DNA of 54,785 bases from Octopus bimaculoides. Lineage: Eukaryota. Below the pieces are notes generated by a model. It saw only the letters and a program-made list of their open reading frames with translations. It did no database searches and was not told the DNA's origin. The stretch spans positions 43,626,614 through 43,681,398 of the forward strand of contig NC_068987.1 of NCBI RefSeq assembly GCF_001194135.2, written 5' to 3'. The position numbers and the translations under genes were made by a program. This document shows positions 1 through 54,785 of the stretch, piece after piece; position 1 is the first letter of the stretch; each line of letters opens with the position of its first letter.

Positions 1-145
1 AAGACTCTACAGTTCCCATGGGAGGCATAACACTTCTTCTTTCAGGGGACTTCAGGCAAACACTGCCAGTTATTCCCAAGGGGAATAGAGCTGATACAGT
101 ACGTACGTGTCTTAAGTCATCTGCATTGCTAAGACATTGTTACAA
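1..145 (+). pseudogene. Helitron PIF1-like helicase fragment
   Basis: Translates as MGGITLLLSGDFRQTLPVIPKG-RADTVRTCLKSS, the GDFRQ-LPV motif of PIF1/Helitron helicases. Similarity is lost after about 145. Confidence 0.85.
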
Positions 146-337
146 TTGTGAGAACAATAAAACAGCTTCTTCAGGGCCACCTCACATTCTATTGTTACCC
201 ACTTCTCAGAGTGCTGCAATGCTCTAGGCAAGGCTTTCTGTCCAGTTGCAAATTGATTGGTTGGTTTTCAACTTATAGCAATCTTTCCCTCAATAATCAT
301 AATTGAGTAGAATCATCAACAGTACTTTAAAACAATT

Positions 338-369
338 AAGCCCCGAGCAACGCCGGGCACTTCTGTTAG
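338..369 (+). mobile_element. Helitron 3' terminus (hairpin + TTAG|T)
   Basis: GC-rich hairpin CCCGAGCAACGCCGGG followed by cacttctgTTAG|T. Same architecture as the CTAG|T end at 8226-8254. Confidence 0.65.
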
Positions 370-637
370 TCCTTGATATAATTTTTAAAGATACTTGGTT
401 ATTATGGATTTCTGGTAATGCATGCATAATGATATATAGTAACTGGCTAGAGCGAATTGTTTGTGTGCGTGGTGTATATTCTGATAATATAAGATTTTGT
501 TGTAAAAATATTTTTACTGGCCTGCCTGCCTGCCTGCATGCATGCATGTATGTATGTATGCATACATCCATGTATGTATAAACACACATACATGTGTGTG
601 TGTGTGTATATATATATATATGTGTGTGTGTGTATAT

Positions 638-1396
638 CATCATCATCATCATCATCGTTTAACGTCCGCTTTCCATGCTAGCATGGGTTGGACGATTTGA
701 CTGAGGACTGGTGAAACCGGATGGCAACACCAGGCTCCAATCTAATTTGGCAGAGTTTCTACAGCTGGATGCCCTTCCTAACGCCAACCACTCAGAGAGT
801 GTAGTGGGTGCTTTTACGTGTCACCCGCACGAAAACGGCCACGCTCGAAATGGTGTCTTTTATGTGCCACCCGCACAAGCCAGTCCAGGGGCACTGGTAA
901 CGATCTNNNNNNNNNNNNNNNNNNNNNNNNNNNNNNNNNNNNNNNNNNNNNNNNNNNNNNNNNNNNNNNNNNNNNNNNNNNNNNNNNNNNNNNNNNNNNN
1001 NNNNNNNNNNNNNNNNNNNNNNNNNNNNNNNNNNNNNAGCCAGTCAGGCGGTACTGGCAATGGCCACGCTCAAAATGGTGCATCTCATGTGCCACCCGCA
1101 CAAGAGCCAGTCCAGGGGCACTGGCAACGATCTTACTTGGCTTACCGGGTCTTCTCACGTACAGCACATTTCCAAAGGTCTCGGTCAGTAGTCATCGCCT
1201 CGGTGAGGCCCAATGTACGAAGGTCTTGCCTCACCACCTCAGCCCAGGTCTTCCTGGGCCTACCTCTTCCACGGGTTCCCTCAACTGTTAGGGTGTGGCA
1301 CTTTTTCAGGCAGCTATCCTCATCCATTCTCACCACATGTCCATACCAGCGCAATCGTCTCTCTTGCACACCACAACTGATGCTTCTAATGTTCAT
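638..1396 (-). mobile_element. RTE-clade LINE, 5'-truncated young copy (ORF C-terminus + 3' UTR + (GAT)n tail)
   Basis: Minus-strand ORF end ERRLRWYGHVVRMDE...VEGTRGRGRPRKTW is typical of RTE. The (CAT)n tail lies on + at 638-656. Near-identical to 51464-52294. Confidence 0.92.
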
Positions 1397-1560
1397 ATAT
1401 ATGTGTGTGTGTGTGTATGTGCTTGTGTTTATTTGTATATGTGCATTGCTTGGATATGTGTGCGTATGTGTGTATAGGTATATGTGGCTATGTATAGATA
1501 TATGTGTATCACCTGTACTTTTGGTTTTTCATTTAATTTAACCTTACCTGTATAATTTTA

Positions 1561-2366
1561 CTAGCTTAAAAGCCACCCTATTCGGTGGCTTTTAAGTTAG
1601 TATAGAGCTTTTAAGCAACTGATCCTGAATGGGAAGATCTGCAAACAGATCTCTGACTTGGTTTGGAGAATTTGTTGCAATTGCTTCCTCCAGAGTCATA
1701 TCCCAGTGATGATCATATTCATTGCAAAAATATCATGTAAAAAAATCACCGAAAACAATCGCAGTAATGAAAACATAGGAATCCAAAATTTCAGAATTAC
1801 AAGTCCAGATTTGACCAGAAATGTTTTTAATTTACTCACGGAGTTAGCCTTTAGATTATAAAAATAATTATCATAGAAAACAACTTTGTTGCAAAAAGTC
1901 ATGTGAAAAAATCGCCGAAAACAATCACTGTAATGGAAACTTGGGAATCCAACATTTCAAGGTTGTGGGTCCGGATTTGGCCCGGAATATTTTTAATTTA
2001 CTCATAGAGTCAACCCGATTCCAAAATTGTATGATATGTTGGGCTACGGCCTCGAGGAGTAAAGTGGAAAAAGTATGACATACTGACATTCACATTTATT
2101 ATATTATATTATTATATTAAGGCAGCGAGCTGGCAGAATTGTTAGCACGCTGGGTGAAATGCTCAGCAGTATTTTGTCTGCTGCTAGGTTTTGAGTTTGC
2201 CTTTCATCCTTTCGAGGTTGATAAAATTAGTACCAGTTATGTACTGGAGTCAATGTAATTGACTTAATCCTTTCCCCAAAAATTTGAGGCCTTGTACTTC
2301 CAGTAGAAAGGATTTATTAAAGTTGCAAAAGTGTGACACACTGACATTCACATTTATTATATTAGA
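1561..2366 (-). mobile_element. Non-autonomous Helitron
   Basis: On the minus strand the 5' end is A|TCTAATATAATAAA (2367/2366) and the 3' end is a GCCACC-N6-GGTGGC hairpin + CTAG|T (1561/1560). There is an internal ~170-bp tandem duplication (~1720-2010). Confidence 0.6.
2119..2320 (+). mobile_element. tRNA-derived SINE (octopus family with Deu/Nin-like core)
   Basis: A-box-like TGGCAGAATTGTTAG, core TTTGCCTTTCATCCTTTCGAGGTTGATAAAATTAGTACC and an ATT-rich end. Many copies in the window. Confidence 0.8.
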
Positions 2367-2668
2367 TATGTTTAATTTTGGGTAAACTTTATTTCAATTA
2401 AAGTGAATTGTATGTGTGTGGGAGGGGGTATTAAAGAAAGCAAAAAAAAAAAATAAAACAAAAATGATATTCAGTATGCTGGCGACAGGAATTTCTGTCA
2501 AAGAGACATGGTTAAACAAAGTTGAACATCATCTCCCTCTTTCTCTCACATACCCACTCTTTCTTTCTCTTTTATTATTACTTTCACTGCCACCATCAAC
2601 ACTACTACTTTTAATAAAACATCATCAACTCCCCCTAAATTTCTTTATCTCCCATTTTCTCCCTCACT

Positions 2669-2669
<1 letters not shown>

Positions 2670-2720
<51 letters not shown>
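2670..2720. repeat. (CT)n microsatellite
   Basis: Perfect CT run. Confidence 0.95.
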
Positions 2721-2722
<2 letters not shown>

Positions 2723-2799
2723 TCACCACCGTCTCTATGCCTACTATTACTCTCACGGCATCATGAAGAATAGTACAAGTGTCATTGAATAGTGAGAGA

Positions 2800-2859
2800 G
2801 GAGGTCTAAGTGTGACACACTAACACACAGAAATTAGTTTTCACATTTATTATATTAGA
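2800..2859 (-). mobile_element. Helitron-like 5' terminus, related to the one at 2330-2366
   Basis: Shares AAGTGTGACACACT...CACATTTATTATATTAGAT with 2330-2367; reads A|TCTAATATAATAAA on minus. Confidence 0.5.
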
Positions 2860-3594
2860 TATAGTTCAGAATTACCCTGTCCAATCTCTAATTAAATTTC
2901 CACTAATGTGTGTGCAGAATATATATGCAGGTATGTATGTGGGTGTATATATATATGTGTGTGTCTGTATGTATATGTATCTCTGTGTGTATGTATATCT
3001 GTGTGTATATGTATGTAAGTACATGTATATATGTATAACATGGTCTGGTTTTCATGTTTGTTATAGTATTTCAAAAAAGTTTAAATTTTTTACTATGTTG
3101 AAGTGTGTTAAACATTAAAAAAAAAACTTTGTAATGTTCATAAAGTTCAATTAGCACTTTCAAAATATATTTAACTGACAGTTGAGTTCTTAACAACTGT
3201 AGTAAAATGATGGACTTCTTCCTTTTTGTACCTCTTAGAAGGCTCCAACAAGCCAAATTTTGGAATACAGTTTTGACCAATGAGCATGCAGCTTAAACAT
3301 CACAGCTTGCCAGGCGTACTGATATTACTGGCATAGATCCCACATTTATTTTAACCAATTAGCTTGCAGTTTACACGTAATGGTTTTATGAGTGAGCAAA
3401 CTTAGTTGGTTTCGATCATTTTTATTTCAATTGGTGGGAGTCTTCTGTAATTTGTTTATATTCATATGTTAAAGATATTTTTTAATCCACATCATTAACT
3501 GCTCGTTACATTATTGTTGTTATTACCATTCAGAACAGGTTTATACATTTTAATAAACCATTTTTCTTTTAACTTTTTTCCAACATCACTTGTG

Positions 3595-4090
3595 TCATGT
3601 AGTTTGTGGAAAAGAATAATTAGAAACATTTTCACTCAATGGAATTTGGCGAACATTAGTGTTCTGGATTTGTTGTCTGTGGACTTGTGAGCATTCCAAT
3701 AATGCATTCTCTGTCTCACCAATACATAGTTCCTCGCAATTGGGGCATTCAATGCAGTAGATCAAATTTCTGCTTTTGCAGTTCATATGTGCATTTGGGA
3801 AAATCTGTCTATTTTTTGTTCTAATGGATCTACCAGTATGCATGTATTTACACAATCCACATCTGTTATCATTACACTTGGATACAGTGAATGATTTATC
3901 CTGTTTGTTCATAGTTGAATTTTACCTTTGTTAATAGTTTCTCTAGGTTATGTGGTTGCCTTTTGCTTAAGATAAGTGTTTGATTAGTTATTACATTTAA
4001 AAATTTTTCACTTTGTTTCATGATTGGCAAATTTGTTTTGATGACGTTAAAAATGTTTTGGTGATGTGGATTGTGTGTTACTAGAAATTT
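3595..4090 (-). mobile_element. Penelope-like element fragment (linker + CxxC fingers + GIY-YIG endonuclease N-half)
   Basis: KCNDNRCGLC...NCKSRNLIYCIECPNCEELCIGET...HRQQI is a degenerate GIY-YIG. Upstream LVTHNPHHQNIFNVIKTNLPI is a typical PLE linker. Confidence 0.8.
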
Positions 4091-4356
4091 ATAAAAGAAT
4101 TTATATTTTTTTTAAATACCATAATAAAAAACATGGAAACCAGACCATGTTTTAACTTTATTCAACTCATATATTATTCTATACACATTTGGAAAATATA
4201 TATATATTTATATTAAGAGTTAGTTGTAATTGACTTATTGAATTTATTTACCAATACATTTGTGCATAGGGTAAATGTGTTTGAAAGTTATGGTTTCTTT
4301 GGTATGTTTGTTCCCAAACAACACTTATTTTAGTGCTGTTGACACTGCCAGCTTGA

Positions 4357-4414
4357 ATGGTACTGCCCAGGCGTCGAAACCATAATGATATCTATGGAGC
4401 AGCTGATGATGGAA
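4357..4414 (+). CDS. Candidate ATG-containing exon (MVLPRRRNHNDIYGAADDG+1 nt), possibly the first coding exon of the TMC gene
   Basis: Acceptor ttattttAG at 4332-4333, in-frame TGA immediately before ATG 4357, donor GTATGT at 4415. Non-repetitive, GC-enriched island. No homology support. Confidence 0.3.
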
Positions 4415-5169
4415 GTATGTTGGATTGTTGGTACGGCTGTTTTTGTATATGTGAAATAGTATTATAACACATCCATTTGATGTGTGTGTGTGTGTGTGCA
4501 TGCGTGTGTGTGTGTGTGTGTGTGCGCAGGCGTGTGACTGTATGTCTGTGTATATATACATATATTTAAACATATAAGTGTCTAAATATATGTGTATTAT
4601 GTTACATGTATGCATGTAAACACCTATGTGTATATGAGGATGAGGTTGCATACATATATACATGTGTGCATATGTATGTATAAGTATGTACATACATTTG
4701 CATACATATATGCATGTATGCATATGTATGAATAAGTATGTACATACACATATATGCTTGTGTGAGTGTGTATGTGCATGTACATATGCATGTTTGTGTG
4801 AGTGTGTACATATGTAGACGTGAACGCAGGAGGTTTATATCCATGTATTGTGAGAATAGGTTGTGTGTATTTTTTCTCTTTTCTCTTTTTCTTTGTCTAT
4901 GTATTAGAGTAACTTCGCTTTTATTCAACGGTCTTTCATAGTGTCTGTTGCCATTAGTAGGCAACGAGAATGCATCAGAGCTCTTTGCTTCAACATTTGA
5001 AACTCCGAGTACTATAATGACAACCTTTTACTGTTTGTTTTATATTATAATATATATATAATATAAATAATATGTATATATAATTTGGTGTTAGTGTTAT
5101 TTTCATTCTTGTGTAATTTAGATGACAATTTATTTATTCACCACACCCTGTGTATATATCTATATATAT

Positions 5170-5219
<50 letters not shown>

Positions 5220-5223
5220 GTAT

Positions 5224-5279
<56 letters not shown>

Positions 5280-5975
5280 CAGTAAATTTCGTAATCGCTA
5301 CCAATATAGCATAAGACTACACCTCAAAGGATCATTTATTAGATTCCTTAAGGGTCGTTATCATTGTTTCTATTTCCAAGGTTTCAAATTTGTATGTTTA
5401 AAAATGTAGAGACTCACAACNNNNNNNNNNNNNNNNNNNNNNNNNNNNNNNNNNNNNNNNNNNNNNNNNNNNNNNNNNNNNNNNNNNNNNNNNNNNNNNN
5501 NNNNNNNNNNNNNNNNNNNNACTTCTTAAAGCACGTGTATTTGTTTATGTTTCTGAAGAAGATCGTCGGTGTGTACTTACGACGTTCCACTATCGTTAGA
5601 AAAAAGCAGAGCAATTTCCTTTCTTGATGCTCCTGGTGACTCAGGTATAACATTTGTAACATTGCTTCTCTCCAAAGTAAGGCAACAAAAGAAAAAATTG
5701 CAGTTGCTGTACCACTGTCTGCCTTTGCTGCCACCATTCTCCCAGGAGGACGAGCAGCTCATTCTGCTTTTAAATTACCACTAAACCTGGTCACAAGTGA
5801 CAGTCCAATATGTAACATAAGCAAAGATTCAGGTTCAGCAGAAGTGTTGTGCCAATACCACCTTATCATTTGGGAAGAATGTACCATGTCACATAGAGGT
5901 GAAATGGAAGTTCTTGGTAACACCTTACAGGACATCAGAGGCAACAACAAATTTATGGGAGGAGTTACATTAGTT

Positions 5976-7093
5976 TGTAGTGAAACTACCTCCCGCCATT
6001 AGATACAAACTACTATCGCCATTACATACAATCTTCTCATTTAAATATAAATAAATGCGAGCGTAGTAGAGAACCCATTCCTTGTCATCACGGGACTGAT
6101 TATTATTCGAATCGGCAACTTCTTCGAACCTTTCCCGCCAGAACGCAAACTGACCAATCACAGCCCCTAATAAGGTCACGTGATAGAGTATTAAACTGAA
6201 GCCTTCGGGAGCCAATAGTTTGTTATAAATAGCTTTAACTCATACCCAACAAATTTGTCTCGGTCCAGTTTCTCTTNNNNNNNNNNNNNNNNNNNNNNNN
6301 NNNNNNNNNNNNNNNNNNNNNNNNNNNNNNNNNNNNNNNNNNNNNNNNNNNNNNNNNNNNNNNNNNNNNNNNNNNNNNNNNNNNNNNNNNNNNNNNNNNN
6401 NNNNNNNNNNNNNNNNNNNNNNNNNNNNNNNNNNNNNNNNNNNNNNNNNNNNNNNNNNNNNNNNNNNNNNNNNNNNNNNNNNNNNNNNNNNNNNNNNNNN
6501 NNNNNNNNNNNNNNNNNNNNNNNNNNNNNNNNNNNNNNNNNNNNNNNNNNNNNNNNNNNNNNNNNNNNNNNNNNNNNNNNNNNNNNNNNNNNNNNNNNNN
6601 NNNNNNNNNNNNNNNNNNNNNNNNNNNNNNNNNNNNNNNNNNNNNNNNNNNNNNNNNNNNNNNNNNNNNNNNNNNNNNNNNNNNNNNNNNNNNNNNNNNN
6701 NNNNNNNNNNNNNNNNNNNNNNNNNNNNNNNNNNNNNNNNNNNNNNNNNNNNNNNNNNNNNNNNNNNNNNCATACACACATGTATCACTCACATACACAC
6801 TTTTCTTTGTATGACGGCCTGTTTTTGATTATGTTATTATATGTCGCATTCACACTCTCACATAGACATACATCTTTAACGCTACAATAAATATCTCTGT
6901 TATTCATCTTATACGGTTGTGGTCTTTCATTACTGGTCACATATGTTATCGTCGCATAACATATCATGTATATCATCATCTTTGATATATATTTGTATGT
7001 TCGACCGTGTGACACGTTTAAATAAAAGGAGTCCTCTGTTTTTCCATTCGTCACCATTTCTCCTTTTATGAGTTCGCACGGTTGTCCCTTACA
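5976..7093 (+). mobile_element. Solo LTR (Ty3/gypsy-like), with an internal N gap
   Basis: Termini TGTAG...TTACA, 4-bp TSD AGTT (5972-5975, 7094-7097), TATA at 6224, AATAAA at 6886 and 7021. Its removal restores GGVTLVLSGDFRQ. Confidence 0.85.
6131..6231 (+). promoter_or_regulatory. Putative Pol II promoter in LTR U3 (E2F-like, CCAAT, E-box, CCAAT, TATA)
   Basis: TTTCCCGC 6131, CCAAT 6154, GTCACGTGA 6175, CCAAT 6212, TATAAAT 6224; CpG-rich. Motif presence only. Confidence 0.5.
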
Positions 7094-8252
7094 AGTTTTA
7101 TCAGGAGACTTCAGACAGACATTACCAGTCATTATGAGACAAACAAGGTCTGATAAAATTAAAGCATGCATTAAGTCTTCACACCTACGGAATAAAGTAA
7201 TGAAATTCTCCTTCAATACTAATGTGCAAGCTTCATTACATGGGGACTGATGTGCGAAACAGTTTTCAACTTGGCTCCTCCAATTAGGAAATGGGAAAGT
7301 ACCATTTGATGGGAACAATGATATCAGTTTGGCTCATATTGCTATCATGGTGAATTCCCCAGCTGAATTGAAGTACAAGGTATTTCCAGACTTACATAAT
7401 AATTATAATTCACATAAATGGTTGTGTGAAAAGGCAATTTATACTTCAAAAAATGACACAGTAGCAAGAATTAACCATGAATTAAATGAGATTCCAACAG
7501 TCATTAAGAAGTACAAATCAGTTGATTCAGTCCTTGATGAAAATCAAGTTGTCCATTAACCAACAGAGTTCATTAATTCTTTGGAGCCACCTGCAATTCC
7601 ACCACACTAACTTTTCCTGAATGTAGGAGTCCCAATAATGCTTCTAAGAAATTTAGATCCTCCTAAATTATGTGATTGGACAAGGTGAAGACATTATCAC
7701 CTAATGTGACAGAAACTACCATCATCACTGGATGTGCCTCTGGGGAAGAGGCTTTCATTGCAAGAATTAAATCAAATCAACAGACATGCCCTTTCAGTTC
7801 AAACGAACACAATTCCCAGTATGACTTCACTTTGCAATGTCTATTCATAAAGATCAAGGTCAGTCTTTGAAATCTACTGATTTGCATTTCTTATAGTCAA
7901 CTTTGTTGGTTGCTCCAGGGTAATTTGCAAGACTTATTTGTCTATGCTCCATACCAGAAAATGAAAGAGTGTTGTTTACCCAGCTCTTACGTAATTTCTT
8001 TTAACATATGTGGTAGAATTTATCTCCTTTCATAAAAGTGGTAAATTTTATGTTTTTGTTTATTATTATTATTATTATTATTATTTTGTATTATGAATTC
8101 AGAATTGATTTCCCAATTAAAGAATAAATTGTATCCCAATTGAAGAATAAATTGAATTTACAATAACAAATTTCTATACAACATATTTTGCTTTTGTCTT
8201 CCAATATGTAAGGAAAAATTTAATTCCCAGGCAATGCTGGGTGCCTCTGCTA

Positions 8253-8301
<49 letters not shown>

Positions 8302-8619
8302 TACACATATATAGGCATTTTTCAGAAAGTTGTAAAGAAACAGTCTTAACTGTAGCTACTCTACAAACCCAACAGATTTAAAAAAAAAAAAAAAATACAA
8401 ACATGAATGTCATTAAATTCTTTAAAGATGTATACACAATAATGAATTAAATATGTATATATAGTAAAAATATCTCACAAGAATTTGTTGGGTCCCATCT
8501 GCATGGTACCTTTGGTGCTCTTTGAGAGGAATTACAGGATTTCTTGTTTCATCACTTTGTTTTTCATGATCATTTTAGTGTAATTCTCACTACTTGTTAA
8601 TTATATGTATACTTTATAC

Positions 8620-8790
8620 TATGTTTCAGTCATTAGGCTGTAGCCATGCTGGGGTACCTCCTTGAAGATTTTAGTCAAACAAATTGCCCCTACTACTATT
8701 TTTTAAAGTACTTATTCTATTGGTTTCTTTTGTTGAACTAACTTATTGGGAATAAAGTAAGCCAACACTGGTTGCCAAGCAGTAAAGGGG
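8620..8790 (-). mobile_element. SINE-like repeat (family with 3' end ...CAGCATGGCYACAGCCTAATGACTGAAAC)
   Basis: Related copies at ~35720-35880 and ~47335-47395. Confidence 0.6.
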
Positions 8791-8857
8791 CAAGCATACA
8801 CAAAAATATATGTATGTGTAAAACCTACATCTACACACATACACGATGCAAGCACAG

Positions 8858-9010
8858 GAGTAGCTGTTTAGTAAAAAGTTTGTTTCCCAGCCACATGCTT
8901 CTAGGTTCTATCCCAGTGTTGTGTTGTGCCATCTTAGGCAAGTGTCTTGGCCCCAGGCTAACTGAAACCTTGTGACTGGATTTGGTAGACAGAAAGTGAG
9001 AGAAGCCCTA
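8858..9010 (+). mobile_element. tRNA-derived CORE-like SINE
   Basis: tRNA-like head, TTAGGCAAGTGTCTT core, and GGATTTGGTAGACAGAAA...GAAGCCC 3' part shared with 16700-16862. Confidence 0.65.
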
Positions 9011-9375
9011 ATGCATTCTCCTATGCTAGTGTCACATAAAAAGCACCCTTGCTGGCATCACATAAAGAATACCCATGCTGGCACCATGTAAAGAGCATAT
9101 GTACCAACGCCGTGTAAAGAGCACCCATGCTGGCACCATGTAAATTGCACACATGTTAGTGTCACATGATAAAGCATCTATGTTGGTACCATGTGAGAGT
9201 GCCATGTACAAAGCACCCAGTACATTCTGTAAAATGGTTGGTGTTAGGAAGGGCATCCAGCCATAGAAACCATGCCAAAACAGACAACTAGAGCCTAGTG
9301 CAGCCCTCAGGCTTGCCAGCTCCTGTCAAACTGTTCAACCACTACCAGCATTGAAAATGGATGTTATAGATGGTG
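9010..9375 (+). mobile_element. Old RTE 3' UTR fragment with ~26-bp internal tandem repeats
   Basis: GGTTGGTGTTAGGAAGGGCATCCAGC and CCAGCAT..GAAAATGGATGTTA match the RTE 3' end. Repeated CACATAAA.AGCACCC.TGCTGGCA units. Confidence 0.7.
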
Positions 9376-9615
9376 GGTTTGATTTCTGGACCAGGCGGTG
9401 CATTCTGTTCTTAGGTAAAACACTTCACTTCATGTTGCTCCAGTCCACTATGCTGTAAATAGGTAATCCTGCAATAGAATAGTTTTCTGACCAGAGGGAA
9501 TGTTGGCCTGCTTGCCTAGCTAGTGGGCTGGTATCATTCAAGACCTAAAATGATGTGATGCACATTGTGACCAGCAACGTATAACAACATTTGATTGTCT
9601 GGTTGATACCATGAC
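9376..9615 (+). mobile_element. Degenerate SINE (second CORE-like family)
   Basis: B-box-like GTTTGATTTC followed by AAAACACTTCACTTCATGTTGCTCCAGTCCACT. Confidence 0.45.
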
Positions 9616-10180
9616 ACTATGAAATATTCATGTGTGTGTGTGTATACATATATATTAATAATAATAATGATAATCTATGGATGGAATTTATAAATATTCT
9701 AATGCATTACTACGCACATTTCCACAAAGCACGTGTTTCTTATGACCATAGTCCGTATTCCTGAGATGATTACAGTACAGTCTGTAATATCATTGGGCAT
9801 CAGGTGGATCTTAGTTCATGAATTCATTTCTTCAATTGATATGGCATTAAAGTTGGAAGTAACTAAAGGATGTTTATCAATTTTCACCAATCAAAAGGTT
9901 CATTGGAGTATGTGGGAAAACGAGAAGGTGATGGAAGGCGAAAGAAATGGTAATGATGGAGAGGTGTGGTGAGACTAAACTTGTGATATTTGTGTGTGCA
10001 CATGTTAGGGTAGGTGGTGTAGGTCATTGTTTTGACCTTAGTCACAGTAGTGAATTCAGTTGTAGGTCCAGAAGGCAAACTTTGTTTTGGTGTGTGAATT
10101 GACAAATGATGTTCTCTTAAACTTTAAGAGAACATCGGCTGGATGCGGCCCACGGGCCATTCATGCTTTAAGACTTAAAG

Positions 10181-10424
10181 CATGTATGGGCAACCTGCGG
10201 CCCTCAACATGCTACTGTGTGGCCCTCGATGAGTTTCTAGGTTACTAATTTCATACTATGACAAATAAAATTTCGTACTAAAACAAATAAAATTCAGAAA
10301 AACTGCAAAAAATTCAGTGTAAAGTGGGCAAGTAATATTTCATACATATGTGTTTTATAGTGTGGCCCACTCCCACTTAGAAATGGTACGATGCAGCCCC
10401 AGTTGACGAAAAATTACCCATCCC
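10181..10424. mobile_element. hAT-like MITE
   Basis: Ends CATGTATGGGCAA / TTACCCATCCC, subterminal TGCGGCCC motifs, and near-identical 8-bp flanks ACTTAAAG / CCTTAAAG. Confidence 0.5.
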
Positions 10425-10901
10425 TTAAAGGGTCCTTTTAATTACTTCTGGTGGTACAATGATATAGTATAGGAAAATGGTTCTTCCCTTGTTCTTTTAG
10501 ATGTTATGATGGTTAGTGCTTTTGTTTCATAAGGTTCTGTTTGAATTCTGGGAAGGATACCATAGTCTTATGTTTGCAAGATACAATTACTTTGGAATGT
10601 CTATTAATTAGGTTTTCCCTGGATTTGATGATCTCCAGGGTTTCCTCTATACATAAATTACACATCCGTGACGTTCTGTTGTATAGTCTATCTTCTTATT
10701 TATGTGTGTGTGTCTTCATGTTGCACCCCACCACCACTATAATAAATACCAGGCTTTTAAAATGATGCATACTGGAATTGATTCATTTGATCAAAAGCCT
10801 GTAAGGCAAGGCAATGCTCCAGAATGACTGCAGTCCAGTGACACACACACATACATACATACATATGTATGTATGTATGTATATATACATATGTATGTAT
10901 G

Positions 10902-10945
<44 letters not shown>

Positions 10946-11989
10946 TATACATGTATATATATATGTATATATATATATATATATATAGTGAAGTATATTG
11001 CCACTTAAGTGTGGCTGACCCCTAGGGGTGGATGTTACTGTTGCTTTTAGCCCCAGGAGGACATCTCCTCCAGCTGGCTTATCGACACACTACTGTGTCC
11101 TGTTTGTTTTGCCAAGGGAAGTTATCCCTCTCATNNNNNNNNNNNNNNNNNNNNNNNNNNNNNNNNNNNNNNNNNNNNNNNNNNNNNNNNNNNNNNNNNN
11201 NNNNNNNNNNNNNNNNNNNNNNNNNNNNNNNNNNNNNNNNNNNNNNNNNNNNNNNNNNNNNNNNNNNNNNNNNNNNNNNNNNNNNNNNNNNNNNNNNNNN
11301 NNNNNNNNNNNNNNNNNNNNNNNNNNNNNNNNNNNNNNNNNNNNNNNNNNNNNNNNNNNNNNNNNNNNNNNNNNNNNNNNNNNNNNNNNNNNNNNNNNNN
11401 NNNNNNNNNNNNNNNNNNNNNNNNNNNNNNNNNNNNNNNNNNNNNNNNNNNNNNNNNNNNNNNNNNNNNNNNNNNNNNNNNNNNNNNNNNNNNNNNNNNN
11501 NNNNNNNNNNNNNNNNNNNNNNNNNNNNNNNNNNNNNNNNNNNNNNNNNNNNNNNNNNNNNNNNNNNNNNNNNNNNNNNNNNNNNNNNNNNNNNNNNNNN
11601 NNNNNNNNNNNNNNNNNNNNNNNNNNNNNNNNNNNNNNNNNNNNNNNNNNNNNNNNNNNNNNNNNNNNNNNNNNNNNNNNNNNNNNNNNNNNNNNNNNNN
11701 NNNNNNNNNNNNNNNNNNNNNNNNNNNNNNNNNNNNNNNNNNNNNNNNNNNNNNNNNNNNNNNNNNNNNNNNNNNNNNNNNNNNNNNNNNNNNNNNNNNN
11801 NNNNNNNNNNNNNNNNNNNNNNNNNNNNNNNNNNNNNNNNNNNNNNNNNNNNNNNNNNNNNNNNNNNNNNNNNNNNNNNNNNNNNNNNNNNNNNNNNNNN
11901 NNNNNNNNNNNNNNNNNNNNNNNNNNNNNNNNNNNNNNNNNNNNNNNNNNNNNNNNNNNNNNNNNNNNATATATATCTAAATATGTATA

Positions 11990-12240
11990 TCTTAATATAT
12001 AAAATCCGTTCTGTCTGTCTGTTTGTGTGCTTATAACTCCAGTATTGTTCATCCGATCTCGCTGAAATTTTAAACATGGATACATGAGAGACCGGGGTGT
12101 TCCGTAATCTAAAAAGATTTTCAAAATTGTTAGTTTCAAAGTGAGAATTGTTATTTTTGTAAGCTTTATGTCCTGTTTACTCCGTCATTAAAACAACCAG
12201 TTGTTCAGACAGCCAGCACAGACCATTTTGCTAGCAACAA
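11990..12240 (+). mobile_element. Non-autonomous Helitron-like 5' part
   Basis: A|TCTTAATATATAAAA followed by (TCTG)n/TTTG repeats, as in Helitron 5' ends. 3' end not identified. Confidence 0.45.
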
Positions 12241-12384
12241 GGGGAGTACAGGGTGACAGTTATCCCAAACCGTTGCTATGCTGTCTCTCTTCTTTCCTGT
12301 CTGTGGGGTTAATAATCTTTAGTTACAGTTTCTCATTCAAACTACATAATAGGCAGAATACACTCAGTTTATGGGTAAGAATAC

Positions 12385-13349
12385 TTGCATAAAAGAACTT
12401 GCAGAAGATGGTTTGCAAAATTCAGAAGTGGAGATTTCAGCCTTGAAGGTGAAGATCGAACAGGATGTCCAGTTGAGTTTGATGATAAGCTCCTTGAGGC
12501 ATTACTTGAAGAAAATCCTGCGTTATCAGTTGAAGAATTGGCAATAAAGCTTAGTTCAAACCATACAACTGTTCATCGTCATCTTCAACAAATTGGAAAA
12601 GTTCCTAAACTTGGAAAATGGGTTCCTCATGAATTGTCTGAAAGCAACCACAAATCCCAAGTTGATATCTGCTTTTCTCTCCATTCTCACAAACTTATTT
12701 CACCCTTTTTGAATAGACTTATGACTGGTGACAAAAAATGGATCTTCTATCGAAATGTTAAATGTCGTAAACAGTCACTTGGTAAAAGGGAAAAAACTCA
12801 ACCACAATCGAGAAGGGAACTTCATGGGAAAAAGGTTCTTCTCTCTATCTGGTGGGATTGCAAAGGAATAATTCAATTTGAATTGTTACCACCTAATGCA
12901 ACAATCAATGCTTTGAACCAAGCTTTGAAGAAAAAAAGACCCACTTAGTGAATTGAAAAGGAGTGATATTTCATCAGGACAATGCGTGACCCCACACTGC
13001 AAAGATCACATCACAGAAGATCGAAGAGCTTGGCTGGGAAAAAATTCCTCATCCACCTTATTCTTCTAACCTTGCTCCTTCAGACTACCATTTGTTTTGT
13101 AGTTTACAGAATCATTTGGAGGACATAGCTTTTGCAAGCCAGGAGGAGGTCGAAAATGACATTTCAGAGTTCTTTGCTTTGAAACCAAAAGAGTTTTACA
13201 TTGATGGGATTAAAAAGCTTGTAAATAGATGGAAGGAAGTTATAGATAATCAGGGAAAGTACATTGATGATTAAATTTCAATTAAATATAACATTTGATC
13301 ACTTGTTTTCTTTATTCAAAATTCAGACAGAACTTATGAGATGACCTCA
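12385..13349 (+). mobile_element. Mariner transposon, 5'-truncated, transposase pseudogene with 3' TIR
   Basis: RWFAKFRSGDFSLE, KLGKWVPHEL, MTGDKKW, LLSIWWDCKG, HQDNA, HPPYSSNLAPSDYHLF, with stops and frameshifts. TIR CAGACAGAACTTATGAGATGACCTCA|TA. Confidence 0.93.
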
Positions 13350-13351
13350 TA

Positions 13352-13428
13352 ATAGACAGAGAACACCACTGGAAAATACGAAAACTAAAAGAAGCAGCAC
13401 ATATGCTAGGACACAACAATCTCCTAAG
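13352..13428 (+). mobile_element. Penelope GIY-YIG C-terminal fragment
   Basis: IDREHHWKIRKLKEAAHMLGHNNLL, homologous to 27496-27570. Confidence 0.8.
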
Positions 13429-13645
13429 ATTGTTGCCAAAACTGACCTCGCCTGTGCTTGTGCCACATAAAAAGCACTCAGTCCACTCTGCTGGGTGGTT
13501 GGTGTTAGGAAGGGCATCCAGCTGTAAAAATCCTGCCAAAACAGTTACAGAAGTCTGGTGCAGGCTTCTGCCTGGCCAGCTTCTGTCAAACCGTCCCACC
13601 CATGCCAGCATGGAAGGCAGACGTTAAACAATGATAAGGATAATG
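13429..13645 (+). mobile_element. RTE LINE distal 3' UTR with ATG-like tail
   Basis: TTGGTGTTAGGAAGGGCATCCAGCTGTA...CCCATGCCAGCATGGAAGGCAGACGTTAAACAATGAT. Confidence 0.85.
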
Positions 13646-14430
13646 ATTGGGTGGGACAAAATGTTCATTTGGTGTTTTAAGTGAATATAAGACACAAATT
13701 TTAAACACAAAGCGATTTGTTCAATCAATAATATAATTACTGTCTCACTCTTGTATCTTCTGCCATCTTATGGGTAGATCCATTATTCCCTGCTCAAAGA
13801 ATTTCCTGTCATAACTGGTGAAGACCTCTTCCAGGTGAATTTTTACATCCTTTTCAAGTCAAAGGTCTGTTGTTCAATGAAGTTTTGAAGAGCCTGAAAC
13901 AGGTGGAAATTTGAAAGTGCAAGGTCAGGCATATATAGAGTGCAACAAAACTTCCCAGCCAAACTCTGTCATGTCTGCAAAGAAGGTTGCAGTCTGGCAT
14001 TGTCATGATGAAAAACAATGTCCTTACATATAGCAAGTGCAGGATACTTCTGGTGGAATGCTGCATTTAATTTGTCCTGCTGGATTGGAAGAAGCTTGTA
14101 AAAGACAACACCCTTCCATTCTCACCAAATTAAAACATAACCCTTTGAGTGAAGTCCTGTTTTGGAGGTTGTTTGTGGTGGTTTGCTGCACTTTCCCATG
14201 GTCATTTGTGCTTCACATTGTATTAGGTGATCCATTTTTCCTGTCACCACTCTCTTCAAAAAAAAAAAAGAAGAAATTTCTTTTCTCGTTTCTCCAGTAA
14301 ATCATAGATGGAAATCTGTTGGAAGAAGTTAGCCCCATTCAACTGATGTGAGACCCAAATATCAAGCCTGCTGATTTAACCAAGTTGATACAGATGGCTT
14401 TCAATATACTATTTGTATATTCGGGCAATA
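13646..14430 (-). mobile_element. Old mariner remnant
   Basis: Minus strand gives PDLALSNFHLFQALQNF and FFEQGIMDLPIRWQK; TIR-like TTGGGTGGGACAAAATGTTC near 13647. Confidence 0.65.
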
Positions 14431-14786
14431 TCTGCATTATTCTGGTCGTTTAAAGGGAGTTTTATATATGAATATACATAAATGTGTGTGTTCACCTATT
14501 GCATCAGTCTCTAACTCTCTTTCTCCCTCTATTTTATACTACTAGTTTTGTTTTTTATTCTCCCTTCCAACTATCTATAGGACTCCTGATTACTAACTGT
14601 ATATATATAAACACTTCATCCAAATGTAAATTTTGTATTTTTTTATTCCTTGCCTGAAGAATTTCTAATGGGAGATATCTTACATATTTTCTACTACATG
14701 TACAATTTTATGACTCCTACTAGCAACTGAAACATTTAATAATGATTGAAAAATACCAAAAATTTTTTTCGATCTCCTGTTTTGAT

Positions 14787-14832
<46 letters not shown>

Positions 14833-14854
14833 TTATGTTTCACTTTGAATTGTC

Positions 14855-15232
14855 AGGAAACACACCATGCATGAGGAGACCTATTGAGTCAAGTAAAATC
14901 AAATCATAATCAAATGGAAATTGTAGTTATGTTCAATGCCATTGCCACCTGACTGGCTCTCATGCTGGTGGCATGCAATAAGCACCATCCATGCATGAGT
15001 CGTTGCCAGTGCTGCCTGACTAGCTCCCTGTGCCATTGACACGTAAAAAGCATCATCTGAACGTGGTTGATGCATTCTGTAAAATGGTTGGTGTTAGGAA
15101 GGGCATCAAGCTGTAGAAACATTGCCAAATCAGATTGGAGCCTGGTGAGGCCTCCTGGCTTGCCGGTCCCCAGTCAAACTGTCCAACCCATGTCAGCATG
15201 GAAAAATTAATGCTAAACGATGATGATGATGA
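14855..15232 (+). mobile_element. Old RTE 3' end with (GAT)n tail
   Basis: Homologous to the reverse complement of 638-1140; ends GCTAAACGATGATGATGATG. Confidence 0.8.
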
Positions 15233-15685
15233 ACAGAAAAAATGATACATATCTATATGTACGCATAAAAAAATATGCACAGATAGGCATATTGGGCACA
15301 CATATATGCAGACAAGTACATGCATACTTCTCATTTATACATCTATATGCACATACATGCATGTATTCATAGACACACATGGAAACATAGCCAGACATAC
15401 AAATACAGTATCTTATGCCCACAAATACACTTATGCACATACATACACACACACACATACATATATACACATACATAAAAATACACACCATCTATACATA
15501 CATATACACTCATACACAAATATATACATACATGTACATTCATAGGGTATATGTTGAAGTATGAGAGGATAAGGGTAAGTAAACAGAAATGCCTAAATTT
15601 TAGGAGAATGGGGCTACGAAAATCAAACTCTACTTTGAATTTCTTCTGTATTTTTATATTTTTTGACTGTGATCGTTTCTATATA

Positions 15686-15890
15686 TAAGGGGGTGCTGAA
15701 AAGTTCCTGGCTTTAAGGGTATCGTGAAAGGCCTGGTTGGAGGCCCAACCTTCTGAGTTCTCTTAGAGGGCTTGGAAAAAACTGAAGTACCACTGCAGTA
15801 AGTGTGTGATTTTGTGTGTGAATAAAATCAATTAACTGATCCTCCCATATTTTTTTTACCCAAAGCCAGGAACTGTTTAGCACCCCCTTT
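15686..15890. mobile_element. Tc1/mariner-type MITE
   Basis: ~28-bp TIRs AGGGGGTGCTGAAAAGTTCCTGGCTTT / AAAGCCAGGAACTGTTTAGCACCCCCT with TA on both sides (15684-85, 15891-92). Confidence 0.88.
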
Positions 15891-16699
15891 TATACACGTG
15901 TTTTTAAATTGCATTATTAATGTATACTATTATTAATATTAGTAATATATATTCTGCTGAGATTAACTTTGCCTTTCATTCTTTTGGGAGTCATCAATAA
16001 AATAAGTATCAGTCAAGTACTGGAGTTTGATATTATCAAGTAACCCACTCAGTTAAAAATTGTTGGCCTTGCATAAAAATTTGAACCCATTAGTATGTAT
16101 TCGCTTTTATTTACCTCCATCAAATCCTGTAATAACTACAAGATAGTTATAAATTCCTTTTAGAGAACTATACAATCTGCTATGCAATATATGAAACAAC
16201 CAAAACAACTAACACTATTCAAATGTTATGTCAACACTAACAGATGACCAAACATCAATTTTTGGGGGTTAAGATCTTTTGTTGGTTGAGAATTTTGCTG
16301 TTGCTGTTGTTCGTTTTTTTGTAATAATCTATTTTCCTTGGATCAGTTTTGCTTAAATATGTTTTGTTTTGTACCAAAGGTCAAGGATGTTTTGATCACT
16401 GTTGTAGTTGACAAGATTATTATGTCTGTCTGTCCGTCCATCCATCCATCCATCCATATATATGTGCCTCCACCCATGTTCAACATTCACTACATTCATT
16501 TCTATCCTCATTTTAATCCAACTGCCACTCTCCTTTCAGACTTACCTGCCCACTCACCCAAATTTAGAATTTGGAGATGGTTTTTTCTGATCCTCTTTGA
16601 GGGTTTTGACATTTTCTTTCTCACCTTCTCCTTTTATCTTGTTGATTTATCTCAAGTTTTAATGGTTCATTTTCTATAAGGTATGAATTTGTTTTTATA

Positions 16700-16862
16700 G
16701 GTGCAGGTGTTGTTGTGTAGTTTAGAAGCTTGCTTCCTATCCATATAGTCTCTGGTTTAGTCCCACTGTGCAGCAGCTTGGGAAAGTGTCTTCTACTATA
16801 GCTCCAGACTGACCATAGCCTTGTGAATAGATTTGGTAGAGGAAACTGAAAGTTAACCTCCT
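16700..16862 (+). mobile_element. tRNA-derived CORE-like SINE
   Basis: GTTGTGTAGTTTAGAAGCTTGCTTCC head, TTGGGAAAGTGTCTTCTACTATAGC core, GATTTGGTAGAGGAAACTGAAAG end. Confidence 0.75.
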
Positions 16863-17639
16863 TATATATGTATGTGTATATATATGTGTATATGTATTTG
16901 CCATTTTTGAAGGCAATAATATAACTCAGTTTTATTATTGATGGTTGCTGCAACATGCTGTAGTGCATGTAGTTTCTCTTGGATGTAGTGCTGGTATTTA
17001 CAGGTTCCGAGTATGTAAGGAAGGGCTCTTTCAAGTGTGCCTCATGTAATGTTGAGACAGAGATAATACAGGACCGAGGTAGAGTTTTCCCTGACACTGA
17101 ATTTGAAAGAGAGTAAATGTTTCATAATTCTCCCTTTGAAGTCATTGACTCTTAAGTTCATACAATTTTTTGGGATACCATCAAGTAGTGTGAGGGTTGC
17201 TTTGTAGGCCATAGCATTTGAGATGTAAAAATCCTCCCTAGCAGATCATTGATGGGACCATCTCATTTGAGAAAACTCTTCTCTCTGAGCATGACATGGT
17301 ACTCTGCAATCTTACTTTCCATCATAACAAAACTAAAACCAACTACATTCATTGTAGAGCAGAGCACCCAATTGATATCATGAATTTGCACAAAGCAGAC
17401 TAGGGAGAAATTAGATATGATCTATTGCTTATCAAGTAATGAAGCAGTTTGCAGAAGTTTGAGGATATAATCATCAGCACATGTTCAAATCACACCCTAA
17501 CAAAACTCAAGCACAAGTTGAGATAGTATAAAGGCTTATGTAAGTTCAAACAGCTTCTCTACTACTGGTTTGTTGTGCTATTACCTGCTTTCAAATTATT
17601 TGTAGACCAATCCGCACAGGAGAGGCTTTGGTTTTTCCT

Positions 17640-18975
17640 CATTGTAAATAGATATGGGCTCCTGAAAGAGAAAAAAAGCTGCTGGAAAAAGAGCTCCTGA
17701 AAGAGAAAAAAGGAGCAGTAATCTCCTAAATTTGAATCAAACATAAATGTTGTATATCTTGACTTCAACAAGGCCTTCGACAGAGCTGACCACAACTTTT
17801 ACTGCTTAAACTGTTCAACAGTAGAGTGTACAGAAAACTCCTGCACTAGACTAAGTAGTTCCTGGTTAACAGAACCCTACACCTTTGTTTGATGGAGTCC
17901 ATTCATGCCCAACAAAAGTCAGCAGTGGTACCCTCCAAGGGTCTGTGTTGTATCCATCCCTTTTCATATATAAACAACATCTGTATAAAGAACATATATA
18001 TATATAAACAACATTGCAAATACCATCAAACACTGTAAAATAAAAATAGTCACAGATGACTCTGAGCTTCAGAAATTTATTTATGGAGAAGATGTCTGAA
18101 TAAAGACTACAGTCCAATCTACAGGATGCAGCAGGAAAAACCTCCCATATTTTACCTGGTGATTGGTGTGTTGCTAGTAAAGATAGCTAGGTGGTAACAG
18201 TGTCTTCATGTAGCTAATGTTTTGCCATTTTTTTTCTTTCTGTTACCATCATAGTTTAGATTGGTGCACACCATGCATTTGCTATTAAAATGTTTATCAA
18301 GAATGGTGGATGAGAGGGATTTTGCTTCACCCTCTTCTTGCTGTCAGTAAATGAACAGAAAAAAAAACAATATGTTCTAAATGAGGGAAACTTTGAACTT
18401 CTGCATTTTTGGAAAAAAGAAGTGCTTAAACAGCGATAACCTTTCTTTTCATGAAAATCATTAATGGTAACTAGCAATCCCAGAGGCCTAGGAGTAATGA
18501 TCGACAGCAACCTCAGTTGGAATGCCCACAAGGTTGACATTGTAAGCTCCTAGATCCTCAAAACTTTCCAGTCTCTTCATTTGTAGGTCATACTTTTACT
18601 CCCTGTGGTATCCACTTAATAAACAAAGCATCACGAGAATTGAGGCACTCCAGACAAGGCCTTAATTATTGGGATCACCTCAAAACACTCATTCCCTCTA
18701 ATGCTACTGAGTTCCACATTATTTTTGCATAATATGGGAAATATACTAAAAGCGTTGCCCAAAAGATTTTCATGGGAAGTTTAAAAACCAGATAAGGTTG
18801 GGACCATATACCATACACCTCATGACACAAATTATGCTCACAACACATGATATTATGACACAGTTATTTTGACTTGGCTGACTTTCCTTCATTTAACATT
18901 GTCAAAAAAGAAATACCTCAATACCCCCAACAGTACCTGGACACCATAATACACAATTTAAAGCAGTGGCACATG
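17640..18975 (+). mobile_element. Degenerate CR1/Jockey-group LINE RT remnant
   Basis: VVYLDFNKAFDRADH, SGTLQGSVLYPSLF, LGVMIDSNLSWNAH; multiple stops and frameshifts. Confidence 0.8.
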
Positions 18976-19254
18976 TTAAAATAATTAGTAATATATTAAT
19001 ATATTTAAATATAATAATGATGTTAATGATGACTTCAATGATGATGATAATAATAATCATATTAATAATATCAACAATCCCTAAAAAACATTATTAGAGA
19101 AAATTTCTAGAATATAGAGTGAACTTATGATGTCATACATGAATGATTAAGGAATGGGAAGGGAGATTAGTCACCTTAGTTCAACAGTATTCTATTTTTA
19201 GCTTCAATTCATGAGTTATCAACAAGAGCCAGCATTGTTTATCAGTAGGTATCT

Positions 19255-19645
19255 ACTAACCAGACTAAGTAGCTAATTTGTAGCCAGAGTAGGTAGCCAG
19301 TTACTTGCCAAACAAATTAGTCAGATAGTAATCAACTATTGTGGCCAGACTTGTTAGTTTGTAGCCAGACTAGTTAGCCAGCTACTAGCCAGACAAGTTT
19401 AGCCAGCTTCTAGTCAGACAAGTCAGCCAGCTTGTTGCAAGATAAAGTAGCCAGTTACTAGTCAGAAAAGGTAGCTACTCATGAGACATGTAGCCAGACA
19501 AGTTAACCAGCTACTAGCCAAACTAGGTAGTCAGTTTGTATCCAGACAAGTTAGCCTGCGACTAGCCAGACCAAATATATTAACCAGTTTGTAGATAAAT
19601 TACTTAGCTAGACTAGTAGCCAGGTAAGCTACCCAGCTAGTAACC
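19255..19645. repeat. Degenerate minisatellite (~24-bp unit TAGCCAGACAAGT-TAGCCAGCTAC)
   Basis: TAGCCAG recurs every 11-13 nt. Confidence 0.85.
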
Positions 19646-19829
19646 ACATGGTTGGAAAACCATCTGGTTTTTCCAATAATAGGAAGGTGGTGGGGTGATC
19701 TTCACAATGGTCTTGGCTGATGGCCAGATCTCTTCTATACATGACAACTGTTTTCAACAAAGCACTGCAAGTCAGTCATTCTAGGATACTGAATGAATGC
19801 TTGCAATATGTTAACCAGCAATGACTTCT

Positions 19830-20250
19830 GTGCTCAGTAAGCATCTGGACAGGTGAGTAGCTACCTGAATGGTATCAAATTATGTCCCTTTGTGTTCTGA
19901 GTTCAATTCCTACTGAGGTTACCTTTGTCTTTCATCCTTCTGTGGGTCAGTGGGAGTGAGGAATTAACAGAATTAAGTACCAGCCAGGTACTGAAGCCAT
20001 TGGAATCAGTTGTTCCCTCCTGTACTAACATAAAAAATCATTATTCATGTTGTAGCAGAATTATTAACACATTGAGCAAAACACCTTTTAGTGTTTGCTT
20101 TTATTTCAAAACCCACCCAAGTCAACTTTGTCTTCTCTCTTTTGTGGATCAATAAAATATGGTATCAATATCAAATACTGAGATTGTTATAATCAACTAA
20201 TCCCTCCCATCAGACTTGTTGACTTCGTGCCTAAACTAGAAACAACAACA

Positions 20251-20296
<46 letters not shown>
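19830..20296 (+). mobile_element. Two degenerate Deu/Nin-like SINE pieces ending in an (ATT)n tract (20251-20296)
   Basis: GAGTTCAATTCC B-box and CTTTGTCTTTCATCCTT core; 3' end CTTCGTGCCTAAACTAGAAAC + (ATT)n. Confidence 0.55.
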
Positions 20297-20297
<1 letters not shown>

Positions 20298-20920
20298 AGG
20301 TTTTGTTGAAACTCCTGGAGTTTTGCATGCATAGCGGTCTTGCTACCTGCAGCCTGCAGTACCATGTTATTTGTTCTTTTCAGCTATCTAATACTTTCCT
20401 GATTATTTTGGCTGTGCCAAGGAGGCAACCCTTTTGTAACAGTTCTGCTGGGCACTCTATTTCAATTTCCTTAATATTCCTCTTGATGCCTTCTGATACT
20501 GTCCCCAAGGACTCAACAATAATTGGCACTATCTTCACCTTCTTCATTTTCCATAGCCAGGCTATTTTGTACTGAAGAGGGTTGTATTTATCTATTTTTT
20601 CGCCTTCCTTCTTGACTATTTGTGGGTCAAAGGGGCATGCAACATCAACTATATAGCACATGTAGTGCATCTTGTCAACCACCACTAAGTCCAGTCTGTT
20701 ATGCTCTAGCACCTGATTTGTTTGGATGGGGAAATTCCAGAGGATTTTGCTAGTCTCTGACTCTACCACTCTCTGCGGTATGTGCTCATACCATGTCTTG
20801 CCTCTCTCTAGCATCCATTTTTCGCACAGTTTCCAATGTAGCAATTCCGCTACCTAATTGTGTCGCCTCAACTTGTAGTGGTTTTGGGAAAGTCTAGGGC
20901 ATTCATTTGTGATATGGACA
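20297..20920 (-). mobile_element. Dong/R4-clade LINE, copy 1 (restriction-like endonuclease end)
   Basis: RHN-VAELLHW, NRLDLVVVDK, IVDVACPFD, EKIDKY, VPIIVESLG, LLGTAKIIRKVL: the RLE domain of R4-clade elements. Confidence 0.88.
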
Positions 20921-20935
20921 ATTATTATTATTATT

Positions 20936-21740
20936 GTTCAACATTTGGTACTTAAAGGCAAATTTCTACTGCATCACCTGCTACACCACCATGTTGCTGT
21001 GGTATGTGCAGCATTATGTCCTCTTTTTCATTGAGAGTGCAAATTCTTCTTGGTATTGTATTACATCAGTTTGTTTTGATCACTCTTTTGTTATATTAGT
21101 GCTTGTGTTGTGTGTGTAATGTGAGTTGTGTTGTTCTGTTGGGTATCTAGCCTGCTGGTGGTTGTTTATTTTATTGGATATTTACTATGTAGAGTGTGTT
21201 TATGGATTGTTTTGCTTGGGTTTTATCATTGAATTGATAATGTCTTGTGTAGGATGTGGGCTGTCCCTAGCAGGGCTAATTTTTGGATAGTGTGTAATGT
21301 TGAGGGTCCAGGTATAGCTTCTATGTTTTTGTCCACATGGTTTTTTATCATGCCCAATGCTCCAATTATTACTGGTATTATTTTCCCCTTCATGTCCCAA
21401 TCATGAATACTTCAATTTTGAGGTCTTTGTACTTTGACAGTTTCTTCACTTCTTTTTGGGCAATATTTTGGTCAGATGGGACTGCAATATCTATCAGTAA
21501 GCAGGGTTTTTTTTTCCAGTCCTTGATTATTATGTTTGGGAATTAGCTTTATTTCTTTGTCAGTTTGAACAGGCACATCCAAGATAATTGTCCCTGGTCA
21601 TTGTCATATACCTTGTTTGGCACATGTTTATACCATTTCTCGTCAGTTTTTATGTTGTAATGTTGGCATATTGTCCATGCTGGCATGATTTACTTGGTCA
21701 TGTCTGTATATATGTATATATATATATATATGTATATATG

Positions 21741-21771
<31 letters not shown>

Positions 21772-23560
21772 GTATATATGTATATATATATATATGTATA
21801 TATGTATATATATATATATATGTATATATGTATATATATATATATATGTATATATGTATATATATATATATATGTATATATGTATATATATATNNNNNNN
21901 NNNNNNNNNNNNNNNNNNNNNNNNNNNNNNNNNNNNNNNNNNNNNNNNNNNNNNNNNNNNNNNNNNNNNNNNNNNNNNNNNNNNNNNNNNNNNNNNNNNN
22001 NNNNNNNNNNNNNNNNNNNNNNNNNNNNNNNNNNNNNNNNNNNNNNNNNNNNNNNNNNNNNNNNNNNNNNNNNNNNNNNNNNNNNNNNNNNNNNNNNNNN
22101 NNNNNNNNNNNNNNNNNNNNNNNNNNNNNNNNNNNNNNNNNNNNNNNNNNNNNNNNNNNNNNNNNNNNNNNNNNNNNNNNNNNNNNNNNNNNNNNNNNNN
22201 NNNNNNNNNNNNNNNNNNNNNNNNNNNNNNNNNNNNNNNNNNNNNNNNNNNNNNNNNNNNNNNNNNNNNNNNNNNNNNNNNNNNNNNNNNNNNNNNNNNN
22301 NNNNNNNNNNNNNNNNNNNNNNNNNNNNNNNNNNNNNNNNNNNNNNNNNNNNNNNNNNNNNNNNNNNNNNNNNNNNNNNNNNNNNNNNNNNNNNNNNNNN
22401 NNNNNNNNNNNNNNNNNNNNNNNNNNNNNNNNNNNNNNNNNNNNNNNNNNNNNNNNNNNNNNNNNNNNNNNNNNNNNNNNNNNNNNNNNNNNNNNNNNNN
22501 NNNNNNNNNNNNNNNNNNNNNNNNNNNNNNNNNNNNNNNNNNNNNNNNNNNNNNNNNNNNNNNNNNNNNNNNNNNNNNNNNNNNNNNNNNNNNNNNNNNN
22601 NNNNNNNNNNNNNNNNNNNNNNNNNNNNNNNNNNNNNNNNNNNNNNNNNNNNNNNNNNNNNNNNNNNNNNNNNNNNNNNNNNNNNNNNNNNNNNNNNNNN
22701 NNNNNNNNNNNNNNNNNNNNNNNNNNNNNNNNNNNNNNNNNNNNNNNNNNNNNNNNNNNNNNNNNNNNNNNNNNNNNNNNNNNNNNNNNNNNNNNNNNNN
22801 NNNNNNNNNNNNNNNNNNNNNNNNNNNNNNNNNNNNNNNNNNNNNNNTATTTTGCTTTTGTAGTTGTTTGCAGTCAGGCATTGGTCTTTTGCAGCGAGAA
22901 TCAGTCCTTTCATTTCAGTTTTTAGTCCATAACTTTTGAGCCATTGTTGACTTTTACTTAGGCTCACTTCTTCTCTGTCAAGCTTTGCAGGGTATTGGCC
23001 ATCAAGTGATTTTTCTCTTCATTTCTTGTTTGTATATTTTGTAGTTCTGTTTTCATGTTGTCTTTTGTGACTGATCATTTCTGCTGTGTTGTCATCTAAG
23101 ATCAGTGTAGTTCATTTCTGTTTTGTATTTTGTCACCTTCTTGTGTACAAAGAAAAGCATTTTTTTTTTTTTTGTTGCTTTATTACATGTAGTAGTCTTC
23201 CACCTTTTGTTTCTAAGTACTTTTCTAGTCTAACTGTTGTTATTTTATTGTAGTTGTCTGTGTCAAGCTGTAACCTCCTTCTAAGTGAGGTAGATATACT
23301 CTCTGTGTCTACTTTGGGGTGGTGACTTTGGTATGCTGTAAACAGTGTCACTTTGACACATTTGTCCAGTCTCATGCCCGTTCCAATGTCCTTGCTGAAA
23401 CTATGGACAATTTTTAGGGTTCTCTGTTCCATGGTATTTTTTGTGAAAATTCTAGAATCATCTATGTATAGGAGATGGTTTATCGTTTGTCCATAGCATC
23501 TGTAACCCATAATGGTTTCATTTAACAAGTTGTTAGTGGGGTCAGAGCAAGGCAGAAAAG
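20936..23560 (-). mobile_element. Dong/R4-clade LINE, copy 2 (old; RT to RLE), interrupted by (TA)n(TG) microsatellite and gap
   Basis: INHLLYIDD (RT), QWLKSYGLKTEMKGLILAAKDQCL, KPDIIIKDW, and a LGTAHILHK-like C-terminus. Confidence 0.75.
21894..22846. other. Assembly gap (largest of many N runs; others at 907, 5421, 6277, 11135, 23930, 26777, 31743, 43385, 50935, 51725)
   Basis: Runs of N, mostly next to microsatellites or young repeats. They create spurious long ORFs and may hide exons. Confidence 0.99.
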
Positions 23561-23591
23561 CTGAGGTGACAGTTAGTCTCCTTGGAAAATC

Positions 23592-23643
<52 letters not shown>

Positions 23644-23646
<3 letters not shown>

Positions 23647-24453
23647 TAGTTTTATTTTTATAGCGTGCTTTCACTTCACTACCGAGCGCAGCTCTGTGTG
23701 CCTTGGGTATGTGCTGTGGTTTGCTGTGATACTTTTATGGTTACTGTATTGAAAGTGTTTTGCGTAGGATGTGTGCAGTGCCCAGTAGTGCAATTTTCTG
23801 TATGTTATATATACTTGTAAGTCCTGGTGTTTTTGTTATGTATTTGTCAGAATATCTTTTTATCATACCTAATGTGCCTACTATGATAGGAATTGTTTCT
23901 GTTTTTAGATTCCACATTCGAGTTACCTCNNNNNNNNNNNNNNNNNNNNNNNNNNNNNNNNNNNNNNNNNNNNNNNNNNNNNNNNNNNNNNNNNNNNNNN
24001 NNNNNNNNNNNNNNNNNNNNNNNNNNNNNNNNNNNNNNNNNNNNNNNNNNNNNNNNNNNNNNNNNNNNNNNNNNNNNNNNNNNNNNNNNNNNNNNNNNNN
24101 NNNNNNNNNNNNNNNNNNNNNNNNNNNNNNNNNNNNNNNNNNNNNNNNNNNNNNNNNNNNNNNNNNNNNNNNNNNNNNNNNNNNNNNNNNNNNNNNNNNN
24201 NNNNNNNNNNNNNNNNNNNNNNNNNNNNNGTTGGCATAGCTTCCAGTGTATGTAGGTCCCAGCTCTGTCGTGTCTGTGAATATATTCCTTCTTAGCCAGG
24301 ACTGGGCAACCAGAGATAATATGATTTATTGTTTCTTGTCCATCGCCACATATTCTGCAGTTACTTATTATGTTTCTTTTCATTATATGTTTTTGGTAAT
24401 TTCTGGTGGGGGGCTTTGGTCTTGTGCTGCAATTAAGAATCCTTCAGTCTCTG

Positions 24454-24454
<1 letters not shown>
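23644..24454 (-). mobile_element. Dong/R4-clade LINE, copy 3 (young; CCHC knuckle to 3' UTR)
   Basis: ETEGFLIAAQDQS, CRICGDGQETINHIISGC (CCHC), HRHD, ALLGTAHILRKTL; (AAT)n tail. Confidence 0.92.
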
Positions 24455-24494
<40 letters not shown>

Positions 24495-26217
24495 GGTGGT
24501 GATGTTGGAGAAATGGTAGGGTGTCAGACTACACATTTGGCTAACTTACTTTGTTTGAGTTCAAATCTGGTCAGATCATCACTCTAGCTTTGTTGCAGTA
24601 TGCTTCAGTAACACAATGGCGCATGTTCAATCAACTGTACTCATAATCCTCATAATCCACGAAAAAATTTGTGTCTGTGCCAAGAAGGTAATTTATCATT
24701 ATTGCACCTGTTTTATTAACTGTTCTCATGAGCCACTGACTAAACCTTTGCATGATTTACTGACCTGCTGCTGGAAATAGCAATAGCATTGGGCAGTGTA
24801 ATCCTTGGGAAATATCATCTCTAAAAAAAAGACATGATGGTCACAGCTGTGATGCCTTTGATCATAAGTCTGTTTGACCAGTACTGGCCTGAGATTAAAC
24901 AGCAATAATAATAGTTCTTATGAAATCATTGTACAACTGAAATATCCAAGATGTAGATAATGTAAATAATTCCTCATCTCTTAAATATAGAACTGTATTA
25001 TCTAATCAATATGAAGCCGACATTAGACTTCAATGAATAGATATAGAGAAACTCCATCAAAAACTAACTCGTCTTTCAAACCATCTAACTTTCCTGTGTA
25101 GATGTAGAGACTCAGAGCTAATACCACCTGGCTTGAATATAATGACACCAGTGGATTCATATAAAGCTTGAAAAGTAACAGAAAGGGCAGGACATGCTCT
25201 TGACCATGAGAGGATCCATTACAACCATTGGAAAAAAACATCAACTAAATTACGAAATCAGAGAGAGGTTATCTTCATTACTTAGAAAAATAACCAGAGA
25301 TGATGATAGAAAGAGAATCCAACAAGATCTAGAAAAGTCATACTTGAAAGAATCTGAAAAGGTGAAGACATGCCAAATTAAGAAGTTTATGAAACTCAAA
25401 GGTCAGAGAATGAAGACTGAAGTCCATCACCCACCTGTGAAAGCAGTACTAAACAAAGGTCTCAACTTTGCAACAACCATCAAGTGCATTCCATACTTGG
25501 ACATAATAGCCCCTATTGAAGAGATAGCCATAAAGATATCAAAAGCTCAGGGAGATGAACTAAGGTGGAAAGTGAGACAGGTACTAGAAAAAGCGAAACT
25601 TCCCAAACCAAACATCACTAAGGAAGAAAAGTTCACTATCAAAAGACTACAGAGTGACAATTCCATCATAATACTTCCAGCAGACAAGGGAAATGCTACA
25701 GTAGTGATGAACAAGTCTGACTACTAGGAAAAATTGGCAAAGTAAAGAAAGACTCAACTCTTAAAACAGAGAAGAAGTTGTCACAGATCTTGATTAAGAA
25801 CAAGGATCACTTTACACCAATGAAGTACAGAGAACTGACTCAACACTACAGTAAACTACCACATATGTACGGTCTTCCCAAGATTCACAATGATGGTATT
25901 CCATTAAGACCTATAGTGGAGCTGTAGAGGTTCAGCATGTCATCCACTGAGCCGCTTCCTTGTGGATATAATCAGTTCATTAGCAGCAAAGTCAACATTG
26001 TACGAGAAGAATTCCACCCACCTCACAGAATTGATCAAGGATACTCCTACTGAATCCAACCAGATAGTGAGTCTAGATGTGATAAGTCCCAACTGGTGAA
26101 GCACTATTGGTGATTCAAGAAAAACTAGTGACAGACACCTGTCTAAAAGAATGCACTAGTATACCAATAAGAAACTTGATGGAAATGTTGAGCTTCTGTG
26201 TAGAAACTACCTACTAC

Positions 26218-26440
26218 AAAGGCGGCGAGCTGGCAGAAACATTAGCGCGCCAGGTGAAATGCTCAGCGGTATTTCGTTTGCCGTTACGTTCTGAGTTCAA
26301 ATTCCACCGAGGTCGACTTTGCCTTTCATCCTTTCAGGGTCGATAAATTAAGTACCAGTTACGCACTGAGGTCGATGTAGTCAACTTAATCCCTTTGTCT
26401 GTCCTTGTTTGTCCCCTCTATGTTGGACAATAAAGAAATA
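26218..26440 (+). mobile_element. Young tRNA-derived Deu/Nin-like SINE inserted in the Penelope RT
   Basis: A and B boxes, GGTCGACTTTGCCTTTCATCCTTTC core, 12-bp TSD AAACTACCTACT / AAACTATCTACT. Removal restores FCVETTYFSMD. Confidence 0.9.
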
Positions 26441-27176
26441 AAAAACTATCTACTTCAGTATGGACACTGATATATATCGACAAGAAGAGGGTTTAGCTAT
26501 GGGTTCATCATTATTACCAATAATAGCCAATATATACATGGAATACTTTGAGAATTTGGCTTTAGGATAAACACCACTAAAACCAACCCTATGGCTGCGA
26601 TATGTTGGTGACACCTTTATACTCTGGCCCCACCAGGAAGATGTCCAAATGCTGTTAGATCATGTGAACTCAATAAAGCCATCCATATAGTTCACAATGG
26701 AAAAGGAAAAAGACAATCAGCTAGCATTCCTGGACGTATTAATAACACACACCAAATATGGATTCAGGGCATCCATNNNNNNNNNNNNNNNNNNNNNNNN
26801 NNNNNNNNNNNNNNNNNNNNNNNNNNNNNNNNNNNNNNNNNNNNNNNNNNNNNNNNNNNNNNNNNNNNNNNNNNNNNNNNNNNNNNNNNNNNNNNNNNNN
26901 NNNNNNNNNNNNNNNNNNNNNNNNNNNNNNNNNNNNNNNNNNNNNNNNNNNNNNNNNNNNNNNNNNNNNNNNNNNNNNNNNNNNNNNNNNNNNNNNNNNN
27001 NNNNNNNNNNNNNNNNNNNNNNNNNNNNNNNNNNNNNNNNNNNNNNNNNNNNNNNNNNNNNNNNNNNNNNNNNNNNNNNNNNNNNNNNNNNNNNNNNNNN
27101 NNNNNNNNNNNNNNNNNNNNNNNNNNNNNNNNNNNNNNNNNNNNNNNNNNNNNNNNNNNNNNNNNNNNNNNNNNNN

Positions 27177-27493
27177 GTTGGGAAAAAGTTCTTCATCCAC
27201 CTTATTCTCCTGACCTTGCTCCTCCAGACTACAATTTGTTTTGTAGTTTACAAAATCATTTGGAGGACATAACTTTCACAAGCCAGGAGGAGATCGAAAC
27301 TGATATTACAGAGTTCTTCACTTTAAAACCAAGAGAGTTTTACATTGATGTGATTAAAAAGCTTGTAAATAGATGGAAGGAAGTCATAGATAATCAGGGA
27401 AAGTACATTGATGATAAAATTTCAATTAAATGTAACATTTGATCACTTGTTTTCTTTATTCAAAATTCAGACAGAACTTATGGGATGACCTGG
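27177..27493 (+). mobile_element. Mariner 3' end nested in the Penelope endonuclease
   Basis: HPPYSPDLAPPDYNLF...RWKEVIDNQGKYID and a TIR ending ATGACCTGG|TA. Roughly 90% identical by eye to 13030-13349. Confidence 0.92.
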
Positions 27494-27671
27494 TAATAGA
27501 CAGAGAACACCACTTGAAAATAGAAAAACTAAAAGCAGCACATATGCTAGGACAAAACAACCTCCTAAGCAGACCGAGTGCAGATATGAATAGTATATGG
27601 GAACCGGTATTAAGGAAGGATAGAATAATATTAGATTTATAAGCCCTAAATTTCACTCCATAATTGCCCAC

Positions 27672-27780
27672 AGGCATATGGCGTAGTGGTTAAGAGCGTG
27701 AGCTACTAACCCTAAGATTCCAAGTTTGATTCCAGGCAGTGACCTGAATAATAATAACTAATAATAATAATAATAATAAT
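27672..27780 (+). mobile_element. Short tRNA-head SINE with (AAT)n tail
   Basis: TGGCGTAGTGGTTAAG A box and GTTTGATTCC B box, followed directly by (AAT)n; no cloverleaf 3' acceptor arm. Confidence 0.7.
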
Positions 27781-29139
27781 ATTGAAAAATATCTTAGGAA
27801 TGAGAACCCAGGTTCAAAATTTCCCCAAGTCACCTGATGACGGCTGGAAACAAGATGAGGACAAATATCCATCAAATGTAAATAATGTGATAGAGGATTT
27901 GTCTACAAGCTCACAAGTTTTCAGTTTAAATCCACTGGAGGTATTTTGTCATGTATTTGGATAGTTAATTTTTATGTGAACCATTCTAAGCTGTTGACAA
28001 TAATAGTGCTCCAATATGGCAACAGCTCACAGGCTCCAATATGGTAACAGCTCACAGGCTGAAACAGGTAAAAGAGCATAAGAATAAATGTGATTAGGAG
28101 CCAGATTGATTTTTACTGGGAATTTAACCTGCAACACATCCTGCCAGTAGCTTGACTCACTTCCCATTGATGATATGAAAGCAAATAGATATTTTATATT
28201 CAATGCACCCAGTATTCCACCCCCCTACCTTCTCTTCATTCTGGAGTGGTGTATTTTTTTGGTTCATTGATTTTTAAATATTTGGGAAGTCTGTCATGGT
28301 CTGTTTCTCATATCTTTTGCCTGGCTTTCAATCTTGGAGCATGATATTCGTAATCAGTGTGTTAGGTGTCACTCCTAAATTTCCCTCCAGAAAGTTGTGA
28401 CATCCATTATGTTAGAGACCTTTACTTTCACTGGAAGCCAGAACTGGTCAAGTGATGGATGAAATGCCTTGCATAACCTACATAGTTATGTTTCTTTATG
28501 TTCTGAATTCACATCTTTGCAGGTAGTAGGAGGAGGTTGATAAAATATGTATTGGTTAGTTCAGGAGGAGGGATTCAATACAATATACACTGGTCGGTCA
28601 TGTATTGAGGTTAATCTAATCAATCGTACCCTTCTCCAAAAATTCTTTGTCTTGTGTTTGTGCTGGAAAATATTGCTACATTGGAAGGTATAGAAATGAT
28701 AGAATTTAGAACTAAATGCTTTATGCATCTTCCTATTCTGAGTTTGCTTTCTGCCTAGGTTCGATTTTCTCCTTTCTTTACTACTAATCTGAGTGTTTTC
28801 AGAAAGTTTCTAGAATATACATATTCTTATTGTAGCATTCAACAGAAATGTGAGCAAGCTAGTGAGCATTTGATAGTCAGCTTAATGTCTATGTGCAAAT
28901 AGGATTCATGCCATTTATTCAGGTTTAATTATTATACAAGGCTTTGTAACATGTTAAAATGGTTCACTGATTTTAAGGAAGCAACACCTACTAATTTTCT
29001 TTAAATTTTCATTTATCCTTTTGATGGATACCTGCATTTAGTTTCTTCTGCTAGTAGTCATATGCTTGGCTCAAAGCTTAGGTGTGAGTTAATGTCATAA
29101 ACAAATGATTACCATGACTGATTCAAGAACCAAACTTAA

Positions 29140-29830
29140 TCCTTGAAACTAATTTTCCCTCACTGCAAGAGTACAATGGTTTATAAACTCAATCAATGTG
29201 ACTGCATCAAATTTTGCCTGAAGTTAGTAATTCTGCTCCCAAGAAGCTGGAAATGTTTTGTCAGGCTTTTAACAGACATTATTTTAATCAAACATAAGAT
29301 TTACAATGGTCAAGTGTTGTTTCAAGACTGGCCAAGTGTTGGTTCAAGATGATGAGTATTCACTTGCAAGCACATCATCATTTTGTAGTTTGTTTGTTTG
29401 GTTTGAGTTCAAACCCTATGAAGTCACAAGTGATTTTTGTCTTTTGTCACTCTTGCTTTGATGATATATGCACCAGTAATACCCTGAAATTGACCACAAA
29501 GTGACCAATAACCAGCAAGCATTTACAAGTAATAAACTAAGTCTGACCACAAAGTGACCAATCACTTGCAAATGATATACTGAGGCTGGCCACATGTAAC
29601 CAGTCACCTGTAAATATGTACTACTAATATACTGGAGATGACCACTGGATAATCAGTCACCAGCAAAATGCCAGAAAATTTTGAAAAAAAAAATTGTTGA
29701 ACTTAACCATGAGAGTCATCACCTCACAATCCATGAGTTCTGTCACATGATAGGACTCAGTTATGTGGCAATTTACGTGCTCTGTCACAACATAAGAACC
29801 AGGTATGTGGCGCAACAGCAGTTGTTGAAC
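29140..29830 (+). mobile_element. Very old mariner N-terminal remnant
   Basis: QCDCIKFCLKL (cf. QR.CIKFC.KL) and HLTIHEF..MIGLSY HTH-like segments. Confidence 0.5.
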
Positions 29831-30709
29831 ACCCTTTATCTTTGCTTGACATGTCCTTCTGTGGAAGTTGAAACTAAAGTACACTGCTTCAAGATGGTAG
29901 TTGAAATTTAAACTGAATCACAAGGTGGTATTAGATGGCATTCAGAAAGGGGACTGCTGTGGTGCTTTTGAGGCTTGGAAGACATGCTGGGATCACTAAA
30001 TTCATTGTTTTCAAATTTTCTGTTTAAATACCTTTATTTCAATTGAAACGAAGTTATTTCAACAGAAGCATGTATCAGAGGTTAAAACGCAGAATTGTAG
30101 ATCTTTTTTATCCTTTTAGAACACAACTACGTGTTTGACCTATGATACTAACATATGATATATTCAGATGTCGGCTATTATTACAGTCACCTAATATTTA
30201 AAAAATGTATTTGTAACAAATATTTTGTATGTCTTCTGAACTAACCCATTATTATAGTAGGCTTGGTTAGATTTTTAATAAGGTTATAGTATTTCATTTA
30301 TAATGTTTCTTGATAATGTCTTTCAATAGACTTTTTATATGAATTATTCTTTTGTTTTTCTTTTCTTTCTTGCTTTCTGTTTCTTTTTCTTTGATTACTA
30401 TTAATACAGATAGCAGAATTTTTTGCATTAAGTTAAAGCAACATTTCCATCATATATATAAATAGGTAGGTTTTAGAAGGTTTCTTTTAAATAATATATA
30501 TTATATTAGTTTTTTTTTTGTTTTGATACTTTGACATGGGATTAATGCTGCCCATCTTTAATTTACATCCTAGATTGGACAAATAGAAGAAAATGAATTT
30601 TTTTAGGGTTTATGATATTTATTTAATTTTTTAAAAGGAAGTGCTACCTATTGGTGTTCAATGAATTCTCCCTAACTATAATAATAGTTTTAGTCAGGTA
30701 AAATTTTAA

Positions 30710-31075
30710 TTGGTTTTAATTTGGTAAAAAAAAAAATTGTATAAATTTGTGTTGTATTTTTTGTATGTATCTGTGATACTATTTGAAATTAGATACTTGT
30801 AAACGTCCTTATCAACCGCATATAAGTTTTTTGTCTTGTCAGAATTAACGAAGATCTTATTTGAGTTGTTAATTTCTGTAATTTTTTCTTTCATATATCT
30901 CTGTAGATAGTTAGTATATTTACGGAATGTAATTTTTCTAATAAGATCGAAAAGGTCTTTTTCGAAGGCTTCTAATTCCAGAATAGGTGGTGGATTCCTG
31001 GAAGATTTAAGTCTGTATTTGTTTCCGTTAGTTTTCTGTTTAGTGTCAAGGCACGTAGATGCGCACTCTTCTACT
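30710..31075 (-). mobile_element. Penelope-like N-terminal fragment with DKT motif
   Basis: Y.LKSSRNPP.I.EL.AFEKDLFDLI..I.FR...IFVNSDKTKNLY...Y..L....IT..YKK; DKT replaces the DKG of the 25-kb element. Confidence 0.7.
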
Positions 31076-32418
31076 ATGTCTTCTCTGTCTATCTCTCTCC
31101 CTCTCTTGTTCTTCATCCTTTTGTGTTTTTCTCTCACCCTTTCCCTATTCTTCTCTCCCTTTCACCGTTCCCTCTCTCTCTCTCTCACTCTTCCTCCTTG
31201 ACCCTCTCGTCGCTAACATGTGACAAAAGGGAATCTGTCTTTCTGTTCACTTCCTTGCTAAAGAAAAGATGTGCCTTTTCCTATCTCCTCATGGCTCATC
31301 TACCTAGCGTTCATAATAATATTTCTACCGTCTTAGCTCAACAGCCCTCACCGTTTGTTTTTACTGTCTTGTTCTCACTGTCCTGTTCTTGTTAACACTT
31401 TCACCCTCCACAAAAAATCCCAAATTTTATTTAATTTGCTTTGCGGGAAGAACTTTCTACGAAGTCGCGTATTGTCCTTGCCTTCAAAACGCGGAGTAGA
31501 TGAAACAGGGACAACTGATGAAGGGGTATACTCTTTATGTGACATGTCTTGTTTCTCTGTTTGTTCTTTTTGTTGTTCGAAAAAAGTTTGTTTTCTATGT
31601 TTTCATTTCTCATTGTGTCTATCGTTTTTTTGATGTCCTGTACCCATATATGCATGTATGTATACATATAGATGTAGGTATGTACATATATGTATGGATA
31701 TATGCATATATTTATATATTATTTATATTATTATATGATCGANNNNNNNNNNNNNNNNNNNNNNNNNNNNNNNNNNNNNNNNNNNNNNNNNNNNNNNNNN
31801 NNNNNNNNNNNNNNNNNNNNNNNNNNNNNNNNNNNNNNNNNNNNNNNNNNNNNNNNNNNNNNNNNNNNNNNNNNNNNNNNNNNNNNNNNNNNNNNNNNNN
31901 NNNNNNNNNNNNNNNNNNNNNNNNNNNNNNNNNNNNNNNNNNNNNNNNNNNNNNNNNNNNNNNNNNNNNNNNNNNNNNNNNNNNNNNNNNNNNNNNNNNN
32001 NNNNNNNNNNNNNNNNNNNNNNNNNNNNNNNNNNNNNNNNNNNNNNNNNNNNNNNNNNNNNNNNNNNNNNNNNNNNNNNNNNNNNNNNNNNNNNNNNNNN
32101 NNNNNNNNNNNNNNNNNNNNNNNNNNNNNNNNNNNNNNNNNNNNNNNNNNNNNNNNNNNNNNNNNNNNNNNNNNNNNNNNNNNNNNNNNNNNNNNNNNNN
32201 NNNNNNNNNNNNNNNNNNNNNNNNNNNNNNNNNNNNNNNNNNNNNNNNNNNNNNNNNNNNNNNNNNNNNNNNNNNNNNNNNNNNNNNNNNNNNNNNNNNN
32301 NNNNNNNNNNNNNNNNNNNNNNNNNNNNNNNNNNNNNNNNNNNNNNNNNNNNNNNNNNNNNNNNNNNNNNNNNNNNNNNNNNNNNNNNNNNNNNNNNNNN
32401 NNNNNNNNNNNNNNNNNN

Positions 32419-33677
32419 GGTACAAGATTTTCTGGGCAGGGAACACTGACGGGGTCGGGGGCGTGGGTATACTTCTTGCGGAGAAATGGGTTGATAAGGT
32501 AATTGAGGTAGTCAGAGTATGCGATAGAATACTTAAGATTAGATTAGTCCTTCATCATGGGTTAGCAACCATTATCTTTGACTATGCCCCTCAACTGGGA
32601 CTACCTGATGGGCAGAAAGACCGATTTTATGACATCCGCTTGTAGACTACTTTGTTGACGAATGACAGGGACCTTCTCTTTGTGGCTGGTAACTTCAATG
32701 GACATGTTGCACAACATGCAGAGGGCTTCCATGGCGTACATGGAGGCTATGGCTTTGGTTCCCGCAATGAGGAAGGAACCAGACTGCTGGAGTTCTGCAA
32801 TACAAATGATCTTATGGTTTGCAATACCAACTTCAGGAAACCTGCCAGTCACCTACTGTTCTGGCAGACACATCAGCCAAATTGACTACATCCTCGCCAG
32901 AAAAAGGGAAAGAGGGCTGCTTATAAATGTCTAAACCTTCCCAAGCGAAGGATGTACCCCTCAACATAGACCAGTAGTTAGCGACTTTGGGATCAGGGCT
33001 AATTGGATGCCCAGAAGACGACGAGTATGGAGGAGAAAGGTCTGAAAGCTTAAAAATCCTGCAAATGGACAGAGACTTAGAGACATTTTACTCGAAGCCT
33101 TTGATGAAATAGAAGGGGATATAGCATCACATAATGTGGAAGACAACTGGATGTTTCTATGGGACAACCTGCTCGGATGAGGTGGTGAAGCATGACCTTC
33201 GAACATTAGGCATCACCGAGGCAATGACTAGTGACTGAAATATGCTGTGCTTAAGAAGACCCGGCAAACCAAGTGAGACCATAACCTGTGGCCTATATCA
33301 GTGGTGTAACCAGCCCACTTAGGTGTACCTTTCTTTCATTAGACACTAAACTCTGCTTGTGAAGACCTGTTGAGGCAAGTGAATTCGAAATCGAAATCAA
33401 ATCCGATGACAGCACCGTATGACTGGCATCCGTGCTAGTGGAGCGCTAAGAGCACCATCCGAATGTGATCGTCACCAGGGCTGCTGACTGGCCCCTGTGC
33501 TGGTGGCACGTAAAAGGCACCGCCATACTGGCACTTGTGCCGGTGGTATGTGGAAAACAACAATCGAGCGAGAGCATTGCCAGTGCCGCAGGACTGGCTC
33601 CTGTGTAGGTGACACGTAAAAACACCATTTGAGCGTGGCCAATGCCAGTACCACCTGACTGGCCCTCGTGCCGGGGA
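32419..33677 (+). mobile_element. RTE LINE: APE endonuclease joined to the 3' end (RT deleted)
   Basis: GVGILL, YAPQ, GNFNGHV, GYGFGSRNEEGTRLLEFC, NTNFRK, QIDYIL, QHRPVVSDF. At ~33174 it jumps to the EVVKHDLRTLG C-terminus and 3' UTR. Confidence 0.9.
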
Positions 33678-34690
33678 TCCTGTCAACGGCTTTCTCTGAG
33701 TCAACAAAAGCCAAGAACAGAGGTTTGTTTCCGGCTGTGTATTTCTCCTGCAGCTGCCTTACCAGAAATATAGCATCAGTGGTGCTTCTACCTGGCACAA
33801 AACCAAACTGTTATTACCTTTACCTTTGTAGCAGTTGACTATTGTGCTGCTACACCAGTCATTGAATATGTCTCATTCGTGAACCATCTGATTTACAATA
33901 CGGGTAACTAGACCATAACTCACACCGTCAGATATGTTAAGCATCTCAGTGGTGATTCCTGATGATCATGGGGCTTTCTCTGTCTTCATACCCATAAGTG
34001 CTTTATCTACCAGGGTACTATTGATTTGGGTAGCTGATCCCTCAATAGGGCCAGCATTTATCAGACTCTCCTCCTCCCATTCATTCTCCACTTTCAGCAA
34101 TCTTTCATAATGGCATTGTAAAGCTTCTTTCTTTGCAGAATCATTAAATGCAAGTGCACCATCATACATGCAGACATATTTCTCTCAAATGACATCACAA
34201 TTCTCTCTCATGCACTGTCTTACAATCAGAAATACTTCAGTTCTTAGGTCCTCACATCGCTGAACCTAGGCAAACTTCTTTTCTGCTTCTCCTTTGGCTA
34301 AATATACTTGTCTCCAAGCTTCCCTTCTGGGTATCTGATACAGTTCCCTGCTACCCCCCACTCTTCCAGGCCTGTTTCTTTGGTCTTAATGGCCCTGTCT
34401 TCAGTATCATTCCACCACCACATTACCCTACATTTGGAAGGGACTTTGCATCACCCGCAGATTTAGTCTGTGGAACTCAGCAAGCTGTTCCACAAGAACT
34501 CCGAGTTGCTCTCTGTGTCACAAGTCTGTAGCTCCTCCTCCCTTCCATCAAATTTCTCAATTAGATTGTCCCTAAATCTCTAACCGTATGAAGAGTCTTT
34601 AAGCTTTCAAATCCTTCTTTTCCAAATTGGTGTGCTTCTTGGCATCCTTCTGGCCTGGAGTCTAAAGTTACTAATGACTAGTCTATGCTG
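33678..34690 (-). mobile_element. Older RTE LINE internal fragment (linker + RT N-half)
   Basis: MWWWND, HYERLL.VENEW, MKTEKAP, PGRSTTDAIFLVRQLQEKY, AFVDSEKAVDRIP. Confidence 0.88.
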
Positions 34691-34799
34691 GAAGGGTATG
34701 TATATATATGTGTGTGTTTCTTTGTGTCTGTGTTCCCCCACACACACACACAAGACTAGGAATTTTTTACAGGGGCAGGGGTATTTGAGGATGGGGAAC

Positions 34800-35230
34800 T
34801 TGTGTTAGAGGATAAAAGGTTAGAGTGTGACAGAGAGGCAGAAACAGGTGTCTTGCTATAATGGAGGGGGCATTGGAGTGGTGATTTTGTGTTAGATGAT
34901 GAAAGGTGAGAGTGTGATAGAGAAAGAGAGAGGCAGAAATAGGTGTCTTGCTATAGAGGAGGTACATGGTTACCCAGAGAGAGAGAGAAAGAGAGAAAAG
35001 AAAGTGAGGAAGAGAGAGAGATACAAAAAAAGAGGACAGAAACAGGTGTGCTGTTGTAAAGGAGATACTTGGTTACCTAGTCAGAGGAAAAACAAGAGAA
35101 GGAGAGAGTGACCAAGAATGAAGGCAGAAATAGGTGTGCTGCTGTAGAGGAGATACATGGCTACCCAGCCAGAGGGAAGAGCAAGGGAAAGAGAGAGAGA
35201 GTGGGGAAATAGCAAAAGTGCAGGAGAGAG
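34800..35230. repeat. Purine-rich degenerate tandem repeat (~95-100-bp period)
   Basis: GGCAGAAA(C/T)AGGTGT..TGCT(A/G)TA recurs at ~34838, 34932, 35037 and 35124. Confidence 0.65.
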
Positions 35231-35879
35231 CTGAAGTTCCAGAGTATACTCACAAGTAACAAGGATTAGAACATAGATGTGATGGAAGAGTAAGGAAAAG
35301 TGAGGCACAGAGGTCATAATATATGCAGTCAGCTATTGCCTAGAAGACAGAAGTAGGGGTGGTGATTGCAGTGACTGGTGAAAACCTGAGTATAAAAATA
35401 GTGTGAGGAAAGCAGTGATACAATAAAGGTAGGGAAGGGGATTGGAAGATAATCATAGTTTATGATGAGGAAATGTGAGGAAGAGAAAGATGCAGTTTAG
35501 AAGAAGGGATGTAGTTCGGTTTCTTGGGGTAGGATGTGGGAAATGTTTGTTGTTACATGTGGGTAGGACACAACACTTCTAGCACTCAATTTCGCTGATG
35601 TGGATGGGTCTTCTCTAGAACCTCTTATCACCAAACATCTTGGTCCATTGTCATTTCCTTCATGAGACCCAACATCCTAAGATCAGTCCTCACCATGATA
35701 TATGATGTATATATCTTTTATCTTTTACTTGTTTTAGTCATTAGACTGCAGCCATGCTGGAGCACTGCCTTAAAGAATAATTTAGTTGAATGATCAACCC
35801 CAGTACTCTTTATTGGTCTCCTTTGCTGAAACACCAAGTTACGGAAAAGTAAACACACCAACTGTCAAAGAGAAAGTAA

Positions 35880-36555
35880 TCTTCATATGTGGCAGATGTG
35901 CAGGTACATTAAATATCAGTAATGTACAGAAAATAGACAACCCCTAAATGTCAGGTGGGATCCTTAGGAGTAGTAGACAGTTTCTGTTACTTAGATGACC
36001 AACTTAACAGTGGTAGACGTTGTTCTGAAAGCATAACTGTTAGAATAAGAATGGGCTGGGAAAAGTTCAGAGAGCTACCACCACTGTTAGTAACAAAGGG
36101 CCACTCCCTCACAGTGAAAGGCAGATTGTATGATGCCTCTAGACGAACTGCTATGATACATGTCTGTGAGACATGGGCTGTGACCACTGAGGGCATGTGA
36201 AGGTTTGAAAGAAATAAAGCCAGTATGCTCTGCTGGCTGGGTAATAATCAATGTGCATCTATGACAGTGTGTAAGTGACTTGAAAGAAAAACTGGATATA
36301 CAAGGTATCAGATGTAGTGTGTAAGAGAGAAGACTGTGCTGGTACGGCCATATAATGCATATGAATGAAGACAGTCACATGAAGAAGTGCCGATCTCTAA
36401 TTGTAGAGGGAACATATAGAAGGGCTAGACTTAGGAAAATGTGGAATGAAGTTGTGAGAAAGGAGCTACAGATGTTGGGACTCACAGAGGGGATGACAGA
36501 AGACCAAGATTCCTGGTGGTTTGCAGTACTTGAAAAGACGTGTCAAGCTAAGTAA
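35880..36555 (+). mobile_element. Old RTE LINE RT C-terminal part
   Basis: VDSFCYL, RIRMGWEKFREL, KGRLYD, ETW, RRLCWYGHI, VEGTYRRARLRKMW. Confidence 0.88.
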
Positions 36556-36750
36556 AACCATAGCCATCCATGCATACAGGCATGTCCTCTATATTCCTCT
36601 CTCAACCAAGACATCCTAATGCTGTGGGCGTGTGCGCATGCATGCACACACACCCATGCACATACATATATGATGAAGAAAGTATATTGTTTGTTTGCCT
36701 GTTGATTACAGTCTTTTTGAAGAAACTACATTGTTTTTTTTTTCTTTTAG

Positions 36751-36814
36751 GCAATATATTGAGGAGGAAAAGAAACTGTCTAAATTTCAATCTTGGAAAA
36801 AAGAAAGAAAACAG
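36751..36814 (+). CDS. TMC: TMC-family channel, coding exon A: (x)QYIEEEKKLSKFQSWKKERKQ
   Basis: Poly-T tract + AG (36749-50), GTAACT donor (36815), 64 nt, phase 2 to 0. Joins exon B in frame and gives the WK-x6-W-xx-F spacing of TMC N-termini. Confidence 0.75.
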
Positions 36815-39800
36815 GTAACTTTCTCTGTAATTTTAAATTATTGTACAGTTAAATTTCTTCATTTGCTAATACATGCTACTACTTTATTTCACATCACAGT
36901 AGACTGATATTTCATAATACACACTAAGTCATACTAATATGTAAAACATACTCTACTTTGTACTACAAGAGGTTGAACAGGTGTTTGGTTGATAACCTGC
37001 ATTACTTTATAAAGGGTGGGCTAGGTTTTTTAGATTTTCATTTTACTAATGTATCAGAATCACTGATTATGTACTTTAAGTAATTAAATAGCCATTATTT
37101 AACTGATTAATGAATAAAACATTTTCTAATGCTATTTGGTCACTCTTAGTATAGATTAATTAAATCAATTGAACCAATTTTTCTAGCATAGATGCTTCAC
37201 AATAGTTTTGTTGACATTATGCAACAATTAAATGGAATAAACTGTTAAGTAGATGTACAACAATATAATATAGTCAATAGCTTTCCCTTGTCATTTCATG
37301 ATGAAAGTTAAAGTGTATGAGATATGTTTGATGCTGTGAAATAAGCAAAACTAATGATCACAGAAAACTTGTAGTGGCCAAAGAGAAACCAGCTACTTAG
37401 CTGCTGAGTGTGTTGTGTCCATTAATAAGACATGCTGAGGATTAAAAGTTGAGAAAACAGCTTAATGTTGGATGCATACGTACCTCTGAGATGATGGTGC
37501 TATATGGCCATGTAGTGTAAACAGAGAGTGTAAGTTGGGTGAAGTAAAAAAACCTTATATAGACAGACATAGGGTTTGGAAAACTGGGAAGAAGTGATCT
37601 GAAAACACTAGGTCTCAGAGGATTGGAGAAACATTACACTGTTGTCCAGCCCATAAATAGTTGATGATGAATTAGTTTATTTAGCATCCATCTATGTTCT
37701 GGCACAACAAGAAGGACTTTACATTCTTCTTTCATAATTAGCAAAATAGTACCAAGAATTCATTGAAGTTGATTCCATTGTGCTAGGTAGAGAGGAACCT
37801 AAACTAATTCTATAATTAAGTTATTAGGCTAATGACTTGAATTAGGAATTCAAATATGGTTTGGAGTATTTATGGGCTATATCCTTTTTGATATTTGCAT
37901 TGCCTCAATTTTTACTCTGGAACATGTCAAGCTTCTCTGGGAAGCTGGCTGCACAAATATCCAATTTATGAGATTTACACCTTACCTGTTCAATACTTGG
38001 AAACTAAAAGTTAAGTACTTACTCTGTGAATTACATAAAACAGAACTTACAGTGAAGATGGTACAGAGGAGAGATAAAGTGATGGACTGGATCCTAAGTT
38101 CAAATATTACTGAGATCATAAAGGAACAGTTTCAACAAGTATTTCTTTTATCTTTAAAACAGTCAAAATTACTTACAAAGCAATGCGCTGAAATAAATGT
38201 ATTTTTGTATTCAGTTTAATCCCTTATTAAATCTGATTAAAAGGTAATTTTTAGTCACTTATTATGAATCATTTTTCTGGGATTAATTAAATAGGAATTT
38301 GTAATTTACAGAAGTTGATGCAATCAACCTTCTCCTTACAAACATTGAAATTGAATCTTTGTAATAAATGAAGGTCTTTGGACTTTGGATATATAACTAC
38401 TGGCAGAAGTGTTGTCTAAGTATTATCTACAGTTCAAATATAAAATATTTTGGTGCAGTGTATACATCACATACTCAATATCTGTGTGTTGTCTACCATT
38501 TCCCAGGTGTCTCATTGTAGTGTGTAGCTCACATTTTAAATGTCTGTGTTGTGTCATCTACTATATTATGTTGTCTTGTTGCAGTCTGGAACTTGAATAC
38601 AAGATTTCTGGTGGAGCTTTTTGCTATATTGATTCCACTTTAAAGATTTTAAATAAGACTGAAATGCATGGTGTAGGCTTTTTAACCATTGTTTAATTAT
38701 GTTGTATACATAATTACCATTGTAACCATTCCAATCACAGGTCCCCTTTTTTTTTAGGTATTATTTTACTGACAGTTGCTTTTCCCAGTACACCAACCCA
38801 TTTAGTTTACTTTTTGAGAAAATGAGGGATACAATACTGGATTCTGCGTGGCATTATTAGAGATAGCTTGAAAGAACAGAAATGAGAATGATTTGTGTCT
38901 TCTACAATCTCATGATATTCCACCCAACCACCAGTGAATTGCAGGGGTGATGGCATGATGAATGATATTGTGAGGAGAGACAAGACAAAATGGCTGGATC
39001 ATTTTACTGAGGAAAGATGACAGTAACTGGGTGACAAGAATGATGGAAATGAATGTGGAAGGAGAGGAAAACTAAGAAATATATGGTTAGAGATAATGGG
39101 AGAAAGAAAGAGGGCAAAAGAGTTGTTGAGGATATGGCAAAACTGAAGAAGTCTGTCCTGAAGCCAACAAGAGTAATCTCTACTTTAACAGAGAAGATAG
39201 CTTTAAAATACTTGTGTAGTGTCTGTAAGCCATTCATGTATCAGTAATACTTAGTGGTGTTGAGTTATCAGATAGAATGCCTGGCAATATTAGTTCCAGC
39301 ATGATCAACATTGCTTTTAATTTTTTAAGAGTTGATAATTATAAAGTATTAGTCTTGTACTAGGCTTTATTCTTCTTTTGCTCTCTCTTTCTCAACATTT
39401 TTTCTCTCCGTCCTTCTCTCACTATCTTATCTCTTTGAATTTCTACCTCTTTCCCTTCCACTCCTGTCTCTCAAATCAGCTATGAGAAGACCTGGGAAAG
39501 GAAGGGTTCTGCTAGGTTTAAATGTTCTGAACATGTCATCTGTCACAACAGTATACCCACATCTCCACCAGGAGCTGAGGAACCAAGGCAAAGCAATACT
39601 AGTTGTAATTAACAATTCTGTCTAACCCATGTGAGCATGGAAAAGTGGTTGTTAAAATTATGATGATGATGATGATGATGATAGTGATGATGATACAATG
39701 AGAACATTCTCGAATGTAAATTAAAATTAGTTTCATTGCTGGCACAAATCCTTATTCATTTTCAGAAATTTAATGCCAAATAAGTAAAACATTTTCCTAA

Positions 39801-40158
39801 AGAAAGAAGAATCGAGTCATTTCCTTTGTTGTTGTTTTTTTTTGGTTTTTTTAAATAATATTCATGAGGTGCAAACAAACAGTGAGACTCCAAACAATAA
39901 TGTATCTATTCATTCTCATGTGATTGCTGTTGTATTTCATCATCAAAGAATATTTCTTCCTTTTTAAAGAAGGTTGTGTTCATAACACTCAATAACATAC
40001 ATTGTTTAAAAAGAAGAGATATTCTTCAATGATGAAATACGACAGTGATCAGGATATTTATATTTGAATCTGCTAGAATATATTAAGGATGGATAGCTAT
40101 GTTATTGTATAGGTGAAACATATTAATAATTAAATCATTAGTGTGTAAGTGTTTAAAT

Positions 40159-40511
40159 TAGTGGTTCTCAATGAGGGTCTATATAGCCCCTGAGGGTTCA
40201 CATAAAATTTTTAGGGGTTCATGTAATAAAATAGTAAATTGGGGATCCACAATAGTATTTTGACCGCCCCAAAAAAATGTTGCTTTAGATGTCTGTATTG
40301 GTATGGATTGCAAGAAACAACGAGGTTTCTTTCACTAATATTTTACACAATTCAACCTACACAAGTTAATGTGTGAAAAACAAAATAGGAATTTTGAAGA
40401 AGTTTCTATAAAACTAGTTTTATAGTAACTTCTATAGAATGGTTGTTGGGGTCTGCTAAAATAAAATAGTAATCAAAGGGGCCCATAGATAAAAAATGAT
40501 TGAGAACTCCC
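40159..40511. mobile_element. hAT (Charlie-like) MITE
   Basis: TIR-like ends TAGTGGTTCTCAA / TTGAGAACTCCC and a perfect 8-bp TSD GTTTAAAT (40151-58, 40512-19). Confidence 0.8.
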
Positions 40512-41925
40512 GTTTAAATTGTTGGTATAATAATTTAAAATATATTCATCTACATTGATCTCCAAATGTCAGTAAACTTAACCACAATCATACACCAACA
40601 ATTCTATTGAAAACAACGGACTGCTTTCAGATGATTCTGTGAAAAGCAAATCAATTATTCATAACTCTTATTCATAATTCTTATAGCAATTTTGTTGAAA
40701 TGAAAGGAGAATCTTTTAGTAACAATTGTAAATTATCAATTATAATAAATTATTTCACTGTATTCCTGTTATGGAGTACTGTTTTCTCAAGTTTGTATAC
40801 CCTAATATAGAAAGTGGGGAGAAAAGGGTGAATGAGGATTCATCAGAGATGTCATTGTTCCATTTAGCCTTTGGCCACTTCTGGTAATCTAGACACTATT
40901 TTTCCTGCTGATCAATGTTGATGAGAGACAGGAGAGGTTTAGCAATTTCAGTCTTCCTATGGTATTCAGTTTTGTGGAGTTCATAACATGGTTATGGTTA
41001 ACCTAAGGTTGTCAATATGGTGGTTTAGCTCTCCAGTTACTTTTGTTGTTGTAGTTTGATGGTTTTTAGGCGGTTTGTTTTACTATTTTGTGGCCCCTCT
41101 CTTTGAGCATTACCTTCCTTATAGAATTATGCTTAGTAACACTGGTTTTTCCTTAGTTTGGAATGCCAACATGCCTTTAGAGACTGCACCTCTCAAAACA
41201 TTAACCAGTTTAGTAGTTTTAATGACTGAAAGTCTAGACATTCATGCTCCAATAGTTTTTCCTCTTTGGAAATCAGATAGGTTACACATTTTAATATATT
41301 TCAATATAAACACCCGTAAGAAAACAACAACAACAAAAGGCTGTATCATGAAGTACGAGGCAAATATAAAATATATAGGTGAGAATAGTTTTGAATTTGT
41401 CATAATTCCAATAGAGAGAGATAGTTAAATAAAAATTATATTTCCATTATCTTGTCTGAACCCTGTATTACGTATATATATATATATATATATATCTTGA
41501 TAATACTAAAACTCTAGGGATGTCTGTGTGTAACTGAAATATCTCAGAAATAGTATACTTTATCCTAATTTTTTTTACATGTTTATTTTCATACTTCCCT
41601 TCGACAGTGCAGTACAAATTTTTGTGACATTTGAACCCCTATTTAAACTATTAAACACAATTTTTGTTTTTTTGTTATTTCTTGACGAAAAAAATACATG
41701 GCTTCCATGTTGTCAACACACATATAATGAATGTCATAGTGTGTCAATCAACACAAACACAAGTTTGCTATTTGTGGCATATACATACACATTGTCTTCA
41801 CACTCTCTAAGAAAAAAAAATGCGTTGTCTTTTTGACATACACAATCTTTTAATCATTTGGAAATATTTTTAACTGAATGAGATTTCATCATCTGGAGTT
41901 GATTAATTTCCATAAAAATTTTCTA

Positions 41926-42294
41926 TTTATTACCTTCGCCTTCACTAAGGCGGAGGTATTGTTTTCAGTTGTGTTTGTTTGTTTGTTTGTTTGTCTGTCT
42001 GTGGACAAGATATCTCAAGAACCACTGGATGGATTTGTATGAAACTTTCAGGGATGTTAGGCCTCATGACTGGCACAAACTGGGATTGATCCACTATTGG
42101 ACAAGGATTCTGGATTATTTTTCCTGTTTTTCACTTAATTTTTGAGAGTGGTCGGGCTCATTTTTAGTATTCTCATTTGTGAGAGCAATCGAGTTTATTT
42201 CAGATATTCTCATTTTAAAAATCATCTCTTGCTAATTGTTGAGAGGATGTTGGTGTTGCCTTGGCAGAGGTTGGCACTCACTAAGTGCTCTTGT
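41926..42294 (+). mobile_element. Helentron-associated non-autonomous element (HINE/DINE-like)
   Basis: 5' ACCTTCGCC-N8-GGCGGAGGT stem, (GTTT)n(GTCT)n, 3' subTIR GGCAGAGGT and terminal hairpin GCACT-CACTA-AGTGC. Confidence 0.75.
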
Positions 42295-42934
42295 ATACTT
42301 TTGTTTTAAAGTGAAAGAGAAGGGAAGTGGAAGATGTATGTATGTGTATATGAAATGGACATGAGTGTGTGAGAAAGAGAGAAAAAGAGAGACAGTGAGT
42401 GAAGGGGTGTGTTGTCATATATACGTACGTACATTGATACATATGCATACATCTTTTTTTGTATGTACGTGTGCGTGTGTGTGAAAGAGAGAGAGTGTGT
42501 GTGTGAGTGAGTGAACTTGTGTTTTCACATATGTGGCACACACTCTCTCTCTCTCTCTCACTTTCTCTGTCTCTCTCTCTCTCACTTTCTCTCAGTCTCT
42601 CTCTCTCTCACTTTCTCTCAGTCTCTCTCTCTCTCTCTCCCCCACACACACGTGTCCATTTCATATACACGTTCATACAACTTTCATTTTCTTCTCTCTT
42701 TCACTTTAAAACAAAAGTAACAGGTGATTTTCAGGATAAAAATTGTTAAAAAAAGACTTCTACCCATGAATGATTACTATTGTTTGGACAGTTCCAATTA
42801 AATAACTCCAGAAGTTAAGTTAAATATATATACATGCATAACTACTGTGAATTCCCATTCTACAAACTGGCAAACAATTCCGTAAATACTTTACCGGGCA
42901 AGACTGGGTAGTAAGTCTAGTGTGTGTGTGTATA

Positions 42935-42979
<45 letters not shown>

Positions 42980-42981
<2 letters not shown>

Positions 42982-43602
42982 TCATCATCATCGTTTAACA
43001 TCCGCTTTCCATGACGATTTGACTGAGGACTGGTGAAACCGGACTGGTGAAACCGGATGGCAACACCAGGCTCCAATCTGATTTTGCAGAGTTTCTACAG
43101 CTGGTAGCCCTTCCTAACGCCAACGACTCAGAGAGTGTAGTGGGTGCTTCTACGTGTCACCCACACGAAGGCCAGTCAGGCGGTACTGGCAACTGCCACG
43201 CTCAAAGTGGTGTATTTTATGTGCCACCCGCACAAGAGCCAGTCCAGGGGCACTGGCAACGATCTCGCTCGAAAATCCTACGAAGGCCAGTCAGGCGGTA
43301 CTGGCAATGGCCACGCTCAGAATGGTGTATTTTATGTGCCGCCCGCACAGGAGCCAGTCCAGGGGCACTGGCAACGATCTCGCTNNNNNNNNNNCGCACA
43401 AGAGCCAGTCCAGGGGCACTGGCAACGATCTCGCTCGAAAATCCTTACACATGTCACAGGCACAAGTGCCAGAAAGGCGACGCTGGGCACAGGTGCTATC
43501 TCAATTTCTCTTTCGCTTGTCCCAATAAGTCTTTGCAAGCTGAGTTTCGTGTCCAATAAAGGAGACGACGTTGGCACGGGTGCCAGTCGTCGAATTTAGT
43601 TC

Positions 43603-43605
<3 letters not shown>
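42980..43605 (-). mobile_element. Young RTE 3' UTR copy with 115-bp tandem units
   Basis: (CAT)n tail, near-identity to 638-900, unit starts at 43166 and 43281; flanked by (TA)n on both sides. Confidence 0.9.
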
Positions 43606-43649
<44 letters not shown>

Positions 43650-44364
43650 TATATATGCATGCACGCGTGCGCGCACACTCACTCACACACGTGCACACAT
43701 GTATGTAATGGTAGTGTTATGTTAAAGGTGAAAATGATGTTGATGCTGACTCCAAAAAGAAAGACAGTGGCCGAAGTTGTAGATAACATATTTATTTCTT
43801 CATTACATATAATTAAAGCCAAACCACAATGGGCAGGCATAAAAAAAACAGTCGGAAAGCATATGAGGTAATGAGTTATATTTTCTTGTAAAAGGGTAGT
43901 TAACATTTGACTTACATATTCCCATATTCCCTGTTGATCTCGCAGCTGCAGCTAAATAGATCAAGTGATGTTGAAATGAAAGTGAGTGAATGAGAAAGTA
44001 AGAGAGAGGTGGACAAGACAACTATATCGCTGGTGGATTCCATAGTAGTCCTTCTATGATGTTCTGTCAAGACACATATTTTGAGCTGGTCAGCCTGCTC
44101 TCACCCACTGCCTTTTCCTTACATAATTTCGGTTTTTATAATTGCGCAAACTAGCTAGGAAAATCAATACACCATCATGACCGTAGTTAAATTAATGTAG
44201 GTCATTCATTACCTATCTGAACTTTCCATTGCACAGAAAAAGCCATGAGTCAAGTGAAAAACACATAGATTATCATTCTCTTTGGCAGGACAATAGGCTG
44301 TATGGCTAGGGAGAATTTCTAGATTCAGTTTCGGGTCTCAAGCAGGCAGGGCCAAACAAGGTCC

Positions 44365-44404
<40 letters not shown>

Positions 44405-44406
<2 letters not shown>

Positions 44407-44690
44407 TAGTGACTGAGACCTTTGGCAATATACTGTGCTTGAGAAGACCTGTCAAACCAAGTGAGATTATAGTCATGGCTGATGCCAGTGTTTTGTAACT
44501 GGCATCCATGCCAGTGGTATGTAGAAAGCACCCACTACCTTGTTGGAGTGGTTGGCATTAAGAAGGGCATCCAGCTGTAGATACCTTGTCAAATGAAACT
44601 CAGTGCAGTTCCCCAGCTTAACTATTTTCAGCTAAACCATGTAACCCATGCCAGCATGGAAAACAGCCATTAAATGAATATGATGATATA
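44405..44690 (+). mobile_element. Old RTE 3' end
   Basis: GAGACCTTTGG...GAGAAGACCTGTC stop region to CATGCCAGCATGGAAAA...TGATGAT. Confidence 0.8.
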
Positions 44691-44703
44691 TATATATATA
44701 TAT

Positions 44704-45260
44704 ATCATCATCATCATTTAATGTCCATTGTCCATGCTGGCATGGTTGGATGGTTTGACCAGGGCTGGTAAGCTGAGGGGCTGCACAAGACTCTAGTCTG
44801 ATTTGGCATGGTTTCTATGGCTGGATACCTTTCCTAATGCCAACCACTCTGGGAATGTAATGTGTGCTTTTAAGTGCCACCAGCATGGGTGCCAGTTATG
44901 TGACACTGGCATTGGTCAAATTTTCTCGGTGAGGCCCAGAGCTTGAATGGTGCTTTTTACTTGCCACCAGTATGGATGCCTGTTATGTGACATTGGTATT
45001 GGTCACATTGTCTCCATGAGGCCCAACACTCAAATGGTGCTTTTTATGTGCCACTGGCATTGGTGCCAGTTACACGACACCAGCGTTGGCTATGACTACG
45101 ATTTCACTTGGCTTGATGGGTCTTCTTAAGCATGGCATATCACCAAAGGTTTCAGTCACTAGTCATGCCTCCGCGAGGCCTAACTTTCGGAGATCACGCT
45201 TCACCACCCCATTCCATGTTCTTCTGGGTCTACCTCTACCACAGGTTCCTTCCAGTTAGT
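44704..45260 (-). mobile_element. Old RTE 3' end
   Basis: (CAT)n, CCATGCTGGCATGG, CTTCCTAATGCCAACCACTC, then ORF-end homology at 45100-45260. Confidence 0.8.
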
Positions 45261-45747
45261 TTTATAGTTTCGCCTGTAGATGAAACTGTAACATCTTCAT
45301 GTCATTTTTTTCTGAGCAAAATAGTATCAGCTGATTATAAGACCTCACTGAATGGTTCTTATTTCCTAGATGGATTTCCTAGATGACTAGTGAGCACTAT
45401 CTACTTTTGACTATATTGGATGGCCTTGCACTCTCCTCAGTTTCTCTGCCTTTTGACAAATCTTGTTTTTCATCCACAGGGTGTCTAAAAATCACTCTTC
45501 TCACCAAGCAAGCTTGGTGGGTTTGCCAGTTTAGTCTGACCATACAACAGGTTGCACCAGGTTACACGTTATCAGTAACACAAGAGTGACCTTACATGAT
45601 ACGTGTGTGTGCATATACATACATTAGTTTCCAATCCAGAACAAAATAACCTGAATCAAAACAACTACCATGGCTAAGTCCTCATCTTGTAATCATACAT
45701 ACAAGAAGTCTGTTATTGTTGCTTATTAGTCAGCTTCATAATATATA

Positions 45748-45870
45748 TCCTTTCCAATGTATCCTTCATGTATATTGATATACAATATATCCTTCTCAAT
45801 ATATCCTTTGTATGTATAGATATACAATGTATTCTTTCCAATGTAGTCTTTGTGTGCATAGATATATAAT
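45748..45870. repeat. ~43-bp minisatellite, about 3 units
   Basis: ATATCCTTTCCAATGTATCCTT...GATATACAAT recurs. Confidence 0.65.
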
Positions 45871-46172
45871 GCTTACAATTTGATTGTTGTAAGAGACTTC
45901 CTGGTCCATGTTCAGCAGATGACTGAGGATTTGTGTATAATGGCTGTGTCGTTAAGAAATTCACTTCCAACCATATAGTTTCAAGTTGTCTCCTCATATG
46001 AAATCAACATGAGAATCCAGTAGATGTCTGTCTGTCCCCCCTCTCTCTCCCCATTTATATATATATGTATGTATATGTATGTGTGTATGTATATTTATGC
46101 ATGTATATACAGTTCAAATTTATAGAAAACAAAAGACGGATGAAGGAACAAGCAGGTGTATCAGTTATATAT

Positions 46173-46220
<48 letters not shown>

Positions 46221-46385
46221 GAGTCACTGGCTTCTTTCAGTTTCCATTGGCCTGAGATTATAGTAAGAGATGCTTACCCAAGATGCTGCTCAGTGGAACT
46301 GAACCTGAAGCGATATGTTCAGAATACATATTTACTATTTATTTTTCCTTTATTTTCTCTTTCCTCGCACGTCTGTTCAATCTAG

Positions 46386-46467
46386 AAATGGAATCACTTT
46401 AAAGCAGATGTACGAAACAGTATGAAGACATGGGGCCTCTGGTCAAATTCTATTAAAGCCATCAAAG
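46386..46467 (+). CDS. TMC: TMC-family channel, coding exon B: KWNHFKADVRNSMKTWGLWSNSIKAIK(G)
   Basis: Long pyrimidine tract + TAG (46384-85), AAG|GTAATG donor, 82 nt, phase 0 to 1. Encodes the LW-x3-I-x2-I-x-G motif of TMC proteins. Confidence 0.88.
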
Positions 46468-46577
46468 GTAATGCTTAAAATTCTTCAGAGACATTCCTCT
46501 AAATATGTTGTGTTTGTTCTTTGTCTTCTGTAAATTTGGCACAAGAAAATGCTTCCTCCTCTTCCACATCATCATCA

Positions 46578-46745
46578 TCATTATTTATTAAGGTGGTGAG
46601 CTGGCAGGATTGTTACTGTGCTGGACAAAATACTTAGCATCATTTTGTCTGTCTTTATGGTTGGAGTTCAAATTCTGTCATGGTTGACTTTGCCTTTCAT
46701 CCTTTCAGGGTTGATAAAATATGCACCAGTTGAGCACTGGGATAG
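46578..46745 (+). mobile_element. tRNA-derived Deu/Nin-like SINE
   Basis: AAGGTGGTGAGCTGGCAG head, GAGTTCAAATTC, GACTTTGCCTTTCATCCTTTC. Confidence 0.8.
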
Positions 46746-46899
46746 AGTTATCTATGAGTTGGCATAGTTTGTCAATGTGGTTTTTTACTATATCTAGCCT
46801 ATTTGCTTGTATAGCATGATCGGTTTGGATAATAAAGTCCCAAAGAACAGTGATGTCTTTATTTTCTTCTACTTTGGCAGGCTTATCTTCTCACCAGTT

Positions 46900-47900
46900 C
46901 TTCTCATTTGTGAGTCCAAATTTATGGCATATAATTCAGTGCAAATACTGCCAAGCTTATGGTGATTAATATATTCATTTGAGGCTAGCATAGAGCATCC
47001 AATGAAGAAATGATGAATTATTTCCCTGGCAGCACCACAAAAGCCTCAAGCAGGATCAGCACCATTTTAAAGAATGCTTGCTTGATAGTTTCCGGTGTGC
47101 AGACACCGATCCTGAGCTGCTATAATGAAGTCTTCTGTCCAGATGCAGCTAACCATTGAATGGTCATATATATATTTACATCAGGATCACTGGCCCTTGT
47201 AGTGTACTTGCCATGCAATGCCTTGTTTTTCCATGTGTTTCACAGCTCTTCTGTTTCATCTAGATGCACCTCAGTCTTGTTAATCCTCAGTTCCTGTACA
47301 TACTTCTTTGCTTCTTCTAATATTTATTTAATTTTTTTTACTTGTTTCTGTCATTAGACTGTGGCCATGCTGGGGAACCACCTTGAATACCATTTTTTTT
47401 TTTTGAACTTTCATATTTGCAGACAAGTTTAAACTTCCAGTCATTGGTGTTCTTTAGATAGGTGTCTAACCGTACAGTTGCTATCTTTAGAGGCAGTTGA
47501 AGCTACATCAGTTCACATCCTCCATCCTTTCATGGGATGTATAATCTGTCTACATCTACCTTTGGGTGATGCATTATGGTGCATCATGAGGAGCTTGTAT
47601 ATTGTTGAATCAGTTTTACTGATCTCACTGACTGACTGTTAAAGCTGTAGGTCACCACAGATATAGCTAGAGTATTAATTGCATTGGTCCTGTTTCTTGC
47701 ATTAAGTTTGTTCTTTAGGATGACTCCAATTCTATGATGATATTCCTTCCATATTTTCTCATGCATTTGTGAGTGCTGGATGCTATCCCCTTCACTTATA
47801 CCTAAATATTTGTAATTTTTGGAGAGATTTAATTCTTTGATGATGGTACACTTGTCTATATGTATGTTATTCCTTTCCAGGAGTTGCCCTTGAAATAAGT
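46900..47900 (-). mobile_element. Very old Dong/R4-clade LINE remnant
   Basis: YKYLG, KEYHHRIGVILKNKLNARN...AINTLAISVVTYSF, HHPK, QWL, AAQDRCL. Confidence 0.7.
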
Positions 47901-48945
47901 GTCTTTAGCACATATGATGATGATGATGATATTTGACTTCCATAGTGTAATTTACTTCTTTTCTTGAAATACGACTTATTCAAGCATTACTAAATGAAAA
48001 TTTCTTTAGTGCACTTGTATAAAGAACTATAATTGTCTAAGAAATGTCTTCCCTTGTTACTCAGAGCTAGACAACAACAACAAAGAAAAAAGAAAGATTT
48101 ATTTCACAAACTCTAAAAATCTTATTTATATACTTTACATTTTTATGTCCAAAATGCCTACCATAGGTAACTATGCTAAACGACTGAACACAACAATTGC
48201 AAAAAAAAAATAATAAAACACTGCAAAATCAAAACATATGACTAAATGCACAAAAAGAAGGAGAGAATGAACTGTTTAGTGAATTGTTAACAGAAGAAAA
48301 TATCCCAAACACGCAAATAAGTAGTTTTAAAGATAGCCATTGTAGTAATAACAACAGCGGTAGTGACTCTTACAAGAAGTAAGATACTGTGGTATGTCCA
48401 TATAGTAGTTGTTAAGGCAAATTTTTCCTTAACACAAGCTGAACAAATAAAATTGTTAGACCAATTACAGTTATCAGAAAAAATATGTGGGAGAATTTTG
48501 TAAAACTAGGCAGCATTTTTTGCTGCTGGAGAGAGTAAAAAGAAAAATGCTATACCTTAGCTTATTAAAGGATAGAGTGGACTAAATTTTCTCTCATGTC
48601 ATGTAGTACAAGTTTTCCAGGACATAGGAAATATCTTTTCAATAGAAAAAAGATAAAAATTATGGCACTATTTGCTGAAGACTAAGCTAAAACATAGGCT
48701 GAAATTGTCAGACATACATCTGACTGTACAAGGGTCAAAGAAATACAAGACTAACAATATAAAACATCAGCAATGATGTACCTTAGCAGCCACTTTTGTA
48801 TCACAGTTGCATAAGCAGTCAAAACAGGACTAAATGAAAGGTGACACATGATCAAGGGGCATCAAAACGTATTTGCAAGTTCAAACAACCCTTGAAGGCT
48901 GCAAAGCCACACCAGAATTGTTGTTCCTGTAGATGTGAAGACAAA

Positions 48946-49160
48946 TCATCATCATTCAACGTCTGTTTTCCATGCTGGCATGGGTTGGATGGTTTGATTG
49001 AGGTCAGGAGAGCCAGCAGCTGCACCAGGCTCTGATCTAACGTCAACCACTCCAAGAGTGTAGTGGGTGCTTTTTACGTACCACTGGCACAGGAGCCAGT
49101 CAGGTGATACTGGCATTGGCCACATTTGGATGGTGCTTTTTACATGCCACCAGCAGGGCA
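48946..49160 (-). mobile_element. Old RTE distal 3' UTR
   Basis: ATCATCATCATTCAACGTCTGTTTTCCATGCTGGCATGGGTTGG. Confidence 0.8.
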
Positions 49161-49873
49161 GAAAACATAGCTGCTGCATTTGTCAGGGTAAAAGTTATCT
49201 CAGAGCTGGATGCACAAAAGAACTGGTAAAATTAAACAAACAAGCACAAAAAAAAGAAGGAAAACAAAAATACTGAAGATCAACAGCAATAGCAAGAGCA
49301 ACAAATGCCAGTTTCCTAAGTACCATCAGCCAAAACTTTGGGAGTGGTAATTGATATACCTTTATACCGAGTGTCAGAATAGATAAAAAGCAAACACCTT
49401 ATTTCCTATTAGTGCCAATCTGTAGTATCATGCCATTATGATGCAATGAGAAAGAAATAACTGTAGATGAAAATTTACAATTTAGAGAAAATAGAAAAGA
49501 AAAAAAAATTACTGAAAAGAAAACTCAGCGTAAAACAAACCATGAAAACAGGTGAGGACGAACAATTTCTTTGAAATTACAACAAAATCTCTCTTCAAGA
49601 AAATAACAAAGAAAATGAAAAGAACAAAGATGAACTAATATTCAGTGTTCCTTGAAAATCAAATTAACAGTTAATAGAAGAATTACACATTTATAGTGCC
49701 AAAGACTATGCAAAGAAGTTATGACACAAAAACACTTCAAAATGTAAATAACATGCAAAAGGTAGAATATTAGTAAAACTATGTCATTACACTAAATTTA
49801 AAGTGATTACCATTATGATGATTTTCAACACCAAACATTTTTAAAAAATTGGTTACTGGAGCATTCAGTTGTA

Positions 49874-50606
49874 TTGGATCATCTCATAAATAATACGTTT
49901 TTTCATACTTCTTTTATTTTTCAAAATTAAGATAAACAAAGTTATTTTTTAATCTAAAATATACTCTCCTTCATTTTCTACAATGCTCTTCCATCTATCT
50001 GGTAGACTTGCACGGCCTCTCTTTCCAAAATTCACTTGTCCGTGATGAAAAATACTCCTCCAGTACTGTTCTGACCTCTCTACAGAATTCATATTCTTTT
50101 CCATCCAAATGATTTTGAAGTCTGTGGAATAAATGATAATCAGATGGGGCAATGTCTGGTGAATATGGTGGGTGGGGGCATCGTTTCCCATTTAAACTGC
50201 TCCAGCCTCTCTGAAATGTCGTCATCACTGTATGTGGCCAACCATTATCCTGATGGAAGAACACATTTTGTCTTGAAACCAAAGATGGTTGTTTTTCTTC
50301 TAGTGCTGACTTAATCTGCTCAAACTGCTCACAGTAGATCTCCTTTGTTATCGTTTGGTTTGGGTTTAAAAGTTCAAAGTGGACTACACCTTTCATATCC
50401 CACCAAACAGATAATAACACCTTACGTGGGTGAAGACCTTCTTCAGCCTCGGGTGCCAGTGTTTTTCTTTTCCCTACCCACTGTCTTTGGTGCTTGATAT
50501 TTTTATAGAGAACCCATTTTTCATCACCTGTCACTATTTGGTTCAAAAAAAGGTTTATTTGTGAGACGTGACAGCAAAGAAGAGCACACATTCACATTCC
50601 TTGCTA
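49874..50606 (-). mobile_element. Mariner transposon, 5'-truncated
   Basis: IVTGDEKWVLY, LHPRKVLLSVWWD, HQDNG-PH, HPPYSPDIAPSDYHLF (D,D34D type); TA|TTGGATCATCTCATAAATAAT TIR at 49872. Confidence 0.93.
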
Positions 50607-50812
50607 TACTCATTGGCAACTCTCACCTTATTGACAGCATCCCTGTACATGGTTTGTACAGTTCTCACTAACCACTCATCTGTTCCTAGCTTCTACATTT
50701 TCCACCAGATAAGGAAGCAGGGAACCCTGTCAAAGGCTTTCTCCATGTCAACAAAAGTCAGATACAGAGGTTTATTTTTGGCCAGGTATTTCTCCTACAA
50801 TTGCCTCACTGA
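50607..50812 (-). mobile_element. RTE RT fragment abutting the mariner
   Basis: EKYLAKNKPLYLTFVDMEKAFDRVP...WLVRTVQTMY. Confidence 0.8.
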
Positions 50813-50814
50813 TA

Positions 50815-53515
50815 AATTAGACTCCAGTGAAACATTGGGATTGATGTAATCGATTAGTCCCCTCCCCCAAACAGAGAGTATGTTAGTACTGTGAGGTAAG
50901 ACAAAAGTATTGCTATTATGTTGTGTAGTTAGTTNNNNNNNNNNNNNNNNNNNNNNNNNNNNNNNNNNNNNNNNNNNNNNNNNNNNNNNNNNNNNNNNNN
51001 NNNNNNNNNNNNNNNNNNNNNNNNNNNNNNNNNNNNNNNNNNNNNNNNNNNNNNNNNNNNNNNNNNNNNNNNNNNNNNNNNNNNNNNNNNNNNNNNNNNN
51101 NNNNNNNNNNNNNNNNNNNNNNNNNNNNNNNNNNNNNNNNNNNNNNNNNNNNNNNNNNNNNNNNCTAGTTGCTGCTGCTGCTGGTGGTGGTGGTGGTGGT
51201 GGTGGTGGTGGTGGTGAACTGGCAGAATCGTTAGCACATTGGACGAAATGCTTAGTGGTACTTCGCTGATCGCTACATTCTGTGTTCAAATTCTGCAGAG
51301 GTCAACTTTGGCTTTCATCCTTTCAGTATCGATAAATTAAGGACCAGTGAAACACTTGGGTTGATGTAATTGACTATCACTCTCAACTAAATTTCAGGCC
51401 TTGTGCCTTTTGTAGAGAGGATTATTATTATCATTATTTTTTTTTTCATTGCAAAGGTGGTAGCATCATCATCATCATCATCATCGTTTAACGTCCGCTT
51501 TCCATGCTAGCATGGATTGGACGATTTGACTGAGGACTGGTGAAACCGGATGGCAACACCAGGCTCCAATCTAAATTTGGCAGAGTTTCTACAGCTGGAT
51601 GCCCTTCCTAACGCCAACCACTCAGAGAGTGTAGTGGGTGCTTTTACGTGTCACCTGCACGAAGGCCAGTCAGGCGATACTGGCAACGGCCACGCTCGAA
51701 ATGGTGTCTTTTATGTGCCACCCANNNNNNNNNNNNNNNNNNNNNNNNNNNNNNNNNNNNNNNNNNNNNNNNNNNNNNNNNNNNNNNNNNNNNNNNNNNN
51801 NNNNNNNNNNNNNNNNNNNNNNNNNNNNNNNNNNNNNNNNNNNNNNNNNNNNNNNNNNNNNNNNNNNNNNNNNNNNNNNNNNNNNNNNNNNNNNNNNNNN
51901 NNNNNNNNNNNNNNNNNNNNNNNNNNNNNNNNNNNNNNNNNNNNNNNNNNNNNNNNNNNNNNNNNNNNNNNNNNNNNNNNNNNNNNNNNNNNNNNAAAAT
52001 CCTACGGAAGCCAGTCAGGCGGTACTGGCAACGGCCACGCTCAAAATGGTGCATCTTATGTGCCACCAGCACAAGAGCCAGTCCAGGGGCACTGGCAACG
52101 ATCTTACTTGGCTTGCCGGGTCTTCTCACACACAGCACATTTCCAAAGGTCTCGGTCAGTAGTCATCGCCTCGGTGAGGCCCAATGTACGAAGGTCTTGC
52201 CTCACCACCTCAGCCCAGGTCTTCCTGGGCCTACCTCTTCCACGGGTTCCCTCAACTGTTAGGGTGTGGCACTTTTTCAGGCAGCTATCCTCATGCCTAC
52301 AAAATGCTTAGCAGCATTTCTTCTGGCTTTGCATTCTGAGTTCATATTCCATTGAGGTCAACTTTGCCTTTCATCCTTTTAGGGTCAATGAAATAAGTTA
52401 ATTTTACCAAGGTCAGTTTTTGCCTTTCATTCTCCAGAGTAGATAAAATATAGTACCATTCAAGTCCTTAGGTTCGTGAAGTCAACTAATTTCCTCTCCC
52501 TAAAGTTAATGCCTTTGTGCAAAAATTTGAAACCATCATTATTTGAGCTGGCAGAATCGTTCGCATACCAGATATAGCACTTGATGGCATTTTGTCTGTC
52601 TTTACATTCTGAGTTCAAATTCTACCAAGATCAGTTTTGCCCTTCATCCTTTCAAGGTTGGTAAGTGTCAATTGAGTACAGGGTCAATGTAATTGGCTAT
52701 CCCCGCCTCCAATATTTCAAGCCTTGTGTCTATAGTAGAAAGGATTATTATTATAATTATTAAGACAGTGAATCTGTAGAACAATGGAAAATATCTTGCT
52801 GTATTAACTTTTAGCACAATGCATTTTCTCTAGAATAGTTTCCCCTGCCATTGCCTTGTTACTACAGGAGAGAAAACTCATGTGGTGACATGATGCACCT
52901 AAAGTGTGCTAAAGGTTAAATAACATTCTTTTACATTGTGTGTTCAAAGCTCACTGGTGTCAATTTGACCATTCATCCTTCCAAGATTGATAAAGTAAAG
53001 TACAAGTGAATAACTAGGTTGGATATAATCAACTATTTCTTCGCCCCACCAAAAAAAAAAAGAAGTGGTTCTCTGTCAACTTTAGAAACTAGTAGAATAG
53101 TAGAATCAAGATAAGAGCAGATGATTGAATACCTGACACTGTTTAGTTACAGTACCAGTCAATGGGGTGATATCCATTTTCATTTAAGTAGGGTTGAAAC
53201 AAAACAGAAGTTAACAGCAATGTTTGTGCTCACTGCCTTGTGTCAACTACTCCAAATAGCATCTTAATTTTGAGCCCTTTATATTTTGAGTTCAAATTTC
53301 TTCAGGAACAACTTTGCCATTCATCTTTTCAGGATTGGTAACATGAAGTGCCTGTCAATTATTGAAGTAATTAACTAATCCCCTCTCCTCAAAAATTACT
53401 GCCATTGTGCCTGTATTAGAAACCATCTTTCCAGGGTTAATAAAATAACTAATCAAGTACTGGGAGGCAGTTTAATAAAATTTCAAGTCTTGTACTTTTG
53501 TAAGAAAGTCTTATT
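50815..53515 (+). mobile_element. Cluster of at least 6 co-oriented Deu/Nin-like SINE copies (one split by an RTE)
   Basis: The (C)TTTGCC(T/A)TTCATC(C/T)TT core recurs at ~51305, 52362, 52418, 52635, 52965 and 53312, separated by ATT-rich tails. Confidence 0.75.
51464..52294 (-). mobile_element. Young 5'-truncated RTE LINE inserted into a SINE head
   Basis: Near-identical to 638-1324; the interrupted SINE reads AAGGTGGT..AGCAT|GCC.ACAAAATGCTTAGC. Confidence 0.92.
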
Positions 53516-53545
53516 GTTGCTTATTATCAATTTCCATCTTTGCAG

Positions 53546-53835
53546 GTGAATACGGTAATGCAATGGTGTCATTTTTCCATTTCCTGCGATGGTTGGTCAC
53601 ACTGAATTTCCTGTTGATGCTCATCATGCTGTGTGTAACCACCTTTCCTTTTGTGTCTTCCTATAAACACCTAGACTTTAGCTTTTACGTGGAACATTCT
53701 GATGAAGAATGGTTTAAAAGCAGTCAGTATGTTCAGGATGCTAAGTACTGTTCAGAGAATTATTCTGACTTCACAAAGGAGGAATTAAAGAAGAGGAAGG
53801 TTCATGAACACATCAAAGATGCCCTTCAAGGAACT
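53546..53835 (+). CDS. TMC: TMC-family channel, coding exon C (first TM helix + extracellular loop)
   Basis: TTTGCAG acceptor, GTATGT donor, 290 nt, phase 1 to 0. (G)EYGNAMVSFFHFLRWLVTLNFLLMLIMLCVTTFP...DALQGT matches TMC G.FG..V.SYF.FLRWL..LN and D.L.GT. Confidence 0.92.
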
Positions 53836-54140
53836 GTATGTATCCCCCTTCACTTCTCTTTCTCCCCCCTCTCCCCCCTCTCTCTCACACACACACCTCA
53901 TCAGTCCATTGTCTTTCTTTCCTTTTCCAACTTTTTCCATTCACTTCTCCTCACCATTACATAAACTCTCTCTTTATCATTGATACTCATCTCTCTTTTT
54001 CTTTCTTTTCTCAGTCTTTTCTGCTCTTTCTCTTTCTTAATGTATTTCTCCCTTTTGTTTTTATTTTTCCTCTTTCTACCTATGTTTCTTTCTTGCATTA
54101 TTTAACCCCACTCCTGTGTGTGTGTTTGTATGTATGCATG

Positions 54141-54430
54141 TCTATATATATAAAGATGAGAATGTGTGTGTCTGTCTGTCTGTGTGAATCCCTAAAACTC
54201 GAGAACTACAAAACCGATTTCATTCAAATTTTACACATGCCTTTCTTAGGGTTTATGCAGTGTCATGGGCCAAAAGAATTTTCAAATTCTTGCCTAATGC
54301 GAGCCAACTATTTCTTATCTCTTCCACTATTTCAGTATTATGTGTCAAAAGTGAAACAATAACGTCTCTCTATTGTAATGTCAGATACTGACACTTTAAT
54401 AGTTTCACTATTAATACTGAAACTATTAAC
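54141..54430 (+). mobile_element. Non-autonomous Helitron-like element
   Basis: TCTATATATATAAAGATGAGAATGTGTGTGTCTGTCTG 5' end, typical of Helitron non-autonomous families. Confidence 0.55.
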
Positions 54431-54468
54431 TCATATATACAGGCATACATATATACATGCATACATAC

Positions 54469-54526
<58 letters not shown>

Positions 54527-54785
54527 GCAAAGAAAGAGGTTTGGAGATGCCACTACGATAGATTGCTTAATAAAGAGAATGAATGGGAGAAAGAGAGCCT
54601 GCCGTATGTCGACCCAATAGAGGGACCAGCTATCCGAGTTGATAGTACCAGGGTAGATAAAGCAATTAAGAGTATGAAGGCCGGGAAAGCCCCCGGCCCA
54701 TCAGGAATCACTGCAGAGATGCTCAAAATATCTGGCAGTGTTGGCTATAGCCTAGTCACCCGTATTACGAACCAGGTGATACACG
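54527..54785 (+). mobile_element. RTE LINE, 5'-truncated, open RT N-terminal frame running off the window
   Basis: WRCHYDRLLNKENEW...KSMKAGKAPGPSGITAEMLK is uninterrupted; starts right after a (CA)n(TA)n run. Confidence 0.9.

What the first reader, a model, noticed from the sequence alone, without database searches (positions are those of the whole stretch)
13030..27642. Identical mariner-into-Penelope junction occurs twice: candidate hitch-hiking composite element
Seen: two mariner 3' ends (13030-13349 and 27177-27493, roughly 10% diverged by eye) both end in the same TIR, then TA, then the same Penelope GIY-YIG C-terminal coding sequence (ATAGACAGAGAACACCAC..., IDREHH.K..KLK.AAHMLG.NNLL). 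At 25-27.9 kb the mariner sits inside an almost complete Penelope. At 12.4-13.4 kb the unit is 5'-truncated within the transposase. Known: mariner inserts at nearly any TA, so two independent hits at one TA are unlikely, and PLE copies are often 5'-truncated. Inference: a DNA transposon became cargo of a retroelement, and the chimera was copied as a unit through RNA.
Basis: partly seen in the sequence, partly recalled or inferred. Interest (0 to 1): 0.75.

Follow-up and report, generated by a model that had tools for sequence, protein, structure and literature searches.

The report
Mariner-in-Penelope junction, duplicated once locally
A mariner DNA transposon landed inside the endonuclease domain of a Penelope-like retroelement, and that exact junction occurs twice, 14 kb apart; nothing I could test shows that the pair spread as an RNA-copied hitch-hiker rather than being copied once locally, so it is ordinary nested-transposon debris for now.

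Summary
Windows 13035-13428 and 27179-27569 are 91.6% identical. Both run from a mariner 3' inverted repeat through a TA into the same codon of a Penelope-like element (PLE) GIY-YIG domain. Uninterrupted PLE relatives read ...WDEVKI|IDREHH..., so a mariner insertion at that TA is confirmed.

The retro-mobilisation reading is not established.
- Copy A (12358-13428) is broken at both ends. It lacks the first 271 nt of the mariner. It keeps only 79 nt of PLE and then abuts a 5'-truncated SINE. The PLE 3' end never resumes, so the expected common 3' end is missing.
- Copy B's left edge is an assembly gap. That gap would need about 1.5 kb, not 400 N, if both elements were complete.
- A and B relate to the mariner consensus in a star-like way, with 3 shared changes, all at CpG sites.
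- No other flank homology, target-site duplication, pseudo-LTR or hammerhead ribozyme was found.
- Limited public protein and contig data gave uninterrupted PLE ends and mariner ends in other contexts, but no further junction.

Best reading: one nested insertion, copied once locally. Interest is low.

The parts
12358..13349 (+). Copy A: mariner (DD34D family), 5'-truncated and degenerate. It corresponds to nucleotides 272-1291 of the full-length relative L002. The 3' inverted repeat ends at 13349.
   Evidence: Local alignment to L002, 95.4% identity over aligned blocks. Pfam Transposase_1 and HTH_48. tblastn with P0002.
13350..13428 (+). Copy A: TA target dinucleotide (13350-13351) plus 77 nt of PLE GIY-YIG C-terminal coding sequence (IDREHHWKIRKLKEAAHMLGHNNLL). 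PLE homology stops at 13428.
   Evidence: 95% identical to the uninterrupted PLE L001 338-417. tblastn with P0001, P0122 and P0133. No PLE continuation downstream.
13429..13647 (+). 5'-truncated octopus SINE with a degenerate (GAT)n tail, joined directly to the PLE fragment. The joint reads CTCCTAAG|ATTGTTGCC. The SINE consensus reads GAGCGAG|ATCGTTGCC, giving AG microhomology. It is followed at 13647 by the inverted-repeat-like end of another Tc1/mariner remnant on the minus strand.
   Evidence: blastn and alignment to other SINE copies in the window, which extend at least 100 nt further 5'. Inverted-repeat-like motif. tblastn 13861-14405, minus strand.
24956..26776 (+). Copy B: PLE N-terminal region and reverse transcriptase (ILPADKGN motif; YVGDTF for YVDDTF), with stop codons. 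It is interrupted by a SINE at 26219 to about 26437 that has a roughly 14-nt target-site duplication.
   Evidence: tblastn with full-length PLE protein P0124, residues 47-605. Pfam RVT_1, weak. Sequence.
26777..27176 (.). Assembly gap (400 N, estimated length). It would have to hold PLE residues 606-795 (about 570 nt) and mariner nucleotides 1 to about 974 if both were complete.
27177..27493 (+). Copy B: last 317 nt of the same mariner family (93.7% identical to L002 975-1293). The 3' inverted repeat ends at 27493.
   Evidence: blastn, alignment.
27494..27642 (+). Copy B: TA (27494-27495) plus the PLE GIY-YIG C-terminus through to its stop codon (IDREHHLKIEKLKAAHMLGQNNLLSRPSADMNSIWEPVLRKDRIILDL*).
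   Evidence: tblastn with P0001, 77% over 56 aa. Translation.
27643..27791 (+). Copy B: PLE 3' untranslated region (to about 27745, conserved with L001) followed by an (AAT)n run at 27747-27791.
   Evidence: blastn B vs L001 339-583, 83.7%. Sequence.

Best explanation
A DD34D mariner inserted once into the TA between two Ile codons (AAAATA|ATAGAC) of the C-terminal GIY-YIG endonuclease domain of a canonical Penelope-like element. This disrupted the endonuclease. Copy B is most likely that nested insertion, or a near-complete descendant of it.

Soon after the insertion, while the mariner was still consensus-like, a piece of about 1.07 kb spanning the mariner 3' part and the junction was copied once to a site 14.1 kb upstream in the same orientation. 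That piece is copy A.

Copy A is a fragment broken at both ends. Its left break is at mariner nucleotide 272. Its right break is 79 nt into the PLE, at a 2-nt microhomology with a 5'-truncated SINE. I take the copying step to be a local DNA-level event, such as a short local duplication, repair-templated filler or ectopic conversion, followed by the usual erosion. I do not take it to be the spread of a self-propagating 'hitch-hiker' family.

Shown: both junctions, their common site, both truncations of A, and the lack of any other shared flank. Inferred: a single origin, and the DNA-level nature of the copying step.
For: - Same TA, orientation and sequence at both junctions. The insertion site is confirmed by the uninterrupted PLE copies P0001/L001 and P0242.
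- A aligns to the full-length mariner L002 only from nucleotide 272 onward.
- A's PLE part ends at 13428 against a 5'-truncated SINE, and PLE never resumes.
- No target-site duplication flanks 12358-13647. By contrast, a SINE inside copy B still shows a roughly 14-nt duplication.
- The copies are 14,144 nt apart and in direct orientation.
- Sampled mariner ends in public contigs are not in PLE: L002, L003, L004, L006.
- Sampled ends of this PLE family are uninterrupted.
- None of the 46 fetched cephalopod-type PLE proteins reads into a mariner repeat.
- The 68-aa junction-spanning peptide finds no junction-bearing protein among 5.8 billion clusters or 1.84 billion representatives.
Against: - Apart from the 394-nt block there is no collinear homology between the neighbourhoods of A and B. 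A classical large segmental duplication is therefore not shown either.
- The left side of B is a gap, so the true extent of the shared block is unknown.
- A and B are star-like relative to the mariner consensus: 15 and 21 differences from L002, with only 3 shared, all at CpG sites. The copy was therefore made very soon after the insertion. This is at least as natural for copying from an active, transcribed PLE as for a random DNA duplication.
- PLE copies are typically 5'-truncated and can be mobilised in trans (PMC8557442).
- The public data I could query hold very little octopus DNA, so the absence of further junctions is weak evidence.
Confidence: 0.5

Rival explanations
1. The PLE::mariner chimera was transcribed and retro-copied by PLE reverse transcriptase supplied in trans. 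Copy A is a 5'-truncated retrocopy, possibly the upstream member of a PLE partial tandem, that later lost its PLE 3' end.
For: - Same junction with equal divergence in both parts.
- A is 5'-truncated.
- The truncated copy lies upstream of the fuller copy in the same orientation, as in PLE partial tandems (PMC8557442).
- The star-like relation implies copying soon after the insertion.
- Non-autonomous PLE derivatives that share only the 3' end are known (PMC8557442).
Against: - A lacks the PLE 3' end that every PLE retrocopy must start from.
- No tail or target-site duplication.
- No pseudo-LTR remnant upstream of B's 5' end in the readable sequence, and no hammerhead ribozyme.
- 11.5 kb of unrelated sequence separates A from B.
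- Two dispersed copies 14 kb apart would be very unlikely unless the family had thousands of members. Yet the Logan contig of the mariner ends at TA+T rather than running into PLE, and no other junction was found.
Confidence: 0.2
2. Chimeric retrocopy by template switching. A LINE reverse transcriptase copying the SINE RNA jumped, at an AG microhomology, onto a PLE::mariner read-through transcript. It continued into the mariner and stopped at nucleotide 272. This would make 12358-13647 in one event.
For: - Direct fusion of the PLE fragment to a 5'-truncated SINE in the same orientation, with 2-nt microhomology and a SINE tail at the 3' end.
- The 5' truncation of the upstream component.
- Such bipartite chimeras are documented for LINEs (PMC2104539, PMC13174262).
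Against: - No target-site duplication around 12358-13647; 54% of shuffles do at least as well as any 6-mer.
- A's SINE is only 72-78% identical to the other copies in the window, so it may be older than the mariner fragment.
- The same joint could arise by end-joining.
Confidence: 0.1
3. Two independent mariner insertions at the same TA of two PLE copies (a target hot spot), with no copying of the junction at all.
For: The star-like relation of A and B to the mariner consensus. The only shared derived sites are 3 CpG transitions.
Against: - About 240 TA sites in two orientations per PLE.
- Other sampled insertions of the family have unrelated flanks, so no strong site preference is evident.
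- It would need two PLE copies and two hits within 14 kb.
- The PLE parts are no more diverged than the mariner parts.
Confidence: 0.08
4. Helitron capture or another DNA-level capture. Copy A is a fragment picked up by the Helitron-like element whose PIF1-type helicase lies 4.3 kb upstream on the same strand.
For: - PIF1-like helicase remnant at 5640-5999, continuing to about 8000 on the plus strand.
- A is a both-ends-truncated fragment, as captured pieces are.
Against: - No hairpin plus CTRR-T terminus between 8 and 17 kb.
- SINEs, microsatellites and a gap lie between the helicase and A.
- The boundaries of the Helitron are unknown.
Confidence: 0.05
5. Assembly artefact. One of the two junctions is a mis-join in a gap-rich short-read scaffold.
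For: There are eleven gaps in the window, and B's mariner starts exactly at a gap edge.
Against: - The two copies differ at 8% of positions, so neither is a copy of the other's reads.
- A's junctions lie inside a 9.9-kb gap-free contig.
- The PLE/SINE joint shares only 2 nt, too little for a graph mis-join.
Confidence: 0.03

Closest known systems
Nested transposon insertions, with their junction later duplicated by a local or segmental DNA event (ordinary in repeat-rich genomes such as Octopus, about 66% repeats; PMC13282606)
   Same: A DNA transposon sits inside a retroelement at a TA. The junction is present in two degenerate copies close together, and both are riddled with later SINE insertions.
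   Different: No flanking homology beyond the elements is visible. The duplicated piece is short (at least 394 nt, at most about 1.07 kb plus whatever the gap hides).
Non-autonomous Penelope-like derivatives mobilised in trans (for example MRC1 of Chlamydomonas; PMC8557442)
   Same: A PLE with a destroyed endonuclease ORF but intact ends could in principle be copied by a helper. 5' truncation is typical of such copies.
   Different: Those families are defined by many copies sharing the PLE 3' end and pseudo-LTRs. Here there are two copies, and one of them lacks the 3' end.
LINE-mediated chimeric retrocopies made by template switching (U6-L1 type; PMC2104539, PMC13174262)
   Same: Two unrelated transcripts fused head-to-tail, with the 3' partner being the retroelement (here a SINE) and the 5' partner truncated.
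   Different: No flanking target-site duplication. The relative age of the SINE is uncertain.
Mos1/Hsmar1-type mariner transposons
   Same: Transposase homologous to Mos1 (E=2e-88), DD34D spacing, roughly 30-nt inverted repeats, TA duplication, element of about 1.29 kb.
   Different: Both window copies are defective. A is 5'-truncated with frameshifts and stops. Only 317 nt of B are readable.

Membership tests
mariner (Tc1/mariner superfamily, DD34D) | Transposase homologous to Mos1/Hsmar1, with an HTH domain and a DDE-type catalytic domain | tested here: met
   Copy A: Pfam Transposase_1 E=3e-15 and HTH_48. The intact relative P0002 (84% identical to A) matches the Mos1 transposase 3hos_A at E=2e-88 and Pfam HTH_48 and Transposase_1.
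mariner (Tc1/mariner superfamily, DD34D) | Catalytic triad with 34 residues between the second and third Asp | tested here: met
   P0002 has D153 (DEKW), D245 (HQDNA) and D280 (PSDYHLF), a spacing of 34. The script measured to D275 (spacing 29); I corrected this by hand to the PSD aspartate. In copy A the motifs GDKKW, HQDNA and APSDYHLF are readable, but the ORF has stops and frameshifts.
mariner (Tc1/mariner superfamily, DD34D) | Short terminal inverted repeats and a TA target-site duplication | tested here: met
   L002 starts ATA|TCAGGTCATCCCATAAGTTCTGTCCGA and ends TCGGACAGAACTTATGGGATGACCTGA|TAT. Its ends match each other in inverse orientation. In the window only the 3' repeat plus TA is present in each copy.
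Penelope-like element (canonical, C-terminal endonuclease) | PLE-type reverse transcriptase with the N-terminal DKG motif | tested here: met
   24956-26774 aligns to PLE proteins P0124, P0122 and P0127 (46-76% identity per segment). ILPADKGN and YVGDTF(ILW) are readable. Pfam RVT_1 is only weak in the decayed copy. It reaches E=6e-11 in P0124.
Penelope-like element (canonical, C-terminal endonuclease) | C-terminal GIY-YIG endonuclease with Cys/His residues inside the core | tested here: met
   Relatives carry IYSIPCSCGKVYKGETCRPLKVRLEEHRKA...ADHIW...IIDRE.HW..R.LKE. The window keeps only the last 25 aa (A) or 49 aa (B) of the domain. The local Pfam copy gave no GIY-YIG hit for P0001 or P0124, so the assignment rests on motifs and on precomputed PF01541 and source names for relatives.
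Penelope-like element (canonical, C-terminal endonuclease) | Pseudo-LTR or partial tandem, and a hammerhead ribozyme motif | tested here: not met
   No match of the PLE 3' end upstream of B's 5' end. No hammerhead or other Rfam hit in 24230-28600 or in L001. Gaps at 23930-24229 and 26777-27176 could hide them.
   Copy A stops 79 nt into the PLE, and the remaining 220 nt or so, plus the tail, are nowhere else in the window.
No octopus genome is searchable by DNA. The indirect searches found no further junction.
Segmental or tandem DNA duplication | Collinear homology extending into non-transposon flanks | tested here: not met
   Only the 394-nt block is shared between 6-21.9 kb and 21.9-42 kb. 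B's left flank is a gap, so the test is incomplete.
LINE-mediated template-switch chimera | Target-site duplication flanking the whole bipartite insert | tested here: not met
   No direct repeat of 6 nt or more between 12318-12362 and 13630-13700.

The most novel reading that the evidence does not exclude
The PLE::mariner chimera is a trans-mobilised, non-autonomous Penelope-like family. A class II transposon would then be carried as cargo and multiplied through an RNA intermediate by PLE reverse transcriptase, with copies A and B being two of many descendants.
Probability: 0.15. Interest if true: 0.5.

Novelty: new member of a known kind. Interest (0 to 1): 0.2.

Why it matters
If the chimera had really multiplied through RNA, it would give a clean natural marker for trans-mobilisation by Penelope-like elements, whose integration mechanism is still poorly known. 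It would also be an example of a DNA transposon multiplying by a copy-and-paste route. As it stands, it is a nested insertion whose junction was copied once. It is useful mainly as a caution: a shared nested junction in two nearby copies does not by itself show retro-mobilisation. It is also a well-defined probe (two junction 60-mers) for a quick genome-wide check.

Tried and rejected
2. Junction pattern and mariner-end pattern against JGI metagenome contigs: 0 hits each. These collections probably hold no octopus DNA, so this is uninformative.
3. Junction-spanning 68-aa peptide against 5.8 billion protein clusters: only an uninterrupted PLE end was found. The same peptide against 1.84 billion representatives gave 81 PLE C-termini, none with the mariner-derived prefix. 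Alignments begin at query residue 13-14 only because the mariner repeat, read in the PLE frame (NLWDDLV), mimics the PLE sequence PLWDEVKI.
4. I looked for PLE proteins that read through into the mariner 5' repeat (expected ...WDEVKISGHPISS). None occurred among the 46 closest cephalopod-type PLE proteins.
5. PLE continuation after A's SINE: none above shuffled controls.
6. Target-site duplication around 12358-13647: none.
7. Pseudo-LTR remnant upstream of B: none.
8. tRNA or hammerhead motifs in the PLE 3' region: none by ARAGORN or Rfam. My by-eye 'tRNA-like' impression is therefore unsupported.
9. Helitron 3' terminus downstream of the helicase remnant: none found with a simple hairpin plus CTRR-T scan.
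10. Shared-derived-variant test for common ancestry of A and B: only 3 shared sites, all CpG, so inconclusive.
11. The literature searches found no report of a mariner carried by a PLE.

Full report
**What is there.** I read both places and aligned them. Windows 13035-13428 and 27179-27569 form a 394-column block at 91.6% identity (E=7e-161). It is the only long similarity between the two halves of the region. The block runs from the C-terminal third of a mariner transposase gene, through the 3' untranslated part and the terminal inverted repeat, across a TA, into sequence that translates as IDREHH(W/L)KI(R/E)KLK(E)AAHMLG(H/Q)NNLL.

**The mariner.** The transposase of copy A hits Pfam Transposase_1 and HTH_48. 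A protein search returned an intact 342-aa relative, P0002 (84% identical). Its Logan contig L002 (1294 nt) is a complete element bounded by TA and by inverted repeats (TCAGGTCATCCCATAAGTTCTGTCCGA... and ...TCGGACAGAACTTATGGGATGACCTGA). P0002 matches the Mos1 transposase structure at E=2e-88 and has the D,D34D spacing (corrected by hand to the PSD aspartate). Copy A aligns to L002 from nucleotide 272 to the end, which is window 12358-13351, at 95.4% identity. It therefore lacks the 5' repeat, the leader and the first 28 codons. The element ends at 13349 in A and 27493 in B, and each is followed by TA. The repeat pattern occurs nowhere else in the window.

**The Penelope part.** A search with the 68-aa open frame that spans junction B found one protein, P0001...GIADHVWKNGDHLPLWDEVKIIDREHHWKIRKLKEAAHMLGHNNLLSRPSADMNSIWEPVL.... 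Its contig L001 reads GAAGTTAAAATAATAGACAGAGAAC without interruption. A second uninterrupted relative, P0242, came from the representative search.
- A search with the decayed reverse-transcriptase region plus P0001 returned many cephalopod-type PLE proteins. These carry ILPADKGN, YVDDTF and a C-terminal IYSIPCSCGKVYKGETCRPLKVRLEEH... GIY-YIG core with internal cysteines. That is the canonical C-terminal-endonuclease PLE architecture described in PMC8557442.
- The sequence after both junctions is therefore the last part of the PLE endonuclease domain. The mariner sits at the TA between two Ile codons.
- Mapping the full-length PLE protein P0124 onto the window gives residues 47-605 at 24956-26774 and residues 796-844 at 27481-27621, on the same strand and in the correct order.

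**The gaps.** The gap 26777-27176 lies exactly between the PLE reverse transcriptase and B's mariner fragment. If both elements were complete it would have to hold about 570 nt of PLE and about 970 nt of mariner, roughly 1.5 kb against the 400 N written. Either the gap is underestimated or something is deleted. Continuity is plausible but unproven. Reading frames are moot because the copy already carries stops. The gaps at 21894-22847 and 23930-24229 do not touch the junctions, but they limit the search for hidden PLE pieces between A and B.

**Anatomy of copy A.** The PLE homology stops at 13428, 79 nt after the mariner end including the TA.
- From 13429 the sequence is a common octopus SINE with a (GAT)n tail ending at about 13647. 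Other copies in the window extend at least 100 nt further 5', so this one is 5'-truncated.
- The joint reads CTCCTAAG|ATTGTTGCC, with AG shared by both partners.
- After the SINE tail the PLE does not resume. Local alignments to B's and L001's 3' parts score below shuffled controls. No other PLE C-terminal match exists in the window.
- Instead, a different Tc1/mariner remnant on the minus strand begins there.
- No direct repeat flanks 12358-13647. A SINE inside copy B's reverse transcriptase still shows a roughly 14-nt target duplication, so duplications of that age remain detectable here.
- Upstream of 12358 the sequence is unrelated to mariner, PLE or anything else fetched.

**One origin or two?** A PLE offers about 83 TA per kb. 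Two independent hits at the same TA in the same orientation therefore have odds of roughly 1 in 480, even given two insertions into this family. Other sampled insertions of the mariner family have unrelated flanks. The PLE parts of A and B differ by 5 mismatches and one 3-nt indel in 77 nt, similar to the 8.1% in the mariner part. A single insertion followed by copying is therefore the best reading.

The polarised comparison is nevertheless star-like. A differs from L002 at 15 sites and B at 21 sites. Only 3 derived states are shared, and all are CpG transitions. So the copy was made while the mariner was still consensus-like, and independent insertion is not formally excluded.

**How was it copied?**
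Copy A fails that test. It would need a later SINE-associated deletion to rescue it.
- *No PLE-specific hallmark supports it.* There is no pseudo-LTR upstream of B, no hammerhead ribozyme and no tail.
- *Proximity argues for a local event.* The copies are 14.1 kb apart and in direct orientation. For N dispersed copies in a genome of about 2.7 Gb, the chance of a neighbour within 14 kb is about N x 1e-5.
- *A very large family is not indicated.* The Logan mariner contig ends at TA+T rather than continuing into PLE. Two sampled ends of this PLE family are uninterrupted. None of the 46 related PLE proteins reads into a mariner repeat. No junction-bearing open frame exists in the protein collections.
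- *A classical segmental duplication is not shown either.* No other collinear homology exists between the two neighbourhoods.
- *A template-switch chimera* (SINE reverse transcription jumping onto a PLE::mariner transcript; compare PMC2104539 and PMC13174262) would explain both ends of A in one step. It lacks a target-site duplication.
- *Helitron capture.* A Helitron-type helicase remnant lies 4.3 kb upstream of A on the same strand, but I found no Helitron terminus beyond A.

**Verdict.** A single nested insertion whose junction was copied once is well supported. The mechanism of that one copy is unresolved. I favour a local DNA-level event (0.5) over PLE-mediated retro-copying (0.2), a template-switch chimera (0.1), independent hits (0.08), Helitron capture (0.05) or an artefact (0.03).

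None of the DNA collections on offer holds octopus genomes. Octopus genomes are about two-thirds repeats, with abundant PLE and Tc1/mariner families (PMC13282606). Nested junctions of this kind are therefore expected, and the finding ranks low unless the genome-wide count proves otherwise.

Noticed in passing
window 5640-5999 and about 6800-8020 (+): Remnant of a PIF1-like, Helitron-type helicase (Pfam PIF1 E=8e-19), split by gaps and frameshifts. It lies 4.3 kb upstream of copy A on the same strand. No hairpin plus CTRR-T terminus was found between 8 and 17 kb.
   Followed up: partly
window 636-833 / 1038-1323 vs 51465-51663 / 52009-52294: Direct repeat about 98% identical, 50.8 kb apart and SINE-containing. 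Each copy is interrupted by an assembly gap at the same relative place. It is either a young local duplication or assembly redundancy.
   Followed up: no
window 26219-26437 (+): A tRNA-type SINE inserted in the reverse-transcriptase region of PLE copy B, with a roughly 14-nt target-site duplication (AACTACCTACTAC / AACTATCTACTTC).
   Followed up: partly
window 27643-27745; L001 491-590: The PLE 3' untranslated region is conserved between copy B and the uninterrupted relative L001, and it looks tRNA-like by eye (…TAGTGGTTAAGAGCG…GTTTGATTCC…). ARAGORN and Rfam give no hit, so the resemblance is unsupported.
   Followed up: yes
window 3598-3921 (-): An open frame with a GIY-YIG-like core containing cysteines (LIYCIECPNCEELCIGET). 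It is probably the endonuclease of a second, different PLE-type element. It has no Pfam hit.
   Followed up: no
window 13647-14405 (-) and 49998-50591 (-): Two further Tc1/mariner remnants of other families (35% and 52% identical to P0002). The first has an Hsmar1-like repeat start (TTGGGTGGGACAAAATG) that abuts the SINE tail next to copy A.
   Followed up: partly
L007 8409-9758 (-) and 10001-11350 (+): A head-to-head inverted pair of identical 449-aa PLE open frames in an ENA contig (ctg107594l). This is the inverted-copy arrangement typical of PLE insertions.
   Followed up: no
window 27478-27495 and 13334-13351: The mariner terminal repeat read in the PLE frame gives NLWDDL(V/I). This mimics the PLE residues PLWDEVKI that it displaced, so protein alignments to PLE run about 6 residues into the mariner and can blur the junction.
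   Followed up: yes
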